Virus record (IMG/VR): IMGVR_UViG_3300031669_000001 | Location: 248,001-312,000 of that record | DNA length: 64,000 bases | Strand: one strand, 5' to 3' | Part shown: piece by piece, positions 1 through 64,000 of the stretch | Position numbering within the stretch: position 1 is the first letter of the stretch | Layout of the letters: every line of letters starts with the position of its first letter | Program-made: the position numbers and the translations under genes | Notes under the pieces: generated by a model | What the model was told of the DNA's origin: nothing | What the model saw: the letters and a program-made list of their open reading frames with translations, nothing else | Databases searched by the model: none

Positions 1-472
1 ATGCTTCTGCTGGTTTGCGACCAAGCAGGCGGCTGAAGAAGCCTTTGCTTTCAGTTGCAGGAGCATCATCTTCAGGCAGGTAGCCGAAGAGTTGAAGTGC
101 TTGACGAAGAGCTGGAGCATACTGAGTGCCACCATCCCATGGACCGCAACCGACGACGTTCTTGGCGATGAAGTTTGTGTAGTTCTTTTCAGTGACGGAA
201 CCGACGTGTTCGCTGCTATTTGCAAATGCGATAGTGTCCAGTTTCTTGTCAGGATCAAACAGCATACCCCATGGAGTCAGACGCTCCAGAAGTAGCTCAG
301 TGATCGCAGGTTCACTACGGTGAGACTGGTGTGCGTCGACAAATGATCCACTCACATCAAGGATAAAGCACAGCTCCATGACTGGTGGTGTAGTGATGCC
401 GGCTTTGGCCAGGCAGAGAGTGAGAGACTTCTTAGTCTCGTTCAGTTTTTCGAGGTTGAGTTGTAGTGCCAT
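1..472 (-). CDS. vWA-domain protein (TerF-associated vWA type), runs off the window start
   Basis: Not in the ORF track. Manual translation from ATG at 472: MALQLNLEKLNETKKSLTLCLAKAGITTPPVMELCFILDVSGSF...LFDPDKKLDTIAF...GGTQYAPAL. MIDAS DxSxS motif, open to base 1, within the Ter cluster. Confidence 0.8.
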   Translation of the reverse strand, partial: MALQLNLEKLNETKKSLTLCLAKAGITTPPVMELCFILDVSGSFVDAHQSHRSEPAITELLLERLTPWGMLFDPDKKLDTIAFANSSEHVGSVTEKNYTNFIAKNVVGCGPWDGGTQYAPALRQALQLFGYLPEDDAPATESKGFFSRLLGRKPAEA

Positions 473-474
473 GA

Positions 475-1473
475 TTAAATTGCTCCTTTTGATGTTGCAC
501 GAATTTCTTCAAGCTTGTTTTTGGCGAGGATCCTGTTAGACTCATCATTTAGATAATTCAGAGTCGTTACGGAGATCCAACTGGGTATGGTAGTCAAGAC
601 GGTATCAATCAACAATGCATTGATATTCTTCATAGACTGAACTACCGTTGAAGACATTAACTTCATCTCCAACAAATTGTTCCAGCTCTTAGTTAGGGAC
701 ACTAACCTCATATCGATCATGTCACGTTCATCCTGAGGACGAATCCTCGAGAGAATGTTGTTTGCCAAGATCAAAATTCTAACGTTGTTCTCAGTTTCAA
801 GAATTTTGTTAACGAGATCAGACATCTCTTTTGTGGCTGGTTCTAATTGCGTACTTACCGTTCTTAAAATTGTTACACACTTCTCCAACTGGTTTACATT
901 ATCTTCAAACTTCGTATCGCTATGCATGAAGTTGAAGATGCCCTTTGATTCAAACCACTCATACAACCGGTCAATCAGTTCATTGACGCGGTTTAACATA
1001 GATCTTGCATCGACGAAAGCTCTTGTTTTAGAAAGCTCCATGAATTGCGAAGCTAACCGTGCGGCCTCTTTTTGCTCATCGATACCAAAATCACTCCAAT
1101 CCCTGGATGCACCTTTTGCTGGAAGATTTCTTACTAACAACTCTCTCGCAGCGTTTAGATCTTTATCATCAGAAGTTGGATCTGCAAGCTTCAACTCTGC
1201 TAATGTTGGAATATCAACTACTACACGTTCACCTTTTAAAGCATTGGCTGGAGCAAAAGAAGTTGGAGCTGCTTGCTTTCTTTCTACCGGCGCGACAGGA
1301 TCCTTTTTCGGCGCAGTTTTTGGCAACGCGTTGGGTTTGAAAGATGGTCCCGTCGAAGAACCTACAATCGTAGGACTACTAGATCCAGTATAACCTATAG
1401 AGGTAGGACCAATCTGTGGTCCTACCGGTGCAGATTTTACCGCTCCAGCCAATGATGTAGGTTTGAAATCCAC
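475..1473 (-). CDS. TelA/KlaA-like toxic-anion-resistance coiled-coil protein
   Basis: Low-complexity Pro/Ser N-terminus, then a helical domain (DFGIDEQKEAARLASQF...) resembling TelA; Ter-cluster context. Confidence 0.5.
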   Translation of the reverse strand: MDFKPTSLAGAVKSAPVGPQIGPTSIGYTGSSSPTIVGSSTGPSFKPNALPKTAPKKDPVAPVERKQAAPTSFAPANALKGERVVVDIPTLAELKLADPTSDDKDLNAARELLVRNLPAKGASRDWSDFGIDEQKEAARLASQFMELSKTRAFVDARSMLNRVNELIDRLYEWFESKGIFNFMHSDTKFEDNVNQLEKCVTILRTVSTQLEPATKEMSDLVNKILETENNVRILILANNILSRIRPQDERDMIDMRLVSLTKSWNNLLEMKLMSSTVVQSMKNINALLIDTVLTTIPSWISVTTLNYLNDESNRILAKNKLEEIRATSKGAI

Positions 1474-1475
1474 GT

Positions 1476-2117
1476 TTAGGAGAAGTGACCAAGTACTTCG
1501 TTGAAGTCTTGGTCGAAGCCGACCGCCATTGGGTAGAACGAGATGGTGTTTGTTGGATCGATGATGATGGATCCCATTTGCACACCGACAAACTCGCCGA
1601 ATTGAGCAGACAGATTAGCGTCAAACACTGACTTGCCGTCGCCATCCTCGATGATAACGCGAGGGTTGGTAACATGCTTGAACTTGCTGGTACCACTTTG
1701 TGGGTGGATCATCGCGATCAGCGGGATTTCGATGGCGCTGTTGGCCTTTGGAGTCAGCTTTGATGGATCGATCAGGACGAATTCGTCATCTTCACCGTCA
1801 TCATCACCACCTTCGAGAGCATCCGCGCTGTGGATCAGAGCGCCGCCGTGAATTTGGAATGTGCCATCAGCTGCTTTGTCCAAGGTACCGACGATGTCGC
1901 CTTTGATCTTTCGCTTGACATTGTACGTGGAAAGGATGTCATCGAAGCTTTCAACTGTAGCGGCGGTGCCGTCATTTGTGCACAGGAATGCATGGAGATC
2001 CAGGTCGGTGTTACCGCCCCAGGACAAGCGCACCTTGAAACGTTCAGTCTTTTTCAGGTTCAGAGACAGTTTAGCTGGTTTGTCGCCGGCTTTGGTGAGG
2101 TTCATTGTTAGTGCCAT
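1476..2117 (-). CDS. terD: TerD-family stress protein
   Basis: LSWGGNTDLDLHAF, HSADALEGGDDDGEDDE and terminal GFDQDFNEVLGHF match TerD/TerA-family motifs. Confidence 0.8.
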   Translation of the reverse strand: MALTMNLTKAGDKPAKLSLNLKKTERFKVRLSWGGNTDLDLHAFLCTNDGTAATVESFDDILSTYNVKRKIKGDIVGTLDKAADGTFQIHGGALIHSADALEGGDDDGEDDEFVLIDPSKLTPKANSAIEIPLIAMIHPQSGTSKFKHVTNPRVIIEDGDGKSVFDANLSAQFGEFVGVQMGSIIIDPTNTISFYPMAVGFDQDFNEVLGHFS

Positions 2118-2134
2118 TTTCTGTACTTCCCTTC

Positions 2135-3340
2135 TTAGTTTAATTTAACGGTGCTAGTGCGGGCACCAAGAGCCGCGATGTTTTGGCGAGCTTCGCCGAA
2201 CACCTTTCTTGCTTCTTCGAACGATGCCTTGTTTGTAGCCTTGGCATCATCGACGATCTTCATCAGCTCAGTAGTATCAGCGACGATCTGCTTGATCTGT
2301 TCTGCCTGCATCATGCGATTTTTGCCTGGTGCGGTAGCAGAGTCGGTGACTACTTGCTGCATGAGCTTGCTACGAACTGCAAGCAAATTGTTATCCAAGT
2401 CGGCAGACTGTTGAGACAGTTGCTGTACGGAGCGGATCGCCAGAGTGCTGTTCAGAGTGATCAAAGTCATCTTGATGCTGGCAAAGCGTGTGGCGGCTGT
2501 CGTGGTCGTTTCTTGCAGGGTGATGATACCTGCATTTTGCAGTTGACTAACAACCAACGCATCGGCTGGAAGTCGAGTCAAGACACCTTCCATGGCCAGC
2601 ACTCGGCTTTCCATAGCTTGTAGCTTTTCTTCCCACTCGCGCTTGTCAGAAACGTTCCACGTGCTTGTATCAACAGCTTGGGCTTTTGCAAGTGCAAGCT
2701 GTCCTTGATAGGTGGCGCCGACGAACTGTTTGTAGTTTGTGAAATATGTTTCGCGAAGCTTGCCCATTATGATCAGTTCATTTTCGAGGTTGGCCTGTTC
2801 AGTTTTGAGTTCAGCTTCCATCTTCGTGATGACGTTCGTCAAGGTGCCGCTCTTGCCAGAGATGAGAACGCGGGTGCTTTCCAGGAAATCATTCTTGAGC
2901 TTGGCGAGCTTCTTCTTTGACAAGAAACCAATGAGGCGATCCATGAACGGAAGCTTGTCATCGAGAACTTTTGCAGCTAGTCCTGGAAGATCTTCCTTGG
3001 ACACCTGCTCGTTGAAGGTGCTAACGAGGTTGAACAGGCGCGGCGCATCCGCGTGATTGATTCGATCCAGGAAACCATTGAGCGCGTTGTTCAAGCCTTG
3101 GTCGACGTCAGAGTGAAAGAGGGCGATGTCACGCATGCTCAACAATTTGATGTCGGGCACTTGCGTTTCAATCGTTGCACGATCTTCTGGGCTCAGCAAC
3201 TGAGCAACAGATATTTGACTCGCAGATACCGCCACCGCCTGGGTTCCAGTCTGAACGGCTGGAACCGGTGCAACTGATGCTGGCGCGAAGAAATCTGTCT
3301 TGACCACTGTGGGCGTGATTGTTTGTGTTTGGTCGTCCAT
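2135..3340 (-). CDS. telA: TelA-family toxic anion resistance protein (start reassigned to MDDQTQ at 3340)
   Basis: Long coiled coil with conserved TTTAATRFASIKMTL; start follows directly on the upstream stop at 3342. Confidence 0.7.
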   Translation of the reverse strand: MDDQTQTITPTVVKTDFFAPASVAPVPAVQTGTQAVAVSASQISVAQLLSPEDRATIETQVPDIKLLSMRDIALFHSDVDQGLNNALNGFLDRINHADAPRLFNLVSTFNEQVSKEDLPGLAAKVLDDKLPFMDRLIGFLSKKKLAKLKNDFLESTRVLISGKSGTLTNVITKMEAELKTEQANLENELIIMGKLRETYFTNYKQFVGATYQGQLALAKAQAVDTSTWNVSDKREWEEKLQAMESRVLAMEGVLTRLPADALVVSQLQNAGIITLQETTTTAATRFASIKMTLITLNSTLAIRSVQQLSQQSADLDNNLLAVRSKLMQQVVTDSATAPGKNRMMQAEQIKQIVADTTELMKIVDDAKATNKASFEEARKVFGEARQNIAALGARTSTVKLN

Positions 3341-3341
3341 G

Positions 3342-4355
3342 TTATTTCCCTTCAAGTACGATTGCGTTACGGTTTGAGATGATTGAGCTGATGAGAGCCA
3401 GAATGATGAAGCCTGCACCAATCAAACCTGTAACCAGCTCGGGAATTTCATACATCGTTCCTACAAACATGATGATCGCGAGGGTGCCGATGGCGTAGAA
3501 AGCGCCGTGTTCCAAGTATTTGAACTCACTCAGCGTGCCTTTGTCGACGAGCATCAGCGTCAACGATCGAACGAACATAGCACCGATGCCGAGGCCGAGA
3601 GCGATGATGAAGATGTTGTTGGTGATAGCAAAGGAGCCGATGACACCGTCAAATGAGAAGCTTGCATCCAAGACTTCCAAGTAGATGAACGCTCCAAGAC
3701 CAGCTTTAGCGAGTCCTACGACCGCGTCATCTGCTTCCAGGAATTCACCGAGCCATTCGACCAGAACGAAACCAGCTACACCCATCATACCAGCAGCTAA
3801 GAAGCCATTGACTTCCGCGACAGGTAGAAACTTGGAGACGATGAAGACTGTAACCAACGTGACCGCGATCTCGGTGGCTTCCAGGCGAGGCATCCAACTT
3901 TCAACGAAGCTAATCCAGTGAACATCTTTTTCAGAGTCAAAGAAGAACTTCAACGCAACCATCATCAGGAACGCGCCGCCGAAGCCAGCTATCAGAACGT
4001 GAGCGCCGGTAAGAGTTGAAGCATACAGTGCAGGATGATAAATTGCCATGTCCAGAGCGGCCAGTGGGCTAACAGAAGAAACTACAGATACGATCAGAAG
4101 AGGGAAGATAACGCGCATACCAAAGACGGCGATAACCATACCCCATGTAATGAAACGTTTGCGCCAGATGGGATCCATCGTGTTGAGTTGCTTGGCGTTG
4201 ACGACGGCATTGTCGAAGGAGAGAGAAACTTCCAGGATACCCAGAATGCCGACGATAATGGCAGCTTGGATGCCTCCGAGGAAGAGCGCAGCTGTGGCGA
4301 GAGCCACCACCGTAAAGGCCATAGAGCCTTTGAAGTAGTTCAGAAAGTTATTCAC
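3342..4355 (-). CDS. TerC-like integral membrane protein (DUF475 type)
   Basis: LEVSLSFDNAVVNA, YLEVLDASFSFDGVIGSFA and YLEHGAFYAIG motifs; multiple TM segments; GTG start. Confidence 0.85.
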   Translation of the reverse strand: MNNFLNYFKGSMAFTVVALATAALFLGGIQAAIIVGILGILEVSLSFDNAVVNAKQLNTMDPIWRKRFITWGMVIAVFGMRVIFPLLIVSVVSSVSPLAALDMAIYHPALYASTLTGAHVLIAGFGGAFLMMVALKFFFDSEKDVHWISFVESWMPRLEATEIAVTLVTVFIVSKFLPVAEVNGFLAAGMMGVAGFVLVEWLGEFLEADDAVVGLAKAGLGAFIYLEVLDASFSFDGVIGSFAITNNIFIIALGLGIGAMFVRSLTLMLVDKGTLSEFKYLEHGAFYAIGTLAIIMFVGTMYEIPELVTGLIGAGFIILALISSIISNRNAIVLEGK

Positions 4356-4430
4356 AGATTTTCCTTTGTTGTTGACGCTACCCTTTAGAGAGGTGGGTAG
4401 TATATCCTCTTTGCTTTAACTGTAGAATGA

Positions 4431-4459
4431 ATTATAACTTAGACTACAGGGAAAGTAAA
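4431..4459 (-). promoter_or_regulatory. Early sigma70-like promoter for the Ter cluster
   Basis: TTTACT-N17-TATAAT on the minus strand. Confidence 0.8.
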
Positions 4460-4469
4460 CAACTTTGTG

Positions 4470-4477
4470 AATAAATA
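4470..4477 (+). promoter_or_regulatory. T4-like late promoter box
   Basis: AATAAATA 20 nt upstream of ATG 4497. Confidence 0.55.
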
Positions 4478-4496
4478 TGGAAGACTGGAGAACAAC

Positions 4497-4694
4497 ATGA
4501 AATTCAAAAACTTTGTAACAGAATCAAATGACGGCGTGGACGTAGTGAAGGTAACGGTACCTCTTTTGATCCGTTTACTTGAGTGGGCGCGTGAAGAAGC
4601 TAAGAACGACATCCAAATTCACGAACTTACTGAAAAGATCGTGAAGAAGAACGGCGTTCTTAACTCAGATGATTATGACTCTTTGATGTCTTGA
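4497..4694 (+). CDS. Small hypothetical protein, candidate internal head protein (MKFKNFVTES)
   Basis: GGAG RBS before ATG 4497; late box upstream; N-terminus resembles the T4 internal-protein capsid-targeting sequence. Confidence 0.6.
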   Translation: MKFKNFVTESNDGVDVVKVTVPLLIRLLEWAREEAKNDIQIHELTEKIVKKNGVLNSDDYDSLMS

Positions 4695-5191
4695 GAACCG
4701 ATACGAAGATTGTTAGCAGCTCTACCAGTCCAACCAGCCCCAAATGTAGACCAAACTGAGAGGTGACGCCAAAAGTCTAGACGCTCAGCTGTAAGAAGCA
4801 TGATTACTTGAGCTGGTTTAAAGCTCTTGATAGTTGCAACCGTAACAGGACCCACATTACCGTCGGGTGCAACACCAACAGCAGTTTGAAGATGTCTTAA
4901 AGCGGTTTGAATTCCGCTATTAACAGCAAAGTCAAAAACTTGGAATGAGATAGCTGGATCATATTGATCCATCTTACCTGCATCCCAGAAGAAAGCTTTG
5001 TAAATGACGCTCGCTTGATCACGAGTCATGTCGGCGATCGTTGTATCTGTTGGTAAAAGATTAGCACCGATAGCTTGGTGTAGAACTGGCCATGTGATAC
5101 CCCAGTTTGTTTCTCCACCAGGATCTGCTGGATTGTTTACGTAACCGCCTTCGTTGCCTATGATTCTATTGAATGCTGTTGGGTAGTCCAT
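4673..5191 (-). CDS. Endolysin, glycoside hydrolase family 108 with peptidoglycan-binding domain
   Basis: EGGYVNNPADPGGETNWGIT catalytic signature; FDFAVNSG; start reassigned to MDYPTAF at 5191. Confidence 0.9.
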   Translation of the reverse strand: MDYPTAFNRIIGNEGGYVNNPADPGGETNWGITWPVLHQAIGANLLPTDTTIADMTRDQASVIYKAFFWDAGKMDQYDPAISFQVFDFAVNSGIQTALRHLQTAVGVAPDGNVGPVTVATIKSFKPAQVIMLLTAERLDFWRHLSVWSTFGAGWTGRAANNLRIGSQDIKES

Positions 5192-5263
5192 TATTTTCCT
5201 TTGTGTTAAAAATTCTTTCCACGATTGCATCTATGGAATAGTCAAACGTTGTGATCTCTACAT

Positions 5264-5634
5264 CTACGTTAGATGGACGCTCGAACATTTTGTTAGTGTC
5301 ATCAAATCTTCCAGCGTTGTAAGGGATCCGACTTGAATAGGGCTAAACTGGGAAACAGTCGAATTTATACCTAGTTGCCCATCAACATTCAATCCCCAAC
5401 TCCAAAGAGTTCCATCAGTTTTTAATGCTAATGAATTTGTATAAGCAGCAATTGCTGACCAAGTGATTCCTGATCCTACTTGAGTAGGACTGCTTATATG
5501 AGGCCAGCCAACAGGACCAAGATTTAATCCTAGGTCACCATCTAAGTTATACTCCAAGACCATAGACCACCTACAACAGGACCTAGGCTAGGTTTTACTG
5601 CACTTCCAATCCCTATAAAAAATGAACTAAACAT
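5264..5634 (-). pseudogene. Frameshifted, truncated RCC1/BLIP-II-repeat protein
   Basis: ATG 5634 overlaps the upstream TAA and reads [27 protein letters not shown]. The RCC1 consensus continues (YNLDGDLGLN...DGTLWSWGLNVDGQLG) only after a frameshift at about 5552-5556. Only about 2 repeats remain. Confidence 0.7.
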
Positions 5635-8360
5635 TATGCCACTCCATGTTTGCTTAATCCAAACCATACATGTGTAGAATCTACAACATAGAATGTAAGT
5701 AAGTTAACTGCACTGGCAGTGGTAGACACCGTAGGTATTGTTCCATCATTAGAAATCCAATTGGTGTCAAAGGTTAAGGTCGAAGGTGTTGCATTTTGTG
5801 TGATAGCAATTTGTCCACTTGTCCCAGCTACTGCATTTGTTGGGTTGCTCAATACCTGTGAAGTTGTAGCTTGCAGAGCCAATGAGAAGTTATTCGTTAA
5901 ACTTAAATTCACGGCAACCGCATTTGCTGCAACTGAAAGAGCTGTCACGGCAAACGATTGTGTAGCGGTGAAAGTTTCCACATTTGCGAGATATGCCACA
6001 CCAGCAGGTACTACACCTGTTGGACCTGTTGGGCCTTCAAGACCTGTAGGACCTGTAGGACCTTCTATACCAGCCGGACCTGTAGCTCCATCTGCACCAG
6101 TTGGACCAGTGAGTGAAGGACCGGTAGGACCGTCTAAACCTGTAGGACCGGTAGGACCGTCTAAACCTGTAGGACCGGTAGGACCGTCTAAACCTGTAGG
6201 ACCGGTAGGACCGTCTAAACCTGTAGGACCGGTAGGACCGTCTAAACCAGTAGGACCACCAGCTGGGCCTGTAGCTCCAGTAGGACCAGTTACGAATGAG
6301 TCGGCACCTGTAGGACCTGTAGCACCTTCAAGACCTGTAGGACCAGTTACGAATGAATCTGCACCCGTAGCACCAGTTGGACCAGTGAGTGAAGGACCGG
6401 TAGGACCGTCTAAACCTGTAGGACCGGTAGGACCGTCTAAACCTGTAGGACCACCAGCTGGGCCTGTAGCTCCAGTAGGACCAGTTACGAATGAGTCGGC
6501 ACCTGTAGGACCTGTAGCACCTTCAAGACCTGTAGGACCAGTTACGAATGAATCTGCACCCGTAGCACCAATAGGACCTGTAGGACCTGTAGCACCTTCA
6601 AGACCAGTAGGACCAGTTACGAATGAGTCGGCACCTGTAGGACCTGTAGCACCTTCAAGACCTGTAGGACCAGTTACGAATGAATCTGCACCCGTAGCAC
6701 CAATAGGACCTGTAGGACCTGTAGCACCTTCAAGACCTGTAGGACCAGTTACAAATGAGTCGGCACCAGTTGCACCAGTTGCACCTATAGCTCCAGTAGG
6801 ACCAGTTACGAATGAGTCTGCACCTGTAGGACCTGTTGGACCGTCTAAACCTGTAGGACCTGTAGCACCTTCAAGACCTGTTGGGCCTGTAGGACCACCA
6901 GCTGGACCTGTTGGGCCTTCAAGACCTGTAGGACCTGTAGGGCCACCAAACGCACCTGTAGGACCAACTTCGCCCGTAGGACCCGTAGCACCTTCTAGAC
7001 CAGTAGCTCCAGTAGCTCCAGTAGCGCCAGTGTTACCTAAATTACCTTGAGGACCTGTAGGGCCGGTTACGAATGAGTCTGCACCAGTAGGACCGGTAGG
7101 ACCGCCGAATGGACCTTGAGGACCTGTAGGACCTATCGCGCCAGTAGCGCTGTTAGCACGGATAGTTCCATAAGAAGATGCGCTCCAACCTGTAAAGACA
7201 GATTCTGTGTTCAGATAGATTGTAGTTGGAACAGCCAGAACATATCTCTTTGTTGTCAGAGGAACTTCATAGATTGTAGTGAACGTTGTATTAGTAAAGT
7301 CTTGTGCGTTAGTTTGAAAGTTAAATCCATTGCCTGTACCAATCACCGCGCTTGTAGAATTTGAAGCTCCAGAGAGCGTAGTTACAGATGCACCAGCTGA
7401 AATTGGAGATTCATTTGCAGTACCTGTACCTGTACCGGGACCTGTAGCAACGAAAGTTGTTCCAGATAAACTATCTGTTGCGCCTATCAAAGTAAAATCT
7501 GTATTGCCTGGACTTGCAATTGTGTAAGAATATCCAGTTACAAAAGAACCAGCTGTTACTATTGGAGCAACAAATTGGTAACCTACGAAACCTGAAATAT
7601 CCCACGAACCCGCTGATAGTGAGATGCTTGTAATGTTCGCAGTTAAACCTGATGTCAATGTAACAGGAACAGATATGACAGATTCTACGTAGATACCATC
7701 ACCTGTTGCGCCTGTAGGACCAGTAATTGACAATCCATCTGCACCAGTAGGACCTGTAGGTCCTTCGAGACCCGTAGGACCTGTTACAAAAGAGTCAGCA
7801 CCAGTAGGACCAGTAATAGCTAGACCATCAGGACCTGTAGGACCTGTTACAAAAGAGTCAGCACCAGTAGGACCAGTAGGACCACCAAATGCACCTGTAG
7901 GACCAACATCTCCTGTAGGACCTGTAATCGAAGGACCAGTAGGACCAGTAACTGAAGGACCTGTAGGACCACCAGGTCCTACAAAACCAGATTTGATAGA
8001 ACCATCAAGCTGCATAACTGAGAAGCCGTCTGTGTCAATGTAAGCTAGAGTTTCACTAGATTGAAGAGTTATCTTGCAAAGAACGTATGTGATAGCGTTA
8101 TCGTTGACTTGTAAAGTCACTACGATCGGTGCCGTATCCGCGTTGTAGATAGTGAGAGCTTTTAACTGTCTTTGAGTAGCTGCTGCAGGTGCAGTTACCA
8201 TTGGTTGAGCTATTGTAGAGCCGATGTTTCCATCAGAGCTCAGTGGAGTAAATGTTGTGCTTGTGATGTCAACGTAGCTAGCTGTCCAAGGTATGGAAGC
8301 TCCTGGAAGAGATCCTAAGAAGATCTCAAGAGATTTAGTAGTTGTATCAAAAATGATCAT
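5634..8360 (-). CDS. Collagen-like (Gly-Pro-Thr) tail/whisker fibre protein, 908 aa
   Basis: Two long G-X-Y tracts (GPT, GAT, GLE) separated by globular domains; C-terminal fibre-tip-like domain. Confidence 0.85.
6118..6252. repeat. 27-bp tandem repeat x5 inside the collagen gene
   Basis: ggaccggtaggaccgtctaaacctgta units (encode TGLDGPTGP). Confidence 0.9.
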
Positions 8361-8361
8361 A

Positions 8362-9729
8362 TTAGACTCTCAGTGAAATAAGTGTTAGTACTTGTTGTTG
8401 ATTTGCAGATGACGGTCCTGTAGGTCCTGTTATTGATGGTCCTGCAGGACCTGTAGAACCTGCTGGACCAGTTGGTCCTTCTACATTCGAAGCTGCTCCA
8501 GTAGGTCCCGTTATCGATGGTCCTGTAGCGCCTGTAGGTCCAACTGAACCAACAGGACCGGCGCTTCCAGGTAATCCAGCAACACCTTGAGGACCTGTTG
8601 CGCCTTTTACACCGGCGGGTCCGATAGCGCCAGGCGCACCAACAGGTCCTGTAGGTCCCGCTACACCAGCTCCTGTAGGTCCTGTAATTGATATGCCAGC
8701 GGGACCTGTTGCACCAACCTGTCCAATGGCACCAGCGGGACCTGTAGGACCGTCAACGCTTCTACCGACAGAGTAAGATGCATTCGTTGTCAGTAATACA
8801 GTCTGAGCGCTTAAAATTATAGCAACTTGCTGAGATATTAAGTTAGACGCTAAAGGTGCAGTTTGTGTTAACTCGCCTATAGATCTTGGAGAAGTATCTG
8901 CGTATAAAACTTTACCTTGAGTTAAATCCCAATTCCAATTAGAATTGTAAACTACGCCACCTGTTATTATCTTTGCTGCCTGACCATACGTTAAATTTAC
9001 ATCTACGATACCGATGATAGGGTGTATTAAATCTGCGCCATCTGCTACGCTGATAGTACCTTCACTTTTAACTGAAACACAGTAGAAAGCTGGTATAGAT
9101 TCAGCGGCTATAGACTGAATTTCTAGATCAACAGGAACAGAGTAATTACCTTGATCAACAGCAACAGGTGACGCTGTCGTTAGGAAGTTTCCATTGATCG
9201 TTTTGATTCCCGATCCATCGCTGCCTCGTAGGATGTAACCAGCTGCAACATCATTAGTTGTATCTGGTCCAAGTCCAACTTGAGTTCCCAAAGGTTCAAA
9301 TGTAAAGCTCGATCCACCATTGAAGGAACCTGCAAAGACTCTACACTTTTCTACCCACTGACTTCCACTCCACACCTTCATAATGAATGTGTTTAGATCA
9401 TACCAATGTTGATCTACTGCCGGCGCTGTTGGAGTCACGCTCGATGTTATAGGATCATAAATCGTGTAACTTCTAGTGATGAGACCTGTCGCTAAGTCGA
9501 TATCCCAATAGAGATAGAATGGAGCAGAACCACTGAATGGACCCCAAGCATTTGCAACCGAAGAAACTTCATTGATCAGGTAATTTGCCTGACCGTACGT
9601 AACCGTTACGATGACAGGCGTCGTCGGCGTAGCTAAGATTTGAACGTACGTGCCATTATAGTCAAGGAAAGATGGACTTCCATTAACTATCGGTGCTGTA
9701 ACTATACCTTGCCTGAAATTTAATTTCAT
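8362..9729 (-). CDS. Virion protein with C-terminal collagen-like tract
   Basis: About 120 aa of G-X-Y repeats at the C-terminus; late box upstream; co-transcribed with 5634-8360. Confidence 0.75.
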
Positions 9730-9754
9730 GTTTATCCTAATTACTTGTTAGGAG

Positions 9755-9762
9755 TATTTATG
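9755..9762 (-). promoter_or_regulatory. Late promoter box
   Basis: CATAAATA upstream of 9729. Confidence 0.6.
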
Positions 9763-9799
9763 ATTTTCAACAAAATGGTTGCATTACTGGTCAGTAAGT

Positions 9800-10414
9800 T
9801 TACTTCAAAGCCAAGAATTGAGCGAGAGTAAGTCCAGGAGTAGTCGTCAAGCTTCTAGCAGCTGCAGCCCAAACGGCGTCAGGAACGGTGCTTAGATCGC
9901 CTGTAACAACATTTTGGTTCTGCACGACGGTGTTGATAACAGAGCTTACCTGCGCAGCATAAACAGGATTTAGATTTGCATCGTAGTATGCAGTCGTATA
10001 ATTGTCTGAGAACAACACCCCAGATATCGCAACCTTCGTTATATCTACAACCAACTTCCAACCATTTATGAGGAAGTAAACGTCGCCTGTAAATCCACCT
10101 GGGATAGGATCTAGACCATTGTACCGTATTGCATATAGATATTCAGTGTTAGGTGACAACGTTAACCATTTTACCCACGCAGAATAGACATCGGTTCTAA
10201 TGTTTAAGGCAGTAACGCCAGGGTTTACAGTGATGAGCTTATTGGGACCATCAAATGTGACCTTTTCGTATAGTTGCCAATCTGTCATTCTAGCTAAGAC
10301 AACTCCACCGTCAATTGAATTTATCGCGAATACAACCGATGGATCTATGGGACACGCATCGCCAACGATCACCGCGCTGTACAGATCTTTAGGGAAGTTG
10401 AAAATTTGCGTCAT
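9800..10414 (-). CDS. Putative virion structural protein
   Basis: 204-aa ORF in the fibre block, preceded by GATAAATA. Confidence 0.55.
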   Translation of the reverse strand: MTQIFNFPKDLYSAVIVGDACPIDPSVVFAINSIDGGVVLARMTDWQLYEKVTFDGPNKLITVNPGVTALNIRTDVYSAWVKWLTLSPNTEYLYAIRYNGLDPIPGGFTGDVYFLINGWKLVVDITKVAISGVLFSDNYTTAYYDANLNPVYAAQVSSVINTVVQNQNVVTGDLSTVPDAVWAAAARSLTTTPGLTLAQFLALK

Positions 10415-10445
10415 AAAATACCAGAATAGTTTACTACATTCTGTG

Positions 10446-10453
10446 TATTTATC
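10446..10453 (-). promoter_or_regulatory. Late promoter box
   Basis: GATAAATA upstream of 10414. Confidence 0.6.
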
Positions 10454-10454
10454 G

Positions 10455-11150
10455 TTAATCTGACTTTAACCCATAACGGAGAAGATCTGCTTTGGAAACT
10501 GTGCGCTTCCAGATAATGTTGGTAACTGTTGGACGATGCCGATCAGCGATGATCTCGACTTTAACGTGAAACCAAACATTATCAATCTTCTCGAACTTGA
10601 GACCATCAACTTCACGGCGTGTTGAGGCAAGCTTTTCCTTATGCTCGATCGCCCATCTTTTATTGCGAGCACGGTAAGATTCAGAGTTTTTGGATTTGCA
10701 GAGGATGCCAGAGATTGGATGAACGAAAAGATCACCATTGTTGATGGTAGATCCGCCGTTATAAGCGTCGCAGTAGCAGATGTAACCTGCATCGCTGATG
10801 TAGGTGTGGATCTCTACTTTATCGAGGAAGATAGATTTGAGATCGAGAGCTTTTGCTGCTGAGGTTTTGCAGATGGAAACTATCTCGGAATAGACTTCAT
10901 CCCAAGGTTTACCAACGCGAGATTCGATGAAACGTTTAGCTGTTTTATAGGCAAAGCGGTGTGATTTACCTTCCCAACCAACTTCTTTGGAACGGATAGG
11001 ATTGATACGACCAGAAAATTGATCGTCAACGTTGAGATCTTCATCGAGCTTGAAGTGCTTAGCACGGCGATAATCGTTAGAAAGGGTACGATAATACCCT
11101 ACACCAGCCCGAGCGGGCTCAGTGATAATTTTGGACATGTCATGACGCAT
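10455..11150 (-). CDS. Hypothetical basic protein
   Basis: 231-aa ORF with AAGGAG RBS and its own early promoter. Confidence 0.7.
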   Translation of the reverse strand: MRHDMSKIITEPARAGVGYYRTLSNDYRRAKHFKLDEDLNVDDQFSGRINPIRSKEVGWEGKSHRFAYKTAKRFIESRVGKPWDEVYSEIVSICKTSAAKALDLKSIFLDKVEIHTYISDAGYICYCDAYNGGSTINNGDLFVHPISGILCKSKNSESYRARNKRWAIEHKEKLASTRREVDGLKFEKIDNVWFHVKVEIIADRHRPTVTNIIWKRTVSKADLLRYGLKSD

Positions 11151-11229
11151 GATGTTTCTCCTTTAGGTTTAAATCGTCATGGCATTTCCTTTCTTAGTGT
11201 AGTTGAATGATTTATATTTAGAGATGAGC

Positions 11230-11258
11230 ATTATAACTTAGAATTTGTAGAATGTACA
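11230..11258 (-). promoter_or_regulatory. Early promoter
   Basis: TGTACA-N17-TATAAT. Confidence 0.7.
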
Positions 11259-11389
11259 CATTTATTGACATTATGGAAATTAAAGAAGAAGCATTTACAC
11301 CGTTATTGACATCTTGATGTAGAATGTACACATTTATTGACATTATGGAAATTAAAGAAGAAGCATTTACACCGTTATTGACATCTTGA
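11246..11389. repeat. Perfect 72-bp tandem duplication (2 copies), each with two TTATTGACAT boxes
   Basis: 11246-11317 is identical to 11318-11389; boxes at 11262, 11303, 11334, 11375. Confidence 0.95.
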
Positions 11390-11406
11390 TTGATAACCTA
11401 CTCAAT

Positions 11407-11428
11407 AAAAAGGGACCTTCGGGTCCCT
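11407..11428 (-). terminator. Intrinsic terminator of the thyX transcript
   Basis: AGGGACC-CGAA-GGTCCCT followed by a T-tract on the minus strand (cTTCGg loop on plus). Confidence 0.8.
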
Positions 11429-11527
11429 CGGTTTGCTGGCAAACCGTAATTGCACAATACGCGAAAGAATTTTACCTCTCTCCGTGCAACCGAAGGTTTA
11501 TTGTAACACCTCGGTGCCCATTGTACA

Positions 11528-12298
11528 TTATTTGCCAGCCAAATACAGCTCATAAGTGCGAGGGAACTGCTTCTGAATCAGTTCACCTACTGCATCTGCA
11601 TACTGACGAATTTCCCATTGAGCTGCAGGTGCCTGCCGCAACGTCAAGAATGCAAGCCAATTGCGAAGATTTGCGCTGGCTCTCATTCGAGAATAACGTG
11701 CAACAGGCACTGGAAGACGAGCGAGTTCCTTTGGAATTCCAGCTTCAATTCCCTGCTCATAGATCGATTGGCAATTTTCGTAGCAAATCTCAAGAGTTGA
11801 TCTCCAATCTTTTGCTTCCTGCTCAGTTAACGCCTTACCTGTTCCTTGAGCTTGCTTGTTGGTAGTTGTAGTGTTTGCACCTAACATCAATCGTTCGATC
11901 GAAGGGATGTAGTTCTCGTCTGGAAGAGGGATGTAGCGAGCTGACATCTCATTGTAGCTCTGCGTGCGATGACGGTGCCATTCACGGAACACGAAGATAG
12001 GAGCCTTGACTTCGATTACCATACCAGCCATTTCAAATGGAGTGGAGTGCTTGTTGTTGTAGAGGAAAGCAAGAAGCTTTTCATCTCCTGGAGTATCGTG
12101 ATCACACGTACAACGACGACTTATCGCCTCGAGGTGAGGAAGGTTGGAAGAGAGTCTACATGCCTTGGAATGATTTGGACCCCATCCAAGGAATCCTTTT
12201 CCAGTTGACATGCGTGCTGCCTCGATGATGCTTTCATCGCTTCCCCAATGATCGATAAAGCTAACGTAACCTTGGTCTAACACATCTAATTTCTTCAT
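11528..12298 (-). CDS. thyX: Flavin-dependent thymidylate synthase ThyX
   Basis: REWHRHRTQSYNEMSARY ThyX motif; HSTPFE; NLRNWLAFL; QWEIRQYA. Confidence 0.95.
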   Translation of the reverse strand: MKKLDVLDQGYVSFIDHWGSDESIIEAARMSTGKGFLGWGPNHSKACRLSSNLPHLEAISRRCTCDHDTPGDEKLLAFLYNNKHSTPFEMAGMVIEVKAPIFVFREWHRHRTQSYNEMSARYIPLPDENYIPSIERLMLGANTTTTNKQAQGTGKALTEQEAKDWRSTLEICYENCQSIYEQGIEAGIPKELARLPVPVARYSRMRASANLRNWLAFLTLRQAPAAQWEIRQYADAVGELIQKQFPRTYELYLAGK

Positions 12299-12594
12299 TT
12301 ATTTTCTCTCTTAAAGTGAATGTAAGTTGCTTCTATTCCATTTTTGCGCCGTTGGATTTCAATTTCAACGTCATATCTAGGGGTTACTTCTCCTAGGCTG
12401 ACTTCATCAAATTCCGTTGAAACCGCTTGAACTATGAAAGTCTCGTTGAAGTAATCAAATTCAATTCGGATTGGAATGATCTTTGCATAGATCTTTTGAA
12501 TGATAGCGGGATTTTGTTCTAGAATCTGATTTGTGTAGGCGATAGTTCCTATTCGCCTTTCAATGAGAACGTTTGAATCGAGTTGTAATGACAT
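12295..12594 (-). CDS. Hypothetical protein
   Basis: ORF with AGGAG RBS; overlaps the thyX start by 4 nt. Confidence 0.65.
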   Translation of the reverse strand: MSLQLDSNVLIERRIGTIAYTNQILEQNPAIIQKIYAKIIPIRIEFDYFNETFIVQAVSTEFDEVSLGEVTPRYDVEIEIQRRKNGIEATYIHFKRENK

Positions 12595-12635
12595 AAAATG
12601 ACTCCTTAGAATATAGGAGTCATTCTATCACAGAC

Positions 12636-12989
12636 TTACTTAGTTGAACATTTTTCCACGGTGGTTCGTGAACCCAACCTGAAAAATTGATTCCTGATAG
12701 CGATCGCTTCCTCGAAGGATAGTTCGCTCTTGATGACAGCTGGAAGCTGAGAGATGACATCATTAACCTCATTGAAATTCTGCCCATTGAGGTCTTTGAT
12801 TAGGTTGATGGTATTTAACGTGCTGTGCCCAAAGGAATGCATCAACACTTCAAATTTATTTTGAGAACTTTCATCAAGGAAAGCTTCATACTGCCTAGCG
12901 ATCGCTATCACCCACTCGCCTTGATTTCTCTCAACGTTGGGTGATAGAGTTTGGACAGCCAAGCTTAACGCCAGCTGCTTGTTGTTCAC
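12636..12989 (-). CDS. Protein with ribosomal protein bL12 (L7/L12) C-terminal-domain-like region
   Basis: NTINLIKDLNGQNFNEVNDVISQLPAVIKSELSFEEAIAIRNQFFRLGSRTTVE parallels the bL12 CTD pattern (VIK.VR.LTGLGLKEAK..VE..P..IKE.VS.EEA..IK..LEEAGA.VE). Confidence 0.6.
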   Translation of the reverse strand: MNNKQLALSLAVQTLSPNVERNQGEWVIAIARQYEAFLDESSQNKFEVLMHSFGHSTLNTINLIKDLNGQNFNEVNDVISQLPAVIKSELSFEEAIAIRNQFFRLGSRTTVEKCSTK

Positions 12990-13561
12990 ACAGATCCTTT
13001 GCCGATCAGCGAGTGATTGTAGCTGAGACCGTTAAACTTCCAGTCAAGACGCTTCGAGAGTTCCTTCTTCAGGAGGCCGAGGTCGGCGAGAATGGTTGTT
13101 TGTGTTTGTGGATCGTCGTTCAGCTTGGAGTCAGAGTAACGAACGGTGTTGCTGAGGATGACCTGAACTTTGACGTCAGTTCCACCGGAGTTGTACTCGA
13201 AGTCTGGAGTACGCACAGCGGACACGCGGAAGCCGCGACGATTTTTAACGCGTGACTTTTCAGCCCAGTGTTTTAACACTTCGCGAAGCGAAGATTTGAC
13301 TGCGCGAACTTCGAACTTATCAGTGATGCTCAACTTTACCTTGAGATCGACGATCTGCAGCGTGTCTTTTGGATCATGTGCTACCGAGATCATGCCGCTG
13401 AAGTCGGAGTCGGTCAGCATCGCTACGATCGCTTCAGATTGTGTTTGCGCGACACATTCCTTGAATGTTGATTTATCAGCGATGACACCTGTCGGTGAAT
13501 CGAAGCTTTCAACTTCGGCATCGAATCCACGGATCACGAAACTTTTCTTTGGTTTGCTCAT
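12986..13561 (-). CDS. Hypothetical protein
   Basis: 191-aa ORF, 4-nt overlap with the downstream gene. Confidence 0.65.
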   Translation of the reverse strand: MSKPKKSFVIRGFDAEVESFDSPTGVIADKSTFKECVAQTQSEAIVAMLTDSDFSGMISVAHDPKDTLQIVDLKVKLSITDKFEVRAVKSSLREVLKHWAEKSRVKNRRGFRVSAVRTPDFEYNSGGTDVKVQVILSNTVRYSDSKLNDDPQTQTTILADLGLLKKELSKRLDWKFNGLSYNHSLIGKGSV

Positions 13562-13612
13562 TTTCTTTTTTCCTTTTGCTAGGTTGTACTACGAAATTTT
13601 CTCATTTAATGC

Positions 13613-14077
13613 TCATTTTGCCCTATACCCTACTCTTAGATTTGCAGGAACGTGAGACATGATCCACTTGTCCATACCATTTCCCACCTTTTCACCAATT
13701 TGATCCATTTCAAACACAGCGAATCCATCCATCTCTGGAAAGTTAGGACCTTTCAGATTCTCTACCATTGAGATACACTTCATGATCCGAGTGTCGATCT
13801 TTTCAACCTCGATGTAATAGAGGTGAAGGTCTTTCTTATTATCGTAATCGTGCTGACCGAGATCGATTACCGAATCGATACCAAAGAAGATTTCCAAACC
13901 TGTCTCTTCAAATAGTTCACGCTTCGCAGCTGCGAAGTGATCTTCACCTTCATCAGCGGCACCTTTTGGAAGATCCCACCTATTTCCAGTGTTTGTTGGA
14001 TGACAGAGTAGCCAGCCGCTAGGAAAACCGTTCTTTGTTTCTGCTATGATGAATCCACAACTGCATTTATTTTTCAA
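13613..14077 (-). CDS. nudE: Nudix hydrolase, T4 NudE-like
   Basis: RWDLPKGAADEGEDHFAAAKRELFEETG Nudix box; KDLHLY and PEMDGF segments as in NudE. Confidence 0.85.
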   Translation of the reverse strand: MKNKCSCGFIIAETKNGFPSGWLLCHPTNTGNRWDLPKGAADEGEDHFAAAKRELFEETGLEIFFGIDSVIDLGQHDYDNKKDLHLYYIEVEKIDTRIMKCISMVENLKGPNFPEMDGFAVFEMDQIGEKVGNGMDKWIMSHVPANLRVGYRAK

Positions 14078-14103
14078 GATGATCTTTCTTTAGAATTTCG
14101 TCT

Positions 14104-14132
14104 ATTATATCACAAGTAGAATTCAATGTTAA
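14104..14132 (-). promoter_or_regulatory. Early promoter
   Basis: TTAACA-N17-TATAAT with TGTGA extension. Confidence 0.7.
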
Positions 14133-14139
14133 CTTTCTT

Positions 14140-14328
14140 TCATGAAGTCTGCCTATAGTCTTCTGGCGCCAACACTTCATTGAGACTACTCAAGACGAAA
14201 TCTTCAACCTCTACCAGATGCTGATCAACTTGCTTAAGAAGATCTTGCGCGGCCTCTTCAGAAACACAATGTCCACTTAAGCCAGACATCGAGATGATAT
14301 TTCGAATTGCTGCAATGTTGTCTCTCAT
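14140..14328 (-). CDS. Hypothetical protein
   Basis: 62-aa ORF, ATGA overlap with the upstream gene. Confidence 0.55.
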   Translation of the reverse strand: MRDNIAAIRNIISMSGLSGHCVSEEAAQDLLKQVDQHLVEVEDFVLSSLNEVLAPEDYRQTS

Positions 14329-14579
14329 CCGAAGATGTTCTCACAGATGTCACAAAGGTCGAAGAATGGATCTCGTCTGATTTCTTTTGAATCAGGCAGC
14401 GCCATCCAAAATGTATTCAACATCGAGACAAGTTTGTCATCGTCAAATTCACTCTGATCAATAGACGCGGTGCTCATGTTATACTTACCCAAGACCTTCA
14501 GGTATAGATCGATGTAATACTTTTCCGAGAAGATCTTATCTTGAAGGTTTATTGCAGCTCGTTGAATTTCTGTAGTCAT
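14325..14579 (-). CDS. Hypothetical protein
   Basis: 84-aa ORF coupled to the PARP stop. Confidence 0.6.
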   Translation of the reverse strand: MTTEIQRAAINLQDKIFSEKYYIDLYLKVLGKYNMSTASIDQSEFDDDKLVSMLNTFWMALPDSKEIRRDPFFDLCDICENIFG

Positions 14580-15922
14580 TATTTTTCCTCGAACTCGATG
14601 AGGTATCGAATGTTGACTTGACTGTTTCGATACACTATCATCTCATTGTTCATCACACCGCTCTTGCCAGCTTCTGCAAATGTAGAATCATAACCAGCTT
14701 TTGGCAGTGACTCATAAGAGCTCCGGGGTGTGTAATGTTTACCCATTGCGAAGTCGACTAAGAACATGAAGCAGTTCTTGTCTGTCGCACCGCGATCCCA
14801 ATAACCACGCGCGTAGTTCAACGCCTTGGTAGACTGATCTGAACCGTAGATACCATCGCCGAACATCCGGCCTGTTACCTGGAACGAACCACTCTTTGGT
14901 GGGCAGAAGAGACCGCTCTTCAGGATCGACAGCACGTTGAACACGCGAGTACCGTGCCAAAGCATTTGAATGTTTGGCAGCTTAGCACCATCTTTATCAA
15001 ATGCAGCTTTGCGCTCTGACATGTTCACTTCGTAGAAGCGAATCGGCTTCATGTTCTTTGACTCATGCCGATTGTTGATGCTGTCAAAGAACATTTTTTC
15101 AATCTTTGCAATCATGATCTTATCGCTGAGAATCTTCAAGTCTGCGTTGAAGATATTTGGAGTTGTAGCGAGAGTCGTTTGAACTGCAGAGGTCTTCGCA
15201 GCAGTAACGCGAGCTTCGGCGAGATCAGCAGATGCATCCAATTGATCGAGTAGGGTGCTTTGACTCTGCAGCGTGTTGTGACCTGAGAAGAATTCTTTGT
15301 GCCAGCCGCGCCGATGCCCGACTGTCTGAGGAACGAGCATCAAGTAAGTATTGAGGTTCTCGATGAATTGCTTGTCATCAAACTTTTGCTTCGCGACAAA
15401 CTTGTCCATCGCGTCGAGGGTTGCACGTGCCTGTTTCACGGTGTCCTTAGTGATCACGCCGATTGGAGTTGAAATGATACCTGTCGTCAAGTCGATGTCC
15501 ATCTGACCACCAGAAGCTTTGACCAACTCATGTCTGTTAGCTTCGACGAGACGTTCGATAAGCTTTGATAGCTCAGTGTCACCGCCGCCGAGTTGTTGCT
15601 TGGCAGCTTCACGAACAACGGCCTTAGACATAGCAGGCCCTGTAGGAGCGATGTCAGCTTTCTCAGCGAGGATGGCGATTTCACGGTATGGCGGCTTGTA
15701 GGTTGCAGAACCTTCTTTACCGCTTCCCTTCAGCTTTTCGCGAATTTTTGCATCGAGCTGCTTGCGCGTCATATGCTTTGGATCATCTTCATTGCGAGTC
15801 TTTCCAACTCGACCGTAGATAACGGTAACCATCTCAGTGTCAGTGTCGTACTTGTATTCCCAGAACTTGTTGTTGTTGTTAAGCGCGTCGGCGCACACGA
15901 ATTTCTTATGTTCGATTGTCAT
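14579..15922 (-). CDS. Poly(ADP-ribose) polymerase-like protein (WGR + regulatory + catalytic domain)
   Basis: N-terminal NNNKFWE...YGRVG (WGR-like); catalytic H-Y-E triad in LWHGT, FGDGIYGS...KALNY and NNEMIVY; terminal YLIEF. Confidence 0.9.
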   Translation of the reverse strand: MTIEHKKFVCADALNNNNKFWEYKYDTDTEMVTVIYGRVGKTRNEDDPKHMTRKQLDAKIREKLKGSGKEGSATYKPPYREIAILAEKADIAPTGPAMSKAVVREAAKQQLGGGDTELSKLIERLVEANRHELVKASGGQMDIDLTTGIISTPIGVITKDTVKQARATLDAMDKFVAKQKFDDKQFIENLNTYLMLVPQTVGHRRGWHKEFFSGHNTLQSQSTLLDQLDASADLAEARVTAAKTSAVQTTLATTPNIFNADLKILSDKIMIAKIEKMFFDSINNRHESKNMKPIRFYEVNMSERKAAFDKDGAKLPNIQMLWHGTRVFNVLSILKSGLFCPPKSGSFQVTGRMFGDGIYGSDQSTKALNYARGYWDRGATDKNCFMFLVDFAMGKHYTPRSSYESLPKAGYDSTFAEAGKSGVMNNEMIVYRNSQVNIRYLIEFEEK

Positions 15923-16100
15923 GCTGCTTCCTTGAGTTTGATTGATAAGATAACGCTGCGATCATACGCGATAGCCACTTTATTTCTGGCCTCTTTTCAG
16001 AGTATGCAGCACGAATTAAAGTCCTGACACCCATCAATCGCTTGTTTATCGCATCAAATTCTCTGAACTTTATTTCAAAATTGTCTGGATTGTTATTCAT
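15906..16100 (-). CDS. Hypothetical protein (start MNNNPD)
   Basis: Fills the gap between neighbours with short overlaps. Confidence 0.5.
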   Translation of the reverse strand: MNNNPDNFEIKFREFDAINKRLMGVRTLIRAAYSEKRPEIKWLSRMIAALSYQSNSRKQHDNRT

Positions 16101-16485
16101 CGTCACTTCCCTTCTTAATCGCATCCTCGATTTTATCCCAGCTGGATCCGATTAACACCATGCTGAGAATGACGATCACTCCTAAGAACCAATGGTCGTA
16201 CCATACGAGAACTCCAGCGAGCACCAAGTCGGTGTAGTTGAACAGCTTTGACAACTTTGAACGTGAAGATTTAGCCTTGACTAACATCTCCTTGCCCGTG
16301 TCAGTGGTGATCGCGATGCTGCTGAAGAATAATATCCAGATAAAAAACACCATCAAGTTGTAAGCGCCTGCAACATTCTTGACAATTGCAAAGTAGACCA
16401 GCACCCACATGATAACGTTGTAGACTGTCTGTTTTAGTTCTCTCATTTGTTTTCCTTTGGAAATTGTAAACGCGTCATTCATCAA
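16093..16485 (-). CDS. Hypothetical membrane protein
   Basis: 3-4 hydrophobic segments. Confidence 0.65.
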   Translation of the reverse strand: MMNDAFTISKGKQMRELKQTVYNVIMWVLVYFAIVKNVAGAYNLMVFFIWILFFSSIAITTDTGKEMLVKAKSSRSKLSKLFNYTDLVLAGVLVWYDHWFLGVIVILSMVLIGSSWDKIEDAIKKGSDDE

Positions 16486-17701
16486 GCTCCGCGGTGGTCT
16501 GCAAAAGGTTCAATTGACGTAAGCCAAATTGTTCACGTAGGTAGTTGCGTTCGTAGAAGCCATTGTAGTCTGGCTCCTTGCCGTCCTTCTTGTTCATGAT
16601 CAGCTTGAAGAAAGGATGGTTGTAGCCTTGCGAACCGTAAAGCAACGCAAGCTCTTTCTTTGTCTTGTTACAAACAAGTTCAAAGATGTCATTGACTGTC
16701 CAGATGATCGCATCTATCTCAGCAACCACTCGAGTTTCGATGGCGTTGATCTCGGTGATATCGCAACCTTCACCAACCAGTACCGACTTTAAGTCATCCA
16801 GAGTTTCATTCAACACCATCTCAGCGATGTCACGTTCGCGCAGGAAGGTCATTGCTTTGTGACGCTCCATGTACCAAGCAGTTTTTACCTTCAACATTTC
16901 ACCGCTTTCAAACTGAACTACTACGCCTTCAACATCTGTAGTTTCTTCAATGTAGCGCTTAACGCCCTCGGGATTGTCAAACATCTTCTTGAGGTGATCG
17001 AGTTCAGTTACAACAGGGATATAAAACGATTTTGCAGTTACTTCCAACTCTGCGGTCTTAAAGTATTCACCTGTAACGTTGTGACGAATGTGCAACAAGG
17101 TCAATGAATCGTGCTTGTAACCTATGACTATCCGTGCAACTGGGGAAGTCCACTCGAAGATAGCAGTGAGATCATTCTCAACGCACCAATTGCAAAAATC
17201 GCCGTAGCGTGGATAGGCAAAGGAGGAAGAGAGGAGAAAGGAAGGAGAAGGAGTTGCAGTTTCAGCTAACATCAAGAAGCCCTTAGCTTGGTGTGCAACG
17301 TCAGACACGTAGCTCTTCTTTGACTTTAAATCAAAGTTGAGGTTACTTGGCCATAATTTGTCTGTATTCTTTACAGCGACTGTGTGGATCATTGAACCGT
17401 CGCGCTTGTCCATCACGCGAACAACCTTGGACCAGTCGATATTCTCAAAGAGCACATCTTGATTCTGATTCAGGTTGCTAAATTTGTGAAGTGGGCGGGC
17501 AATTACTTTGCCGTCTTTGAATACGATGCCGCGAGCTTCACGAGAGTACATCTCGTCGAAGGTACCATCGCAAGAGACGATGTAGGAACAAACGACAGTT
17601 CCATTATCTTGGTCCATGAAGCGAATTTCAGGCTTGTGAGCGACAGCCTGACGCATTGCCAAGTCATCAGTAAGAACTGGAAATACCAAATCGTTGCTCA
17701 T
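16475..17701 (-). CDS. rnlA: RNA ligase 1 (T4 Rnl1-like)
   Basis: EARGIVF, RPLHKFSNLN, motif I KRDGSMI, FEWTSP..RIV, EGVVVQF...LKVKTAWY. Confidence 0.9.
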   Translation of the reverse strand: MSNDLVFPVLTDDLAMRQAVAHKPEIRFMDQDNGTVVCSYIVSCDGTFDEMYSREARGIVFKDGKVIARPLHKFSNLNQNQDVLFENIDWSKVVRVMDKRDGSMIHTVAVKNTDKLWPSNLNFDLKSKKSYVSDVAHQAKGFLMLAETATPSPSFLLSSSFAYPRYGDFCNWCVENDLTAIFEWTSPVARIVIGYKHDSLTLLHIRHNVTGEYFKTAELEVTAKSFYIPVVTELDHLKKMFDNPEGVKRYIEETTDVEGVVVQFESGEMLKVKTAWYMERHKAMTFLRERDIAEMVLNETLDDLKSVLVGEGCDITEINAIETRVVAEIDAIIWTVNDIFELVCNKTKKELALLYGSQGYNHPFFKLIMNKKDGKEPDYNGFYERNYLREQFGLRQLNLLQTTAELDE

Positions 17702-17727
17702 CTTTGCTCCAATCTTTAAGATGAGTC

Positions 17728-17756
17728 ATTATATCACCAGTCCTACTGAAAGTAAA
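17728..17756 (-). promoter_or_regulatory. Early promoter
   Basis: TTTACT-N17-TATAAT. Confidence 0.85.
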
Positions 17757-17875
17757 CAGTTATATGTAGTTTATTCGTTATCCATGATGAAACGTGGGTA
17801 ATAATGATAATCTACAAATGTCATCTTTGATAAGATTTTTGATAGTCCAATATGATCACTTAGTGGATGCATACA

Positions 17876-17906
17876 AACTTTCGCAGGATATTTTCCTGCG
17901 AAAGTT
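17876..17906. terminator. 13-bp inverted repeat, probable terminator
   Basis: aactttcgcagga-tattt-tcctgcgaaagtt, downstream of the 17932 microprotein. Confidence 0.6.
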
Positions 17907-17931
17907 GAATTATAAATGATGTAACAAAACA

Positions 17932-18003
17932 TTATTTTGCAGGAACTGGTTGTTTCTTTGGCTTTTTCTTTTCTTTGGTGCTGCGTTGTTGACCTTTTGC
18001 CAT
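17932..18003 (-). CDS. 23-aa lysine-rich microprotein MAKGQQRSTKEKKKPKKQPVPAK
   Basis: Below the ORF-track cutoff; GAGGA RBS 7 nt upstream; starts 2 nt after the nuclease stop. Confidence 0.7.
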   Translation of the reverse strand: MAKGQQRSTKEKKKPKKQPVPAK

Positions 18004-18005
18004 GA

Positions 18006-18779
18006 TTATTTCCTCTTTTGTTTTGCTTGTATTAACCAAGCTTGATAGTTAGCAACTGTGGTTTTGTCGAGACTTGGATCAAACTTGATTCCAGTAACAG
18101 CTTCAATCGCCTCCAAGTTTACAACAAATTTTGATAGGTCGTGTTCAGGCTCGTTAGGCATCATGAATGCGATTGACTTTCCAGTCTGAGCATCGATCAT
18201 GATCTTCCACAGTGAGCTTGGAACCCAAACTTTATCCTTACCGATCGTAGGTGGATTGATGGTCTTGTAGACTGGACCTGTGATGACGTAGACACCAGCT
18301 GGATGGCTCTTCGTGTAGCCTCGAATGTAAGTTTCCATTTGCTTCCAGATAACCTCATTGTTTTTGTAATTTTGAGGCACCATGTTGGACATGAAGAACG
18401 ACTCATGAACGCAAACTTCACACGCGCTGAAGTCTTGATCTGGGGTCATGTGACCGCGATCGCATCTTCCGCCGTTACACATGGAATGCACGTAATCTTT
18501 TGGAGAAGATTGATGACTTGGATCGATGGCTGGATCTACTCTAAAGTCATTGCTTCTCTTCATCTTTCCAGTGTGATTAGCTGCGAGAAATTCAGTCGTG
18601 TAGATAGGATTTCTGCTCGTCCAAGAGTAGGCGACGGCGTATTCTTTGTGGCAGATATACTGGTCAGCGTTGATAACTGGGGCTGACTTGTAAGTTAGCT
18701 GTTTGCAGGAATCATCAATAGGATTTGCAAACGCGGTGGTTGCTGCAAGCAGCAAGAATAGAGAAAGTAGTTTCTTCAT
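18006..18779 (-). CDS. Exported DNA/RNA non-specific endonuclease (NucA/Serratia-type)
   Basis: Signal peptide MKKLLSLFLLLAATTAFA; DRGHMTP active-site motif; SFFMSNMVPQ; YVITGP. Confidence 0.9.
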   Translation of the reverse strand: MKKLLSLFLLLAATTAFANPIDDSCKQLTYKSAPVINADQYICHKEYAVAYSWTSRNPIYTTEFLAANHTGKMKRSNDFRVDPAIDPSHQSSPKDYVHSMCNGGRCDRGHMTPDQDFSACEVCVHESFFMSNMVPQNYKNNEVIWKQMETYIRGYTKSHPAGVYVITGPVYKTINPPTIGKDKVWVPSSLWKIMIDAQTGKSIAFMMPNEPEHDLSKFVVNLEAIEAVTGIKFDPSLDKTTVANYQAWLIQAKQKRK

Positions 18780-18788
18780 ATTGTACCT

Positions 18789-19379
18789 TTAAATTGTGAT
18801 TTGAAAGATGTTGTCGATTTTGTTGTAGAGATTATTTATTCCCAACGTTTTGTCATTTAGGATGACAAAATCACTATCTTCATGAGTGATACCAGCTTCT
18901 GATGCATGTTGATACTTTTCATCTCGCACGAGATTAGGAACTATGATGTAGATCAAGATTGAATCTGGTTGCGATCTAACCCAGTCTGCCTCATTCTGAA
19001 AGCGAACGTCGGTGATGATCGTCTTAAAACCTTCAGCTGCGTTCTTTTTAACCTCAAGCTCAGCTCGCCTTATCCAAATATCATCACGAACCATCTGCCT
19101 ACCGAATTCAGTACCGAGAAGTTGAAACATTCTGCGAGGTGTTAACCCACCGCCCCAGAATTCATCTTCGGCTTCTTTGAGAATTCTGTCTTCGAGCTGT
19201 TCATCGCTAAAGCCAAACATGATCTGACATGCTCGTTTTACTGGATTTGCAAAAGCGTAACGCTTCCACCTCGGTGGTCCTGAGATAGTTTTATCCATAG
19301 CGCTGATGTAGTTCGCGACTGTATCTTTTCCACCGTTTAAAGGCCCGTGGATGCCTATCAATTTGGGAATTTTGTTCAT
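18789..19379 (-). CDS. Deoxynucleoside monophosphate kinase (T4 gp1-like)
   Basis: GIHGPLNGGKDT, FANPVKR, TPRRMFQLLGTEFGR, IITDVRFQNEA, HASEAG. Confidence 0.9.
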   Translation of the reverse strand: MNKIPKLIGIHGPLNGGKDTVANYISAMDKTISGPPRWKRYAFANPVKRACQIMFGFSDEQLEDRILKEAEDEFWGGGLTPRRMFQLLGTEFGRQMVRDDIWIRRAELEVKKNAAEGFKTIITDVRFQNEADWVRSQPDSILIYIIVPNLVRDEKYQHASEAGITHEDSDFVILNDKTLGINNLYNKIDNIFQITI

Positions 19380-19585
19380 AAGAGTGAAAAGAAGGACTTG
19401 ACTAGATCAGAAAGGCTGTAAACTACGCCTACGATTAAGAACCAGATTCCGAGGATACTTGCTGCGATGTTGAAGAGCGTTTGATTTTCAGAAGAGTTTT
19501 TCACCACTGAACTTTGACTCGTTCTCAATATCAAGAACATGATAATTACAGCGATGATGATTGCAGCGTTGAAAAAAGAAAACAT
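19376..19585 (-). CDS. Small membrane protein
   Basis: Two TM segments. Confidence 0.55.
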   Translation of the reverse strand: MFSFFNAAIIIAVIIMFLILRTSQSSVVKNSSENQTLFNIAASILGIWFLIVGVVYSLSDLVKSFFSLL

Positions 19586-19614
19586 TCAAATCCCCTAAAA
19601 TTATTCTAGGGAAG

Positions 19615-19643
19615 ATTATAACATTGCGCTGTTAACTTGTACA
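19615..19643 (-). promoter_or_regulatory. Early promoter
   Basis: TGTACA-N17-TATAAT. Confidence 0.7.
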
Positions 19644-19650
19644 TTTGCCC

Positions 19651-19956
19651 CTAGTAATCTGGCTTCCGCTTTTTGTGTGAATGACGAATGACGAATGGCT
19701 CTAAGGTGAATTCTTCTTTGAGACCAAATTCTTTGATTTGTTCATCAGTAAGTCTTCCAATGATCGGATCTTCTTCTACTTTGATCTTTGGATTTGCAGG
19801 AATACAGATTGCTTTCCTACTTCTATTAGGATAGATTCCGTATTGATGTGATCGATAAATGCAGTCCTGTTGTGTTTCGAAGCTGCTAGCGAATTCTGGC
19901 ACTAGAGTTCTACCGTATAGCACAAAGATGATCAGGACTGTGTTCATAGGAGTCAC
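19651..19956 (-). CDS. Hypothetical protein
   Basis: 101-aa ORF. Confidence 0.5.
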   Translation of the reverse strand: MTPMNTVLIIFVLYGRTLVPEFASSFETQQDCIYRSHQYGIYPNRSRKAICIPANPKIKVEEDPIIGRLTDEQIKEFGLKEEFTLEPFVIRHSHKKRKPDY

Positions 19957-20049
19957 CAGAGCTTACCACATAATTTTGTTATATGGTACTATGTCTTAGT
20001 TTTGAGAGTGACGCAGAGATGATTCTGTCGGGTTGATTTATTATTCAAA

Positions 20050-20214
20050 TCAATTACTTGGTTTAGCTGGTGAACATTTCAGATTATCTATCCAAGCAGA
20101 GCTGACTGTTGTTCCATGTAGTCTGCATTGAGTCTGTATGTCATGTTCATGTGAGTACGCACCAATGTAAAGTAGCGAGATAGCAACGGCAGTGAACAGA
20201 AAAATTTTCATCAT
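20050..20214 (-). CDS. Small exported protein (54 aa, MMKIFLFTAVAISLLYIGAYS...)
   Basis: Manual translation; GGAG RBS; signal-like N-terminus, two Cys. Confidence 0.55.
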   Translation of the reverse strand: MMKIFLFTAVAISLLYIGAYSHEHDIQTQCRLHGTTVSSAWIDNLKCSPAKPSN

Positions 20215-20221
20215 TTTCTCC

Positions 20222-20557
20222 TTACCAACTAATCTCGATCATCAGCTCGTCTCCGCGATCGAGATTAAAATGTTTCATCAGCCCAGCGTTAAACTGTCTG
20301 AGCACCTCTTCATCCTCATCCTCATCCTCAATTACACAGTAATCTACCGTGCAGTCATTTCCTGGAAAGTCGATGCAATCCAATACATTATTAACCCATA
20401 TCCTGTCATAGCCTTCATGCGCTACAATGTACATCGCAACCTTGAAGAACTCATAAACTGTTACGACCTTTGGCTCTGGCTTGTCGCACATAGGGCAGTA
20501 TTGGACGTAATGCATTTCCATTTTACCGCCGCATTTGGGGCATTGATCGTAATTCAA
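20222..20557 (-). CDS. Zn-ribbon hypothetical protein
   Basis: CPKC and CPMC pairs. Confidence 0.6.
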   Translation of the reverse strand: MNYDQCPKCGGKMEMHYVQYCPMCDKPEPKVVTVYEFFKVAMYIVAHEGYDRIWVNNVLDCIDFPGNDCTVDYCVIEDEDEDEEVLRQFNAGLMKHFNLDRGDELMIEISW

Positions 20558-21933
20558 AATTTTAACTCCATCAATTCACGACGGTACATCTTCGGCGCGG
20601 TGTCTGATTCCAGGTTTTGCAGCTTCTTGCGCTCTGCTTCAAGCTTCTTCAGCAGCTCTTCCACGTTATCTTTCGTCAGAGTCCAGATTGACATTCCAAG
20701 CAGACGTTCTGGTTGAGTGAACGCGTTCACCGTTAACAGCTCGAGAAGTTCTTTCTTTCCAGCGTTGCGGAACTCTTGAGTGCGAGCGAGGTAGAACTCA
20801 ATGAAGCGAACAACCTCTTCAAGCCAAACGATCTGTGCTTTCGTTATCTCGATTTGCTTGCTGCGACGATCTTCGTAACGCTCTAGACGCCAAGTTACAA
20901 AAGCTGCCAGAAGCTTCTCGACAGACTCATACTTCTCGATGACTCCGTCAGGATTCCACACCGTCAGATTTTCTGTGTCGCGAGCTTCAAGCTTCAAGAG
21001 CTTTAGTATCTCGGCATTCTCAAGCATTGTGGTGGTACGTGGAGCTTTGATGATGAAGTCAAAGCCATTGTCGTCCGACGCGTTCTTGAAGCTCTTGATG
21101 ATCTCTTTATCCTCAAGCTTGAAGAGAATTTCTTCATACTTGTCACTTTGGACTCCAACGGGAAGCTCAACAACTCTGATCTCAGTGGTGTTGACTTTCT
21201 CGAAGACTCCAGTAACCTTCACTTGATTGTTTGTCTTGTCACGTTCAACCTTGCCGATGAAATCACTCCACCAAGGTACGAGTTCACCATCTGTAAGCTT
21301 CTTGCCGTCGATCAACTTGATCACTGCATGCTTCAGATCGTCAGGCTTGTAGGCGAAGATTCGAGTAGCGTGCCCGGTACCCATACCTTCTGCACCATTC
21401 AGAAGAACAACTGGTAGAATAGGGATGAAGTATTTTGGCTCTATCTTGATGTCACCAACCTTGCGCTGCTCGAGGATGATGTCATCTTCTTTCTTGAAGA
21501 TCTTGCGGAAGTTTTCATGAATCTTCGTTTCGATGTAACGAGGAGCAGAAGCTCCATGAGAACGGCGAGAACCGAACTGTCCATCAGGAACGAGGAAGTT
21601 CATGTTGTTGCTACCTGCAAAGTCTTGCGCGAGACCGACGATGGTACCTTGCATTGAACCGATACCATGATGGTAGTCTGTACATGCAGCACATGATGCC
21701 GAGACTCGCTCGACGGTGATCAGTCCTGCATTTTCACCACGATCGAGCATACCCCATAGAGCTTTGCGTTGTGCTTCCTTGAAGCCATCGCCGATGAATG
21801 GAATTCCACGAACGTTGCTGTGAGCGCTGTAAAGACGAAGCGAGTTATTGAAGAAGTCATGTGCTGACATCTCAACAAGCTTTGCTGCATTAAGACCAAA
21901 ATCTAAAAGAGGTTTACTCAAAAGAATCTCCAT
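20554..21933 (-). CDS. Type II DNA topoisomerase medium subunit (T4 gp52 / GyrA-like)
   Basis: DGFKEAQRKAL, YHHGIGS, GQFGSR...ASAPRYI (catalytic Tyr), LLNGAEGMGTGHAT. Confidence 0.95.
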   Translation of the reverse strand: MEILLSKPLLDFGLNAAKLVEMSAHDFFNNSLRLYSAHSNVRGIPFIGDGFKEAQRKALWGMLDRGENAGLITVERVSASCAACTDYHHGIGSMQGTIVGLAQDFAGSNNMNFLVPDGQFGSRRSHGASAPRYIETKIHENFRKIFKKEDDIILEQRKVGDIKIEPKYFIPILPVVLLNGAEGMGTGHATRIFAYKPDDLKHAVIKLIDGKKLTDGELVPWWSDFIGKVERDKTNNQVKVTGVFEKVNTTEIRVVELPVGVQSDKYEEILFKLEDKEIIKSFKNASDDNGFDFIIKAPRTTTMLENAEILKLLKLEARDTENLTVWNPDGVIEKYESVEKLLAAFVTWRLERYEDRRSKQIEITKAQIVWLEEVVRFIEFYLARTQEFRNAGKKELLELLTVNAFTQPERLLGMSIWTLTKDNVEELLKKLEAERKKLQNLESDTAPKMYRRELMELKF

Positions 21934-22099
21934 AAGTTCCGTTATTCATTACATCTTCGATTGCAACCATAGTCTCATCATCGATGCAAAGCTTCTTCTG
22001 CTCTAAGCTTCTACAATCTCTACAAGAACAGTTGCGATGCTTTCTTGCCGCCTTTTCAGCGTCAGATAAGACAATATAATTTCCATTGATGTCAAACAT
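21914..22099 (-). CDS. Small Cys-containing hypothetical protein (start MFDING)
   Basis: GGAGG RBS; promoter at 22119-22147. Confidence 0.55.
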   Translation of the reverse strand: MFDINGNYIVLSDAEKAARKHRNCSCRDCRSLEQKKLCIDDETMVAIEDVMNNGTYGDSFE

Positions 22100-22118
22100 A
22101 TAACCTCCGTAATGAGTA

Positions 22119-22147
22119 ATTATATCACAGTTCAACGCGAATTGAAA
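22119..22147 (-). promoter_or_regulatory. Early promoter
   Basis: TTTCAA-N17-TATAAT with TGTGA. Confidence 0.6.
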
Positions 22148-22389
22148 CACTTTTTACGAATGATTGGATGACCTTTCAACCGAATCAAGAATCTTCTGAG
22201 GCTCTTGTAGCGTAACCATCTAGAGTTCATCTTCAAATCAACGCCAGGTTCAAACTTGATGTAGCCTTTGTAGTACTCAATGTACGGCCTTTTAACGTAC
22301 GTCATCTTTCTCGCAGAAAGCCCTATAGCTTTCTGCGTTGTTGTTCTCGCACGTAAAATTAACCTGCGTTTGATTCGACGACGTTTCAT
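22132..22389 (-). CDS. Basic hypothetical protein
   Basis: 85-aa Arg/Lys-rich ORF. Confidence 0.5.
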   Translation of the reverse strand: MKRRRIKRRLILRARTTTQKAIGLSARKMTYVKRPYIEYYKGYIKFEPGVDLKMNSRWLRYKSLRRFLIRLKGHPIIRKKCFNSR

Positions 22390-22544
22390 CTTCCTTGGTT
22401 ATTTGCTTTGTTCATACCAAGTATTGCAGCGTACAGAATAACTCCAATGCCAGCAGTTGTCAACCCTCCGCTTATTGAGTTTCCCGATAATCCAAGACCT
22501 ACTGACAGTAGGGTGAGTCCAACAAAGTATATGAGAGTCAACAT
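22386..22544 (-). CDS. 52-aa two-TM membrane protein
   Basis: Manual translation MLTLIYFVGLTLLSVGLGLSG...; ATGA coupling to the next gene. Confidence 0.55.
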   Translation of the reverse strand: MLTLIYFVGLTLLSVGLGLSGNSISGGLTTAGIGVILYAAILGMNKANNQGR

Positions 22545-22546
22545 GA

Positions 22547-22882
22547 TTACTCCGATTTAAGTTCAAATTCTTCTAGAAAAACATCAACGACTGGAGGATT
22601 GGTAACAGGACCATCGCTCTGCATTACGTGGGTGTCTGTTTGAGATGTGTTGTTGGCAAAGCGAACATCATACTCACATACCCTATCAGCATAAACACCA
22701 CAGTAAACTTTTACCACTTGGCCTTTAGCATTCGTTAAAACGCTGCGAACGAAATCACCGCGATGCCACTTTGGAATTGGGTCTGGGGTGTTATCGCAGC
22801 CAGACAATGCACCCAAAATGCAGATGAGTGCTATGAAGGGTATGTAGTATCGAGGAGTATCTACCATCTCATGTAATGTCAT
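22547..22882 (-). CDS. Putative lipoprotein
   Basis: Hydrophobic segment ending in LSGC lipobox. Confidence 0.6.
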   Translation of the reverse strand: MTLHEMVDTPRYYIPFIALICILGALSGCDNTPDPIPKWHRGDFVRSVLTNAKGQVVKVYCGVYADRVCEYDVRFANNTSQTDTHVMQSDGPVTNPPVVDVFLEEFELKSE

Positions 22883-22898
22883 TTTGATTCCTTTTGTT

Positions 22899-23219
22899 TC
22901 ATGAATAGAAAAGTCTGAAGTAGCGTTTTTTGTCGCTGTTTATCAAATACGTCAGAGGCGCGATATCTTCCCATAAGACACCAGAAGGATCGTGAATTTC
23001 ATCACGCTTATCAGGAAACAATATCCTGCAGATTTGGCGTATTTGTCCGATCGTAGTCGTTTCAGGAACGATAATAGCGGCACTCTCATTGAATGAGATC
23101 AAGGTAATGCAGATACCATCAGGCATGATGCCGAGAACGTATTTTGTTCGGAGAAGCTTATTAGCTTCTTCCAAATCAAAGAACATTCCCTCTCTAGTTT
23201 CTAGTGTAATCTTGCTCAT
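22899..23219 (-). CDS. Hypothetical protein
   Basis: 106-aa ORF coupled to the topoisomerase stop. Confidence 0.6.
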   Translation of the reverse strand: MSKITLETREGMFFDLEEANKLLRTKYVLGIMPDGICITLISFNESAAIIVPETTTIGQIRQICRILFPDKRDEIHDPSGVLWEDIAPLTYLINSDKKRYFRLFYS

Positions 23220-25150
23220 TATTCAAAGCTGCTGAAGTAGTTAATATTGTTTAGCCATTCTTTGCGCTCGTCTGCTTGACTTCCACGGAAGGCGAGTTCT
23301 AATCCCTTGAAGTCTACATCTTCGAGCTTGCCAACTCGGCAGAGGTAGCTCTCACGATTTTCCAGAATCTGTTTGAATCGTGCGGTCTTGAACTTACCAA
23401 GTCCTTTGAAACGAGCAGCTTCATGCTTAGGAGCAGTCTTGGCCCACTCTTCGTAGGATTCGTCAGTCATGAACTCGATCTCCTTACCCTTGACCGTTGC
23501 AATGACCAGCGGGGTGTTCATGCGGTATATGATGCCGAGTTCGAAGAGCTCTGGCCAGAAGTAAGCGAAGAAGTTTATGAGCAGAGAACCAACGTGGAAG
23601 CCGTCCAAGTCTTGGTCGGACAAGATGATGATCTTACCGAACCGAAGGTCTTTCACGCTCTTGACTGGAACACCAATCTTCAAGCCTGTGATCTTCAGGA
23701 TGCTCTTGATCTCGTTGTTGCCGTTGTCTTCTTTTTCCTTATCTTTTTTCTTACCGCCGATTACTCGCTTCAAGTCCACATCCATGACGTTCAACGGTTT
23801 CCCCTTTAACGCGAAGCTGCCAATGTAAGGGTTCTTTCCGCGAGCTTCATGAATTGACTTACGAGCTGAGTCACCTTCTGTCAGGTAGAGTTCGCAAAGG
23901 TGACGGTGATGATCTTCCATCGCGTCAGAGAACTTGTCAACGCGCCGCGGGTTACCCTTGTCGATGTCCTTGCTAAGTTCTTTCAATTGACGCATCTCTT
24001 CAGCTTTAGCTTTCGCTTCTGCCCAAAGCAGAACGCGATCAACGATGCCAGAATCGATGACTCGCTTGATAAACTTGTCCGTTGGTTCCCATGCAGTCTT
24101 GTATTCTTTGATCTCGGTGATCAGATTTTCTTTGGTCTGCGAATCATAGCGAGGGCGAACTATTGACGCGTTGATGAACACCTGCATGTGAGCTTGAATT
24201 TGAGTAGGGATAACGTCAATCTTGTGCTTCTTGTTGATGTACTCACGGAGTTTCACTGCGATCTGAGACCAGACGTAAAATAGGTGGGTACCACCTTGCA
24301 AAGTCTCCGTAGTGTTGACGAATGAGACGTGCTGAAATCCATCGTCAGAAGCCGCAACACCGATCTGCCAGTTACCATTATCGTCATACTCAAACTTGTC
24401 AGTGTAGAGGCTGATGTAATCTTTGAATGAAGCGATCCGGATCTGTTCGCCGTTAAGATACACCTTCAGCTTAGGATTACACCCAGCTACATCGTAGACT
24501 CTCTTCACGAGTTTGCTATAGTTGTCATCATCAAGCTTGGTATCTATGTGGGCGTAATCTGGTGTGTAGGTAATCTTGGTGAAGCCTTTACCATTACCAT
24601 CAGTGATCTTTGGATCGGTCTTATCCATCATGTTGTTAGTCCAAGTTTGCTTGAACTTCTTCTTGCCGTCAGAAGATTCAACGGTGAAGGATGTGGAGAA
24701 GATGTTGGTGAGAGATGCACCTTCACCATTTTGGCCTGCGCCTGTTGAGTCTTCAGTATCGTCGAAGTTTGAACCTGAACGCAGGTAACCAAAGATCAGA
24801 GTTGGGACGTACTCGTCATATTCTTTATGCTTGACGACTGGAATTCCACCATTATCCCAAACCGTTATCTCGCCTGTAGGCTGATCAATGTCAACTTTGA
24901 TGACGTCCAGGTGCTTTCCTTCTGGACGCTTTGAGTGATCGACTGCGTTTGAGATGACTTCATCGAAAAGCTTGATGAGGCCAGGATTGTAGGTTATCTC
25001 TCGCTTGGTCATAGATGAACCATTCAGGATCACCCAAGATTCAGCTGTGTGGGGTTTGACTGAGCCAATGTATCGACCTGGTCGAATCAGAACATGCTCA
25101 ACATCTGAGAGTTTACGATATGTAGTTTCAATTGTTTTATTTTTTGTCAT
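23219..25150 (-). CDS. Type II DNA topoisomerase large subunit (T4 gp39+gp60 equivalent, GyrB-like)
   Basis: RPGRYIGS, FDEVISNAVD, GQNGEGA ATP lid; TEGDSA; TOPRIM SDQDLDGFHV; RFKGLG. Confidence 0.95.
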   Translation of the reverse strand: MTKNKTIETTYRKLSDVEHVLIRPGRYIGSVKPHTAESWVILNGSSMTKREITYNPGLIKLFDEVISNAVDHSKRPEGKHLDVIKVDIDQPTGEITVWDNGGIPVVKHKEYDEYVPTLIFGYLRSGSNFDDTEDSTGAGQNGEGASLTNIFSTSFTVESSDGKKKFKQTWTNNMMDKTDPKITDGNGKGFTKITYTPDYAHIDTKLDDDNYSKLVKRVYDVAGCNPKLKVYLNGEQIRIASFKDYISLYTDKFEYDDNGNWQIGVAASDDGFQHVSFVNTTETLQGGTHLFYVWSQIAVKLREYINKKHKIDVIPTQIQAHMQVFINASIVRPRYDSQTKENLITEIKEYKTAWEPTDKFIKRVIDSGIVDRVLLWAEAKAKAEEMRQLKELSKDIDKGNPRRVDKFSDAMEDHHRHLCELYLTEGDSARKSIHEARGKNPYIGSFALKGKPLNVMDVDLKRVIGGKKKDKEKEDNGNNEIKSILKITGLKIGVPVKSVKDLRFGKIIILSDQDLDGFHVGSLLINFFAYFWPELFELGIIYRMNTPLVIATVKGKEIEFMTDESYEEWAKTAPKHEAARFKGLGKFKTARFKQILENRESYLCRVGKLEDVDFKGLELAFRGSQADERKEWLNNINYFSSFE

Positions 25151-25179
25151 TTTCTCACATTTCTATAGCTAAGATGTGT

Positions 25180-25209
25180 ATTATATCACAAATCGCGTTA
25201 AAAGGTAAA
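25180..25209 (-). promoter_or_regulatory. Early promoter
   Basis: TTTACC-N18-TATAAT with TGTGA. Confidence 0.7.
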
Positions 25210-25821
25210 TTTATTTTGGTTGACATTTATGTCTACCATCATTCCGAGCTCTCTTGCTTCATCCCTGAGATATCGACCTTCATCTTTTGTTGAATCTCTG
25301 TAGTAAGGTTTTGCATCTTTCCACAGTAACTGCTGATCAACAACGTTGCTGTCGATTAGTAGCCAAGGTACTATGAACTTTCTACCATCATTTTCTTTCA
25401 CGTAGAAGGAGATGATGTAGTCGTACTTTTTCCAGTAAGTGAAGAGCTGATCATCCATGCTCTTGCTGCTAAAGCAGAACAGGAATGGGAAGCTTTTACC
25501 TTTAAACTTGATCTCGCACTTTGCGCCTTCAACTTCAACGTCCCAGTAGAACTGTTTAGTTTTTGGTTCATCATTGTGAACAACGTTGACACCCGCATCC
25601 TTCAACGCGTTGTAGATACCATGTTCTCCAAGCTCTCCGACTTGAGTAGATCGAATGACATCTTTTAGCGATCGTGCGTCACTTCCATATTGCGCGTAGA
25701 AGATCTTTGACTTCTCAAGAACTTCAGCTTCAAACGCTGGATCGCTTTCGATGTCAGTTACGTCAATCGGTTTGGAAAGCACCTCTCGGATGAGAAGCGC
25801 CGTTGGATGATCAAGCTTCAT
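25198..25821 (-). CDS. denB: T4 endonuclease IV (DenB)-like PD-(D/E)XK nuclease
   Basis: VIRSTQVGELGEHGI...QFYWDV...KCEIK parallels the T4 DenB pattern (IERCRIAVYAEF...YAWDV...RVEVK) as recalled; not aligned computationally. Confidence 0.6.
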   Translation of the reverse strand: MKLDHPTALLIREVLSKPIDVTDIESDPAFEAEVLEKSKIFYAQYGSDARSLKDVIRSTQVGELGEHGIYNALKDAGVNVVHNDEPKTKQFYWDVEVEGAKCEIKFKGKSFPFLFCFSSKSMDDQLFTYWKKYDYIISFYVKENDGRKFIVPWLLIDSNVVDQQLLWKDAKPYYRDSTKDEGRYLRDEARELGMMVDINVNQNKFTF

Positions 25822-26390
25822 CTTGCGAGTGGGCAGGATTTCATCATCGTTAGGAATCTACCTTCTGAGCTTTCTTTCGCGTAACGAGCCTTGATAACTC
25901 CATCCTTAACGAAGAAGTAATCCTCTTCGAGGTTGCCTGGGAGATAAAAGCCATTGTCGTACTCGCGGAAGGTATTGAACTGATCTGACATTCCAGTACC
26001 GTCTCCTAGAGAAGTTTCATGGACAAGATCTTTAGCTCTACGATAGGTGACAGCGTCGTAGATTTCTTCTGGCAAAATGATTCCCACGCCAGTCATGATT
26101 CCTTCTAGCGAGATGTCGTCTTCATAGAATGGTGCGTATGGAGCAACAAAGCTGAAGTCGTCAGCTTCTGCGTCCAAGAATTCCAGAATAGTTTTTGTAC
26201 CAATGCTTGGACCACCGTTCAAGACGATCATCGTCTTGTGGTTTTCAGCCCAATTGTAGATGAGAGAAGATTTATCGAAGTCGTACTTGTACTTGACAAA
26301 CATGTCACCCAGAACGTGACCTGACTGGATTCCCTGTTGGATGCTTGAGAGGTAGAAGTTGATGAAGGTGTATAGTCGAAGTTCGCTCAT
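25818..26390 (-). CDS. Conserved phage protein, possible divergent PTH2-like fold
   Basis: SSIQQGIQSGH...W..NHKTMIVLNGG resembles the PTH2 AQxxHA...W...KIVL layout. Confidence 0.35.
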   Translation of the reverse strand: MSELRLYTFINFYLSSIQQGIQSGHVLGDMFVKYKYDFDKSSLIYNWAENHKTMIVLNGGPSIGTKTILEFLDAEADDFSFVAPYAPFYEDDISLEGIMTGVGIILPEEIYDAVTYRRAKDLVHETSLGDGTGMSDQFNTFREYDNGFYLPGNLEEDYFFVKDGVIKARYAKESSEGRFLTMMKSCPLAR

Positions 26391-26476
26391 GGTCTTTTTT
26401 ATGATTTAAGAGTGTTTGAAGGTGTTTGAAGCCGTCATCAAGAATCTTGTCCTTATCAGGACCATCAGGATGAGAC

Positions 26477-26677
26477 TCAAGAGTCTTCAACCATTCTTTG
26501 TAGATTTTTTTCTTCAGAAACTCGTGTTGTTTGCTTCTTGTGAGTTGACTGTTTTCCTGCAAATGATCTGCTTAGTGCTCTCGAAAAAGCTTCATTCATA
26601 CGCAACATTCTTTTCTTTGCTGCTTCGTTTGCTTCTTGAAAAGCATTAAGTTCTTCGTTTTTCTTTTGAGAATCCAT
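26477..26677 (-). CDS. Hypothetical protein (start MDSQKK)
   Basis: GGAGG RBS; promoter at 26750. Confidence 0.55.
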   Translation of the reverse strand: MDSQKKNEELNAFQEANEAAKKRMLRMNEAFSRALSRSFAGKQSTHKKQTTRVSEEKNLQRMVEDS

Positions 26678-26749
26678 AATACCTCCAAATATGCAAAATA
26701 CGCATAGGAAAATCATAATAGACTAATTGATGGGGTCATTCATGCGACG

Positions 26750-26778
26750 ATTATAACACAGTACTCGTGAACAGTACA
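26750..26778 (-). promoter_or_regulatory. Early promoter
   Basis: TGTACT-N17-TATAAT. Confidence 0.75.
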
Positions 26779-26781
26779 ATG

Positions 26782-27225
26782 TTATTTGTAGAGCGCGATT
26801 TCTGCTTTAAGAGCTGCGATTTCTTTTTTAGTTTTCTCATCTTGAGGCTTAGTCTTTAATTCTTTCAACTTGCCCATCAGATAATCAACTTCATCTACAT
26901 TCTTGGTTTCGCCACCTTTTTTAACAGGAAGACCGCGCTTTACCTCTGTAGAACCGACTGGGTGATAAACATACTCTTGATATTCTTGCTTGCCTGACTT
27001 GAAGGCTTTCTTCTCAGTCTTATCGTTAACCTTATTGAAGACTACACCATGAACAACAAATTGTCTGATTCCATCTTTGCTCTTGAAGGAGTGGATGGAA
27101 GGCTTCTGAATGGAAAGGATGTTTTCATTTGGCTTGAATTTTTCACGAATAGCAGCGTCAAGCTCTGACATCTTGCTTTCTTCTAGAGTTTCAGATGCTT
27201 CTAGTAAAGTCTTTAGGATTGACAT
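26782..27225 (-). CDS. Lys/Glu-rich late protein, candidate internal head protein
   Basis: MSILKTLLEASETLEES with L-x-E motifs; perfect TATAAATA upstream. Confidence 0.6.
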   Translation of the reverse strand: MSILKTLLEASETLEESKMSELDAAIREKFKPNENILSIQKPSIHSFKSKDGIRQFVVHGVVFNKVNDKTEKKAFKSGKQEYQEYVYHPVGSTEVKRGLPVKKGGETKNVDEVDYLMGKLKELKTKPQDEKTKKEIAALKAEIALYK

Positions 27226-27250
27226 GGAGTACCTCTAAGTTTGATTGAGG

Positions 27251-27258
27251 TATTTATA
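27251..27258 (-). promoter_or_regulatory. Late promoter (perfect T4 consensus)
   Basis: TATAAATA. Confidence 0.75.
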
Positions 27259-27517
27259 GGAAGAATGGGGAATACTCTATCCCCCAACCATGCTCTAGGT
27301 CAAGACTTGCATCTTTGTAAGCTTGCCCAAAGTTTGAATTTCCAGACTGAGTCATTCTAAAAATTTGATCCTTTTTGATTTCTCGAATGCTAACCTCTAC
27401 CCACTCACCATCTTGAAAAATTTCAAAAACGGATTTATTGGTTGTAGGCTTTTTCTTTTTAACGTCAACATTCTTAACATCAATCGGTACAATCTTTTGC
27501 TCTGTTTTTGTGATCAT
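27254..27517 (-). CDS. Hypothetical protein
   Basis: 87-aa ORF. Confidence 0.55.
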   Translation of the reverse strand: MITKTEQKIVPIDVKNVDVKKKKPTTNKSVFEIFQDGEWVEVSIREIKKDQIFRMTQSGNSNFGQAYKDASLDLEHGWGIEYSPFFL

Positions 27518-27520
27518 GAT

Positions 27521-28210
27521 TTAATCCTTAAATGTGTAAGAGAGTCTGGTCAGACCGCCGCTGATGCGCTCCAGCTTTAGATTTTCACGTTTGAGATGCC
27601 CATAGAATACAGGCAACATCACATGACGATCTAAGATGAGGTACTTTTTAGTTCCTACAGGGCCAGCGAGAAGATCTTCAAAGTACTTTTCCTCTGATCT
27701 CTTGTAAGCAACTGGACAGGCAACCTTCAGTTCCTCTATCTTGCTCTTGCTAATGTTGGCAAAGTTCTGAGGAATCAAAAGCTTCTTGGATCTCTCTGCC
27801 TTCTCGAATAGCTTCAGTGTTCGATAGAAGTACTTCAGCGAGGCTGGAACCTCATCGATTCCAAGCATGAAGTTGGTGTACTTCTCGCCCTCACGCTGCG
27901 CGCTTTTGATCTCAAAGACCGGTTCACCATTCACGAAGCAATCTATTGAACTTGATGATCCACCCAACTCAATGTCATCAAAGATGAAGTATACCAATAC
28001 CTCACCTCGACCTAACCTTGAACCAAGGTGTGGGACGTTTCCGTGAATATCGTATAGAGCAGATGCAAAGGTTGGAAAATCAGCGATGAAGTTTGTGATC
28101 GTTGAAACTAATTTGTCATCATCAAACTTCGTGCAATGTGAGAGTGGATCATCCTTACCATTGAAGTGCTTCAGTAATCTTTCCCGAATTTGCTTCTTCA
28201 AGTTATTCAA
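27521..28210 (-). CDS. Putative PD-(D/E)XK nuclease-like protein
   Basis: GRGEVL...SSIDC...FEIK spacing is typical of restriction-endonuclease folds. Confidence 0.4.
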   Translation of the reverse strand: MNNLKKQIRERLLKHFNGKDDPLSHCTKFDDDKLVSTITNFIADFPTFASALYDIHGNVPHLGSRLGRGEVLVYFIFDDIELGGSSSSIDCFVNGEPVFEIKSAQREGEKYTNFMLGIDEVPASLKYFYRTLKLFEKAERSKKLLIPQNFANISKSKIEELKVACPVAYKRSEEKYFEDLLAGPVGTKKYLILDRHVMLPVFYGHLKRENLKLERISGGLTRLSYTFKD

Positions 28211-28514
28211 TGATACCTGCGTTGTATGTTACAAATATTCGGTACGCGATATTCGTTTCATTGTATATCGCTTTTGGAGTCACCTCGAAGATTTCTCTTG
28301 GCTCTTCACGCTGCCAAGTCTCGAATTCTTCCGTGGTGCGAAATACCTTCATTCCTACTAGGCTTCTGCGGATTTTAGGCGAGTCTGATGGAATAGCTTG
28401 TTCGTGAATCTTGGCGAAGTCTGTATTTTCGTCAACTACGATTACTGTAGGTTCAGGATAACCAGAGCTGGATTCTGTCCAAGAGTCAAGGGATGGTGTT
28501 GTTTCGTTTGTCAT
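28203..28514 (-). CDS. Hypothetical protein
   Basis: 103-aa ORF. Confidence 0.55.
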   Translation of the reverse strand: MTNETTPSLDSWTESSSGYPEPTVIVVDENTDFAKIHEQAIPSDSPKIRRSLVGMKVFRTTEEFETWQREEPREIFEVTPKAIYNETNIAYRIFVTYNAGIIE

Positions 28515-28534
28515 GTTTTATTCCTTACGCAGAT

Positions 28535-29251
28535 TTATATTTTTATTTTATCATCTTCCGTAAGAAATTTACATTTTTCAAAATGCCATTGGTTCATGGT
28601 ATTTTTGGATATTTCTCGTTTACAATGAGGACATTGAATTTTCAGGTGGGATGCAGCTATCATCTTTTTCATCTGTTCAGGAGATGAAGTATTTTTACGT
28701 TCTTTATTTGAAGCAATAATACTTTCACGATGATTGGTGGATATAATGCGCTTCTCTCCTTTACGATGTTTACCTTTGCCGCCGATAGACATTTTAGTGA
28801 GTGTCTCAACAGAACGATTTTGTTGAGCTAACGACATTTTGGTACGAGTTTCAACAGAAATGTTTTGTTTAGCGATCTTCATTCTTGCACGTGATTCGGC
28901 AGAATGTTTTCGTCCTGTCATTTTAGCGATCGTTTCCGCGGTATGCCCTGAACTACCACCCCAGATTCCATTTTCAGGCATTAAATTAAGCCATAAATCT
29001 GATTTCACAATGTCTTGATGTTCACTAAACATTAGCGCAAACTTTGTGAGCTCTTCCTGCTCAGTGAACAGACAATACCAAAGAGTCTCTACATACTCGC
29101 GACCATGTTTCTTAATATGACGTTTCCAACGTTTCCCTGATCCAAGGTATTGGAATTTAGAAAGATCACCCGTAGTCTTACCGAAATAACACTTTCCTGT
29201 GATAGAATGCAGCTTGATATAAAGATAGGTAGGTCTAAAGTTAATCGTTAT
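28535..29251 (-). mobile_element. Free-standing GIY-YIG-like homing endonuclease with NUMOD3-type repeats; non-AUG start
   Basis: The frame is open 73 codons upstream of the annotated ATG: (I)TINFRPTYLYIKLHSITGKCYFGKT...YLGSGKRWKRHIKKHG. C-terminus has HTAETIAKM/HSAESRARM repeats and CPHC. Confidence 0.75.
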
Positions 29252-29783
29252 TGATCTCCAAAATCAGATTAAAGCCCTCACTACGAGACGGAGCGACATA
29301 CGAATTGAACATGTTCTTCAGCACAAAAGGAGGGATTACTTTCCCCGTCAAGGCTGCACGTGCATCAAGACGAGCTTGCAACACCTTGTCATCGCAGGTG
29401 AAGTTCAGACAAATCTTGTTGTACGAGTCTGGTACTACGGCAAGTTTCGACGTGCGAGCCTTGCGACCCATGTTTGTTTGATCGTGGAAGATGTTCTTGC
29501 GAGCTAGGATAGCTTTAGCGATCTGCTCTTCCATCTCACGCTTAACCTTCTTCTGATTCACTTTGTGAAAAGCTTCGGAGTACGTCAACCCCATCTTCGC
29601 AGCTTCGATTTCGACTAGGTCGTCCGTCGATGCCAAGATGAATGGATTACACGCACCGTTAGATTCTTCTTGAAGTTTCTTCAAGAATGTAGATTTGCCT
29701 ACACCAGGAGCGCCGACCATCATGACGTATGACGGTGTTTGCCATTCCTGAAGTAAACGCTGGATTGCTGTAGATGGTTTCAT
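29241..29783 (-). CDS. P-loop kinase (polynucleotide kinase / AAA_33 type)
   Basis: MMVGAPGVGKST, STDD, DQTN...R, R...TGK.IP...EGF. Confidence 0.85.
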   Translation of the reverse strand: MKPSTAIQRLLQEWQTPSYVMMVGAPGVGKSTFLKKLQEESNGACNPFILASTDDLVEIEAAKMGLTYSEAFHKVNQKKVKREMEEQIAKAILARKNIFHDQTNMGRKARTSKLAVVPDSYNKICLNFTCDDKVLQARLDARAALTGKVIPPFVLKNMFNSYVAPSRSEGFNLILEINND

Positions 29784-29789
29784 ACAGGC

Positions 29790-29818
29790 ATTATATCAAA
29801 GTGTAACGTGAAAGTAAA
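29790..29818 (-). promoter_or_regulatory. Early promoter
   Basis: TTTACT-N17-TATAAT. Confidence 0.85.
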
Positions 29819-30334
29819 CTAAAGTTTGAGTTTCTTCAGTTCTTTGATCGTCTTAGCAGCGCTGACGTGTAGAATTCCTATTCCACCTGCAGCTACCCAA
29901 GGATCAATGGACTTGGAACGATCGTCTATCAGAATAGAATGTTCGTTTGCATACTTTGACTTTTCCTTAGACTGTCTTACAAACAGCGCTCTCTTAGCAG
30001 CTTCGTATCCGAGGTGCTTCTTTACCCACTCTCGCTTTTCTTCAGCTGCCCTTGGAGTGTGTCCTGTCGAAGATAGGACAATCGGATCATACTTCTTAAT
30101 GTGATTCCAAAGCACCATAGCGTCTGGCATTAAGTCCATGTGCTCGAAGAACTTTTTACCAGAACGAGCTCTCTTGTCAAGCTCCTTAAAGAATTCACTC
30201 GTCTCTCTATCGTCGGCCTTGTCGAGATCGATGCCAGTAACTTCTTTAGCCTTCTTCATGAAGTCTGCCAAGACTCCATCTAGGTCCACGTAGACGGTGT
30301 AGTGATTTGGATTTAAGATTTCCGTAAGCTTCAT
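29819..30334 (-). CDS. HAD-superfamily 5'(3')-nucleotidase-like phosphatase with MKLTEIL N-terminus
   Basis: YVDLDGVLADF motif I; LSST; KREWV; ILIDDR motif IV. Confidence 0.85.
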   Translation of the reverse strand: MKLTEILNPNHYTVYVDLDGVLADFMKKAKEVTGIDLDKADDRETSEFFKELDKRARSGKKFFEHMDLMPDAMVLWNHIKKYDPIVLSSTGHTPRAAEEKREWVKKHLGYEAAKRALFVRQSKEKSKYANEHSILIDDRSKSIDPWVAAGGIGILHVSAAKTIKELKKLKL

Positions 30335-30618
30335 CTTGTTTTTAGAACCTTTAATGTATGACTGAACGAAGAACCCTTCGCGTGCATGTGATCTTTGACG
30401 GCTTTCTTAATTGAATCTTTGAACTTTCCAGGGATGACCTCATCAAAATCTCCATCAAAGAAGTGCCAGCTTCCCTGATCTTCATCCTTTGGAAGAGTTG
30501 CGTGATGATCACCAGGCGCGTACTCTACGGATGAATTTCTATTGAGGGTGTAGGTGTTCTTTCCACCCGGAACTAGAGGAAAGCCTACTTTTCTTTGAAC
30601 TATTTCTGTAAGCTTCAT
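30331..30618 (-). CDS. Hypothetical protein with MKLTEIV N-terminus
   Basis: Shares the first 6 residues (MKLTEI) with the neighbouring HAD gene. Confidence 0.6.
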   Translation of the reverse strand: MKLTEIVQRKVGFPLVPGGKNTYTLNRNSSVEYAPGDHHATLPKDEDQGSWHFFDGDFDEVIPGKFKDSIKKAVKDHMHAKGSSFSHTLKVLKTR

Positions 30619-30721
30619 GCTACCACCACAGGGTGAAGGATTGAGCGATTATAGGCGCTGACGAGTTGAAGTTTGTAATTTTTTGGAATAAAAGAAACAC
30701 GAGATCATCCTAAGTGATGAT

Positions 30722-30955
30722 CTATTTACTCTTTCTATTCCTTCGACGAGATTTTTGGGATAGCTTGCGCAGTCGCTTGCGATTTGATGGTTTCGGTTTG
30801 CCTATAGGTCCTACATAATCCTGCACGCTGCCATTTATGATGTTGTCGTCATCGTTCCTGATTCTTAATGGATAGATAGGAACATCTTCGTAGATTGGAG
30901 GCGCACAAACTACTGACGCGATAGCTAACATTGCTAGAGTTTTTTGAATTGTCAT
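30722..30955 (-). CDS. Hypothetical protein; its 3' end contains an AGTAAATA late-like box (30723-30730)
   Basis: 77-aa ORF with a basic tail. Confidence 0.5.
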   Translation of the reverse strand: MTIQKTLAMLAIASVVCAPPIYEDVPIYPLRIRNDDDNIINGSVQDYVGPIGKPKPSNRKRLRKLSQKSRRRNRKSK

Positions 30956-31401
30956 TCTGCTACCCTATCAATGCTTTCGAGAAATTTTGTTTGTAAGATG
31001 TGACGGATTGAATAGACAGCTTCAATGTATGCAAATCGATAAGGATATGAACGAGTGTGATACTTGACGCGAGTGCTGAGAGAAGCGTTGAGGTAAACTT
31101 TCTTTAACTTCTTTGCAGCCTCTATTGCAGCGTCGAGACATTCTGAGTGCAAAACGCGGACTAAACGATCTTCCTCACTCATCGGGTTAAATGTGCCGTA
31201 GACTCGCTTGATTCTCTCGATTGTTTTTGAGGCCTTAAGCTCTGCAATTTCAGCTTCAAGTTCCTCGATTCGACTCAACAGTTGATAACGTTCTGATTCT
31301 TGTTGCTCACATTCCTGAACAGCGGCCGCACCGTGTCGTGGGCAATCTGGATCTTCCGCGATGAAGCGTCCACCAATTTGATAGCATTCACAACTGTCCA
31401 T
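30952..31401 (-). CDS. Hypothetical protein (CxC...CPxH N-terminus)
   Basis: 149-aa ORF after the promoter at 31431. Confidence 0.6.
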   Translation of the reverse strand: MDSCECYQIGGRFIAEDPDCPRHGAAAVQECEQQESERYQLLSRIEELEAEIAELKASKTIERIKRVYGTFNPMSEEDRLVRVLHSECLDAAIEAAKKLKKVYLNASLSTRVKYHTRSYPYRFAYIEAVYSIRHILQTKFLESIDRVAE

Positions 31402-31430
31402 GTTACTCTCTGCTCAATTTCGATGGAGTA

Positions 31431-31458
31431 ATTATATCACAGGTGTGAAAAAAGTAAA
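31431..31458 (-). promoter_or_regulatory. Early promoter
   Basis: TTTACT-N16-TATAAT; shares TGATATAATTACTCCATC with 32324. Confidence 0.75.
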
Positions 31459-31461
31459 CAG

Positions 31462-31764
31462 TTAAATGCTGCTTTCTTCTTTGAGAGGTCGGCGATATTC
31501 ATCGAGACCGATGCGTCGAAGATTTGAGTAATCATTGAGCATAAAGGCCAGCATTAAAATTGCAACGTAAGAATACAGAGCAAAATCTTTGATGAAGTGA
31601 CCATTGACTCCTAGAATTTTGAGAAGTGGAATAGAGATCAACAAGTGACCGCCCAACAAAACTCCAAAGATTCGAAAAATGTCATTGTACCAGAGCCAGA
31701 TCCAAGCCCGCTTTAGCTTGTTGGTTTCTGGTACCAATTCATTGCCGTAATAATCTACGTCCAT
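31462..31764 (-). CDS. Membrane protein (start MDVDYY)
   Basis: Two TM segments. Confidence 0.5.
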   Translation of the reverse strand: MDVDYYGNELVPETNKLKRAWIWLWYNDIFRIFGVLLGGHLLISIPLLKILGVNGHFIKDFALYSYVAILMLAFMLNDYSNLRRIGLDEYRRPLKEESSI

Positions 31765-31801
31765 TATTTTGGTCCTTCTGCGATCTTGGATAGTTTGAGT
31801 G

Positions 31802-32293
31802 TCATACACATATCTCCACGAATTCCACGCCGTCAACTTTCTGAACTGCGATGTACTTGCTGATCTTACGATCTTCGTAGTAGGTTCCGAAAGCATTATT
31901 GGGGGTTTCTTGCAAAACAGATACGTTCAATGGCAAATTTTTGCCGGCTTCACGACGGATAACTTCCAGGTGAGCGATGAGCTCATCAAGGGTTTCGACG
32001 TCATTTGTTTCCTTGTCATCTACTGCACACTTGGCACATGCGTTATTGACGCCGTGCTCATCTGCACAGCTAACTGGAGTGTCGTATTTTTCAATGACAT
32101 AGTCGCTCCAGCCTGGAATAGGCTGTGCAAGATTGGCTTGATCCCAACCGCGATACCAATGTTCAGCGGCCTTCAAAGAATCGGGTGTAGAATCTTTACC
32201 TTCAGGCAATAAAATTTCAATTGGAACCAAGCGAACCCTTCCAGCCTTAAATGCTCTTTGACCGGCTAAACGATACGAGTCGAAAGTTGACAT
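31802..32293 (-). CDS. Hypothetical protein (start MSTFDS)
   Basis: GGAGG RBS; promoter at 32324. Confidence 0.6.
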   Translation of the reverse strand: MSTFDSYRLAGQRAFKAGRVRLVPIEILLPEGKDSTPDSLKAAEHWYRGWDQANLAQPIPGWSDYVIEKYDTPVSCADEHGVNNACAKCAVDDKETNDVETLDELIAHLEVIRREAGKNLPLNVSVLQETPNNAFGTYYEDRKISKYIAVQKVDGVEFVEICV

Positions 32294-32323
32294 GTGAACC
32301 TCCAATCAATTTATGATGGAGTA

Positions 32324-32351
32324 ATTATATCATAGTGCAGCAGAAAGTAAA
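32324..32351 (-). promoter_or_regulatory. Early promoter
   Basis: TTTACT-N16-TATAAT. Confidence 0.75.
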
Positions 32352-32564
32352 TCAATTTTTAAGCTTTTTCAGCTTATTTTCACGAGCGATACGCTGCTTC
32401 TCACGCTGAACTAAGATTTCTGTCCATTCCTCTTCTGTCACGCTTGACTTCAGAATTACATCCCATGCATCTTCTGTAAGAATAGGAGTCATGATGTAAC
32501 CGCACCACCTCATCCATGGAAGGAGAGTGACGTAGGACTGTGATTCAAAGTGCCAGACTAGCAT
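32352..32564 (-). CDS. Hypothetical protein
   Basis: 70-aa ORF; start uncertain. Confidence 0.45.
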   Translation of the reverse strand: MLVWHFESQSYVTLLPWMRWCGYIMTPILTEDAWDVILKSSVTEEEWTEILVQREKQRIARENKLKKLKN

Positions 32565-32932
32565 TTGACGAATCCATAACGAATCAACATGATAGGACTC
32601 GATCCGTCAGACCACTTACAATCAACCTTGATAGCAAGCTGATTGAATCTTTTTGCTCCGCGATTAGCATCGAAGTACATTTCCTCCTCTACCCAATCGC
32701 TAACCCATGTCAGATTGTTATCGTGAATGATCTGATCTGACCTTGACAGGCTTAGCTTGAGATGTCCACACCAAACTTCAACGAGATTATAACCATCATC
32801 TCGTATCGTAACGTAGAATCTGTTCAGTCTAATCTTGACAACTTCGTAAAGTTGTCCTACTCGCAGTCTAGGTGGTTTATCGAAGTAAGGCATCGATGTC
32901 AGCGTAACTGGAGAACCGATTTCCAAGTTCAT
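32558..32932 (-). CDS. Hypothetical protein
   Basis: 124-aa ORF coupled to the CoaE-CoaD stop. Confidence 0.55.
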   Translation of the reverse strand: MNLEIGSPVTLTSMPYFDKPPRLRVGQLYEVVKIRLNRFYVTIRDDGYNLVEVWCGHLKLSLSRSDQIIHDNNLTWVSDWVEEEMYFDANRGAKRFNQLAIKVDCKWSDGSSPIMLIRYGFVKC

Positions 32933-34020
32933 TTGTGAACGTCCTTGAGCTTTTCAAGAACACACTTTGAAACGTAAGGAGCTGCAACTCTCTCCCACTC
33001 TCGAAGCGCTAAGGCCCCCTTGATCAGAGAAGAACTAATCTCTATCAGTTCACGAGGCGTCATCAAGAAGATCGTTTCAATCTCAGGCGCTATCTTCTTC
33101 TGAAGAAGGTTCAATTGATTTTCATACTCAAGGTCTGTAGCGCCTCGAAGTCCCCTGAAGATAAACTTTGCGCCTGAGTTTGCTGCGTAACTAACGATCA
33201 GTTCGTCGGATGGAATGAAGTCGATTGTGACTCTCGCCATTTGTTCAGGTGACAGGACTTCTTGTAACGTGCACTTTACTAGCTGCGATCTCGTCTCATC
33301 ATCGAAAAGGTATTTCTTAGATGGGTTTGATGCTACAGCGACGATGATATAGTCCACTATATCAAGCGCTCTTTGAATGACCCAGGTGTGTCCCAGTGTA
33401 ATCGGATCGAATGATCCAGACACTATACCGATCTTCTTTCCCTTCAGCTGCTTCTTACGCATGAGGTCAAGAGCTTTCTTTATCTCCAATTGAAGATAAT
33501 TTTCTTCATGTATCGCTCTTATTCCATTGTAGATTATCGCATCGCTAACCGCAAATCTATGTTCGTCTGTAGTTTGAGATTCCATGATAGCCAAAATTTG
33601 ATCTTGTGATCGTCCATCTCTATCACTCACTCGCTGAATCTGTAAGCTAGGGGGAGACACCACTGAGATTACAAAGTCAAACCTTGAAATCAACGTTGGA
33701 GCGTTCTCAACTAATAACGGGAACTCTAGGATAAAGTCATTCCTTTGCATAAGAGTTTCAATCTTCCTAGAGATTATGTCATGAAAGATGAATTCAAGCT
33801 CTTTCATCGCTTGCTTATCTGCAAAAACAATATCACGTATCTTTAATCGATCGCTTGTTCCAAATTCCAGCCTTAAAGCGCTGCATATTTCTGGATTATC
33901 ATACGCATCCCTTACAAATTCATCTATGCTAAAGACGTGATGATTTGGAAGAGCGTCAGCTAACAACTGACATACTGTTGATTTGCCTGAACCTATCCCA
34001 CCTGTTACTACGATCTTCAT
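32929..34020 (-). CDS. coaE-coaD: Fusion of dephospho-CoA kinase (CoaE, N-terminal) and phosphopantetheine adenylyltransferase (CoaD, C-terminal)
   Basis: MKIVVTGGIGSGKSTV...RDIVFAD...PLLVE...QIQRVSDRDG...SQ (CoaE); GSFDPITLGH, NPSKKYLF, FRGLRGATDLEYE, ISSSLIK (CoaD). Confidence 0.9.
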   Translation of the reverse strand: MKIVVTGGIGSGKSTVCQLLADALPNHHVFSIDEFVRDAYDNPEICSALRLEFGTSDRLKIRDIVFADKQAMKELEFIFHDIISRKIETLMQRNDFILEFPLLVENAPTLISRFDFVISVVSPPSLQIQRVSDRDGRSQDQILAIMESQTTDEHRFAVSDAIIYNGIRAIHEENYLQLEIKKALDLMRKKQLKGKKIGIVSGSFDPITLGHTWVIQRALDIVDYIIVAVASNPSKKYLFDDETRSQLVKCTLQEVLSPEQMARVTIDFIPSDELIVSYAANSGAKFIFRGLRGATDLEYENQLNLLQKKIAPEIETIFLMTPRELIEISSSLIKGALALREWERVAAPYVSKCVLEKLKDVHK

Positions 34021-34307
34021 GATATTTTTACCTCGAATGAAGTTTTGATTTCAGCTGGTGTTACCTTCAGCGCCAAAAAGTTCTTGTCACCATAAGTAGC
34101 AGATAAACGTTTTTTGATCTCATCTTCCCATTCTTGCTTTTCGGTGTACGCAACGTACTCTAAAAAGTGTTCTGTTGAAGCTGGATATCCGTGACCTGGA
34201 AAGTCAATGCTTCTCTGATCGCCTGGTATCGAGACAGAACGATTCTCGATGATCGCGTAGTGCTCTGTCTTTGGCACTTCACTTGTGTTATGGCAATATT
34301 TTATCAT
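34017..34307 (-). CDS. Hypothetical protein
   Basis: 96-aa ORF. Confidence 0.6.
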   Translation of the reverse strand: MIKYCHNTSEVPKTEHYAIIENRSVSIPGDQRSIDFPGHGYPASTEHFLEYVAYTEKQEWEDEIKKRLSATYGDKNFLALKVTPAEIKTSFEVKIS

Positions 34308-34681
34308 GGCTTTTTAGGTGGTGCTTTAATTGGTTTTGGTGTAGGACGATAATCAAAAATTTCATCTTTCGATGGAACAACTTCACAATCATCAAACCAG
34401 AAGCGGCTCAAACATCCTTTCTCGGTTCTCGGCTCCGTCAAGCTAACGTGATCGATGCTCTGGTCTGTATATCTTTTTGATGGTGCTGACCAAAGAGATA
34501 ATTTTCCGTCTTCATCAATGCAACCTGGTGCATATTCCCAATAAGTTTGTCTCCAGATGTATTGACCATTGCTAAGCATCGTCCACGGCCACCAGGCGTA
34601 ATGCTCTACGCCATAAATTTGTTCACGAAGCTCTAGTTGTCTTTCATAATGCTGCTGTTCAGTTGTTTTACCAAAGATCAT
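34304..34681 (-). CDS. Hypothetical protein
   Basis: 125-aa Trp-rich ORF. Confidence 0.55.
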   Translation of the reverse strand: MIFGKTTEQQHYERQLELREQIYGVEHYAWWPWTMLSNGQYIWRQTYWEYAPGCIDEDGKLSLWSAPSKRYTDQSIDHVSLTEPRTEKGCLSRFWFDDCEVVPSKDEIFDYRPTPKPIKAPPKKP

Positions 34682-35016
34682 TTTATTTCCTTTTCTGATT
34701 CTTTTGTTTCCTTTTCTGATTCTTCTGTCAATTCTTCAACTGATTCCTGCATCTCTTCGATCGTCTCGTTGACTTCTTCCATTGAAGATTTCACCTCTGT
34801 AAGCTCTACACCTTGGAGATTTACGGTTAACTGCAGGAAAAGCATTTGATAGATCGCCTCTAGCGATACTAACGTAGTGAGAACTAACAGGATATGATCA
34901 CGTCTGGATACGTCAAATAAGAACCACAGCCCCATTCCAGTGAAGAAGATGGTGTGTAGAATGATGGATTGAGTGGTGCCGATCCACTGAGTTATCTTTT
35001 TTGCTAAAGCTTCCAT
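34678..35016 (-). CDS. DUF1003-like membrane protein with acidic coiled-coil tail
   Basis: ITQWIGT..IILHTIFF...LLVLTTLVSLEAIYQMLFL. Confidence 0.65.
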   Translation of the reverse strand: MEALAKKITQWIGTTQSIILHTIFFTGMGLWFLFDVSRRDHILLVLTTLVSLEAIYQMLFLQLTVNLQGVELTEVKSSMEEVNETIEEMQESVEELTEESEKETKESEKEIK

Positions 35017-35024
35017 TTTCCATC

Positions 35025-35342
35025 CTAGTAAAGATTTTCTGAGAAGAGATTACCACCATTCAAGGTGTCACCACCACATCTTCTAAAAATTTGACCGTTC
35101 TTCTCCGCTATCACCCACGCTTCTTCACGAGTATGAAAGTCACCAAATTGATCTATGAATCCTTGAATAACTCGTTGTCGTTCTTTTTCTTCTTTCCAAC
35201 GATCTCCTAACAAGGCTATCTGCTCTCTCATCGTAGAATCATAGTGACGTGGACCAATTACAACAACGTCACCACACGCGCAAGCTGCACAAACTATCCT
35301 AGGTTCTGCCTTGCCTTCCCAATGTTCAGATCTTTTGATCAT
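35025..35342 (-). CDS. Conserved phage hypothetical protein
   Basis: GPRH...QGFIDQFGDFHTREEAW...LFSENLY. Confidence 0.6.
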   Translation of the reverse strand: MIKRSEHWEGKAEPRIVCAACACGDVVVIGPRHYDSTMREQIALLGDRWKEEKERQRVIQGFIDQFGDFHTREEAWVIAEKNGQIFRRCGGDTLNGGNLFSENLY

Positions 35343-35484
35343 TTTGGATGGAGAACTTCATCCATGACCATAAATGTTATGAAGGGACTTAAGAACACTC
35401 CGAGCTGTGCACCTATATCTCCATTGTTAAACATCACAAAGCAAAAGTAAACTATCCATGGAATAAAAGTAGCTATCAAAATCT

Positions 35485-35808
35485 TCATGTCTTCCTTACC
35501 CCTTGTTCCCATTTAGTTAACTTTTCAAGTGCTCTGAACTGTAGCAGCATTTCGATTTCTTCGTTTGACCACTCGCTATCTTTGTACATCAGGTGAATGA
35601 TGTCGACGACTGCTGCTATCACATCGACACACTCACCAATGATTCCATCAGGGCCCGGTTGCCGATTCTTGTGACCGCTAACGATTGCAATCTCTGTTGC
35701 AAGTTCTCCTACTTCTTCCATGAGCGTCATCAAGACGTCGCGAGGATCACGACCATTCTTTATCTTGTCGCTTGTTTCTAGAACTTGCGTTATCAGCGTG
35801 TTTGTCAT
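35485..35808 (-). CDS. MazG-like nucleotide pyrophosphohydrolase
   Basis: LMEEVGELA...IIGECVDVI acidic helical motif. Confidence 0.75.
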   Translation of the reverse strand: MTNTLITQVLETSDKIKNGRDPRDVLMTLMEEVGELATEIAIVSGHKNRQPGPDGIIGECVDVIAAVVDIIHLMYKDSEWSNEEIEMLLQFRALEKLTKWEQGVRKT

Positions 35809-35809
35809 G

Positions 35810-36613
35810 TTAGTTTTTTATAGGTCCATAGCAAAATGAATGTTGTGGAGAACATTTCTCTGGCGCGTCATACGGTTTGAACGTAGGGTCAGGTATTGGG
35901 TAGTTTGTTTCAGTCTGGTGAACCGCGTTACCGTCAAACATCTGTCCACACGTCTCAGAAACTTTTTCAGCTGAACCTACAGCGCCACTACATTGATCAT
36001 TCAACGCTTTTATCTTTGCTTCAAAATCTTTGATGCGCTGTACTAGAGCGTAATACTTTTTGAAATATTCTTTGCCCCTCGCATTTTCCGCGTAGCCTTT
36101 AACATCAAACTCTTTTACTGCTTGATTGAGAGTGGCTGCATCTTGATTGATAGTATCTCGTTCAGCGTTGACTTTGCTGGCTTCATCATCAACCTTTACC
36201 TTCCACTCATTGACTTTGTCAATCATTGGCTGTATTCTGGATCTTTCGCTGCTGCACCAGTTGTACGTGTTTTGATCAACTGTCCCGCTGCACGTTCCGT
36301 TGTAAGAGTCGGCCTGTTGATTCACGTCTTTCGCGTAAGCACGTTGCTGCTTGATTTCAGCAGCAACCTGATCGGTCCATGCATTGTGCGTAGCAAGATC
36401 TTTTTCATGGGTTGTGACTGCGCGCATGAGCAAATCTGCTGTGTCAAGTTGATGAGCTTGTTCGCTTTGAAGTTTTGTTCCTTCTTTATTCAAGATGTTG
36501 ATGTCTCGAATCGCGTCATGAATTGACGCGACGTATAGGCTTGCATTGGGAGCTGCGATCGCACATGTAATCGATCCCAGCAACAGAACTACGGCTGCTA
36601 TAATGTATTTCAT
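35810..36613 (-). CDS. Exported coiled-coil protein
   Basis: Signal peptide MKYIIAAVVLLLGSITCAIA; heptad repeats; Cys pairs. Confidence 0.65.
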   Translation of the reverse strand: MKYIIAAVVLLLGSITCAIAAPNASLYVASIHDAIRDINILNKEGTKLQSEQAHQLDTADLLMRAVTTHEKDLATHNAWTDQVAAEIKQQRAYAKDVNQQADSYNGTCSGTVDQNTYNWCSSERSRIQPMIDKVNEWKVKVDDEASKVNAERDTINQDAATLNQAVKEFDVKGYAENARGKEYFKKYYALVQRIKDFEAKIKALNDQCSGAVGSAEKVSETCGQMFDGNAVHQTETNYPIPDPTFKPYDAPEKCSPQHSFCYGPIKN

Positions 36614-36656
36614 TTTATTCTCCTACTAAAATACGGTTTAATCTTCCTAAGATAGG

Positions 36657-36689
36657 ATGTCTGGCGGTAAACCGCGGACCGCCAGACAT
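36657..36689. terminator. 12-bp GC-rich inverted repeat after nadV
   Basis: atgtctggcggt-aaaccgcgg-accgccagacat. Confidence 0.55.
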
Positions 36690-36693
36690 TTTC

Positions 36694-38178
36694 TTACGCG
36701 TAGGTGGTATCTGCCCGTGCCCAAGACTGTACTTCATCGAAGTCTTGGAAGCGTTTTTGCGCACCATCTTTTGACCACAATCTCCAGCCAGGACCATCAA
36801 CGAAGAAGGAAGCTGGGTTGGCAGTGCAATCACGAACCTCCAACTCACCGCTTTCCAGTTCGAAAGGACGAACCAAACCACGCAGAGACTTCTTGCCCAG
36901 GTCGGTGATTGGTTCTTTAACCAAAGACCTCCAACCGTTTGCATCCATCATCGCGATTGCCTTCATGCTGAAGCTGAAGTCATCGCGAGCACCTTCGTGG
37001 GTAACACCAGCACCCATACCCAAGGTCAGGCTGTCCATGCTGTAACCTTTGCTAGTGAATCCTTCCAGCACTGGCTCGATGGTGTTGATGCGGATTCCAT
37101 CACCTTGGATGACGGCGGTGCAAGGTGCCAAGACCTTGTAACCGGCTGCATTCTTGTGGACACCGAAGGTATCTTCGATGTCCTTTGCGACCCGCGCCGG
37201 CTCAACAGTTGCATCGCCAGAGTCAGGACGCATGACCATCACACCACCACTGTTCTCGATCTCTTCGCGGAAGGTTTCACCCATGTACTCACGAACGAAG
37301 CGGCGAGCATTGTAGGTGTCGATAACGACGCTCAACAGTGGGATGCCTATGCCGCGCTTAGTACGAGCAACAACGGCGTGCAGGCGTTTCACTGCCATCT
37401 TCGCGGCGCCGAAGTCATCACGCTTGTCAGCGTCGCTGTGCGCGCACATTACGCTGTGCTCAGTAGCTTCAACGCTTGAGGTGTATGGCTTGTTGGAGAA
37501 AACGGTGTTCTTGTTGAACAGAGCTTTGATGTAACTGTTTGCGCGAGTGCAATCGCTACCATCGAACATCGCTGCGTGAGCGATACCCGCGATGACAGCA
37601 GCTTCATCTGGACTGTCTGCACCACGATCGCCGAAGTTGTGCAGCTTGTAATTCAGCATTCCCATGTTGGCGCCGGTCTTCTGCATGTACTTGGCGATGA
37701 TGATGCGAGCTGCGCGGCAGGTACTTGCTACGGTAGACATCTTCCAGACGGTGCATTGAACGACAGTCTCGACATAAGTAGGCAACCAGGCAAAGAGATC
37801 GTGAGTATTGACGATACCCAGCACTGGAGTTTGAGGCTTGACGATACGACCTTCTTCAACTGCCCATACTTCCAGCGGCAGCTTGCCGTCCAAATAGTCG
37901 ACCATGTACTGCCAGTCGGCGCGGTTGAATTCGTATCCTTGTTGGGTGATTTCGATATCAGCTTCATCGACCATCCACTGTTCGATGCGCACTGAAGCCA
38001 AAAAGTTTGCTACGTAGGTTTGACCCATCGCGACGATCTTATCTGCGTACTTGCTGGGTTTACGTGGAACGATAGCTGCGTAAGAACGCAGAGTTCCGTC
38101 GGGCAATTCTTGCCAGTGACCAGCTTTGTAGCTGTCGCAGGCCAGAATAAAGTTGAAGCGCTTTATCATTTGTAACAT
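36694..38178 (-). CDS. nadV: Nicotinamide phosphoribosyltransferase
   Basis: DSYKAGH, LHNFGDRG, EATEHSVM, SVVIDTYN, VMRPDSGD, VIQGDG, GMGAG, KEPITDLGKKS. Confidence 0.95.
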   Translation of the reverse strand: MLQMIKRFNFILACDSYKAGHWQELPDGTLRSYAAIVPRKPSKYADKIVAMGQTYVANFLASVRIEQWMVDEADIEITQQGYEFNRADWQYMVDYLDGKLPLEVWAVEEGRIVKPQTPVLGIVNTHDLFAWLPTYVETVVQCTVWKMSTVASTCRAARIIIAKYMQKTGANMGMLNYKLHNFGDRGADSPDEAAVIAGIAHAAMFDGSDCTRANSYIKALFNKNTVFSNKPYTSSVEATEHSVMCAHSDADKRDDFGAAKMAVKRLHAVVARTKRGIGIPLLSVVIDTYNARRFVREYMGETFREEIENSGGVMVMRPDSGDATVEPARVAKDIEDTFGVHKNAAGYKVLAPCTAVIQGDGIRINTIEPVLEGFTSKGYSMDSLTLGMGAGVTHEGARDDFSFSMKAIAMMDANGWRSLVKEPITDLGKKSLRGLVRPFELESGELEVRDCTANPASFFVDGPGWRLWSKDGAQKRFQDFDEVQSWARADTTYA

Positions 38179-38224
38179 GTCAATCTCCTTGACGTTGTGG
38201 TTAAAAAGCGGAGTCTATCTCCAC
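38176..38224 (-). promoter_or_regulatory. Structured 5' leader of nadV (AUAGA hairpin, CAACGU, SD-sequestering hairpin)
   Basis: GTGGAG-ATAGA-CTCCGC TTTTTAACCA CAAC GTCAA-GGAGA-TTGAC ATG. Confidence 0.65.
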
Positions 38225-38323
38225 TTGGTGGTTACTACTCTTTACTGCCTCTTCTATCAGATGCACCCGCGTTGAACATCAAGATCAACGCAACTGCAAC
38301 TAAATAAATTCCAAACCAAATCA

Positions 38324-38683
38324 TTACAGCCCCATAAACTTTGTGATTAGGTAGAACGGCCAAACTTTTTCCCAAAGCAAATGTTCAAGTGGGAATCCCA
38401 TCGTTAAACCTGCCCAGAATTGCCAGTTCATCAACATCGTTTTGCAACTGTGGTAACACTTTATAGCGAAACCTCGATCATCTATATGATAGTGAGGTTC
38501 TTGTGGGATGTAATCAGCTCTCATAATTTTAGGTGGGGCTGGAATTCTTCCAGCCTTTATTAGCTCTTGTTCCATTACATCCAAGGCTTCTCTACTCAAT
38601 TTTTCACCTCTGCAAACACTACATGAACACGTAAAAGAATGTTGTGTGCCAAATAGAGTCGTACTGCGAGCTGTGTCAATCAC
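38324..38683 (-). CDS. Hypothetical membrane protein
   Basis: C-terminal WQFWAGLTMGFPLEHLLWEKVWPF. Confidence 0.6.
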   Translation of the reverse strand: MIDTARSTTLFGTQHSFTCSCSVCRGEKLSREALDVMEQELIKAGRIPAPPKIMRADYIPQEPHYHIDDRGFAIKCYHSCKTMLMNWQFWAGLTMGFPLEHLLWEKVWPFYLITKFMGL

Positions 38684-38853
38684 AATGATGTCCTCTTCTT
38701 AACTCTTACGTTCTGCGTCTTCAGCAGCTCTTGAAATTCTTTCTTGATGTCATCACATGACTTGTTTGCTTCGGTGTACACGACATCGTAGAATCGATAT
38801 TTTCCACCGGTGCTACCGTTTTTCGGTACAAACTTGATCTCATAGAATGGCAT
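38680..38853 (-). CDS. Hypothetical protein (start MPFYEI)
   Basis: 57-aa ORF. Confidence 0.45.
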   Translation of the reverse strand: MPFYEIKFVPKNGSTGGKYRFYDVVYTEANKSCDDIKKEFQELLKTQNVRVKKRTSL

Positions 38854-38870
38854 TTGAAGTATTATAACAC

Positions 38871-39113
38871 CTATTCTAATGGAAGTACATACCTTTTTTG
38901 GAACTGGAATCCTTCTCCGCGAAGGTAACATCCAAGATATGGACCTCTTTGACCTGGATCACGAGGGAAACCTTCTTCGAACAGCTTAACTTCTCCATAT
39001 CCAAGAGAGTTCAGCCAAGTTTGAAGTTGATCTTTAGTCAAGATATAGTCGTCAAGGTCTTGCCACTCTGTAACGGGAGTATCACAAAACACTCGACGAC
39101 TCTGGTACGTCAT
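38871..39113 (-). CDS. Hypothetical protein
   Basis: 80-aa ORF coupled to the ATP-grasp stop. Confidence 0.55.
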   Translation of the reverse strand: MTYQSRRVFCDTPVTEWQDLDDYILTKDQLQTWLNSLGYGEVKLFEEGFPRDPGQRGPYLGCYLRGEGFQFQKRYVLPLE

Positions 39114-39922
39114 CTCTCCATCCCTTCCAACGCCATCACTATCTCCATCACGTTTCCTGCGTAGAAGCCAGATGCATTGATGGTGTTGATCTCTACTATC
39201 TTCATGCCGTCAGGAGTCTCACAGACGTCAAGTACGTAAGCTCTGTGCGGTTGCCATGCACTCGTTGTCATGCTCAAGGTGATATCACCAAAGCGGATAA
39301 CTTGGGCTGCAAACCAACGCACCGCGTCATCAACGACAGGTGAATAGATCACGCGATTGCCTCTTTTGTAAAGAGAGGCTGTAACAATTTTCTTATCGAC
39401 TATCCAAAAACGGTACTCAGCAAAGATCTTCTTTGGAGTGCAGACTTGGACGAGAGTGCTAGGCATTAAGCTGTTACCGTAGTCCAGTTCCAACACGCAA
39501 ACGTTACGCTGCCAATCCTGAAATTCTTCCCACTCAAAGACCCGGCCAGCGAAGACCTTCGAGTCCTCGATAGGACGAATGAACCGCGGCTCATCATCAG
39601 TCCAATGCACGTCTTTGAACTGAACAACTTTAGCGTCAGCGTTCAGCATCATGTCACCCCAATGCTGCAATTGAATCTCAAAGTTGATAGGCTCGAGATC
39701 ATACACTCCTGGGTTCCAGTTGTTTGCCTTTGCTGCATGACGCATCGAGTATGATCCAAAGCAGATAACTTTGTCCTGCTTGGGTTCAGCGGGCGGTACC
39801 AACTCACCGATGAAGGGTACTACCTTGTGAATAGAGTATGGAATCTTGAAGCGATCCAGCGTTCCAACCAAGTTATCCCACTCGGCTTCATTGAACAAAT
39901 TTGTTTGTAAAATCCAGTGCAT
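39110..39922 (-). CDS. ATP-grasp domain protein (DUF4343/R2K-like)
   Basis: FIRP...K.F.G.V; EYRFWIV; YVLDV...KIVEIN..NASGFY. Confidence 0.8.
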   Translation of the reverse strand: MHWILQTNLFNEAEWDNLVGTLDRFKIPYSIHKVVPFIGELVPPAEPKQDKVICFGSYSMRHAAKANNWNPGVYDLEPINFEIQLQHWGDMMLNADAKVVQFKDVHWTDDEPRFIRPIEDSKVFAGRVFEWEEFQDWQRNVCVLELDYGNSLMPSTLVQVCTPKKIFAEYRFWIVDKKIVTASLYKRGNRVIYSPVVDDAVRWFAAQVIRFGDITLSMTTSAWQPHRAYVLDVCETPDGMKIVEINTINASGFYAGNVMEIVMALEGMER

Positions 39923-39986
39923 TAGCAGAATACCGAGTAGATCATCATTAACAACGAAATCGTTACGAAGATTGTGATGAAGAGTT

Positions 39987-40223
39987 TCATCCTAGTTTCC
40001 TTAACATGTTTGCGACGCTGTCCTTTGGAATGCAATCTGGGTCGCTCTTTCCACTAGCGACGAGGTTATCAATTCCTCTTTCAATGATCATCTTCCGGCC
40101 AATTGTGTTCATTGCCCGCATCGCGGTGAATATTCTTTCTGTTGTGATGGAGTTGTGACGCTTTGGATCTAGTCCATTAGCTTCATTGTAAATTTGCGTC
40201 AGCTCTTCATTTGTGAACAACAT
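39987..40223 (-). CDS. Hypothetical protein
   Basis: 78-aa ORF. Confidence 0.55.
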   Translation of the reverse strand: MLFTNEELTQIYNEANGLDPKRHNSITTERIFTAMRAMNTIGRKMIIERGIDNLVASGKSDPDCIPKDSVANMLRKLG

Positions 40224-40255
40224 CTTTCAATCCTTTCAATCCTCTGGGATCGTGT

Positions 40256-41413
40256 TCATAATTTCCCCAGCATGTACTCGATGATGAAGTAGTGATCTTC
40301 GAAGAACATCTCAGGGCTCTTCATCACTTCATCCAATGGAACCCACCAGGCCTTCTCAGCATCATCGTCACCCTTAACCTTCGGCAGCGATATCTTGCCG
40401 TCTACTACGAAGTCAGGCAGCTTAAACAAAAATCCCTTGGTGACAGTGCGACCGCGTAAGGAACGTTCAGGATAATCGAAGTCTTCTTTGAAGATCATCG
40501 AGCTGCGCAGAATCGGTTCAGGAACCTTGATGCGAGTCTCTTCACGCAGTTCACGGATTGCAGCTTCAAACAATCGTTCTTTGGGGTTCAAGAAGCCTCC
40601 AGGCAGCGCCCACAAACCTTTTCCAGGACGGCTACGACGTTTAACCAGCAGCACGTGACCAGTTTGGATGACGATTGAATCAACCGTCTGGAAGATTGGT
40701 TCGTAGCGAAGACCGGGATCATTTTGACCATAAGTTCCAGGATCACGTGGTATGTTCGGTTTACGATACTCGATGTTGAAGAGATGCTCTTCACGCAGGT
40801 TGTCGTAGAATGGAGTCTCTTCGAAAGCGCGAAGCTCATTAATCGTTTCAGCTGGCAAGAATGCGTTCAATAACAATTCTGCGTGGTTAGCGGTGATCTC
40901 GTTGCCATCGAATGAACGGCCAAAGTAGATTTCACGGACTGCGGTGGCGGTCAAGAAGCGACTGACTTCCATATTTTCATCGACCATGTCAGCGATGAAG
41001 TTAGGAAAGTACTTCAAGTAGAACGTTGAGGAATCACGATCAGCACCAGTGATTCTGATCTCAATGTCTTTGGGATTGAGTTTGACTTGCTCAGCGCTAT
41101 CAACGAACTCGTTGATCACCTTGTTAACGTTTGCTATCCAAAGTTGATCATTGTAGGGGAAGTCTCGAATGCCACGCACTGATACCGGTGCATTTTTAGC
41201 GTGTGGAGTCCAAGGACGAGATGCCCACTTATCAATGACGCTTGCACGTTCTTCAAACGTCCAGGGATTTTTGGGATTTCTTGCTTGATTGATGGAACCG
41301 ATGAGGACCAGCACAGCGTCCGAGCGCTCACGTGCTCGCTTCAGAACTTCTGCATGTCCATTGTGGAATGGGGAAAATCGACCGATGTACACGGTCAGTA
41401 CAAACTTAGCCAT
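40256..41413 (-). CDS. natV: Bifunctional NMN adenylyltransferase / ADP-ribose pyrophosphatase (NadM-Nudix, NatV)
   Basis: YIGRFSPFHNGH, KNPWTFEER, D.PYNDQLW; Nudix box GLWALPGGF...E.L.EAAIRELREET; DDAEKAWW; FFEDH. Confidence 0.95.
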   Translation of the reverse strand: MAKFVLTVYIGRFSPFHNGHAEVLKRARERSDAVLVLIGSINQARNPKNPWTFEERASVIDKWASRPWTPHAKNAPVSVRGIRDFPYNDQLWIANVNKVINEFVDSAEQVKLNPKDIEIRITGADRDSSTFYLKYFPNFIADMVDENMEVSRFLTATAVREIYFGRSFDGNEITANHAELLLNAFLPAETINELRAFEETPFYDNLREEHLFNIEYRKPNIPRDPGTYGQNDPGLRYEPIFQTVDSIVIQTGHVLLVKRRSRPGKGLWALPGGFLNPKERLFEAAIRELREETRIKVPEPILRSSMIFKEDFDYPERSLRGRTVTKGFLFKLPDFVVDGKISLPKVKGDDDAEKAWWVPLDEVMKSPEMFFEDHYFIIEYMLGKL

Positions 41414-41457
41414 AAGAGCTCCTCTTACGTTGGAAAGTGTGAACGTCTATCGTTCAC
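41411..41457 (-). promoter_or_regulatory. Structured 5' leader of natV (AUAGA hairpin, CAACGU, SD-sequestering hairpin)
   Basis: GTGAACG-ATAGA-CGTTCAC ACTTTC CAACG TAAGAG-GAG-CTCTTA TG. Confidence 0.65.
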
Positions 41458-41468
41458 TGCATATTTAC

Positions 41469-41497
41469 ATCTTAACACATATTTGAGAAAAAGTACA
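41469..41497 (-). promoter_or_regulatory. Early promoter for natV
   Basis: TGTACT-N17-TAAGAT. Confidence 0.65.
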
Positions 41498-41704
41498 CTA
41501 GATTGTCCATTCTTTTTCAAATTTGTTTGCATCTGACTTCAACTTAAATCTGAACTGCCACATGTCAGATGCTAGAGTTTTCCACTCGAGATGCCTTGTT
41601 CCGACATTTTCATTACACCACCTACCCATCTCTATGCGAATGTCAAGATCGTCAGGTATGATGTTCACCTGATGTCGCATTGGAGTTGTGTATCTGCAGG
41701 TCAT
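41498..41704 (-). CDS. Hypothetical protein
   Basis: 68-aa ORF. Confidence 0.5.
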   Translation of the reverse strand: MTCRYTTPMRHQVNIIPDDLDIRIEMGRWCNENVGTRHLEWKTLASDMWQFRFKLKSDANKFEKEWTI

Positions 41705-41949
41705 AGAGCTGACAACATACCTGCAATTTCTTTTATCTGTTCGAAAGCATGAACAATCTCATTCTCACGATCCATATCTGTCGTTAACTCTTTAACCTTA
41801 TCAAGATCAAGAATGTTCTCCATGATCTCAGAATATTCTGAAGCTGTAATTTGATTGCTTTGAAAGGCTGACATCGCGTTGATTGTAAGATTTGCAGCGC
41901 TTTTGATGATTGGATCTGCTGAACGAAGATAGTTACTGAGAATAGTCAT
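41701..41949 (-). CDS. Hypothetical helical protein
   Basis: 82-aa ORF coupled to the lipoprotein gene. Confidence 0.6.
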   Translation of the reverse strand: MTILSNYLRSADPIIKSAANLTINAMSAFQSNQITASEYSEIMENILDLDKVKELTTDMDRENEIVHAFEQIKEIAGMLSAL

Positions 41950-42340
41950 TGTGTTTGCCTCCTACGGCCTTTACTATTTCTAGCAGAGAGGATTGTTGAA
42001 CTTGCAGCTTCAACTTACAATACATCTCTGTAGGTGGTGGAGCATTTCCAGTATAAGATTTGATCATTTCATCTAAGTCTGCTTTGACTATCTCCGTAGC
42101 TTGTATCAGATTCTTTTCACCGCCATGATATTGATCGTAGATAAGGGCTTCATCCAAAGAAGTGATTACTTCATGGATGTTATTGACTATGCTTGATGAA
42201 TCACTACAGTCGGTATTAGAAAGCTGAACAGAAGCTTTCACGTATTTATCGTACAACACGTTATCAAACGGCTGTGGAAGTACCGTACAACCAGCTAACA
42301 ATAAGAGGAGAAAATATTTCACAGTGAAACAATTTGCCAC
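41933..42340 (-). CDS. Putative lipoprotein
   Basis: YFLLLLLAGC lipobox. Confidence 0.65.
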   Translation of the reverse strand: MANCFTVKYFLLLLLAGCTVLPQPFDNVLYDKYVKASVQLSNTDCSDSSSIVNNIHEVITSLDEALIYDQYHGGEKNLIQATEIVKADLDEMIKSYTGNAPPPTEMYCKLKLQVQQSSLLEIVKAVGGKHNDYSQ

Positions 42341-42573
42341 TTGAAAACTGAGTTCTCAATCACTCCACGGCTCAAAGTTATCTCTGCATCTTCTCGATTT
42401 GAAACTATCGTGAATGAGTCACAAGATCTGAGAAGCTCTTGAATGTTATCTCTTTCTTCTGCGGCTTCTTCCGATGAAGAAAATAACCCAGTAGCGCTAC
42501 CTTCAAATTCTCCTACTTTACTGTACACATGAACATGTACCAAGTAGCCATGTTCTACGTCAAGATCATCCAT
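42319..42573 (-). CDS. Hypothetical protein
   Basis: 84-aa ORF with GAGG RBS. Confidence 0.55.
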   Translation of the reverse strand: MDDLDVEHGYLVHVHVYSKVGEFEGSATGLFSSSEEAAEERDNIQELLRSCDSFTIVSNREDAEITLSRGVIENSVFKWQIVSL

Positions 42574-42582
42574 AAAAATTCC

Positions 42583-43293
42583 TCAGTTAACGATTCGTGA
42601 AGTGTTTGGTTGAAGCGTGTTACGTCTATTTAAACTTCCATCAGAATCCTTGAACCACGTCGTGTACATGATCTGTTGACTCATTGTCTGTAGTTCATTA
42701 AATGCGTGGATTACAACTTCAAGTAACTTTTCAGGAGCTACAAAATTTCCAGATCCATCGTTGACGTCAAGCAAAAGTTTGTGCTTTACCTGGGACTTCT
42801 CAAACGCTCTAATGAAGTCCATCTGTTCTTCATCCTTCTTATCGAAGTTGAATGATAACCCATCGTCCTTGATGAAATCGAAAGATGAAGTGTGAAGAAG
42901 AACCAACAACGTGTTATCCAGAAAAGCTGGATAATTTTGCTCTAAGTTGAAAACGTAATCACCTGAATAACCGCGGTAGCGATGAGAATAAACTGCTTCT
43001 CCGAGGTGAGCCCTGTTCATGATAAATGGAACATCAGTAGACAGCAGCTTCATCATGTCAATGAAAGAAGCTGCTTGATACAGTTTTTGTGCCAAAGATT
43101 TAACGTTTGCCCCATCATAATCATCCGGAACATTCAGGACTTGTCTAGCCTGCTTCACGTAATGATCTAGAATTTCAGGCTTTTGATAATGGATCTCTTG
43201 GAAGAACCCTAAGCGATTTTTGATGCCACTTATGAGCGTGTTCTTTCCAAGGCGATCGATGCCTTCGATTATGATAGAATTTAGCATTGTCAA
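42583..43293 (-). CDS. Thymidylate-kinase-like dNMP kinase
   Basis: IIIEGIDRLGKNT P-loop; IMNRAHLGEAVYS..YRGY. Confidence 0.8.
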   Translation of the reverse strand: MTMLNSIIIEGIDRLGKNTLISGIKNRLGFFQEIHYQKPEILDHYVKQARQVLNVPDDYDGANVKSLAQKLYQAASFIDMMKLLSTDVPFIMNRAHLGEAVYSHRYRGYSGDYVFNLEQNYPAFLDNTLLVLLHTSSFDFIKDDGLSFNFDKKDEEQMDFIRAFEKSQVKHKLLLDVNDGSGNFVAPEKLLEVVIHAFNELQTMSQQIMYTTWFKDSDGSLNRRNTLQPNTSRIVN

Positions 43294-43653
43294 TTACATC
43301 TTTGTGCCAGGGCGTGCAAGCTTGATGTTGGATGTTTGTTCCAGGTAACCATCTTCAACAGCTTTTTCTGCTGGGTAAACGGCAGCTGCACAATTTGTGA
43401 GGTTGATGGTGAACATTCCATCTTGATTTCCGAGAGACCACGGGAAGAAGGCGATAGCCATTTCATTCTTGTTGATCTGTTGTGCAGTGATACCGCGAAC
43501 TTTTTCAATCGTGATGTTGCCTTCTGGTTCCCAAGGACCTTTACCAGTGAATTGATAACCATCTTCTGAACCACCAAGCAGTACCTTTTTGTCTTCAACC
43601 ACGCGACCTAGAATTTCTTCACCACTGTTCAAACGTACGCATACTACTTTCAT
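43294..43653 (-). CDS. Sm-like-fold phage protein
   Basis: VCVRLNSGEEILGRV...FFPW pattern of small beta-barrel proteins in T4-like phages. Confidence 0.55.
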   Translation of the reverse strand: MKVVCVRLNSGEEILGRVVEDKKVLLGGSEDGYQFTGKGPWEPEGNITIEKVRGITAQQINKNEMAIAFFPWSLGNQDGMFTINLTNCAAAVYPAEKAVEDGYLEQTSNIKLARPGTKM

Positions 43654-43686
43654 ATATTTCTCCTGTTATTTGTTTGTTGTATTTTA

Positions 43687-43812
43687 TGTCGGCGCGAGCA
43701 GGATGCCGGTATTCACTTCGCTAATCTCGCGCTGCTCGGGCGTGGCATCTTTTTCCTCGACGATGCGCTGCACATCGCCCTGTGCGTCGCGCACGATGCG
43801 TCCGTAGCCGTG
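43687..43812 (-). pseudogene. glmU: 126-bp internal fragment of a bacterial glmU gene
   Basis: Alternative frame reads [42 protein letters not shown], matching GlmU GYGRI...IVE.KDA..EQ..I.E.NTGI. 80/126 GC; 32/42 codons end in G/C. Confidence 0.9.
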
Positions 43813-44683
43813 ATGTGAGCCAACGCGTAAATTCAAACTCTTGAGGGATAGCTTCGAATTGACAAGCTCTCAAGAACTTAACTTCCGCTGGACCACTGAT
43901 AGGAGGACAAGAAATTTCCTCATAGGGATCTTTTTTGGTAGTTGGTAACGACAGAAAGTTTTCTCTATTTTCGATTGTCGATCCTGTGATCTTCTCAAGA
44001 AGCTCGAAGTGTCGTTCGTAAACGTGAAAAGAATCTGCAGAGTGATGATAGTTACCGTACTTCAACTCTGGATAAAATTCACGCAATGCATTGAGCACCA
44101 TCTCATGAGTAAAACTGAAAGCTGGAGCATCATTTGCCATTCCATAGACAGAATCCTGTGAACGCATCCTAACGCTCATGTTCAGAAAGTTTTCACGAAT
44201 CCTGAAGTTTAGCGCGTATGTACAAGGGACGTCATTAGTGTCGCTAAGAAGATGATCTCTGCTTAGAATCGATATAGAAGCTCTGCGAGAATCTTTGTCA
44301 TTCTTTAACTGATTGACGACGTTGTCAAATTGACTTACGGGAGTATCTCTGAAGATATATTGCCCGTAGTTTGAGTTTATGGATCCATCACGATTGATGA
44401 GATTGCCCCACATCTTTGCAAAGTCTGCTATGGAAGTATCAAACTTGTCACCTTTCAGGTACCAGAGAAATTCTCTCTTGACGTAGTCTAACTTGAAGCC
44501 GCGAGATGCAAAGCTTGTGAATCGGACGAAAGGTGGAAGGTTGTAGGTATAGTTTTCTATTTCAATGGACTTTTGACCTCGAGGAGATACTCTCTTTCCT
44601 CTTGCAATTAAGTCTTCATAGATGTTTCTAAATGTTGATTCGCTACTGACTACATTATCGTTGTGGTGTCCTGCATTTGACAT
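43721..44683 (-). CDS. Thymidylate-synthase-fold enzyme, probable dCMP hydroxymethylase/modifying enzyme
   Basis: DSRRA, DVPCT catalytic Cys, [13 protein letters not shown] (Asp in place of the ThyA Asn), SFHVYERH. The last ~29 aa derive out of frame from the glmU insert. Confidence 0.75.
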
Positions 44684-44839
44684 TATTCATCCCATCCTGG
44701 ATAAGGACCTAGTTTTATTGTTCTTGATTGATTTCCATCTTGCCTATTTTGGTATGTCGGGTATTTGAGGCATTATTTCAGGTGTTCTAAAGCATTCATT
44801 TGAATTTCCTTGATGTCGATCATTTCCATGATTTGATCA

Positions 44840-44868
44840 ATTATAACTTCACTGTAGCAAGAAGTAAA
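44840..44868 (-). promoter_or_regulatory. Early promoter for the ThyA-fold/kinase operon
   Basis: TTTACT-N17-TATAAT. Confidence 0.8.
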
Positions 44869-44880
44869 TTATTCCTACAT

Positions 44881-45984
44881 TTATTTTGACAAAGATTTTG
44901 ATAGATTTTTTGATAATTCATCTTCAATCAATTTAACATTTTTAATCAATCGGGCATCAGTTGGCTCAAATTCAAGTGCTTTTTTTGCCAAAGTCAATGA
45001 TTCTTCTTTAAGACCTAAATTATAAGCTGCTATAGCACAATAATCATAAGGAAAAGAATACCAAGCGGCGGGCTCACAAATATACGACATCGGCTTCTCG
45101 GTGATCTGCAACATTCGTTTCATGGCAAAGTAGAGACCATGCCAATTTTGCATCTGATAGTAAGTTTTTCCAAGGTCTAACCATGGCTCACGTTCACCAA
45201 TAGCTTCAGCGCACGCTTTCAAACCCCAAATTTCAGCTTGCTTAACGTCACCCTTTTCAAGGTAGCATCTAGATAGGAATCTCATAGAAGCGCAACGCTC
45301 AGCATCCCACTTAGCACGTGGAAGAGATAGATGTCGCTTCAATTCATCGATAGCTTTGTCATACTGTTTGTAGTACATGTATTCTCGACCGAGATAGTGA
45401 GAATTTCTGTCATCTTCAGGTTCATCTCTACAACCCATCTCCAATAGAGGTAGGTAACTTCCTCTAGACTTTGTTTTATCAGGATAATGAAAGAGCGTGA
45501 AGTCATGACAGTAAGTTTGAACTTCTTTGATGTCATAGTTGTGAAGAACTTCATGGACAGGTTTTACCCAACGATAACCTTTGCGAGAGTGAATCTTGTC
45601 ATACCAAAAAGTGGTCCCAGGTCTACCATCTGGAAGAGTGTTCCAGACGTATTGATAGCGAAGTCTAGTTGTTTCAGGAGTCCATGCTTTTTCGATCGCA
45701 GCTCTCCAACCTGGTGTAAGAACCTCATCAAGATCGATACAGACGCAGACGTCTACATCTTCTGGAACGAACTGTAATGATGCATTACGAGGAATGTCAA
45801 ACCTCCACGGCTTCATCTCGATCGAGTGAACTATCGCACCTTCATCCCGAAGCATCTGTACTGTGTTGTCTGTTGATCCGGTGTCAGCAACCACGATAAG
45901 GTCAGCTTCATCTTTGATAGAAGCCATGAAGCGCTTTACAAACTTTTCCTCATTCTTACAGATTGTGTAAACTGCTATCTTCAT
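44881..45984 (-). CDS. GT2 glycosyltransferase with TPR-like C-terminus
   Basis: AVYTICKNEE, VVADTGSTD.T, FDIPRN, IDLDE (DxD), VHE; helical TPR-like tail. Confidence 0.9.
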   Translation of the reverse strand: MKIAVYTICKNEEKFVKRFMASIKDEADLIVVADTGSTDNTVQMLRDEGAIVHSIEMKPWRFDIPRNASLQFVPEDVDVCVCIDLDEVLTPGWRAAIEKAWTPETTRLRYQYVWNTLPDGRPGTTFWYDKIHSRKGYRWVKPVHEVLHNYDIKEVQTYCHDFTLFHYPDKTKSRGSYLPLLEMGCRDEPEDDRNSHYLGREYMYYKQYDKAIDELKRHLSLPRAKWDAERCASMRFLSRCYLEKGDVKQAEIWGLKACAEAIGEREPWLDLGKTYYQMQNWHGLYFAMKRMLQITEKPMSYICEPAAWYSFPYDYCAIAAYNLGLKEESLTLAKKALEFEPTDARLIKNVKLIEDELSKNLSKSLSK

Positions 45985-47000
45985 TTTGCTTCCTTTATCT
46001 GCTTTGTAAGTTGATCAAATCTTGTTCCCCAACAACCTGCGTTATATTCGTAGCCGTATGTACGCTCTGTGATCTTTGCTGCACGTTCCATTGTAGCAAC
46101 AGCATCTGATTGTCGACCAGCTTCAAGATAAGTTTGTGCTAGATAAACAACGTATTCACGAACCTTAGGTGCATGCTTGACTACGTTCATCATGTTCATG
46201 ATCGCCGAATCATAATCCTTCTGACGCTTGTTGATTCCAGAGAGTTGATAATGTAGAAAGGCCTTATCAGAATCAGGTAATGTGAGAGCATGCTCAATCG
46301 CTTCTGCCGCTTCTCGATAGAAACCTGCGTTGATATATTCACCTGCTAGAAATGAAAATGTCTTCCAACGCTTCTTATCTTCGATAGCAGACTGTTTAAG
46401 CATCGTAAGATAACTTCCTCTATTCTTTGAGGTGTCTGGTTTTTGAGTCATTTGAATGTCTTTGAGCCACCTAACTTCATCAGGCGTACCATCACACTTA
46501 ACAATATGTTCGTGAACAGGAAGCTTCCACATATAACCATGTCGAGTGTGAATTCTTTCATGCCAATGTTCACTTACATTGCTGTTAGTTGTCTGCCAAT
46601 CCCAGATCGTTCTGAACCTGTGGTGATAACGATCATGTGGTTTACCTCTAGCTGCGATATCTTCCTCAACTGCAGTCTTTAAGATTTGGTACCAACCAGG
46701 CTCCAGCATCTCATCTGCATCAATGGAAACGCAAATATCAACATCACTTGGTAATGACATGAGAGCTGTATTGCGCGCATCGTCGAAACGCCACGGACTA
46801 ACGAATATATTTTTGACGATAAGATTTTTATGTTCTTTGCTTAAATCTGCTAAAATGTCGATTGTCTCATCTTTTGATCCAGTATCACAAATTACGATGG
46901 AATCAGCTTCTTTTATCGATTCATAACAACGTTTTATGAATTCTTTTTCATCTTTGCAGATCATGTAAATGCCTATCTTTACTGTCATTAAATTCTCCAT
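45981..47000 (-). CDS. GT2 glycosyltransferase with TPR-like C-terminus (paralogue)
   Basis: GIYMICKDE, ICDTGSKD.T, WRFDDARN, SIDADE, VHE. Confidence 0.9.
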   Translation of the reverse strand: MENLMTVKIGIYMICKDEKEFIKRCYESIKEADSIVICDTGSKDETIDILADLSKEHKNLIVKNIFVSPWRFDDARNTALMSLPSDVDICVSIDADEMLEPGWYQILKTAVEEDIAARGKPHDRYHHRFRTIWDWQTTNSNVSEHWHERIHTRHGYMWKLPVHEHIVKCDGTPDEVRWLKDIQMTQKPDTSKNRGSYLTMLKQSAIEDKKRWKTFSFLAGEYINAGFYREAAEAIEHALTLPDSDKAFLHYQLSGINKRQKDYDSAIMNMMNVVKHAPKVREYVVYLAQTYLEAGRQSDAVATMERAAKITERTYGYEYNAGCWGTRFDQLTKQIKEAK

Positions 47001-47001
47001 G

Positions 47002-47009
47002 CATAAATA
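47002..47009 (+). promoter_or_regulatory. Late promoter box
   Basis: CATAAATA upstream of 47067. Confidence 0.6.
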
Positions 47010-47066
47010 TAGAAATGATTGTATCTCATCTTAATGAATTTGAACATTTTCTAGAAAGCGTCGTCG

Positions 47067-51299
<4,233 letters not shown>

Positions 51300-51300
51300 C

Positions 51301-52185
51301 ATGCCATTCTTATCTACTTTCGGCACGGCATCTGTTGGAGGTTTTCGTAAAAATAATTTACTGAAACTTCCTTCAAGTATTACATATTTGATTGTTGCAG
51401 GTGGAGGCGGCGGTGCTAAAGATAATTATTCTGGTGGTAGAGGTGCTGGAGGCGGTGGTGCTGGTGGATTATTGACGGGTGTAACATCCATTTCTCCCGC
51501 TACTTCATACCCTATAACAGTGGGAGCTGGTGGAGCTGGAGCAAATTCTTTAAATGGTTCAAATGGAACGAATTCTGTTTTTAATTCATTCATTGCGATA
51601 GGAGGCGGTGGAGGCGGTGGAGATAATAGTTCAGGAACACCTTACAATGGTTTAGCAGGAGGTTCAGGAGGCGGTGCAAGTCAGGGATCACCAGGTCAAA
51701 CAGGTGGAGCAGGAACAGCTGGTCAAGGAAATGCAGGCGGTAACTCTCCAACAAATTCTCCACCATACTGTGGAGCTGGTGGAGGTGGAGCTGGTGCCGT
51801 TGGATCCAACGGAGGATCATCAATAGGTAATGGAGGTATAGGATTATCGAGTTCTATAAGTGGAGTGTCGACGTACTATGCAGGCGGTGGTGGAAGTAAC
51901 AGCGGTCAAGGCGCAACCCCAGGTACTGGAGGAACCGGCGGAGGAGGAACCGGCGGACTTTATGGCGGTAGTGTAAATGGCATTTCAGGTACTGCAAACA
52001 CTGGTGGAGGCGGTGGAGGTGGAGCTTACGGTGGTAACGGTGGTAACGGTGGTTCAGGCATTGTTATCTTAAGCTTCTCTAATAATAGCTCTTTACCAAC
52101 TAATGTAACAGGATCTCCAACGATAACAAATGTCGGTGGAAATTACATCTACACCTGGACTACTAACGGTTCCATACAATGGTAA
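51301..52185 (+). CDS. Glycine-rich virion protein
   Basis: YLIVAGGGGG...GGGGAGG...GNGGSGIVIL pattern. Confidence 0.75.
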   Translation: MPFLSTFGTASVGGFRKNNLLKLPSSITYLIVAGGGGGAKDNYSGGRGAGGGGAGGLLTGVTSISPATSYPITVGAGGAGANSLNGSNGTNSVFNSFIAIGGGGGGGDNSSGTPYNGLAGGSGGGASQGSPGQTGGAGTAGQGNAGGNSPTNSPPYCGAGGGGAGAVGSNGGSSIGNGGIGLSSSISGVSTYYAGGGGSNSGQGATPGTGGTGGGGTGGLYGGSVNGISGTANTGGGGGGGAYGGNGGNGGSGIVILSFSNNSSLPTNVTGSPTITNVGGNYIYTWTTNGSIQW

Positions 52186-52188
52186 AAT

Positions 52189-52196
52189 CATAAATA
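52189..52196 (+). promoter_or_regulatory. Late promoter box
   Basis: CATAAATA upstream of 52213. Confidence 0.6.
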
Positions 52197-52212
52197 AGTC
52201 AAGGAACTCAAT

Positions 52213-54351
52213 ATGACAGTAACTAGCACAACTTTAGGCCCTAACACTGTAAACATCAACATCTCTGGTGAGTATAATGTTGGAAATATCATCAACGCGA
52301 TAGACAACGTGTTGACTACTCATAGTTGGGCCCAATTTGATCTCATCACTCCAACAAATGCATCCTACGCATACCAACGAATCTACAGGTCAACAAACGT
52401 AGATGGCACTTTCAAGTACATGCAGCTCTTCTTCTATCCCTGGAAACACAAGATCTTCATCGATTTCTTTGAGTCGTGGAACGCGACTACTCACGTCGGT
52501 ACAAATCAATGTTACATGGGTCCAATGGACATAGGTGCTAGCATAGATTATGGACAAACAGCTTGTAATATCTTAATCATGGCAAATTCTCATTGGTGCG
52601 TGATGATGTCAAGCTTCACATTGTCATATTCATCAATGACAGCAGATGCTCAATTTGGGCCTTGGGTCGGTTGCTTTGAAGTAACAAGAGACGCGTTAGA
52701 AGATACAATAGCTAATGGAATTCCATGTTGGTTTGCTACTACATCTTTAAAGTTGGCGAACGGTGGAACTACTGGAAACAATGGAACAATTCTTGAGAGC
52801 GGGTACAATGGAACCGCGCAATTTGCAGTGAGCTTTCCACGCACAAGCTTAGGAACAGGATACACTGCATCTATGCACTCTGGTTCAGTGACGCCTTATT
52901 TTAGCTCTGGTTGTCCAAATAACAATGCATCAATAGGTGCAATCCTTGGTAACGTGCTAGGTACGGCTTCAGCATTTTTTAATAATGGTGGAAATTATGC
53001 TTGGGATTTTACTAAAAAGATAGCAAGCTTGTTTAGAGTTAACGTTGGCGCTGAACTTCATGGAACAGTGATCGGTGCAAAGTTGATGTCTAATCAATTT
53101 TCTACTCAGGCAAAGGTAACGATGCCTCTTGATGCAAATTACATTTACAGCTCAGTTGGAACGCCCACGGATCATGTAGTGTTACCTCTTCAAGTTCAAA
53201 CTTATCGACAGTTAACTATCAACAATCTTCATCAATATAATACAATCAGCGCTGTAGGATTTTCAAATTCATCGATGACTTACTTCAAAAATATCTTCCT
53301 AGCACCAAATGGATATTATTATGTTTGCACGGGTGCATCGATCTACAAGATAAATCCGATATCAGTGCAAACGCTCGTCATCAGTGGGTTACCTGGTAAC
53401 TTGATAGATTCCTGTTTTGACGGTCGTTACATTTATACAGTTTCTAACTCTGCTAATGGAAGCGTTTATACCATTGACACCCAAAACTTTGACTCTGTCA
53501 TCACCAATACAACGGTGGGTGCAAATTTAACGCCTTATAGCATCTGCTGCGATGACGTAAACATTTGGGTAGGTTGTAGAAATTCCGTTGGACCTGCCAT
53601 CAATGTTGTCCAAATTACAAAATCTTCGCCAACAGCGGTAGCTTTTACTACCGCCTGTGCAAATTCTGCATCGGTTTCTTACCCTCTAACCGTGATACCT
53701 GATAATGATGGAAATTGCTTCACAATTGGATCACAGAATATTTGGACAAGTAATAATACTAATGTCCAAAATTATTCTTGGAAGATAGCCCCAGGTGGTA
53801 CTACAACGTCTCTATCTAGCGGCGTGTGGAGCCAGATGTGTGGTCAAATGTTAGTAGGTCCAAGAAAGATTTTAACCTTTGGCGCGTCAACGTACTCAAA
53901 CTTTAATTTAATGCTTGTATCATCGCAAACTTTGTCAACAGATACTCTTACACAAAGCACTAGCATTTGTATGCAAACGTCAGGTTCAAACTATTTCACG
54001 AATACAGTAGGCGGTAATAATACAACTACAGGTAATCTTCAAACGATGGCATTAAATCACCCGATAAAGTTGAGCACGTATGGAAGTACAGTCCTGCTCA
54101 ATCAAAGTGGTGGTACCTATGGAACTGCTATGTACGTAAATACTGCAGTCAACTCAAACTTAGTGTTCAACACTCAAACTTATTTGAATGATCAAACTGT
54201 CCAGAGTTGGCAAGGTTTTGGAGAGATGAAGTACAATCAATGGTTTGGATTGAGTGGAAATGGTGGTGGCTCGCTGGTCGCAGTTTATAACATTTTTAGA
54301 GCAGACGACATCAACAGTTACGCATCAGGAAGAATGATCTTACCGTATTAA
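52213..54351 (+). CDS. Putative receptor-binding/fibre protein A (beta-propeller-like middle)
   Basis: Asn/Thr/Ser-rich; DGRYIY and ICCDDVNIWVG repeats; paralogue of the next gene. Confidence 0.6.
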   Translation: MTVTSTTLGPNTVNINISGEYNVGNIINAIDNVLTTHSWAQFDLITPTNASYAYQRIYRSTNVDGTFKYMQLFFYPWKHKIFIDFFESWNATTHVGTNQCYMGPMDIGASIDYGQTACNILIMANSHWCVMMSSFTLSYSSMTADAQFGPWVGCFEVTRDALEDTIANGIPCWFATTSLKLANGGTTGNNGTILESGYNGTAQFAVSFPRTSLGTGYTASMHSGSVTPYFSSGCPNNNASIGAILGNVLGTASAFFNNGGNYAWDFTKKIASLFRVNVGAELHGTVIGAKLMSNQFSTQAKVTMPLDANYIYSSVGTPTDHVVLPLQVQTYRQLTINNLHQYNTISAVGFSNSSMTYFKNIFLAPNGYYYVCTGASIYKINPISVQTLVISGLPGNLIDSCFDGRYIYTVSNSANGSVYTIDTQNFDSVITNTTVGANLTPYSICCDDVNIWVGCRNSVGPAINVVQITKSSPTAVAFTTACANSASVSYPLTVIPDNDGNCFTIGSQNIWTSNNTNVQNYSWKIAPGGTTTSLSSGVWSQMCGQMLVGPRKILTFGASTYSNFNLMLVSSQTLSTDTLTQSTSICMQTSGSNYFTNTVGGNNTTTGNLQTMALNHPIKLSTYGSTVLLNQSGGTYGTAMYVNTAVNSNLVFNTQTYLNDQTVQSWQGFGEMKYNQWFGLSGNGGGSLVAVYNIFRADDINSYASGRMILPY

Positions 54352-54363
54352 CAGGAGCAACAA

Positions 54364-56442
54364 ATGACAATAACAAGTACCAGCATCGGCACAAACTCCA
54401 TCGACATCAACATAAACGGTGAGTTAAACTCTGGCGGAATCATCACTGCAGTAGACGCAGCTCTTGTAGCTCAAGGATGGGCACAATTCGACTTGATCAC
54501 CCCTACTGGCGCGGCTTTCGCATACCAACGAATCTACAGGTCAACGAACATTGATGGAAGCACCTACAAGTACATGCAGCTCTTCTTCTATCCTTCAGAA
54601 ACAAAAATCTTCATCGATTTCTTTGAGTCGTGGAACGCGACTACTCACGTCGGTACAAATCAATGCTTTTGGGGTCCGATGGACGTAGGTGCATTTGTAC
54701 AATATTCTTACGCGCTGTGTGACATCATCATCTTGGTATCCCCTCGGTGGGTAGTGTTCCAAACTTTCATTAACAATGAACCAGGACCTTGGGTAGGTGC
54801 TTTTGAATGTGAACGTGATGCGCCTGAAGATACTCTGTTAGCAGGATTCCCTGCATGGTTTGCAACAACTTCTTACATGTTGGGAAGTGGCGCTTCTTGT
54901 TACGGTCTTGAATCTGGCGTAGCTGGACAAGCTTCATATAGTGTAGCTTTTCCAAGAAACAATTATGGAACGGGATACTTGGCATCGATGTATTCTGGAG
55001 TAACTACACCTTATTATGGATCTGGTTCAGTGAGTACAGCAAATCCAGCTACGTGGGCAAGTAATCTCGCTTCATCTACAGCATCATTTGGAAATTACGC
55101 GTGGAATACCGCTAATAAAATTGTTTGTGCATTTAGACCTCGCGTTCAAGCTGAGATTCATGGACGTGCGATAGGACCAAAAATTACAGGCGGTGCTTAT
55201 TCTATCTACAACAAGATAAACATGAACGTAGATGCAAGTTACATGTGGGTATCTACAGGTGGAACATCAACGGATCATTGGGTTCTTCCTCTTCACAATT
55301 TTACATATCGCGGTCCAACACAAACTGTAAACATTCCTCATGCCAGCCTCACGATGATTACAAATTCTACAACGATGTACAGGAAGATTTATCTTGCACA
55401 AAATGGATATTATTACGCGTTGGCAATCACTGGAGCTCTACATAAGATCAATGTAACTACTTTAGTATTGAGCGTTGTTGCAAGCACTGGTAACTTGACA
55501 GATATATGTTATGATGGACAGTACATCTGGGGTGCAGTGTACGCTGCAAATGGAACATTAATGCAGATAGATACCAATAACTCTGATACAGTTACTATAG
55601 GGGCTGCAGTTGGAGCATCAATGTCGCCTGTATCCATCGCATGTGATGATACAAATATTTGGATTGGTTGTTATTTCGCTGGGCAAGCAAAGGTGGTGCA
55701 GATAGTAAAAGCTACACCATCTGCCGTCGCTTTTACAACATCTTTAACTGGTGCTACCTCAACTCCTTATCCAATATCTATCATCGTAGATAATGATGGA
55801 AATGCTATGGTTGGAACATCTAATATCTTTTCTAGTGCAAGTCAAAATTTTGGTATAACTTACACTAACTTTTTCCAAGTTAAACCAGGTGGAACACAAG
55901 TAGCTTTTGGTTTGACTGGACAAGCAGATTGTCAAGGTGTTTTGATGATTGCACCAAGAAAATGTTTGTTAGTTGATCAATCAAACACTAATAATTCTTC
56001 TACTTCATTGTCAGCATATACAGTAAGCACTGATACTAGCACCTTAAGCATCAACATAATTCAAACGCTAGTAGCAGTTAGCAGTTTGAATAATACTCTT
56101 CAATGGTGTGCTAATACAATATCTAATACTAATATGAAGATTAGCATGATAGGTGGAATTCCAAATTGCATGTTTGCATCTACTCAAGGTTTAACAAACT
56201 TAGGTACATTTTATGTTAACACTCCAATTCACGGTAATGTACCTATAACAGCTATCGCTACTTATATTGATTTAGTTTCATCAGAAATAACCACTCCCGT
56301 TTGGGGTGAATTTAAGTACAACATGTACTATGGAACTAATAACGTAAATCTTTACGTTTCGACCAGCGTCTGGCGCGCTGATGATGGATATGCTACAACG
56401 GTCGGCGCGGTTGGTGCTGGTCGATTGTTGTTGCCAGTATAA
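54364..56442 (+). CDS. Putative receptor-binding/fibre protein B (paralogue of 52213)
   Basis: Shared YQRIYRSTN.DG..KYMQLFFYP...IFIDFFESWNATTHVGTNQC block and overall domain order. Confidence 0.6.
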   Translation: MTITSTSIGTNSIDININGELNSGGIITAVDAALVAQGWAQFDLITPTGAAFAYQRIYRSTNIDGSTYKYMQLFFYPSETKIFIDFFESWNATTHVGTNQCFWGPMDVGAFVQYSYALCDIIILVSPRWVVFQTFINNEPGPWVGAFECERDAPEDTLLAGFPAWFATTSYMLGSGASCYGLESGVAGQASYSVAFPRNNYGTGYLASMYSGVTTPYYGSGSVSTANPATWASNLASSTASFGNYAWNTANKIVCAFRPRVQAEIHGRAIGPKITGGAYSIYNKINMNVDASYMWVSTGGTSTDHWVLPLHNFTYRGPTQTVNIPHASLTMITNSTTMYRKIYLAQNGYYYALAITGALHKINVTTLVLSVVASTGNLTDICYDGQYIWGAVYAANGTLMQIDTNNSDTVTIGAAVGASMSPVSIACDDTNIWIGCYFAGQAKVVQIVKATPSAVAFTTSLTGATSTPYPISIIVDNDGNAMVGTSNIFSSASQNFGITYTNFFQVKPGGTQVAFGLTGQADCQGVLMIAPRKCLLVDQSNTNNSSTSLSAYTVSTDTSTLSINIIQTLVAVSSLNNTLQWCANTISNTNMKISMIGGIPNCMFASTQGLTNLGTFYVNTPIHGNVPITAIATYIDLVSSEITTPVWGEFKYNMYYGTNNVNLYVSTSVWRADDGYATTVGAVGAGRLLLPV

Positions 56443-56443
56443 C

Positions 56444-56722
56444 ATGATCAACGTTACTACTTACGTTACTGATACAGTTGAAGATTTTGCTGCGATAATT
56501 GTCACAGGTGAATTTTCACACAGTTTACAGTGGATTTTTGCAAACGGGGCGTCATTAAATATACAAGGAATCAGTGACTTTATAAATTTAGCGATTACAC
56601 CAGATGCAGCTCAAGCCGTTGCTCGTCCGATAGGAACAGGTTTCTTTGGAAGAGTTGCGGAAACTGTATCAGATTTGATAACTGGAACAGGTGCGGGTGT
56701 GCTGACACAAAGATGGTCTTAA
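56444..56722 (+). CDS. Hypothetical protein (start MINVTT)
   Basis: 92-aa ORF after the fibre stop. Confidence 0.55.
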   Translation: MINVTTYVTDTVEDFAAIIVTGEFSHSLQWIFANGASLNIQGISDFINLAITPDAAQAVARPIGTGFFGRVAETVSDLITGTGAGVLTQRWS

Positions 56723-56739
56723 ATTAAAGAGGAGAAAAT

Positions 56740-56925
56740 ATGGCAATATCTTACGATCAAGCAAAAACTATGATGAATGTACCATACATCTATTACGATG
56801 TTCCTGCAACTTATAACCCGATTCAACATCACTACATGATTTATGATGGTACAAAAATCATACTCGGTTTTGCGCAATCAGAAGATGCATTAGCAAGCTA
56901 TCAACTTCAAGCTCCACCTCCTTAA
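56740..56925 (+). CDS. Hypothetical protein
   Basis: GAGGAG RBS. Confidence 0.6.
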   Translation: MAISYDQAKTMMNVPYIYYDVPATYNPIQHHYMIYDGTKIILGFAQSEDALASYQLQAPPP

Positions 56926-57755
56926 AGCGAGGTTGGAACCTTGAGCTTCTTGTTTTTGATTCCTAAATGAGCCTGCTTGAGAATGTCCTCATACTTTTCA
57001 GCGTGAAGAAATTTAGGGGACCTGATGGCCTTGAGAGTGCCTTCAAAGGTCGATACTTGTTTAGGTGTTACTCCGGGACCAAACATCAACTTGGTCACCT
57101 TCGTTGGATCATCTGACACTACTTTCTTTTCAATCGTAGCAAAGTTCTTTCCTACCTTACCCTTCACGTTTACTCTAGACCTAACACCAACCATCAAACC
57201 TCTAGCGAGATCGTAGAAGTAACGCTTCACTTCTAGAGGCTCTCCCTTGTCGTCTTTCTTAAGGATTGTTTGTGGCATGTACTTCGCGATCGCGAAGAAG
57301 AGTTCGTTGCGCTGAGCACCTTTAAGACCATCTGCAAGATCTACAGGGTTAGCTTGATAGGACCACTCTGCGAAGTTGATGTTGTTGACAGGCATCAAGT
57401 CAACCTGTACGAGCTTGTCACCAACCGGGTACGCGAAGGAGAATACTCCAATGCCCTTCATGATTCTGGATGAGTGATTTCCCGCCAGCTCTTTTAGATG
57501 TTCATCGATGACGTTAGGATCACACTCGACCGCAACATCTAGATCTCCAGAGAGATCTGAATCTTGAGGTTTCTTTCCTGCAGAACCAATCAGCTTCACC
57601 TTGCTAGGTGATAGGCTTAGGATCGATTGAATGTTCTTGATAAGTTCAGGAGCAACCTCACGAACTTCAGCTTGAGTGATCTCTGATACCCCCTTCAAGG
57701 CTTTGCCCCCTTCTGTGAGGAGTGAGGGTGATTGGCATAATTCGAGTAGCTTCAT
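56922..57755 (-). CDS. Pol-beta-superfamily nucleotidyltransferase with L-x-E N-terminal tag
   Basis: LIGSAGKK...SGDLDVAVE and third Asp in VQVDLM; MKLLEL...LLTE-GG. Confidence 0.75.
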   Translation of the reverse strand: MKLLELCQSPSLLTEGGKALKGVSEITQAEVREVAPELIKNIQSILSLSPSKVKLIGSAGKKPQDSDLSGDLDVAVECDPNVIDEHLKELAGNHSSRIMKGIGVFSFAYPVGDKLVQVDLMPVNNINFAEWSYQANPVDLADGLKGAQRNELFFAIAKYMPQTILKKDDKGEPLEVKRYFYDLARGLMVGVRSRVNVKGKVGKNFATIEKKVVSDDPTKVTKLMFGPGVTPKQVSTFEGTLKAIRSPKFLHAEKYEDILKQAHLGIKNKKLKVPTSL

Positions 57756-57761
57756 GTAATC

Positions 57762-57769
57762 TATTTATC
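57762..57769 (-). promoter_or_regulatory. Late promoter box
   Basis: GATAAATA 7 nt upstream of ATG 57755. Confidence 0.65.
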
Positions 57770-57832
57770 TGCAAACCAACACCTCCAACCAAAACACTGA
57801 CCTCTAGATACAGAGATAAGTTGAAACCATTT

Positions 57833-58192
57833 TTAATAGGAATCAGCACAAATGTTGAATGCTTGAGCGTAAGGGATTCGATAGAGCTTGCAGATTTCAT
57901 CAAGCGCGAACTTTGGAGTGTTACCTTCTTGAATGTATTCCTTGTAGTCCATCACTATCTTGTGAATGGATGATGGAAGTAAATTTCGGAATTCAGGCTC
58001 ATCATCGCTCATCTTGTGAGTTTGTTTGCCACCTATTTGATTGACCAATTTCCTCGGACGACCTCTGGTCTTCTTTACATCATTTGATTCTATCGGGTGA
58101 TCGTGATCCCGAAAAGGTTTTCCAAGAATGTCAGCCCATAAAAGAGCTGAAACGTGAGGGCGAGAGGTGTCTATTGCAGTATCTTCTGTCAT
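57833..58192 (-). CDS. Hypothetical protein with AT-hook-like RGRPRK
   Basis: 119-aa ORF. Confidence 0.5.
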   Translation of the reverse strand: MTEDTAIDTSRPHVSALLWADILGKPFRDHDHPIESNDVKKTRGRPRKLVNQIGGKQTHKMSDDEPEFRNLLPSSIHKIVMDYKEYIQEGNTPKFALDEICKLYRIPYAQAFNICADSY

Positions 58193-58281
58193 TGTAATCT
58201 TTCTTATGGATTTAGTTATTCCAACTTCGTGGATTTACTCAACCGAGAGAATTTGCTGCTAGGTGAGCTGGAGGTGATGCG

Positions 58282-58551
58282 TTAAATCAGATGGTGTAAT
58301 TGTGCTTTTGCTATCATGTCAGAGATAACTTTTTCACCTTTGAATACTTTCTTTAAAAGCTCGTCAGCTTCGTGATGTTCACGAGTAGCGATCAAATATG
58401 CATGATAGACAGCTAAAGTGTCAAAGCAAGATGGTCTTAGGATCTGTGCGGTCTTAGTATTGACTAATGCTTTTTCTTCTAGGTTAATCTTGATGTGACA
58501 CATTCCAATTATTCTCATATTTGCTGACGAAATGCAATTGTTGAATTTCAT
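58282..58551 (-). CDS. Hypothetical protein (start MKFNNC)
   Basis: 89-aa ORF. Confidence 0.45.
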   Translation of the reverse strand: MKFNNCISSANMRIIGMCHIKINLEEKALVNTKTAQILRPSCFDTLAVYHAYLIATREHHEADELLKKVFKGEKVISDMIAKAQLHHLI

Positions 58552-58599
58552 TTCGTCAGCACGCTGGCGAACCAACGTGCTAGTTGTTAGATTTCTTTA

Positions 58600-58936
58600 A
58601 TAAGGTAGAAAGCTTTCACCCTCTATTCTAAACCTCAGGCAACAATTAAGCTGCCAGAGCCAGAGCTCCGTTTGCGTCGTTTGCATTTACATGCTTGTCA
58701 GATTTACGGTCTGTACTCACCGAGTTGTAAAATTAAGGTACGTCCCTACTCAATCGAAACCAGGTACACCCCCATTAGGGGGCACTAGTTACTTTGATCC
58801 GACCTGGGTTCAGGTGTTAATGCGAATCAGGGAGCTCTAGTGCTCGGTGGAGGTGGGGAGAATCGAACTCCCGTCTTGCGCAGCTTTCGCTTTTTCCTTT
58901 CAGCAGTTTCCTGCCATACAACCATCTTTACTACTT
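58600..58936 (-). ncRNA. ssrA: Circularly permuted (two-piece) tmRNA gene; outer ends approximate
   Basis: The T-arm GGGAG-TTCGATT-CTCCC and acceptor strand CACCTCC-A-CC (58875-58846) come BEFORE the 5' strand GGGGGTG-TACCTGGTTTCGA (from 58773). G3:U wobble present; pk1-like CGGT/ACCG + CAG/CTG; tag ORF 58684-58646 ANDANGALALAA*. Confidence 0.93.
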
Positions 58937-58942
58937 GAATCC

Positions 58943-58971
58943 ATTATAACAAATTGATACATGAAAGTACA
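58943..58971 (-). promoter_or_regulatory. Promoter of the tmRNA gene
   Basis: TGTACT-N17-TATAAT. Confidence 0.8.
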
Positions 58972-59195
58972 TTATTTATTTGCGGGCTTTTGATTCCAAT
59001 AGATAGTTGCGAGCGTGAGAAGAACACCCACACCCATTCCTAGGAAAAAAGCTGTGGAGTAGCACAGCACATACTCTAAAATGATTTCCACGTTAAGCTC
59101 CAGCGATCAGAATAGCAAATATTACGAATGCAATGAAGAAATGACCTGTCACCAGGAATAGGAGCGCTAGGACTGCTAGGATCTGGACAGTATTT

Positions 59196-59750
59196 CTACT
59201 CATTTGTTTCTCCATAAAGTGTGTTAGGTAAACCTTTGCGTTGAAGCTTTGCACGAGAACGAGCAATCAACGTTTCTGCTGTCGTTGGGTCCTTAACATC
59301 TCCAATAGTAATTGGTTTTACAGTCAAAACTTTCTTGACTTTCCTGTCCATGGATCCAACGATTCTTTGTTGCTTGTGTTTCAGCAGAGTTACCTCTCTG
59401 CATCGTCTAACTACGCTCTTGAGCTCGCCTATCAGAACGTTAGACATCAAGTTAATAGAAAGAGCGTCAGGCATCTCACAGCCGCCGCTACCAATGTACA
59501 TCTCTTCGCGAAGCAGATTATCGGCGGTGTCTTCGATGTCGAGGCGCAGCTTACTCGATATGAAGTTGAGAGTTTTTACGCTCAACATTCCAGCCTCAGC
59601 TGCGCGGACAGCGTCGGCCATGATTGCTTGGACGCTATGAATCTTCACTGAAAGCTTTCTCGTGTACTTTGGATCATTGAGAAAGTTCAATCTGTCTGCT
59701 AGGTAGATCGCAGCTGGTGTCTTACCAAAGGTGTGCTTATCTAGATTCAT
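59196..59750 (-). CDS. Hypothetical protein
   Basis: 184-aa ORF in a coupled operon. Confidence 0.6.
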   Translation of the reverse strand: MNLDKHTFGKTPAAIYLADRLNFLNDPKYTRKLSVKIHSVQAIMADAVRAAEAGMLSVKTLNFISSKLRLDIEDTADNLLREEMYIGSGGCEMPDALSINLMSNVLIGELKSVVRRCREVTLLKHKQQRIVGSMDRKVKKVLTVKPITIGDVKDPTTAETLIARSRAKLQRKGLPNTLYGETNE

Positions 59751-60055
59751 TTTACTTGTGCCGTAAATTTTTGTGCTTTTGTTTGGAGTTCCTGAGCAAA
59801 TGCATTTTGATTCATTCCAGCTATCTCAATGTGTAGCTCACATTTAGCGCCTGTTTCTGCATCAAGAACTTCGTCGACGCTGTGGATTCTTCCTTCATTT
59901 TTCTCAACAAACAAGAAGTAGCTAAACAGCATCTCTAAAAATTCATCCTTCTTGCTACCAAGCACGCTGAATACGATGACAAGATCGTTTGCCTTTGGTG
60001 CAGGCTTCATCAAAGTTAACTTGATGAATTTTTCCTCATCATTTTTCCAGCTCAT
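59747..60055 (-). CDS. Hypothetical protein
   Basis: 102-aa ORF. Confidence 0.6.
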   Translation of the reverse strand: MSWKNDEEKFIKLTLMKPAPKANDLVIVFSVLGSKKDEFLEMLFSYFLFVEKNEGRIHSVDEVLDAETGAKCELHIEIAGMNQNAFAQELQTKAQKFTAQVK

Positions 60056-60813
60056 TTCTTTCCCTTTATAGGCTTTGGTATCGTTACTTTACGAACAGGT
60101 TTCACTTTACGCTGTGATCTAAAGGCGCTAGCTATAGTATCAGATGAGCTCCTTACTGGTGAACCTGTTGAGCTGTATTGTTCACCAGTTTCCAAGTCAA
60201 CTATCACGTATTTTCCTGGACAATCAGTCGTGATTATGATGTCGACTTCATGATCTAACCCCTCGATGACATTACCAGTCAAGAGCTTCCGCTGTAAACC
60301 TCCGCTAGCTTTGAGAGCTGATCTTGACGCTTGTACGCCTTCAAGCATCGTGTCAATCTGTGTTTTGTTACAAACTTCTTCTGTGATAAGCCTGCGAAGC
60401 TTCGTTGAATCCATAGCTTTAACGAACGTTTCTGGCAAATCAGCTGGGCCAGATGCTACATATCGTCCAGAGGCGGTGATCGTTGGCTGATTATTCACCT
60501 TGATCTTACCTAGAACATCGAGAGCCTTTTTAAGTGCAAGCTCTTTCGTTATAACTTCACGAACCTCAACCTTCACTTTACACGCTGTGTTGAAGAGCTT
60601 GGTAACCCTGATGCGAAGCTCTTTCATAAGATCTGTGTTCTGGTAGTTCACAGAATATTTGTAGCTTGGATTTACAGAAAATTGTGCAGACTTAAAAGCC
60701 GGCCAAAAATCAATGGTGGATAGCTTTCCCGATGTCATTTGCTTGTACATGTTGTCAGCAACTTGCTGTAGTTCGTTTTCTGTCCACTTAAACTTATGCG
60801 CAGTCTTCGTCAT
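60052..60813 (-). CDS. Hypothetical protein
   Basis: 253-aa ORF. Confidence 0.65.
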   Translation of the reverse strand: MTKTAHKFKWTENELQQVADNMYKQMTSGKLSTIDFWPAFKSAQFSVNPSYKYSVNYQNTDLMKELRIRVTKLFNTACKVKVEVREVITKELALKKALDVLGKIKVNNQPTITASGRYVASGPADLPETFVKAMDSTKLRRLITEEVCNKTQIDTMLEGVQASRSALKASGGLQRKLLTGNVIEGLDHEVDIIITTDCPGKYVIVDLETGEQYSSTGSPVRSSSDTIASAFRSQRKVKPVRKVTIPKPIKGKK

Positions 60814-61144
60814 CTTCTTTTTCTCCGGGAGTTAAAAAGTTGTTCCAGCAAAGTTTCATTTCTTCGTTAAACTCTAACGTTTCGACGTTGAATGGGATTA
60901 TCTCTAGAGTCTCCAAATCAAGTCTATCAAACCTAATACCCATCAACTCAGCAGCGTAAACAGGAATAGGTCCATCAAAGATTCCATTATGTTCAGGAAC
61001 GAAGTCGATTTGGCACTTATCACACCAAAGATGCTTCGCGTATTCTGACCACTGTGTGTTCTCATTACCACACTTACAAGGTGCTATGTCATACTTTCTT
61101 GGTGGCTGAACGTAGCACCAAGTTCGCTTAATCAGCTCTGCCAT
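60794..61144 (-). CDS. Zn-finger-like hypothetical protein
   Basis: CKC...WSEY..HLWCDKC. Confidence 0.6.
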   Translation of the reverse strand: MAELIKRTWCYVQPPRKYDIAPCKCGNENTQWSEYAKHLWCDKCQIDFVPEHNGIFDGPIPVYAAELMGIRFDRLDLETLEIIPFNVETLEFNEEMKLCWNNFLTPGEKEDDEDCA

Positions 61145-61581
61145 GTGGCGATGACGTCTTTCGCGATGCGCGCAGCGAGTCCGCCGTCATAACGACCCTC
61201 GTATTTGAACTTTAGAATCTTGAGCATCTCACCCATTGGCTTATTGGCAACGTCGAAGCCATTCACCTTGACGATGTCGATCAGAATTTCACGAATCTTT
61301 TCTTCGGTGAGTTGTGCAGGCAGGAAAGAATTGATCAGCTCTTTTTCAGTCGTAGCATCAACGAAGCGCTCATCACCTTCTGCAAGTAGAGGAAGAATTT
61401 GATCGAGGTTCTTGATGAACTTCTTTATCACGGCAATTGTTTCTGCATCGGTCGTTTCGCGACCTTCGTTCTTACCAACCATAGTTGCTTCAGAAAGAAG
61501 TGTGATCAGAGAAGCTGCCTTCTTGGATTCGCGATTTTTGCGCGCTGTGATAGACGCGGCTTTAATGTCATCGAGAATCAT
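61132..61581 (-). CDS. GatB/YqeY-domain protein
   Basis: IKAASITARK...LLSEA...VIKKFIK...FLPAQLTEE...MGEMLK...GRYDG. Confidence 0.85.
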   Translation of the reverse strand: MILDDIKAASITARKNRESKKAASLITLLSEATMVGKNEGRETTDAETIAVIKKFIKNLDQILPLLAEGDERFVDATTEKELINSFLPAQLTEEKIREILIDIVKVNGFDVANKPMGEMLKILKFKYEGRYDGGLAARIAKDVIATWQS

Positions 61582-61769
61582 ATCGCGACAGCGTCTGCGT
61601 GAATCTTGCCAGGGAATTTTCCTGTTTGTGTGATGTGAATTCCGCGCTCTTTCAGCTCACGAGTCTTTTCAACCCATTGATGACGAAGGTTACGAGTGAC
61701 GCGGGATTTGCCGTAGAGAATTTGAGATTGTTTGACAAGCGCTTTTATAGAGTTCATTTTCGTTCTCAT
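61578..61769 (-). CDS. Hypothetical basic protein
   Basis: 63-aa ORF after the promoter at 61786. Confidence 0.55.
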   Translation of the reverse strand: MRTKMNSIKALVKQSQILYGKSRVTRNLRHQWVEKTRELKERGIHITQTGKFPGKIHADAVAI

Positions 61770-61785
61770 CTAAATTAGATGAGCT

Positions 61786-61813
61786 ATTATAACACAGAGA
61801 TCCAAAAAGTACA
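61786..61813 (-). promoter_or_regulatory. Early promoter
   Basis: TGTACT-N16-TATAAT. Confidence 0.7.
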
Positions 61814-61817
61814 CAAG

Positions 61818-61847
61818 AAAAAGCCCCAGTCTCTTGGCGACTGAGGC
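61818..61847 (-). terminator. Intrinsic terminator
   Basis: GCCTCAGTC-GCCAAGA-GACTGGGGC followed by TTTT. Confidence 0.75.
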
Positions 61848-61879
61848 GCTGCCACGTTCCAAAGCCTTAGGCAAAGGAA

Positions 61880-62272
61880 CTATTTAAATACCGAGAGTGA
61901 AGCCTTTGCTTTTAGACCTTCATCGTTAGCGCTCTTGATGATCTTGTCGTTCTTCAAGACTACCACGTTAACTAGCTTGTACATCCCCTTCGACGCACCA
62001 CTTTGATCGTGAACGCCATGAAATTCTTTACCGATATCCTTTACGTAGCTGTCATAGGCATTACCTGAGCTAGAGATGAAAGCGAAGCGATTCTTTTCAT
62101 CAGGCTTCTTGCAGACTAGAATCGTATCTTCGCTATCTTTCCACTCTGAAGCTGCGGTGATAATATCTACCGTACGACGACCGTAAAGTGCCATGGTGGC
62201 AGGAAGAATTACCCAATCACGAACTCCATAACGACGCTCGTTGAGAGTTAAAAGCTCTAGAAGTAAGTTCAT
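61880..62272 (-). CDS. Hypothetical protein with MNLLLELLTLNE N-terminus
   Basis: Coupled to the DUF3175-like gene; L-x-E tag. Confidence 0.6.
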   Translation of the reverse strand: MNLLLELLTLNERRYGVRDWVILPATMALYGRRTVDIITAASEWKDSEDTILVCKKPDEKNRFAFISSSGNAYDSYVKDIGKEFHGVHDQSGASKGMYKLVNVVVLKNDKIIKSANDEGLKAKASLSVFK

Positions 62273-62763
62273 TTTGAAGCTTCCAGCGTTTCTAAGGCGC
62301 TCTTGAGAACAGCCTTACGATCAGCTGAAAGATTTTTACCTGCACGGTTGATGTAGAAGTTTAATGCAGATACAGCACCCTTCTTATCAGCGTGAGATGA
62401 CTTTAACCATTTAACGATAGCCGATGCAGAACCGTCAGCAAACAGTCCTTCTGGAGGATGCTTTTTGGTTTTAACGTCGCCAGACCACTTCAGCTCCATC
62501 AATTGTTCTAATGAAAGATCATCTTCCATGGATTCGTGAAGGCGCTTTTTAGCAGCTTCCAAAGTTGCCTTGCGATCAGCTGAGAGCTTCTTGCCGGCGC
62601 GGTTGATGTAGAAGTTGAGAGCGCCCATTGCGCTCTTAAGATCTTTGTGGGACGACTTCAACCAAGATGCGATCTCAGCAGCAGATCCAGTTGCAAAAAG
62701 ATCTTCAGGTGGGTGCTTCTTTGTCTTGACGTCGCCAGACCATTTTAATTCGGATAGTAACAT
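62269..62763 (-). CDS. Tandem DUF3175-like domain protein
   Basis: Two ~75-aa copies of ELKWSGDVKTKKHPPE.LFA.GSA...AL NFYINRAGK.LSADRKA.LE. Confidence 0.7.
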   Translation of the reverse strand: MLLSELKWSGDVKTKKHPPEDLFATGSAAEIASWLKSSHKDLKSAMGALNFYINRAGKKLSADRKATLEAAKKRLHESMEDDLSLEQLMELKWSGDVKTKKHPPEGLFADGSASAIVKWLKSSHADKKGAVSALNFYINRAGKNLSADRKAVLKSALETLEASK

Positions 62764-62785
62764 GATGGTGATCTCCTTATGCGCT

Positions 62786-62793
62786 TATTTACT
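62786..62793 (-). promoter_or_regulatory. Late-like promoter box
   Basis: AGTAAATA upstream of the AAGGAG RBS of 62763. Confidence 0.45.
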
Positions 62794-62818
62794 ATAGGGA
62801 GATCGAAACGCGAAAAAT

Positions 62819-63211
62819 TTACAGCAACTTAAGGTGCCCAGTTATCGCGTTAATCTTATCATTCTCTGCAGGACCAACAGAAATGCATGTATTGGTTGGA
62901 ACTCCACTGAATTCTGTTAACCCACTATCAGTGATCAGCGAGCAGGTTATTCCAGCAGCTTTAGCCTTCTCTAATAGTTCAAGAAGCTCGGCTTCACTGT
63001 TAACACCGCAACAGATCTTCTTGAACACTCCTTTCATGAGCCACTCATCCATCTCAGGCGTAAGTGGGATCATGAGGTAACGTGCTCCTCCATTGGCAAC
63101 AAAAACACTTCCACTATCAACAACGGGTTTCATAGAAGCGTGAGAACCTTGGGCTACCATCTTACCCTTGCGCATGTTGAGGTCGGTCCTCATTACAATG
63201 ACCTGTTTCAT
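62819..63211 (-). CDS. pth2: Peptidyl-tRNA hydrolase, Pth2 type
   Basis: MKQVIVMRTDLNMRKGKMVAQGSHA, KKIC..V.SE.EL, ITDSGLTE, TC..VGP, ITGHLKLL. Confidence 0.95.
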   Translation of the reverse strand: MKQVIVMRTDLNMRKGKMVAQGSHASMKPVVDSGSVFVANGGARYLMIPLTPEMDEWLMKGVFKKICCGVNSEAELLELLEKAKAAGITCSLITDSGLTEFSGVPTNTCISVGPAENDKINAITGHLKLL

Positions 63212-63522
63212 TCGTATGAATCTGCCTGTACGAGGATAACTTGGAATTGATTTTTACCAAGCTTGATGTTAACGCATGAATCACCAACTATCAGCTTTGT
63301 GCCGTCCCAACCTTTCTTGCGAAGTCTAACTCCACGCTGAATCTCATCCCAGCGCTCGCGTTTTTCCCTCACAAACTTTCTATTTCCTTCTCGGTTTATC
63401 TCGGCACTTTTCTCAGGATTCTTACGGCGCCAGCGAGCATTTGCTTTTCCACCCGGAGTTTCAGGACGTATTTCGCCTTTACGAGGGCGGCCTTTTTTGT
63501 AGCCAGTAGGTTTGTAAGCCAT
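63208..63522 (-). CDS. Basic protein with AT-hook-like KKGRPRK
   Basis: 104-aa ORF with its own promoter. Confidence 0.55.
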   Translation of the reverse strand: MAYKPTGYKKGRPRKGEIRPETPGGKANARWRRKNPEKSAEINREGNRKFVREKRERWDEIQRGVRLRKKGWDGTKLIVGDSCVNIKLGKNQFQVILVQADSYE

Positions 63523-63542
63523 TTTTGTACTTTCAAAAGAAA

Positions 63543-63581
63543 TAGGGTGTTCATTATATCATGAACACCCTACAGAGTAAA
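63543..63581 (-). promoter_or_regulatory. Early promoter whose -10 lies in a 12-bp inverted repeat (also terminator-like)
   Basis: TTTACT-N17-TATAAT; arms tagggtgttcat (63543-63554) / atgaacacccta (63561-63572); minus-strand TTTCTTTT follows. Confidence 0.75.
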
Positions 63582-63587
63582 ATTTAT

Positions 63588-63809
63588 TTACGGTTGAATG
63601 CGAAAGAATCTTACGTTGGTGAGAATTTGACCATTTGAGGTGCTGAACAAACTTCCATAACCTTCGTAACGACAGTCTTTGAAGAGGGTTCTACCGTCTG
63701 TAATGACGGTGAATCTACTCTGTCTTTGACCGTGAACTCCATGTAGTTCAAAGTCAATTGGAGTTCCTACTGGATATTCTTTGTCGATCTCTAGTATAAT
63801 TTTTGTCAT
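63588..63809 (-). CDS. Hypothetical protein
   Basis: 73-aa ORF. Confidence 0.55.
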   Translation of the reverse strand: MTKIILEIDKEYPVGTPIDFELHGVHGQRQSRFTVITDGRTLFKDCRYEGYGSLFSTSNGQILTNVRFFRIQP

Positions 63810-63813
63810 TTTT

Positions 63814-64000
63814 TTATTCGCAGCTTTGAGCTACAGCTTCAAGTTGAGCTTCATAGCCTTTACGAATTTCTATCTCGGCTAAAGCTTTCTTCGTTTTGAC
63901 GAAGACGTCATCCTTTACGTCACCGGTATCTGTCAAGGGCATGACAGGTTTAGGTGGCAAAGTTACCTTGCAAGGAACCGTAACTAAAACATTGTGATCG
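63814..64000 (-). CDS. Probable o-spanin (Rz1-like), 3' part only
   Basis: Manual translation ...VTVPCKVTLPPKPVMP...KKALAEIEIRKGYEAQLEAVAQSCE*; Pro-rich then helical, as in outer-membrane spanins. Confidence 0.6.
   Translation of the reverse strand, partial: DHNVLVTVPCKVTLPPKPVMPLTDTGDVKDDVFVKTKKALAEIEIRKGYEAQLEAVAQSCE

What the first reader, a model, noticed from the sequence alone, without database searches (positions are those of the whole stretch)
38176..41457. Both NAD-salvage genes share a candidate cis-regulatory leader RNA (AUAGA hairpin, CAACGU, SD-sequestering hairpin)
Seen, minus strand. nadV: GUGGAG-AUAGA-CUCCGC-UUUUUAACCA-CAAC-GUCAA-GGAGA-UUGAC-AUG (38224-38176). natV: GUGAACG-AUAGA-CGUUCAC-ACUUUC-CAACG-UAAGAG-GAG-CUCUUA-UG (41457-41411). 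The stems differ in sequence but pair fully around an identical 5-nt loop. Both have a U-rich linker, the same CAACGU, and a second stem hiding the Shine-Dalgarno next to the start codon. I did not notice this architecture before other genes, and I do not recognise it as a described NAD+-I/II riboswitch. Inference: an NAD/NMN/ADP-ribose-responsive translational switch, either a small riboswitch or an operator bound by a protein such as NatV itself, coupling salvage-enzyme synthesis to NAD depletion by host defence.
Basis: partly seen in the sequence, partly recalled or inferred. Interest (0 to 1): 0.85.

Follow-up and report, generated by a model that had tools for sequence, protein, structure and literature searches.

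The report
Conserved leader RNA before NAD genes
Both NAD-salvage genes of this jumbo phage carry the same two-hairpin RNA leader, which is a widespread and apparently undescribed regulatory RNA found before NAD-supply genes in many phages and bacteria, and is a strong candidate for a new NAD-related riboswitch or translational operator.

Summary
Upstream of nadV (38173-38229, -) and natV (41408-41461, -) lies a bipartite leader. H1 is a hairpin of free sequence closing on G-AUAGA-C. A G-poor linker of about 10 nt follows. H2 is a hairpin that holds the Shine-Dalgarno in its loop and ends at or over the AUG.

A covariance model finds only these two sites in the 64-kb window. It finds 138 sites in 96 viral loci (all on the gene strand) and 88 in 80 bacterial loci (87 on the gene strand), spanning Gamma-, Alpha- and Betaproteobacteria, Campylobacterota and Cyanobacteria. 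It also finds the motif before both genes in three cultured phages.

A protein-blind DNA scan gave 54 of 60 NadV/NatV genes downstream when both helices were present, and 0 of 68 when neither was. Other genes behind the leader are nadA, an SPFH gene and small unknown phage ORFs.

It is not an Rfam family, a terminator or the NrtR DNA operator, which lies separately upstream in bacteria. CAACGU is not conserved.

The best reading is a translational control leader for the NAD regulon. Whether a metabolite or a protein reads H1 is unresolved.

The parts
38206..38226 (-). nadV leader H1: 8-bp stem (AAGUGGAG/CUCCGCUU) closing on the loop AUAGA with a G-C closing pair
   Evidence: Sequence; hairpin scan; MFE fold; CM hit 38173-38229 at 47.7 bits.
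38194..38205 (-). nadV leader linker, 12 nt with no G (UUUAACCACAAC)
   Evidence: The family linker has 6.6% G against about 21% background.
38179..38193 (-). nadV leader H2: GUCAA-GGAGA-UUGAC, with the Shine-Dalgarno in the loop and the 3' arm abutting the AUG at 38178-38176
   Evidence: -4.6 kcal/mol. H2 pairs covary in the family.
36694..38178 (-). nadV, nicotinamide phosphoribosyltransferase, 494 aa
   Evidence: Pfam NAPRTase and NAMPT_N.
41439..41457 (-). natV leader H1: 7-bp stem (GUGAACG/CGUUCAC) closing on the loop AUAGA
   Evidence: CM hit 41408-41461 at 41.2 bits.
41430..41438 (-). natV leader linker, 9 nt with no G (ACUUUCCAA)
41411..41429 (-). natV leader H2: CGUAAGAG-GAG-CUCUUAUG, with the SD half paired and half in the loop, and the AUG (41413-41411) inside the 3' arm
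   Evidence: -6.7 kcal/mol.
40256..41413 (-). natV, bifunctional NMN adenylyltransferase / Nudix ADP-ribose pyrophosphatase (NadM-Nudix type), 385 aa
   Evidence: Pfam CTP_transf_like and NUDIX.
41469..41479 (-). Weak candidate extended -10 promoter (TGTGTTAAGAT) ending 11 nt before natV H1. Inference only.
   Evidence: Read. It resembles the TGTGATATAAT element that recurs before other genes in the window. The strict promoter scan did not call it.

Best explanation
The two sites are copies of a conserved 5'-leader RNA that controls translation initiation of NAD-supply genes.

Anatomy (shown). H1 is a hairpin whose stem sequence is free but whose loop is A-N-A-G-A, closed by G-C. A linker of about 10 nt that avoids G follows. 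H2 is a marginally stable hairpin, about -4.5 kcal/mol, that pairs the purines of the Shine-Dalgarno, displays GGA in a 3-5 nt loop, and ends 0-2 nt from the AUG or over it. Both hairpins are the default fold, and no competing anti-sequestering structure exists.

Mechanism (inferred). H2 damps 30S binding, and H1 is the sensor. I favour direct binding of an NAD-pool metabolite, with NAD+ or a fragment such as NMN or ADP-ribose as the obvious candidates. The metabolite would bind a pocket formed by the H1 loop docking on H2 or the linker. That would lock H2 and repress translation when NAD is plentiful. Translation would rise when the pool falls, for instance when a host NADase defence fires during infection.

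The phage carries this portable RNA module on both of its NAD-reconstitution genes, without the bacterial NrtR DNA operator.
For: Structure:
- Seed alignment: 92.6% of cells pair, against 54.5% in shuffles (0 of 500 reach it) and 29-45% when partners are slid; 12 of 13 pairs show double changes.
- 130 sequences: 93.4% against 53.6%.
- RNAalifold on the MAFFT alignment recovers both helices.
- Ascertainment-free: 50 of 150 GATAGAC sites have a stem of 5 bp or more, against 0-2 for six of seven control heptamers and 13 of 135 for the seventh.
- In 45 instances chosen without regard to stems, H1 pairs 1-6 are 80% Watson-Crick, and the H2 pairs not fixed by the pattern are complementary in 45, 45, 41 and 41 of 45.

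RNA rather than DNA: 138 of 138 viral hits and 87 of 88 bacterial hits are on the gene strand. The loop is asymmetric. At the two pairs next to the loop, G-U outnumbers A-C 10 to 0.

Pathway specificity: 106 of 118 CM hits precede NadV or NatV. In the protein-blind pattern scan, 54 of 60 matches with both helices precede NadV or NatV, and 0 of 68 with neither. Further members are nadA twice and an SPFH gene.

Breadth: cultured phages of Ruegeria, Xanthomonas and Synechococcus, and bacteria of several phyla. Loop positions 1, 3, 4 and 5 are invariant across all of them, as expected when the partner is an invariant molecule.

Expression platform: H2 stability is -4.5 +/- 1.6 kcal/mol. H1 is in the MFE in 116 of 130 leaders and H2 in 125 of 130.
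Against: - No binding or expression experiment exists, and the ligand is a guess from the regulon.
- Conserved nucleotides confined to a terminal loop, with free stems, is the classic look of a protein-binding hairpin (MS2, boxB, IRE). Most riboswitch aptamers instead conserve junctions and internal loops.
- About 7 invariant nucleotides is very little for a cofactor pocket.
- I found no covariation or complementarity supporting an H1-H2 or H1-linker tertiary contact.
- The CM-based invariance is partly imposed by the model.
- nadV H1 in the window is followed by UUUUU and could also act as a weak terminator.
Confidence: 0.45

Rival explanations
1. Protein-dependent translational operator. H1 is bound loop-specifically by a protein, most plausibly a product of the regulon itself (NatV/NadM-Nudix or NadV) whose RNA affinity depends on its substrate state. 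The bound protein stabilises or covers H2. This would be autogenous control, like the T4 gp43 and gp32 operators, the MS2 coat protein operator, thymidylate synthase, or the IRE/IRP system.
For: Free stems with an invariant loop and closing pair are typical of protein-hairpin recognition. The motif always travels with natV and nadV in phages, usually on both genes. No alternative RNA fold is present, so a trans partner is needed. There are precedents for NAD enzymes fused to regulators: NadR and NrtR, described in PMC2330246.
Against: The loop is unchanged across phyla and across proteins only about 30-40% identical. Protein-RNA pairs usually drift, as the NrtR boxes do between lineages (PMC2330246). 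NadM and NadV have no known RNA-binding activity (own knowledge). The regulon extends to nadA, an SPFH gene and small ORFs.
Confidence: 0.3
2. Non-sensing expression element. H1 protects the 5' end or sets mRNA half-life, the G-poor linker acts as an S1 or standby site, and H2 merely tunes the translation rate. No signal is sensed.
For: In many phage copies H1 starts 1-25 nt after a TTGACA-N17-TATAAT-like promoter. The linker is A/U/C-rich.
Against: A stabiliser needs no invariant loop and no pathway specificity, yet the loop is invariant and the motif is essentially restricted to NAD genes. In bacteria H1 lies well inside the leader, about 70-90 nt after the NrtR-box promoter region.
Confidence: 0.1
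3. H1 acts in transcription, as an intrinsic terminator or attenuator between upstream genes and nadV or natV.
For: In the window, nadV H1 is followed by UUUUU and sits 8 nt after the stop codon of the upstream ORF.
Against: The terminator scan did not call it. natV H1 and most family members lack a U tract, with about 33% T in the linker. Many copies lie directly after promoters.
Confidence: 0.05
4. H1 is the DNA operator of the Nudix-related repressor NrtR, which regulates nadM-nadV and nadA in bacteria.
For: NrtR is encoded divergently next to motif-bearing nadM in three bacterial loci and regulates the same gene classes (PMC2330246).
Against: A separate symmetric 21-bp palindrome with conserved arms (TTAGTGGC-N5-GCCACTAA) lies about 70-90 nt upstream of H1 in four bacterial loci. 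H1 arms are not conserved, its centre is asymmetric, and its orientation relative to the gene is fixed. The window has no such box.
Confidence: 0.02
5. H2 is an RNA thermometer of the fourU type, and H1 is incidental.
For: H2 is a marginally stable, A-U-rich hairpin over the SD.
Against: A thermometer gives no reason for restriction to NAD genes or for an invariant H1 loop.
Confidence: 0.03

Closest known systems
NAD+-I (nadA motif) and NAD+-II (pnuC motif) riboswitches
   Same: They are cis-acting 5' leaders of NAD biosynthesis, salvage or uptake genes. nadA is a shared target class. NAD+-II also works by hiding the Shine-Dalgarno (PMC7749635 and PMC10085692 abstracts).
   Different: No match to any Rfam model, even at E <= 10. 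The architecture differs: two simple hairpins with a conserved terminal pentaloop, rather than bulged tandem domains (NAD+-I) or a pseudoknot with a triple helix (NAD+-II). The main targets here are nadV and nadM. As of 2023 the literature counted only two NAD+ riboswitch classes (PMC10702441 abstract).
Guanidine-II riboswitch (mini-ykkC)
   Same: Layout, from my own knowledge: two small hairpins of free stem sequence with conserved loops and closing pairs, joined by a variable linker, with the ribosome-binding site at the second hairpin.
   Different: Its loops are ACGR tetraloops, identical in the two hairpins. Here the loops are ANAGA and GGAGN and are not complementary. There was no Rfam hit. 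The ligand class and the regulon are unrelated.
NrtR regulon and operator (Nudix-related transcriptional regulator)
   Same: The same regulated genes (nadM-nadV, nadA; PMC2330246). NrtR is encoded next to several bacterial copies of the leader.
   Different: NrtR binds a symmetric 21-bp DNA palindrome at the promoter. That box is found separately, upstream of the leader, and is absent from the phage window. The leader is strand-specific RNA.
Phage and cellular translational operators read by proteins (MS2 coat protein hairpin, T4 gp43/gp32/RegA operators, lambda boxB, IRE)
   Same: A hairpin with an arbitrary stem and a sequence-specific loop sits next to or over the ribosome-binding site. This may be how H1 is read.
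   Different: No cognate protein is known. The motif spans many phage lineages and bacterial phyla with an unchanged loop, unlike lineage-restricted operators.

Membership tests
NAD+-I / NAD+-II riboswitches (Rfam nadA and pnuC families) | Match to the family covariance model (conserved sequence and secondary structure) | tested here: not met
   No gathering-score hit in the window. No such hit at E <= 10 on either window leader or on the best phage and bacterial members.
NAD+-I / NAD+-II riboswitches (Rfam nadA and pnuC families) | Direct binding of NAD+ or its ADP or NMN moiety | not testable with these tools
   Needs in-line probing or ITC.
Riboswitch (generic) | Conserved structured element in the 5' leader, supported by covariation | tested here: met
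Riboswitch (generic) | Association with genes of one metabolic pathway across distant taxa | tested here: met
Riboswitch (generic) | Expression platform coupled to the sensor | tested here: inconclusive
   H2 occludes the SD and AUG. No alternative fold or H1-H2 contact could be shown.
Riboswitch (generic) | Protein-free ligand binding and ligand-dependent control | not testable with these tools
   This is experimental.
NrtR DNA operator | Symmetric 21-bp palindrome with lineage-conserved arms at the promoter, independent of orientation | tested here: not met
   H1 arms vary freely. Its orientation is fixed. A distinct NrtR-type palindrome lies upstream, and none is present in the window.
Intrinsic terminator | G+C-rich stem directly followed by a U tract | tested here: not met
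   Not called at either leader. The family linker is about 33% U with no tract. Only nadV H1 in the window has UUUUU.
Guanidine-II (mini-ykkC) | Two hairpins, each with an ACGR tetraloop | tested here: not met
   The loops are ANAGA and GGAGN. No Rfam hit.
Protein-bound translational operator | Loop-specific hairpin next to the ribosome-binding site | tested here: met
Protein-bound translational operator | Identified cognate RNA-binding protein | not tested
   No candidate beyond co-occurrence with NatV and NadV. Needs EMSA or pull-down.

The most novel reading that the evidence does not exclude
This is a third, structurally unrelated class of riboswitch for the NAD pool, sensing NAD+ or a fragment such as NMN or ADP-ribose. 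It would be built from only two hairpin loops. It would be widespread in bacteria and repeatedly captured by phages to gate their NAD-reconstitution counter-defence genes according to the NAD level of the infected cell. The same leader would also mark unknown small phage proteins (phrog_12218, phrog_33851) as new players in NAD warfare.
Probability: 0.35. Interest if true: 0.9.

Novelty: new variant of a known kind. Interest (0 to 1): 0.8.

Why it matters
NAD depletion is a major bacterial anti-phage strategy, and nadV plus natV form a phage pathway that rebuilds NAD. That statement is from my own knowledge of the NARP2 literature and was not checked here.

A dedicated sensor-like RNA on exactly these genes, shared with bacterial nadM, nadV and nadA, would mean that NAD salvage is gated after transcription in both hosts and phages. 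In bacteria it adds a second control layer on top of NrtR.

If the RNA binds a metabolite, it is a new and unusually small riboswitch class that could serve as a compact biosensor. If it binds NatV or NadV, it is a new case of an enzyme moonlighting as a translational repressor.

Either way the motif is a search handle. It already points to several families of unknown small phage proteins as likely NAD-related.

Tried and rejected
- Megablast of the region against cultured phages found no match.
- Rfam at gathering and permissive thresholds found nothing relevant.
- CAACGU as a motif is rejected; it is not conserved in the alignments.
- PnuC as a regulon member is withdrawn. The L024 hit has a GGAGU loop in place of ANAGA.
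- L303 (DUF3383) has a weak H1 and is judged a chance match.
- The NrtR operator reading is rejected.
- The terminator reading is rejected for the family.
- An H1-loop pseudoknot with UCUAU or CUAU in the linker appears in only a few related sequences by eye, and is not conserved.
- An anti-SD-like CUCC in the nadV H1 3' arm that could pair with GGAG has no counterpart in natV.
- My ad hoc regex detector for penetrance was too strict; it missed L049. I used the CM tables instead.
- The NrtR paper holds no supplementary text, so its site sequences could not be read.
- Literature probes (nadV+riboswitch+phage; nadV+natV; NAMPT+riboswitch candidate+phage; NAD+ riboswitch+class III; nadA motif/pnuC motif/nadV; GAUAGAC; nadM+riboswitch) found no description of this element.
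Full report
**What is in the window.** The window belongs to a 345-kb viral contig, IMGVR_UViG_3300031669_000001. On the minus strand, nadV (36694-38178; Pfam NAPRTase and NAMPT_N) and natV (40256-41413; cytidylyltransferase-like and NUDIX) are separated by an R2K ATP-grasp gene and small ORFs.

Each gene is preceded by three elements:
- H1, a hairpin of 8 bp (nadV) or 7 bp (natV) with the loop AUAGA closed by G-C.
- A G-free linker of 12 nt (nadV) or 9 nt (natV).
- H2, a second hairpin that holds GGAG in or next to its loop and ends at the AUG (nadV) or includes it (natV).

Both leaders fold this way as the MFE and centroid structure, with z = -3.0 and -3.4 against dinucleotide shuffles.

**Is it more than chance, and is it specific?** On the gene strand these are the only ATAGA-loop hairpins in the window with a stem of 6 bp or more. 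Hairpins over the SD are rare among the window's other genes. The family covariance model, run with filters off, scores the two sites at 47.7 and 41.2 bits. Nothing else in 64 kb exceeds 13.8 bits (E = 0.68).

**The motif is a family.** Upstream regions of nadV and natV homologues from other viral contigs showed the same arrangement with entirely different stem sequences.
- Among all fetched loci, stems closing on ATAGA were three times as common as for any permutation of the same letters: 60 against 7-29.
- About 55 non-redundant full motifs were collected. Nearly all of them precede NadV or NatV homologues that are only 30-69% identical to the window's proteins.
- On a MAFFT alignment of 53 leaders (A3), 92.6% of cells pair. 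Shuffled partners give 54.5% (0 of 500 shuffles reach the observed value) and slid partners give 29-45%. Twelve of 13 pairs show double compensatory changes.
- RNAalifold recovers both helices on its own.

**Controls for circularity.** I had picked the seed by requiring stems, so I ran two checks that do not depend on that choice.
- Of all 150 GATAGAC heptamers in 756 kb of loci, 50 carry a stem of 5 bp or more. Six of seven control heptamers give 0-2; the seventh, GAAGTAC, gives 13 of 135.
- In 45 instances selected only by a DNA pattern and the downstream protein, H1 pairs 1-6 are 80% Watson-Crick. The H2 positions left free by the pattern are complementary in 45, 45, 41 and 41 of 45.

**Breadth.** The covariance model R1 finds 138 sites in 96 viral loci, all on the gene strand, typically one before natV and one before nadV.
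- In cultured phages it precedes both genes in Roseobacter phage DSS3P8, Xanthomonas phage LucasX and Synechococcus phage BUCT-ZZ01. It is absent or very weak in Salmonella phage Munch and Stenotrophomonas phage DLP_6.
- It is not phage-specific. In 80 bacterial loci fetched through NadM-Nudix homology there are 88 hits, 87 on the gene strand. They cover Gammaproteobacteria (Budvicia, Cellvibrio, Psychrobacter, Pseudoalteromonas, Marinicella, Thiothrix, Hahella, Methylomonas), Campylobacterota, Cyanobacteria, and Alpha- and Betaproteobacteria.

**Consensus over 130 confident hits**.

| Element | Observation |
|---|---|
| H1 closing pair and loop | G (95%), A (100%), U (91%; C, A or G tolerated), A (100%), G (100%), A (100%), C (98%) |
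| Linker | Median about 10 nt; 6.6% G against about 21% background |
| H2 | (A/G)A-GGA-N-Y-U(U/C), plus 3-4 freely covarying pairs; 0-2 nt to the AUG in most copies |

These frequencies come from a model-driven search, so they lean towards the model. Psychrobacter copies carry an extra hairpin inside the linker.

**Pathway specificity.** Of 118 CM hits examined, 106 precede NadV or NatV/NadM. The remainder include the following:
- NadA (quinolinate synthase), in one bacterium and one viral contig, each with a genuine GATAGAC hairpin.
- An SPFH/Band_7 gene in a bacterium.
- Several families of small phage ORFs of unknown function: phrog_12218, phrog_33851 and an L116/L075 family.

A PnuC case was withdrawn because its first hairpin has a GGAGU loop.

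A protein-blind scan of viral and metagenome collections used a bare DNA pattern. It gives a clean contingency table:

| Helices present | Matches | Preceding NadV or NatV |
|---|---|---|
| Both | 60 | 54 |
| Neither | 68 | 0 |

**What it is not.**
- It is not an Rfam family, neither the window copies nor the best-scoring phage and bacterial members.
- It is not a terminator. Neither H1 was called as one, and the family has no U tract.
- It is not the NrtR operator. I took this rival seriously because NrtR (Nudix plus NrtR winged-helix domain) is encoded divergently next to motif-bearing nadM in three bacterial loci, and it regulates nadM-nadV and nadA (PMC2330246). However, a separate symmetric 21-bp palindrome with conserved arms (TTAGTGGC-N5-GCCACTAA) lies about 70-90 nt upstream of H1 in four bacterial loci. 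H1 has non-conserved arms, an asymmetric centre and a fixed orientation. The window has no such box.

So bacteria combine a DNA operator with this RNA leader, and the phage carries only the RNA.

**How it probably works.**

Shown:
- H2 pairs the 5' purines of the SD and abuts or includes the AUG.
- Its stability is narrow and marginal, -4.5 +/- 1.6 kcal/mol.
- H1 and H2 are the default fold in 116 and 125 of 130 leaders, with pair probabilities of 0.83 and 0.90, and no conserved competing structure.

Inferred:
- H2 damps initiation.
- The invariant H1 loop is read by a partner that modulates H2.
- Since no alternative RNA fold exists, the switch needs a trans-acting molecule.

Two partners fit. 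A metabolite of the NAD pool (riboswitch) is favoured by the unchanged loop across phyla and phages, the pathway-restricted regulon and the portability of the element. A protein is favoured by the anatomy of free stems, a specific terminal loop and very few conserved nucleotides. The obvious protein candidates are NatV/NadM or NadV acting autogenously.

I put the riboswitch reading at about 0.45 and the protein operator at about 0.3. I put the general statement, that this is a cis-regulatory translational leader dedicated to NAD genes, at about 0.85. The polarity (off at high NAD, on during NAD depletion by defence systems) is homeostatic logic, not evidence.

**Promoters.** In many phage copies a TTGACA-N17-TATAAT-like promoter ends 1-25 nt before H1. 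In the window only a weak extended -10 (TGTGTTAAGAT, 41479-41469) precedes natV H1. nadV has no convincing promoter and may be co-transcribed with upstream genes.

**Novelty.** Seven literature probes found no description of the element. A 2023 paper still counts two NAD+ riboswitch classes. Subscription literature was not searchable, so prior description cannot be fully excluded.

Noticed in passing
window 58555-58937 (-): The phage encodes a permuted (two-piece) tmRNA. Rfam tmRNA_permuted scores 84.5 bits at 58646-58905, and ARAGORN gives the tag peptide ANDANGALALAA. From my own knowledge, permuted tmRNAs are typical of Alphaproteobacteria, Cyanobacteria and some Betaproteobacteria, so this may hint at the host.
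   Followed up: partly
L068:2673-2996, L090:2664-2987, L283:456-779; L055:6481-6831, L004:4043-4450, L242 (124 aa); L116:2645-3001, L075:2648-3001; L010:3320-3613: Several families of small phage ORFs of unknown function sit directly behind the same leader, often just upstream of natV. They are phrog_12218 (108 aa, HTDGCGW motif), phrog_33851 (117-136 aa, FWQWGAGG motif with a coiled-coil tail), an L116/L075 family of about 119 aa, and a 98-aa orphan. They are candidates for new NAD-related phage proteins.
   Followed up: partly
L205:3087-4001 (Burkholderiales MAG), L104:1914-2804 (viral contig), L185:7671-8699: The leader also precedes nadA (quinolinate synthase) in a bacterium and in a viral contig, and an SPFH/Band_7 gene in a Pseudomonadales genome.
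   Followed up: partly
L133:3860-3880, L150:3888-3908, L185:3846-3866, L177:3847-3867: An NrtR-type 21-bp palindrome (TTAGTGGC-N5-GCCACTAA) lies upstream of the RNA leader. Neighbouring genes encode NrtR, NADAR, Tpt1/KptA, DUF4291 and a NadR-like protein, so these bacterial NAD islands have both DNA-level and RNA-level control.
   Followed up: partly
L019:8539-8586 versus window 38176-38226: A related phage (NatV 69% identical) has a nadV that is only about 30% identical to the window's. Its leader nevertheless shares an identical 22-nt stretch running from the end of the linker through H2 to the AUG. This suggests the gene was swapped behind a retained leader.
   Followed up: no
L091:4806-5339, L125:3834-4370, L232, L234 (177-178 aa); L282 (779 aa): In some contigs the motif-led nadV ORF is only an N-terminal fragment of about 178 aa, and in one it is 779 aa. 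nadV may be interrupted (intron, intein or homing element) or fused in these phages.
   Followed up: no
window, many minus-strand intergenic regions (for example upstream of the genes at 13613-14077, 16475-17701, 23219-25150, 30952-31401, 63208-63522): An extended -10 promoter-like element, TGTGATATAAT, recurs about 20-30 nt before start codons. It is probably this phage's early promoters read by the host sigma-70 polymerase.
   Followed up: no
window 39110-39922 (-): An R2K-clade ATP-grasp gene (Pfam R2K_3, phrog_7313) sits between natV and nadV. Its role relative to NAD salvage is unknown.
   Followed up: no
window about 27518-27536 (-), upstream of ORF 27254-27517: This is the only other perfect hairpin over an SD in the window (AUUUAA-GGA-UUAAAU, 1 nt before the AUG). 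It has no H1 partner.
   Followed up: no
L024:600-651: A viral pnuC is preceded by two tandem hairpins that both display GGAG in the loop, with no ANAGA loop. It may be a different leader type.
   Followed up: no
L163:5038-5132, L156:5117-5208 (Psychrobacter): Psychrobacter copies of the leader have an extra G+C-rich hairpin inserted in the linker, so the H1-H2 spacing is not rigid.
   Followed up: no
all fetched viral loci: The control heptamer GAAGTAC showed an unexpected excess of flanking stems (13 of 135 with 5 bp or more). It may be another hairpin motif in these phages.
   Followed up: no

What the first reader, a model, noticed from the sequence alone, without database searches (positions are those of the whole stretch)
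42583..44868. ThyA-fold enzyme with dCMP-type signature plus dedicated kinase: probable modified-cytosine genome
Seen: ThyX already supplies dTMP. The second enzyme has catalytic Cys (DVPCT) and [12 protein letters not shown], with Asp where E. coli ThyA has Asn177. It shares an early promoter with a TMK-like kinase, and a second dNMP kinase, a MazG-like pyrophosphatase (35485) and a DenB-like nuclease are also present. Established: the equivalent Asp179 of T4 dCMP hydroxymethylase gives dCMP specificity. Inference: synthesis of 5-hydroxymethyl-, 5-methyl- or 5-hydroxy-dCMP, with any hypermodification unresolved.
Basis: partly seen in the sequence, partly recalled or inferred. Interest (0 to 1): 0.75.

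Follow-up and report, generated by a model that had tools for sequence, protein, structure and literature searches.

The report
T4-type hydroxymethylcytosine pathway in jumbo phage
A 345-kb uncultured soil phage, distantly T4-like, encodes a thymidylate-synthase relative with the exact active-site signature of T4's dCMP hydroxymethylase, plus kinases, a MazG-like pyrophosphatase and a T4 beta-glucosyltransferase homologue. It therefore very probably replaces cytosine by (glucosyl-)5-hydroxymethylcytosine, a known defence-evasion strategy in a lineage where it had not been recognised.

Summary
ORF 43721..44683 (-) has the ThyA fold (PF00303). It carries the catalytic Cys (DVPC) and Asp where ThyA has Asn177. 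ThyX (11528..12298) is the genome's only other dTMP-synthase-type gene.

In E. coli numbering the enzyme reads D143/C146/T147/D169/D177. This is identical to T4 gp42. It differs from ThyA/Td, from dUMP hydroxymethylases, from a dCMP methyltransferase and from the RB69 5-hydroxy-dCMP synthase. The predicted product is 5-hydroxymethyl-dCMP.

Elsewhere the genome encodes a T4 beta-glucosyltransferase homologue (outside the window), a gp1-type dNMP kinase (18789..19379), a dCMP deaminase and a MazG-like NTP pyrophosphatase (35485..35808).

The adjacent kinase (42583..43293) has a TMK/YorR-type fold and is not a 5-hmdU DNA kinase by sequence. Similar small kinases sit beside ThyA homologues in RB69, HHU4 and metagenomic jumbo phages. 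In the cultured relative RsoM2USA it lies in one cluster with hydroxymethylase, deaminase and beta-GT, and no gp1-type kinase was found there.

A T4-early-like promoter, one of 21 copies genome-wide, precedes the gene.

The gene's 3' end carries a 123-nt insert copied from a co-occurring betaproteobacterial glmU. A sister strain lacks it.

No DenB homologue was found. Verdict: a new member of a known kind.

The parts
44840..44868 (-). T4-early-like sigma-70 promoter (TTTACT-17-TATAAT) upstream of the ThyA-like gene
   Evidence: Consensus scan gives 10 of 12 matches. It belongs to a family with 20 minus-strand copies and 1 plus-strand copy in the genome, against 0.25 expected; 17 of the 20 are intergenic. 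No minus-strand terminator is predicted before the kinase.
43721..44683 (-). dCMP hydroxymethylase (T4 gp42-type ThyA homologue). The native part is 43811..44683; the last 31 codons are read out of frame from the insert.
   Evidence: PF00303. Best solved relatives are MilA CMP hydroxymethylase (2.5e-20) and T4 dCMP hydroxymethylase (1.2e-19), against ThyA at about 1e-8. Signature D143/C146/T147/D169/D177 equals T4 gp42 and is invariant in 119-120 of 120 homologues. Tree.
43688..43810 (.). 123-nt insert derived from a betaproteobacterial glmU, placed just before the native stop codon
   Evidence: The peptide is 93% identical to Gallionella GlmU. DNA alignment. It is 100% identical to a bacterial contig in another soil run, and both junctions are bridged in the source run. 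Sister strain L085 lacks it.
43294..43653 (-). 119-aa Sm-like/DUF6561-like viral protein between hydroxymethylase and kinase; role unknown
   Evidence: Conserved in L085 and L086. Atlas look-alikes carry PF16243 or PF20198.
42583..43293 (-). TMK/YorR-type nucleotide kinase; candidate hm-dCMP (dNMP) kinase
   Evidence: PF02223 scores 22.6 bits, below its cut-off. AF2 model has pLDDT 94. Foldseek tops are thymidylate kinases and SPbeta YorR. The P-loop EGIDRLGK resembles type-I TMPKs. No hit in ViI, M6, phiW-14, T4 or SPO1. Weak collinear hits fall on kinases next to ThyA homologues in RB69, HHU4, L129 and L131.
35485..35808 (-). MazG-like all-alpha NTP pyrophosphatase; candidate dCTPase
   Evidence: phrog_1247 at 6e-23. 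The profile hits YpjD and 5ie9. The AF2 model has pLDDT 96.6. Foldseek tops are iMazG, mouse and human DCTPP1, 5ie9 and MazZ.
18789..19379 (-). T4 gp1-type deoxynucleotide monophosphate kinase
   Evidence: PF21448 at 75.5 bits, above the 27.1 cut-off. BLASTP to T4 gene 1 gives 5e-10.
11528..12298 (-). ThyX flavin-dependent thymidylate synthase (dTMP supply)
   Evidence: PF02511 at E 8e-41.

Best explanation
The ORF at 43721..44683 encodes a folate-dependent dCMP hydroxymethylase of the T4 gp42 type. The mechanism below is inferred from the family. Cys154 (the C146 equivalent) attacks C6 of dCMP. Asp185 (the N177 position) selects cytosine. Methylene-THF supplies the carbon. The exocyclic methylene is hydrated rather than reduced, which goes with Asp151 at the L143 position, and the product is 5-hydroxymethyl-dCMP.

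The gene is transcribed from a T4-early-like promoter, probably together with a small Sm-like ORF and a TMK/YorR-type nucleotide kinase. One or both of that kinase and the gp1-type dNMP kinase at 18789..19379 convert hm-dCMP to hm-dCDP. Host NDP kinase would make the triphosphate, and the phage's gp43-like polymerase would incorporate it.

A MazG-like pyrophosphatase (35485..35808) is the candidate dCTPase that removes dCTP and supplies dCMP. ThyX plus a dCMP deaminase supply dTMP. After replication, a T4 beta-glucosyltransferase homologue (genome 75639..76760, outside the window) most likely glucosylates 5hmC in DNA.

Shown here: the fold, the signature, the gene content, the synteny and the promoter family. 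Inferred: every enzymatic activity and the composition of virion DNA.
For: Signature and relatives:
- The signature is identical to T4 gp42. It differs from ThyA/Td (L/C/H/D/N), dUMP hydroxymethylases (D/C/N/D/N), PaMx74 dCMP methyltransferase (N/C/P/D/D) and RB69 5hodCMP synthase (E/C/T/N/D).
- The residue rules are published in PMC13326640 and PMC8670742.
- The signature is invariant across 120 homologues.
- The best solved relatives are cytosine hydroxymethylases.
- Every NCBIfam thymidylate-synthase equivalog scores far below its cut-off.
- The tree groups the family with Xp15/HHU4 and T4 gp42, apart from ThyA and the dUMP hydroxymethylases.
- The nearest cultured-phage homologues outside the lineage, Xp15 and HHU4, sit beside an annotated carbamoyltransferase (Xp15) or a gene of the same size and position (HHU4). 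Carbamoyltransferases of this kind are a known 5hmC-tailoring enzyme.

Pathway genes in the same genome:
- beta-GT homologue: PF09198 at 52.7 bits against a cut-off of 27. The alignment is full-length and keeps T4 Asp100 and the SFRSGQR motif.
- gp1-type DNMK.
- dCMP deaminase.
- MazG-like enzyme in the structural neighbourhood of dCTPases.
- ThyX as a separate dTMP source.

Synteny and expression:
- In RsoM2USA the hydroxymethylase (gp10), deaminase (gp8), TMK-like kinase (gp6) and beta-GT (gp2) form one cluster. No PF21448 kinase was found in that genome.
- Promoter family.
- Contigs with no mismatches on both genes occur in an RNA library.
Against: - There are no chemical data on the DNA.
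- The 123-nt insert replaces the native C-terminus (...WLTS-stop) with a 31-residue Arg-rich tail in this strain and might impair the enzyme.
- No homologue of T4 gp56 was found by sequence, and the MazG-like enzyme's specificity is unknown.
- No DenA, DenB or Alc homologues were detected by BLAST or phmmer, so exclusion of cytosine may be incomplete.
- T4 gp42 sits on a very long branch, so its place in the tree is unsure.
- The PaMx74 methyltransferase has Asn, not Leu, at position 143, so the position-143 rule is a correlation rather than a proof.
- The TMK-like kinase's substrate is untested, and the homologous 'nucleotide kinases' of RB69 and DLP3 have no assigned role.
Confidence: 0.68

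Rival explanations
1. The enzyme is a flavin-dependent 5-hydroxy-dCMP synthase of the RB69 gp48 / DLP3 gp80 type, and the DNA carries glycosylated 5-hydroxycytosine.
For: It shares Asp177, an acidic residue at 143 and Thr147 with RB69 gp48. A TMK-like kinase next to the ThyA homologue is also seen in RB69, DLP3 and RL38J1.
Against: The diagnostic D169N substitution is absent. Asp169 is kept here and in 120 of 120 homologues. RB69 gp48 falls on the other side of the tree. The glycosyltransferase found is a T4 beta-GT homologue, not a GT-B arabinosyltransferase-like enzyme.
Confidence: 0.06
2. The enzyme is a dCMP methyltransferase of the Xp12/PaMx74 type, and the genome carries 5-methylcytosine.
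For: Asp at position 177 gives dCMP specificity in both enzyme types.
Against: Position 143 is Asp, as in all hydroxymethylases compared. PaMx74 has Asn143 and Pro147 and groups with ThyA/Td at 100/99 support. A beta-glucosyltransferase homologue would have no substrate on 5mC.
Confidence: 0.06
3. This is a thymidine-hypermodification module: a dUMP hydroxymethylase plus a 5-hmdU DNA kinase, as in M6, ViI and phiW-14.
For: A ThyA homologue beside a P-loop kinase is the hallmark of those clusters.
Against: Position 177 is Asp, not the Asn of all four dUMP hydroxymethylases compared, and position 147 is Thr, not Asn. The kinase profile finds nothing in the ViI, M6 or phiW-14 genomes at E<=1. The kinase fold matches mononucleotide kinases. 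I did not search for an aGPT-Pplase.
Confidence: 0.03
4. The hydroxymethylase is real, but the adjacent TMK-like kinase is not dedicated to hm-dCMP. It could be the phage's dTMP kinase or serve another nucleotide step, with the gp1-type kinase handling hm-dCMP.
For: It is the only TMK-like gene in the genome. A gp1-type DNMK is present. In RB69 the gp1-type kinase was the one shown to phosphorylate the modified dCMP.
Against: Adjacency to ThyA homologues recurs in unrelated phages. RsoM2USA keeps this kinase in its modification cluster, and no gp1-type kinase was found there. T4 gp1 already phosphorylates dTMP (annotation).
Confidence: 0.3
5. In this strain the gene is damaged by the glmU insert, or the insert is an assembly artefact, so the ORF as read does not represent a working enzyme.
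For: Sister strain L085 lacks the insert and ends ...WLTS-stop. Logan contigs break inside the insert, where the sequence is shared with abundant bacterial glmU.
Against: Only residues after position 291 are changed. All catalytic residues, and the C-terminal extension shared with RsoM2USA, are intact. Both junctions are bridged without mismatch at phage-like depth, and no insert-free joint was seen in the source run.
Confidence: 0.12

Closest known systems
Phage T4 gp42 dCMP hydroxymethylase with gp1, gp56, cd and beta-glucosyltransferase (glucosyl-hmC pathway)
   Same: Same active-site signature, D143/C146/T147/D169/D177. The genome has homologues of gp1, cd and beta-GT and many T4 core replication and structural genes. 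The early promoter is of the GTTTAC...TATAAT type.
   Different: Only about 30% identity to gp42. There is an extra 50-residue C-terminal extension shared with RsoM2USA. ThyX replaces Td. No gp56, DenA, DenB, Alc or alpha-GT homologue was found by sequence. An additional TMK/YorR-type kinase is co-transcribed with the hydroxymethylase. The genome is 345 kb with 43% G+C.
Ralstonia phage RsoM2USA gp10 (annotated 'putative thymidylate synthase') and cluster gp2-gp10
   Same: The closest cultured relative. Hydroxymethylase 62-64% identical, kinase 45%, beta-GT 43%, with the same signature.
   Different: In RsoM2USA the genes are clustered with a dCMP deaminase and a GIY-YIG gene. It has Td rather than ThyX, and no gp1-type kinase was found. 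Its paper does not discuss DNA modification.
Xanthomonas phage Xp15 gp36 and Acinetobacter phage HHU4 ThyA homologues (carbamoyltransferase-linked; 5hmC to 5-carbamoyloxymethyl-C type, PMC8670742)
   Same: 36-39% identity, the same D/C/T/D/D signature and a sister position in the tree. HHU4 has a small P-loop ORF directly upstream.
   Different: This genome has no carbamoyltransferase. It has a beta-GT homologue instead.
RB69 gp48 / DLP3 gp80 5-hydroxy-dCMP synthases with adjacent TMK-like 'nucleotide kinase' (PMC13326640)
   Same: Cytosine-specific ThyA homologues with a TMK/YorR-like kinase next door and a separate gp1-type dNMP kinase.
   Different: They carry D169N and use flavin and O2; this enzyme keeps Asp169.
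Thymidylate kinase and SPbeta YorR
   Same: Fold and P-loop of the 42583..43293 kinase.
   Different: Below the Pfam and NCBIfam cut-offs. It has an NRAH motif in place of DRY and an extra C-terminal beta-hairpin domain.

Membership tests
T4 gp42-type dCMP hydroxymethylase (5hm-dCMP synthase) | ThyA fold with the catalytic Cys146 | tested here: met
   PF00303 at 73 bits. Cys154 aligns with C146.
T4 gp42-type dCMP hydroxymethylase (5hm-dCMP synthase) | Asp at the ThyA Asn177 position (cytosine specificity) | tested here: met
   Asp185; 120 of 120 homologues.
T4 gp42-type dCMP hydroxymethylase (5hm-dCMP synthase) | Acidic residue at the ThyA Leu143 position (water access, non-methyl product) | tested here: met
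   Asp151 in NDVPC; 119 of 120 homologues.
T4 gp42-type dCMP hydroxymethylase (5hm-dCMP synthase) | Asp169 retained (folate-dependent; not the D169N hydroxylase type) | tested here: met
   Asp177 in RSQD.
T4 gp42-type dCMP hydroxymethylase (5hm-dCMP synthase) | Converts dCMP and methylene-THF to hm-dCMP and THF | not testable with these tools
   Needs an enzyme assay or the in vivo plasmid LC-MS assay of PMC13326640.
Canonical thymidylate synthase ThyA | Asn177, Leu143 and His147; score above the equivalog cut-offs | tested here: not met
   The residues are D, D and T. The best NCBIfam score is 54 bits against a cut-off of 327.
5-hydroxy-dCMP synthase (RB69 gp48 type) | Asn at the ThyA Asp169 position | tested here: not met
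   Asp is retained.
dUMP hydroxymethylase (SPO1 gp29, M6, ViI, phiW-14) | Asn177 (uracil specificity) | tested here: not met
   Asp. These enzymes form a separate clade with 96/93 support.
dCMP methyltransferase (PaMx74/Xp12 type) | Groups with ThyA; non-acidic residue at 143 | tested here: not met
   PaMx74 has Asn143 and groups with ThyA/Td at 100/99 support. The window's enzyme has Asp143 and lies elsewhere in the tree. The Xp12 sequence itself was not available.
Thymidylate kinase (for ORF 42583..43293) | TMK fold and P-loop | tested here: met
   Foldseek probability 1.0 to many TMKs, TM about 0.5-0.7. The P-loop EGIDRLGK is shown.
Thymidylate kinase (for ORF 42583..43293) | Score above the family cut-offs (Pfam PF02223, TIGR00041) | tested here: not met
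   22.6 bits against 27; 18 bits against 83.
[quoted passage not shown] | Sequence homology to M6 gp54, ViI gp67/gp243 or phiW-14 gp37 | tested here: not met
   The profile of 28 family members finds nothing in those genomes at E<=1. The positive control, RsoM2USA, scores 2e-72.
T4 beta-glucosyltransferase (genome 75639..76760, outside the window) | PF09198 above its cut-off; full-length alignment that keeps catalytic Asp100 | tested here: met
   52.7 bits against a cut-off of 27. BLASTP gives 2e-31 over 370 columns, with FTD aligned to LCD and SFRSGQR aligned to TFRGGRR.
T4 gp1 dNMP kinase (window 18789..19379) | PF21448 above its cut-off | tested here: met
   75.5 bits against a cut-off of 27.1.
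dCTPase (gp56 / DCTPP1 type) for ORF 35485..35808 | All-alpha MazG fold with the EExGE...E..D metal site | tested here: met
   Invariant E32, E35, E39, E59 and D62. The fold matches iMazG and DCTPP1.
dCTPase (gp56 / DCTPP1 type) for ORF 35485..35808 | Preference for dCTP | not testable with these tools
   There is no sequence similarity to T4 gp56. Specificity needs an assay.

The most novel reading that the evidence does not exclude
The TMK/YorR-type kinases that sit beside cytosine-modifying ThyA homologues are seen here and in RsoM2USA, RB69 gp45, DLP3 gp78, RL38J1 gp214, HHU4 and metagenomic jumbo phages. They may form an unrecognised family of modified-pyrimidine nucleotide kinases. These could replace gp1 in some lineages. 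More boldly, they could phosphorylate the 5-hydroxymethyl group as the first step of a new cytosine hypermodification. In RsoM2USA the cluster also holds an amidinotransferase-like gene.
Probability: 0.15. Interest if true: 0.7.

Novelty: new member of a known kind. Interest (0 to 1): 0.4.

Why it matters
It predicts that a whole lineage of soil jumbo phages carries (glucosyl-)hydroxymethylcytosine DNA. This includes the cultured Ralstonia phage RsoM2USA, a biocontrol candidate whose gene is annotated as a plain thymidylate synthase. At least 1178 homologues exist in metagenomes.

Such DNA affects restriction and CRISPR sensitivity, cloning and sequencing of these phages, and host-range prediction. 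The prediction can be tested at once by LC-MS on RsoM2USA.

The recurrent TMK-like kinase next to ThyA homologues has no assigned role and is a defined biochemical question.

The host-derived glmU insert gives a rare direct clue to the host of an uncultured phage, namely a Gallionellaceae-like betaproteobacterium.

Tried and rejected
Searches that found nothing:
- Megablast of the locus against GenBank phages found nothing. blastn found only RsoM2USA.
- The kinase profile found nothing in T4, ViI, M6, phiW-14 or SPO1. I therefore rejected both 5-HMUDK and gp1 membership for this kinase.
- I looked in the genome for a carbamoyltransferase (Xp15-type tailoring): none.
- A second TMK: none.
- A second ThyA: none.
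- T4 DenB and gp56 homologues by phmmer or BLASTP: none.
- The MazG-like ORF gave no Pfam or NCBIfam hit and no single-sequence PDB hit. It needed a profile and a model.

Readings I considered and set aside:
- The two GT2+TPR genes upstream (44881..47000) could be DNA glycosyltransferases. I rejected this as less likely. They hit the SunS peptide S-glycosyltransferase and the prolyl-4-hydroxylase peptide-binding TPR weakly. They also lie next to a 1410-aa GPT-repeat collagen-like protein, which is a likelier substrate.
- A first family alignment misplaced position 143. I corrected this by counting the residue three before the catalytic Cys.
- A scan for other G+C-rich islands found none as clear as the glmU insert.

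I re-ran it without that row.
Full report
**Setting.** The window is bases 248001-312000 of a 345,069-bp virus record with direct terminal repeats, estimated complete. G+C is about 43%. A comparison of T4 ORFs with the genome finds distant homologues of many T4 core genes. These include gp43 polymerase, gp41, UvsX, gp17, gp18, gp20, gp23, topoisomerase II and rIIA/B. The phage is therefore a distant T4-like jumbo myovirus. Its closest GenBank relative is Ralstonia phage RsoM2USA, 343,806 bp.

**The observation.** On the minus strand lie three tightly packed ORFs. The first is a 320-aa ORF at 43721..44683. The second is a 119-aa ORF at 43294..43653. The third is a 236-aa ORF at 42583..43293, called as 234 aa from the ATG at 43287.

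- The first ORF matches PF00303 at 73 bits against a cut-off of 24.
- The third matches thymidylate kinase only weakly, at 22.6 bits, below the cut-off.
- ThyX is at 11528..12298, and the genome has no other PF00303 gene.

**What the ThyA homologue makes.** Among solved structures the best sequence matches are cytosine hydroxymethylases: MilA at 2.5e-20 and T4 dCMP hydroxymethylase at 1.2e-19. Thymidylate synthases score 1e-11 to 1e-8. All NCBIfam thymidylate-synthase equivalogs score far below their cut-offs.

I aligned the enzyme with reference enzymes taken from their genomes. The references were E. coli ThyA, RB69 Td, the PaMx74 dCMP methyltransferase, the dUMP hydroxymethylases of SPO1, M6, ViI and phiW-14, T4 gp42, the RB69 gp48 5-hydroxy-dCMP synthase, Xp15 gp36, HHU4 and RsoM2USA gp10. 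PaMx74 is named as a 5mC phage with an Xp12-like enzyme in bioRxiv 10.1101/2024.12.05.627091.

Published work gives the residue rules:
- Position 177: Asn selects dUMP and Asp selects dCMP (PMC8670742; PMC13326640).
- Position 143: bulky hydrophobic goes with a methyl product, acidic with a hydroxymethyl or other product.
- Position 169: Asp to Asn marks the flavin-dependent 5-hydroxy-dCMP synthases.

At positions 143/146/147/169/177 the enzymes read as follows:

| Enzyme | 143/146/147/169/177 |
|---|---|
| Window enzyme | D/C/T/D/D |
| T4 gp42, Xp15, HHU4, RsoM2USA gp10 | D/C/T/D/D |
| ThyA, Td | L/C/H/D/N |
| dUMP hydroxymethylases | D/C/N/D/N |
| PaMx74 dCMP methyltransferase | N/C/P/D/D |
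| RB69 gp48 | E/C/T/N/D |

E58, Y94, R126, R127, R166, H207 and Y209 are also kept. Among the 120 closest of 1178 metagenomic homologues the signature is invariant: 119 of 120 for Asp143 and 120 of 120 for the others.

A maximum-likelihood tree puts the family with Xp15/HHU4 and T4 gp42. It lies apart from ThyA/Td plus PaMx74 (100/99 support) and from the dUMP hydroxymethylases (96/93 support). T4 gp42 and RB69 gp48 are long branches, so their exact places are unsure.

I conclude that the enzyme is a 5-hydroxymethyl-dCMP synthase.

**The rest of the pathway.**
- T4 beta-glucosyltransferase has a full-length homologue at genome 75639..76760. The BLASTP E-value is 1e-27 against the genome. PF09198 scores 52.7 bits against a cut-off of 27. 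T4's catalytic Asp100 and the SFRSGQR UDP-binding stretch are aligned.
- T4 gene 1 (dNMP kinase, active on hm-dCMP, dTMP and dGMP by its annotation) has a homologue at window 18789..19379, with PF21448 at 75.5 bits.
- A dCMP deaminase lies at genome 47433..47984.
- The 107-aa ORF 35485..35808 is a MazG-like all-alpha NTP pyrophosphatase. It hits phrog_1247 at 6e-23. Its profile hits B. subtilis YpjD and 5ie9. The model has pLDDT 96.6. Its Foldseek neighbours are iMazG, mouse and human dCTPase DCTPP1, 5ie9 and phage MazZ. It is thus a plausible dCTPase, although it shows no sequence similarity to T4 gp56.
- No DenB, gp56, DenA, Alc or alpha-GT homologue was detected.

**The adjacent kinase.** A model built on 28 homologues (pLDDT 94) matches thymidylate kinases and the uncharacterised SPbeta YorR. 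The P-loop EGIDRLGK is of the type-I TMPK kind, with an Arg in the loop. That comparison rests on my own knowledge of human and yeast TMPK, plus the Candida hit.

A profile of the family finds nothing in ViI, M6, phiW-14, SPO1 or T4. The kinase is therefore neither a 5-hmdU DNA kinase nor a gp1-type kinase by sequence.

The profile does give weak, collinear hits to small P-loop ORFs that lie directly beside ThyA homologues. These are RB69 gp45, the HHU4 ORF at 25080..25577, and ORFs in two DnaE-type jumbo-phage contigs. All share the (E/D)GxDxxGK[ST] and LDRxxxSxxVY motifs.

PMC13326640 lists TMK/YorR-like 'nucleotide kinases' next to the ThyA homologues of DLP3, RB69 and RL38J1 without assigning them a role.

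In RsoM2USA the kinase (gp6, 45% identical) lies in one cluster with the hydroxymethylase (gp10), a dCMP deaminase (gp8) and the beta-GT homologue (gp2). No PF21448 kinase was found in that genome. This is the best argument that the TMK-like enzyme phosphorylates hm-dCMP. In the window's genome the gp1-type kinase could share or take that step, so 'dedicated' remains unproven.

**Expression.** The site at 44868..44840 (TTTACT-17-TATAAT) belongs to a family with the consensus GTTTACTTT...TATAAT. It occurs 20 times on the minus strand and once on the plus strand, against 0.25 expected. Seventeen of the 20 copies are intergenic, whereas 17.5% of the genome lies outside ORFs of 100 aa or more. From my own knowledge it resembles the T4 early promoter consensus.

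No terminator is predicted on the minus strand before the kinase. An RNA library from a related soil sample holds mismatch-free contigs on both genes. DNA carry-over cannot be excluded.

**An unexpected insert.** Bases 43688..43810 are the most G+C-rich 100-nt stretch of the genome. On the minus strand, in another frame, they read as a GlmU fragment. The best matches are 93% identical at the protein level to a Gallionella MAG, followed by other Gallionellaceae and Nitrosomonadales. DNA identity to that MAG is about 90%.

In a second soil run a bacterial contig is 100% identical over exactly these 123 nt and diverges on both sides. In the probable source run the phage contigs bridge both junctions without mismatch. 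They break at a 30-nt stretch shared with abundant bacterial glmU.

A sister strain, 94-97% identical at the nucleotide level and from a JGI sample, lacks the insert and ends ...FTRWLTS-stop. The insert sits just before the native stop codon and adds a 31-residue Arg-rich tail. Everything up to residue 291 is untouched, including the C-terminal extension shared with RsoM2USA.

I read it as a recent, strain-specific capture of host-like DNA and a clue to a Gallionellaceae-like host. An assembly artefact is less likely but not excluded.

**Neighbours.** The two GT2+TPR genes upstream (44881..47000) are conserved in relatives. Their weak similarities are to peptide glycosyltransferases and to a prolyl-hydroxylase peptide-binding TPR. 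They abut a 1410-aa collagen-like protein made of GPT-type repeats. I consider protein glycosylation likelier than DNA glycosylation.

In more distant relatives the ThyA homologue lies among sugar-nucleotide enzymes: epimerases, a DegT aminotransferase, an acetyltransferase and RGP. This hints at other sugar decorations there.

**Verdict.** This is a T4-type hydroxymethylcytosine pathway, probably with beta-glucosylation, in a distant jumbo-phage lineage where it has not been described. It is a new member of a known kind. The open points are the chemistry of the DNA, the substrate of the TMK-like kinase, the specificity of the MazG-like enzyme and the effect of the insert.

Noticed in passing
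window 43688-43810: A 123-nt fragment of a betaproteobacterial (Gallionellaceae-like) glmU is inserted just before the stop codon of the ThyA-like gene. It is 100% identical to a bacterial contig in a related soil run and absent from a sister strain. It is a possible clue to the host.
   Followed up: yes
window 44881-51299: Two paralogous GT2+TPR glycosyltransferases (phrog_13126) lie beside a divergently transcribed 1410-aa collagen-like protein of GPT-type repeats. They are probably a fibre-glycosylation module rather than DNA glycosyltransferases.
   Followed up: partly
whole genome; window copies at 4459, 17756, 25209, 29818, 31458, 32351, 44868, 63581 (minus strand): A conserved GTTTACTTT...TATAAT promoter family occurs 20 times on the minus strand and once on the plus strand, against 0.25 expected. 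Most copies are intergenic, and the motif resembles T4 early promoters.
   Followed up: yes
window 32929-41413: A cofactor-metabolism island: a CoaE-phosphopantetheine adenylyltransferase-like fusion (32929..34020), NAMPT (36694..38178), an R2K ATP-grasp protein (39110..39922) and an NMN adenylyltransferase-Nudix fusion (40256..41413).
   Followed up: no
window 29241-30334: An AAA_33/polynucleotide-kinase-like P-loop protein (29241..29783) lies next to an NT5C-type 5'(3')-deoxyribonucleotidase (29819..30334). They may also shape dNMP pools.
   Followed up: no
L002 (RsoM2USA 1631-14443): The RsoM2USA modification cluster also holds an amidinotransferase-like protein (gp5, 279 aa), a 443-aa TPR protein (gp4) and a GIY-YIG homing-endonuclease-like gene (gp7). 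No homologue of gp4 or gp5 was found in the window's genome by BLAST.
   Followed up: partly
L129, L130, L131, L132: In jumbo-phage contigs, three of them with DnaE-type polymerase genes, the same ThyA-homologue family sits among NAD-dependent sugar epimerases/dehydratases, a DegT aminotransferase, an acetyltransferase, RGP, DHH phosphoesterases and a dCMP deaminase. This suggests other sugar hypermodifications of hmC.
   Followed up: partly
proteins P0022, P0034, P0050, P0065, P0082, P0110: Some family members are 430-550 aa and carry NUMOD3 (homing endonuclease) or intein-splicing domains. The gene is therefore a target of mobile elements.
   Followed up: no
window 43294-43653: A 119-aa Sm-like/DUF6561-like viral protein is conserved between hydroxymethylase and kinase in close relatives. 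Its role is unknown.
   Followed up: partly
window 42999-43240 and 44014-44303: Mismatch-free contigs of the kinase and the ThyA-like gene occur in a soil metatranscriptome run (X3). This is compatible with expression in situ, though DNA carry-over is not excluded.
   Followed up: partly

What the first reader, a model, noticed from the sequence alone, without database searches (positions are those of the whole stretch)
43687..43812. 126-bp piece of a bacterial glmU gene captured at the end of the ThyA-fold gene
Seen: an abrupt 63% GC island in AT-rich DNA. In a different frame from the host ORF it encodes 42 aa of GlmU ([42 protein letters not shown]), with 76% of third positions G/C. It appears to have replaced the phage gene's stop (natural end near TRWLTS), adding an Arg-rich out-of-frame tail. 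Established: GlmU makes UDP-GlcNAc. Inference: illegitimate recombination with chromosomal DNA of a GC-rich, probably betaproteobacterial host, giving a direct host fingerprint. It lies 1 kb from the two GT2 genes, whose donor could be UDP-GlcNAc; this may be coincidence.
Basis: partly seen in the sequence, partly recalled or inferred. Interest (0 to 1): 0.8.

Follow-up and report, generated by a model that had tools for sequence, protein, structure and literature searches.

The report
Host glmU scrap in jumbo phage
A 345-kb soil phage carries a 123-base piece of its bacterial host's glmU gene, pasted by accident just before the stop codon of a phage gene; it has no evident function, but it points to iron-oxidising Gallionella-type bacteria as the host.

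Summary
Window 43688-43810 (123 bp, 64% GC, in flanks of about 40%) is 100% identical to an internal part of a full-length glmU gene (codons 134-173). That gene lies on two bacterial metagenome contigs, one from the same metagenome as the phage contig. Identity stops abruptly at both ends. Two related phage contigs (94-97% and about 82% nt identity) have the empty site: there the ThyA-fold gene ends ...[12 protein letters not shown]. The piece sits exactly between the last sense codon and that TAA. The TAA survives but is now out of frame, and the gene gains a 29-aa Arg-rich tail encoded by out-of-frame glmU. Contigs from an independent assembler reach across both junctions, so an assembly chimera is unlikely. 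The donor GlmU is 91% identical to, and sister of, a Gallionella MAG inside a well-supported Gallionellaceae clade (Betaproteobacteria). No other IMG/VR contig holds the piece, it has no RNA structure, and it encodes no usable protein. It is a recent, probably neutral scar of illegitimate recombination. Its value is as a host marker for an uncultured relative of Ralstonia phage RsoM2USA. The nearness to the GT2 genes is coincidence. It is a clean example of a known kind of event.

The parts
43688..43810 (-). Captured host DNA: 123 bp identical to codons 134-173 (plus partial codons) of glmU of a Gallionellaceae bacterium. It is sense-oriented with respect to the phage genes.
   Evidence: 100% over 123 bp to L083 and L084, with unrelated DNA on both sides. 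X2 Logan contig of 577 bp, depth 297, has 0 differences and host flanks. GlmU match. GC3 0.78.
43684..43687 (-). Right junction. There is one extra A (43687), then the original TAA stop of the ThyA-fold gene (43686-43684). That TAA is now out of frame for the ThyA-fold gene and closes the GlmU-frame ORF. The A-run after it is one A longer than in the empty sites.
   Evidence: Comparison with the empty sites L086 and L088 (...TCA TAA AT...). The net gain is 125 nt.
43811..44683 (-). Original ThyA-fold gene (291 codons, ends ...FEFTRWLTS). It is more like (d)CMP 5-hydroxymethylases than thymidylate synthases.
   Evidence: PF00303 73 bits. PDB best matches are MilA and T4 gp42. 64% aa identity to RsoM2USA ORF10. 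97% nt identity to L086 up to 43811.
43721..43810 (-). New 3' end of the ThyA-fold ORF. It adds 29 codons of out-of-frame glmU ([29 protein letters not shown]) plus a TAG stop.
   Evidence: ORF 43721-44683. Tail composition. No homologue of 120 listed covers more than 92% of the 320-aa query, and none of the seven C-termini read (P0001-P0006, RsoM2USA) has such a tail.
43684..43836 (-). Mechanical 50-aa ORF in the GlmU frame (TTG start inside the ThyA-fold gene). It is probably not a gene.
   Evidence: In the empty-site relatives the same frame closes after about 10 codons (read from the sequence). The start has no properly spaced Shine-Dalgarno sequence (read).
43294..43653 (-). Downstream 119-aa phage gene of unknown function. 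Its Shine-Dalgarno sequence (AGGAGAA) and start codon are untouched by the insertion.
   Evidence: It is conserved in L086, L088 and L089. No Pfam or PHROG hit.

Best explanation
This is a recent, probably function-less scar of illegitimate (homology-independent) recombination. While the phage replicated in a Gallionellaceae cell, a 123-bp internal piece of the host's chromosomal glmU was joined into the phage genome. It went in exactly between the last sense codon (TCA) and the TAA stop of the phage's ThyA-fold (hydroxymethylase-like) gene.

Shown: the donor sequence, the empty site, the exact boundaries, and the effect on the reading frames. The ThyA-fold ORF now runs 29 codons into out-of-frame glmU and stops at an internal TAG. 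The downstream gene keeps its own ribosome-binding site.

Inferred: the break-and-join mechanism. The most likely route is capture of a host DNA fragment as filler during end-joining, or a double template switch at a break. The 'CA' before the TAA is present on both sides of the insert, and there is at most 1 nt of microhomology. A break made by a homing endonuclease, and host fragments made by phage-induced host-DNA breakdown, are plausible sources but are not shown.

The consequence for biology is a host marker: the recombinant had to complete a productive cycle in the donor cell to exist at about 200x depth.
For: Donor: L083 (Ga0307377) and L084 (Ga0307375, the same metagenome as the phage contig) are 123/123 identical to 43688-43810 and unrelated beyond. 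In L083 the stretch lies inside a 453-aa glmU next to glmS, katG and ubiB.

Direction: the stretch is orthologous, at 77-88% nt identity, to glmU of many Gallionellaceae MAGs. It has host codon bias, GC3 0.78.

Empty sites: L086 (94-97% nt identity to the window) and L088 (81-83%) both break the alignment at 43811 and 43684 and read TCA TAA AT.

Single event: only this contig in IMG/VR holds two different sub-strings of the piece. About 16 soil, peat and sediment runs hold words of the island but not the phage gene.

Not an artefact: the JGI 345-kb contig and the independent Logan contigs of run X1 agree. Record 3 covers 43688-44400. Record 1 covers 43200-43717. Both have 0 differences, at depth about 200.

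No sign of function: RNA fold z = -0.64. There are no flanking direct or inverted repeats. Only 40 of 453 GlmU codons are present. Natural C-termini after the conserved WL vary from 2 to 10 aa, so an extension is likely tolerated.
Against: Raw reads could not be examined, because the 2019 runs are held as contigs only. Record 1 reaches 30 letters past the left junction, one short of the tool's own 31-letter bridging rule. The repair mechanism is inferred from one event. No homing endonuclease gene lies next to the site in this phage. Zero substitutions in 123 bp is compatible with recency but does not measure it. Neutrality is assumed, not tested: the Arg-rich tail could harm or alter the enzyme.
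Confidence: 0.88

Rival explanations
1. Assembly chimera: abundant host reads were threaded into the phage contig by the assembler, and the phage genome has no insert.
For: Host glmU variants are 5-20 times deeper than the phage in the source run (word depth 1179-4258 against about 200). The Logan contigs break inside the island at 43688-43717. The left junction is crossed by only 30 letters.
Against: The piece is internal, with phage DNA on both sides at the exact position of an empty site in relatives. Two assemblers give the same two junctions with 0 differences. Every 31-mer across both junctions must exist in reads for Logan records 1 and 3 to exist. No alternative unbroken phage path (joint) was reported. 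The phage and the host share nothing else, so no graph path could link them by accident.
Confidence: 0.04
2. Selected, functional capture. The insert could be kept because the Arg-rich tail gives the hydroxymethylase-like enzyme a new property. Alternatively, the 123-nt perfect homology or its RNA could act on the host glmU locus or its mRNA, or it could serve as an attP-like site.
For: The insert-bearing genotype is the dominant one, at about 200x, in its sample. The piece is in sense orientation inside a transcribed gene cluster. 123 bp is long enough for RecA-type homologous recombination (established knowledge).
Against: It is absent from both close relatives and from every other IMG/VR contig. 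It is read out of frame. It has no RNA structure. A sense fragment cannot pair with glmU mRNA. Integration through an internal piece of an essential gene would split that gene. The nearest isolate is strictly lytic (PMC8504454). The 40 codons hold neither of the two GlmU domains whole.
Confidence: 0.05
3. The donor is not the productive host. The piece could have come from a non-host bacterium, from free or transduced DNA, or through another mobile element.
For: A single 123-bp match is one line of evidence. Exact-match host prediction gives the right species in only about 40% of benchmark phages (PMC5831537). No CRISPR-spacer or other independent link was available here.
Against: The match is 100% to a strain in the same metagenome, while co-occurring strains differ by 10%. 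The donor population is very abundant where the phage is abundant. The recombinant had to be packaged and to spread. The nearest cultured relative infects another betaproteobacterium. The piece is chromosomal, in the glmUS operon, and not on a mobile element.
Confidence: 0.12

Closest known systems
Illegitimate recombination between phage and host chromosome (as in the formation of lambda gal/bio specialised transducing phages; short-homology-independent class)
   Same: Host chromosomal DNA is joined to phage DNA at sites with no or minimal homology. The result is a viable phage carrying host sequence (established knowledge; junctions shown).
   Different: Here a lytic-type jumbo phage, not an excising prophage, took up a tiny internal gene fragment of 123 bp. 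It is not an adjacent block of genes, and no phage DNA was lost beyond 0-1 nt.
Filler-DNA capture at a double-strand break (end-joining or template-switch repair)
   Same: It is a short piece of unrelated cellular DNA with sharp ends. There are 1-2 extra or duplicated nucleotides at a junction and no repeats or transposition signature.
   Different: The break, the joining enzymes and the source of the fragment are not identified. This is a mechanistic analogy, not a tested membership.
Host-derived sequence used for phage host prediction (exact or near-exact phage-host matches; Edwards et al. 2016, PMC5831537)
   Same: It is a long exact match (123 nt, far above chance length) between a phage and a bacterial genome.
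   Different: The origin of the match is resolved here: donor gene, empty site and direction. It is neither an att site, a spacer, a prophage nor a shared gene.
Auxiliary metabolic genes or morons (complete host genes carried by phages)
   Same: Host-to-phage transfer of a metabolic gene sequence.
   Different: It is not a gene. It holds 40 of 453 codons, is read in the wrong frame and has no start or promoter of its own.
Ralstonia phage RsoM2USA (343.8 kb, lytic; PMC8504454)
   Same: It is the nearest isolated phage. Its ORF10 is 64% identical to the ThyA-fold protein, its genome size is about the same, and the kinase-like gene lies downstream.
   Different: ORF10 ends ...FTKWLNKFEKAE* with no glmU piece. 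Three other genes, including a dCMP deaminase and a GIY-YIG protein, lie between it and the kinase-like gene. Its host is Ralstonia, not Gallionellaceae.

Membership tests
GlmU (bifunctional UDP-GlcNAc diphosphorylase / GlcN-1-P acetyltransferase) gene | Significant sequence match to GlmU | tested here: met
   The 42-aa peptide hits 17 GlmU chains, E 3e-9 to 5e-7, at residues about 138-178. It is 123/123 nt identical to a glmU that passes TIGR01173.
GlmU (bifunctional UDP-GlcNAc diphosphorylase / GlcN-1-P acetyltransferase) gene | Full-length two-domain protein (N-terminal nucleotidyltransferase plus C-terminal left-handed beta-helix acetyltransferase, about 450 aa) in an open frame | tested here: not met
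   Only codons 134-173 are present. The Pfam NTP_transferase hit is 11.6 bits against a cut-off of 21.2. The fragment is read out of frame by the only long ORF. It is a gene fragment, not a glmU gene.
Illegitimate-recombination / filler-DNA insertion | An identical donor sequence exists in its native context elsewhere | tested here: met
   L083 and L084, inside glmU of the glmUS operon.
Illegitimate-recombination / filler-DNA insertion | Empty site in close relatives | tested here: met
   L086 and L088 read TCA TAA AT with nothing between.
Illegitimate-recombination / filler-DNA insertion | Junctions without substantial homology (0 to a few nt) | tested here: met
   Left junction 0 nt. Right junction at most 1 nt (C), with 'CA' repeated.
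Transposable or homing element (IS, MITE, intron, homing-endonuclease cassette) | Terminal inverted repeats, a regular target-site duplication, its own enzyme gene, or multiple copies | tested here: not met
   No terminal repeats. Single copy in the window and in IMG/VR. The sequence is an internal part of an essential host gene.
attP-type site for integration | Core shared with a host site where integration keeps the target gene intact; integrase nearby; conserved among relatives | tested here: not met
   The piece is internal to glmU, so a crossover would split the gene. It is absent from relatives. The nearest isolate is lytic. An integrase was not searched for across the whole genome.
Thymidylate synthase / pyrimidine hydroxymethylase fold (the gene that received the insert) | PF00303 match above the gathering score | tested here: met
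   73.2 bits against 24.3. The best solved relatives are CMP and dCMP hydroxymethylases. Which substrate and reaction it uses was not tested.

The most novel reading that the evidence does not exclude
The insert may be a snapshot of how this phage treats host DNA. In the donor, CCGAC stands immediately before the fragment and CCGAC forms its last five bases. That pattern would fit fragments cut by a sequence-preferring nuclease that degrades unmodified host DNA. The phage has a dCMP-hydroxymethylase-like enzyme, which suggests its own DNA is modified. In this reading the fragment was then captured at a break in a region that is a homing-endonuclease hot spot in relatives. If so, systematic mining of such scraps in jumbo phages could reveal both hosts and nuclease specificities. 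Separately, this would be the first concrete host link of an RsoM2USA-like jumbo phage to iron-oxidising Gallionellaceae.
Probability: 0.1. Interest if true: 0.55.

Novelty: new member of a known kind. Interest (0 to 1): 0.35.

Why it matters
It ties an uncultured 345-kb jumbo phage to a named host lineage, Gallionella-like iron oxidisers that are very abundant in the same soil. The link is direct and physical rather than statistical. To my knowledge no phage has been isolated on this lineage, and a literature search for Gallionella jumbo phages found none.

It is also an unusually complete natural example of host-DNA capture. The donor, the empty site, the base-exact junctions and the effect on a phage gene are all visible. 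That makes it useful as a benchmark for host-prediction methods and for studying end-joining in phage-infected cells.

It does not reveal a new gene, system or mechanism.

Tried and rejected
- Megablast of the locus against GenBank phages found no match. A distant blastn of the island against E. coli genomes also found none, so the donor is not E. coli and E. coli lab contamination is ruled out.
It was repeated with the 50-aa ORF.
- I looked for flanking direct or inverted repeats, a transposon-like signature or CRISPR-like repeats and found only chance-level short matches.
- I looked for RNA structure or a terminator in the insert. The fold z-score is -0.64, and the one terminator-like hairpin is on the antisense strand, at about the shuffle expectation.
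- I looked for other host-like islands in the window. The other GC-rich periodic stretches are collagen-like tail-fibre genes. The host contigs share nothing else with the window.
- I looked for the piece in other viral contigs and found none.
- The idea that the GT2 genes explain a GlmU-related capture is rejected. L088 has both GT2 genes and lacks the insert, and L086 lacks it too.
- Literature searches for the metagenome ids and for Gallionella jumbo phages found nothing relevant.
- The environment of the source sample could not be verified.

Full report
**What the window is.** The window is part of IMGVR_UViG_3300031669_000001 (= Ga0307375_10000004), a 345,069-bp viral contig. Its nearest isolated relative is the lytic jumbo Ralstonia phage RsoM2USA, 343,806 bp. 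That phage's ORF10 is 64% identical to the ThyA-fold protein discussed here (PMC8504454). The window has 44% GC.

**Check of the observation.**
- The island is real. The 100-bp window starting at 43728 has the highest GC of all 64 kb (0.66). The 200-bp flanks have 39% and 41.5% GC.
- On the minus strand, the strand of all neighbouring genes, it encodes a peptide that matches GlmU and nothing else of note. It hits 17 solved GlmU chains with E from 3e-9 to 5e-7, always at residues about 138-178.
- In that frame GC3 is 0.78. This equals the GC3 of the donor's whole glmU (0.78) and is far from the phage gene's 0.41.
- The long phage ORF 43721-44683 reads the same DNA in another frame. This gives a 29-aa tail with 11 Arg and pI 12.

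**The donor.**
- An exact 50-nt sub-string of the island occurs in only three JGI metagenome contigs. One is the phage contig itself. The other two are bacterial contigs of 58% GC. L084 is Ga0307375_10002970, 17 kb, from the same metagenome as the phage. L083 is Ga0307377_10001844, 25.9 kb, from another metagenome.
- Both are 123/123 identical to window 43688-43810, and the sequences are unrelated immediately beyond either end. The two bacterial contigs are 99.86% identical to each other over 1,462 nt.
- In L083 the stretch lies inside a 453-aa ORF that passes the GlmU equivalog model (TIGR01173, 622 bits, cut-off 367). That ORF is followed by glmS, with katG and ubiB nearby. The captured part is residues 134-173 plus partial codons at each end.
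- The donor reads ...LPNPT-GYGRIV...ILLAPT-KLLRGW....

**Independent confirmation from sequencing runs.**
- Words of the island occur in about 20 soil, peat and sediment runs. The adjacent phage gene is found in only four runs.
- In run X2, a 577-nt contig at depth 297 carries the 123 bp with no difference and with glmU flanks. The phage there is at about 3x.
- RNA run X3 carries the same host form.

**Who the donor is.** Among one genome per GTDB species, the best nucleotide matches to the 123 bp are Gallionella and Gallionellaceae MAGs at 86-88.5%. The donor's whole GlmU is 91% identical to that of Gallionella sp. MAG cluster2_bin.147. In a maximum-likelihood tree of 63 GlmU sequences, the donor is sister to that MAG (support 99/91). 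The pair lies within a clade of Gallionella, Sideroxydans and Nitrotoga (99/97). Eighteen of the 80 loci were left out of the tree because no full-length ORF passed my filter. These included partial contigs and the non-proteobacterial hits. Gallionellaceae are Betaproteobacteria in the NCBI taxonomy. No species-level reference exists in the collection.

**The empty site.**
- A homology search with the ThyA-fold protein found a 285-aa protein (P0001), nearly identical to it (listed as 100% over 87% of the query), that ends ...FEFTRWLTS.
- Its contig, L086 (JGI 3300062818), is 94-97% identical to the window in DNA and has the same gene order. Its alignment to the window breaks exactly at 43811 and resumes at 43684.
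- A second, more distant relative, L088 (Logan contig, 81-83% nt identity), has both GT2 genes, the ThyA-fold gene, the 119-aa gene and the kinase-like gene. It breaks at the same two positions.
- Both read ...TGG CTC AC(A/G) TCA TAA AT.... The window reads ...TCA + 123 host nt + A + TAAAAT....
- The net gain is therefore 125 nt: 123 from the host, plus one A at the junction and one extra A in the following A-run.
- The original TAA is still present at 43686-43684. After an insert of 124 nt it is out of frame for the ThyA-fold gene and now closes the GlmU-frame ORF.
- The ThyA-fold frame passes in phase from TCA into the host DNA and stops at a TAG at 43723-43721.
- The downstream 119-aa gene keeps its AGGAGAA ribosome-binding site and its ATG.

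**Junction anatomy.** At the left junction the phage sequence (...CACATCA) and the donor's upstream sequence (...CCCGAC) share nothing. At the right junction the last C of the fragment could equally be the C of the phage's TCA. 'CA' therefore stands before the TAA as it does in the empty site, which amounts to a 1-nt microhomology or a 2-nt duplication. There are no terminal repeats. This is the signature of end-joining or template switching, not of transposition, site-specific recombination or homologous recombination.

**Is it an assembly artefact?** I could not lay raw reads, because the runs are held as Logan contigs. In the source run X1 the phage is at word depth of about 200.
- Contig record 3 (3,568 nt) covers 43688-44400 without a difference. 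It therefore crosses the right junction with the whole island on one side.
- Record 1 (16,363 nt) covers 43200-43717 without a difference. It crosses the left junction by 30 nt, one short of the tool's 31-letter rule.
- The contigs break inside 43688-43717, where a host variant at depth 1,179 shares the 30-mer. That break is what a true repeat between phage and an abundant host should produce.
- No joint skipping the island was reported.
- The JGI assembly and the Logan assembly, built with different methods, agree. The insert also sits exactly at a site that is empty in relatives. A chimera would need junction-spanning k-mers that only a real molecule can supply. I put the artefact at about 4%.

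**Function.** Nothing suggests one.
- The piece is absent from both close relatives and from all other IMG/VR contigs.
- It holds 40 of 453 GlmU codons and is read out of frame.
- The 50-aa ORF in the GlmU frame has no credible start signal. In the relatives that frame closes after about 10 codons.
- The RNA has no unusual structure, z = -0.64. Being in sense orientation, it cannot pair with glmU mRNA.
- The natural C-termini after the conserved F-T-(R/K/S)-W-L motif vary from 2 to 10 residues among homologues (TS, TT, LS, LDR, TNLKNGI, NKFEKAE, TTLNTKQEKT). An extension is therefore probably tolerated, and the insert-bearing genotype is plainly viable at 200x.
- The GT2 genes about 1 kb upstream of the insert are present in L088, which lacks the insert, so that proximity is coincidence.

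**Mechanism (inferred).** Phage DNA and host DNA fragments coexisted in an infected Gallionellaceae cell. A break at the end of the ThyA-fold gene was repaired with a host fragment as filler, or a polymerase switched templates twice. Two observations make this plausible but do not prove it.
- The ThyA-fold protein resembles CMP and dCMP hydroxymethylases (MilA E 2e-20, T4 gp42 E 1e-19) more than thymidylate synthases (best E 1e-11). It keeps an Asp aligned with the Asp of the T4 enzyme's ...GFRND... motif. RsoM2USA also has a separate true Td. The phage may therefore modify its DNA and break down unmodified host DNA, as T4 does (established knowledge for T4; inference here).
- In relatives this gene and its surroundings are loaded with homing-endonuclease elements. 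These include NUMOD3 fusions, an HNH intein, and a GIY-YIG gene in RsoM2USA. Such elements make double-strand breaks.

A post hoc curiosity: in the donor, CCGAC stands just before the fragment and CCGAC forms its last five bases. Such a coincidence occurs at 0.34% of positions in L083.

**Timing and host link.** The insert is 100% identical to one strain in the same soil, while co-occurring strains differ by about 10% (12 of 123). A relative 94-97% identical to this phage lacks it. The capture is therefore younger than that divergence and came from the local population. Because the recombinant had to be packaged and to spread, the donor was very likely a productive host. Exact matches are an accepted host signal, though an imperfect one (PMC5831537). 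Independent evidence such as CRISPR spacers could not be obtained here.

**Verdict.** The host-derived stretch is 123 bp, not 126 bp. The stop codon was displaced rather than replaced. The host is narrowed to Gallionellaceae. The event is of a well-known kind. Its merit is its completeness and the host assignment it gives to an uncultured jumbo phage.

Noticed in passing
window 43811-44683 (-), with 42583-43293 (-) and 44881-47000 (-): The 'ThyA-fold' protein matches CMP/dCMP 5-hydroxymethylases (MilA, T4 gp42) better than thymidylate synthases. It keeps the Asp aligned with the T4 ...GFRND... motif. It sits between a thymidylate-kinase-like gene and two GT2-TPR genes. RsoM2USA has a separate true Td. 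This may be a DNA hypermodification module.
   Followed up: partly
window 5634-8360 (-), 8362-9729 (-), 47067-51299 (+), 51301-52185 (+): The other GC-rich, strongly 3-periodic stretches of the window lie in very large collagen-like tail-fibre genes (PHROG tail fibre / collagen-like minor tail, E down to 1e-104). They are not host-derived islands.
   Followed up: yes
L083 6160-6164 and 6165-6169 region / 6283-6287 (donor contig); window 43688-43692: In the donor, the 5 nt just before the captured fragment (CCGAC) equal the fragment's last 5 nt (CCGAC). Such a coincidence occurs at 0.34% of positions in that contig. It could hint at a sequence-preferring cut or copy start and stop, but it is post hoc and rests on one event.
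   Followed up: partly
P0022, P0112 (relatives of the ThyA-fold protein); L002 5554-5862 and 5098-5517 (RsoM2USA): Relatives of this gene carry NUMOD3-motif N-terminal fusions and an intein with an HNH endonuclease. RsoM2USA has a GIY-YIG gene and a dCMP deaminase between the ThyA-fold and kinase-like genes, where this phage has only a 119-aa unknown gene. The locus is a hot spot for homing elements and gene turnover.
   Followed up: partly
window 43688-43810 as laid in runs X1, X2, X3, X19: There is strong microdiversity of the host glmU in the source soil. One variant, 90% identical, is at word depth 4258, and another is at 1179. The exact-match strain is at 297 in a sibling sample and is also present in an RNA library. 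Pieces of the phage ThyA-fold gene occur in RNA run X19, which could be transcription or DNA carry-over.
   Followed up: no
window 44645-44880 vs L086 1-730: The first 14 or so codons of the ThyA-fold gene and the AT-rich upstream intergenic region (GC down to 22%) are not conserved between the window and L086, although the rest of the gene is 97% identical. A strong promoter-like site (TTTACT-17-TATAAT) lies at 44868-44840.
   Followed up: no
window 43294-43653 (-): The 119-aa gene directly downstream of the insert is conserved in L086, L088 and L089 but has no Pfam or PHROG match. Its function is unknown.
   Followed up: no
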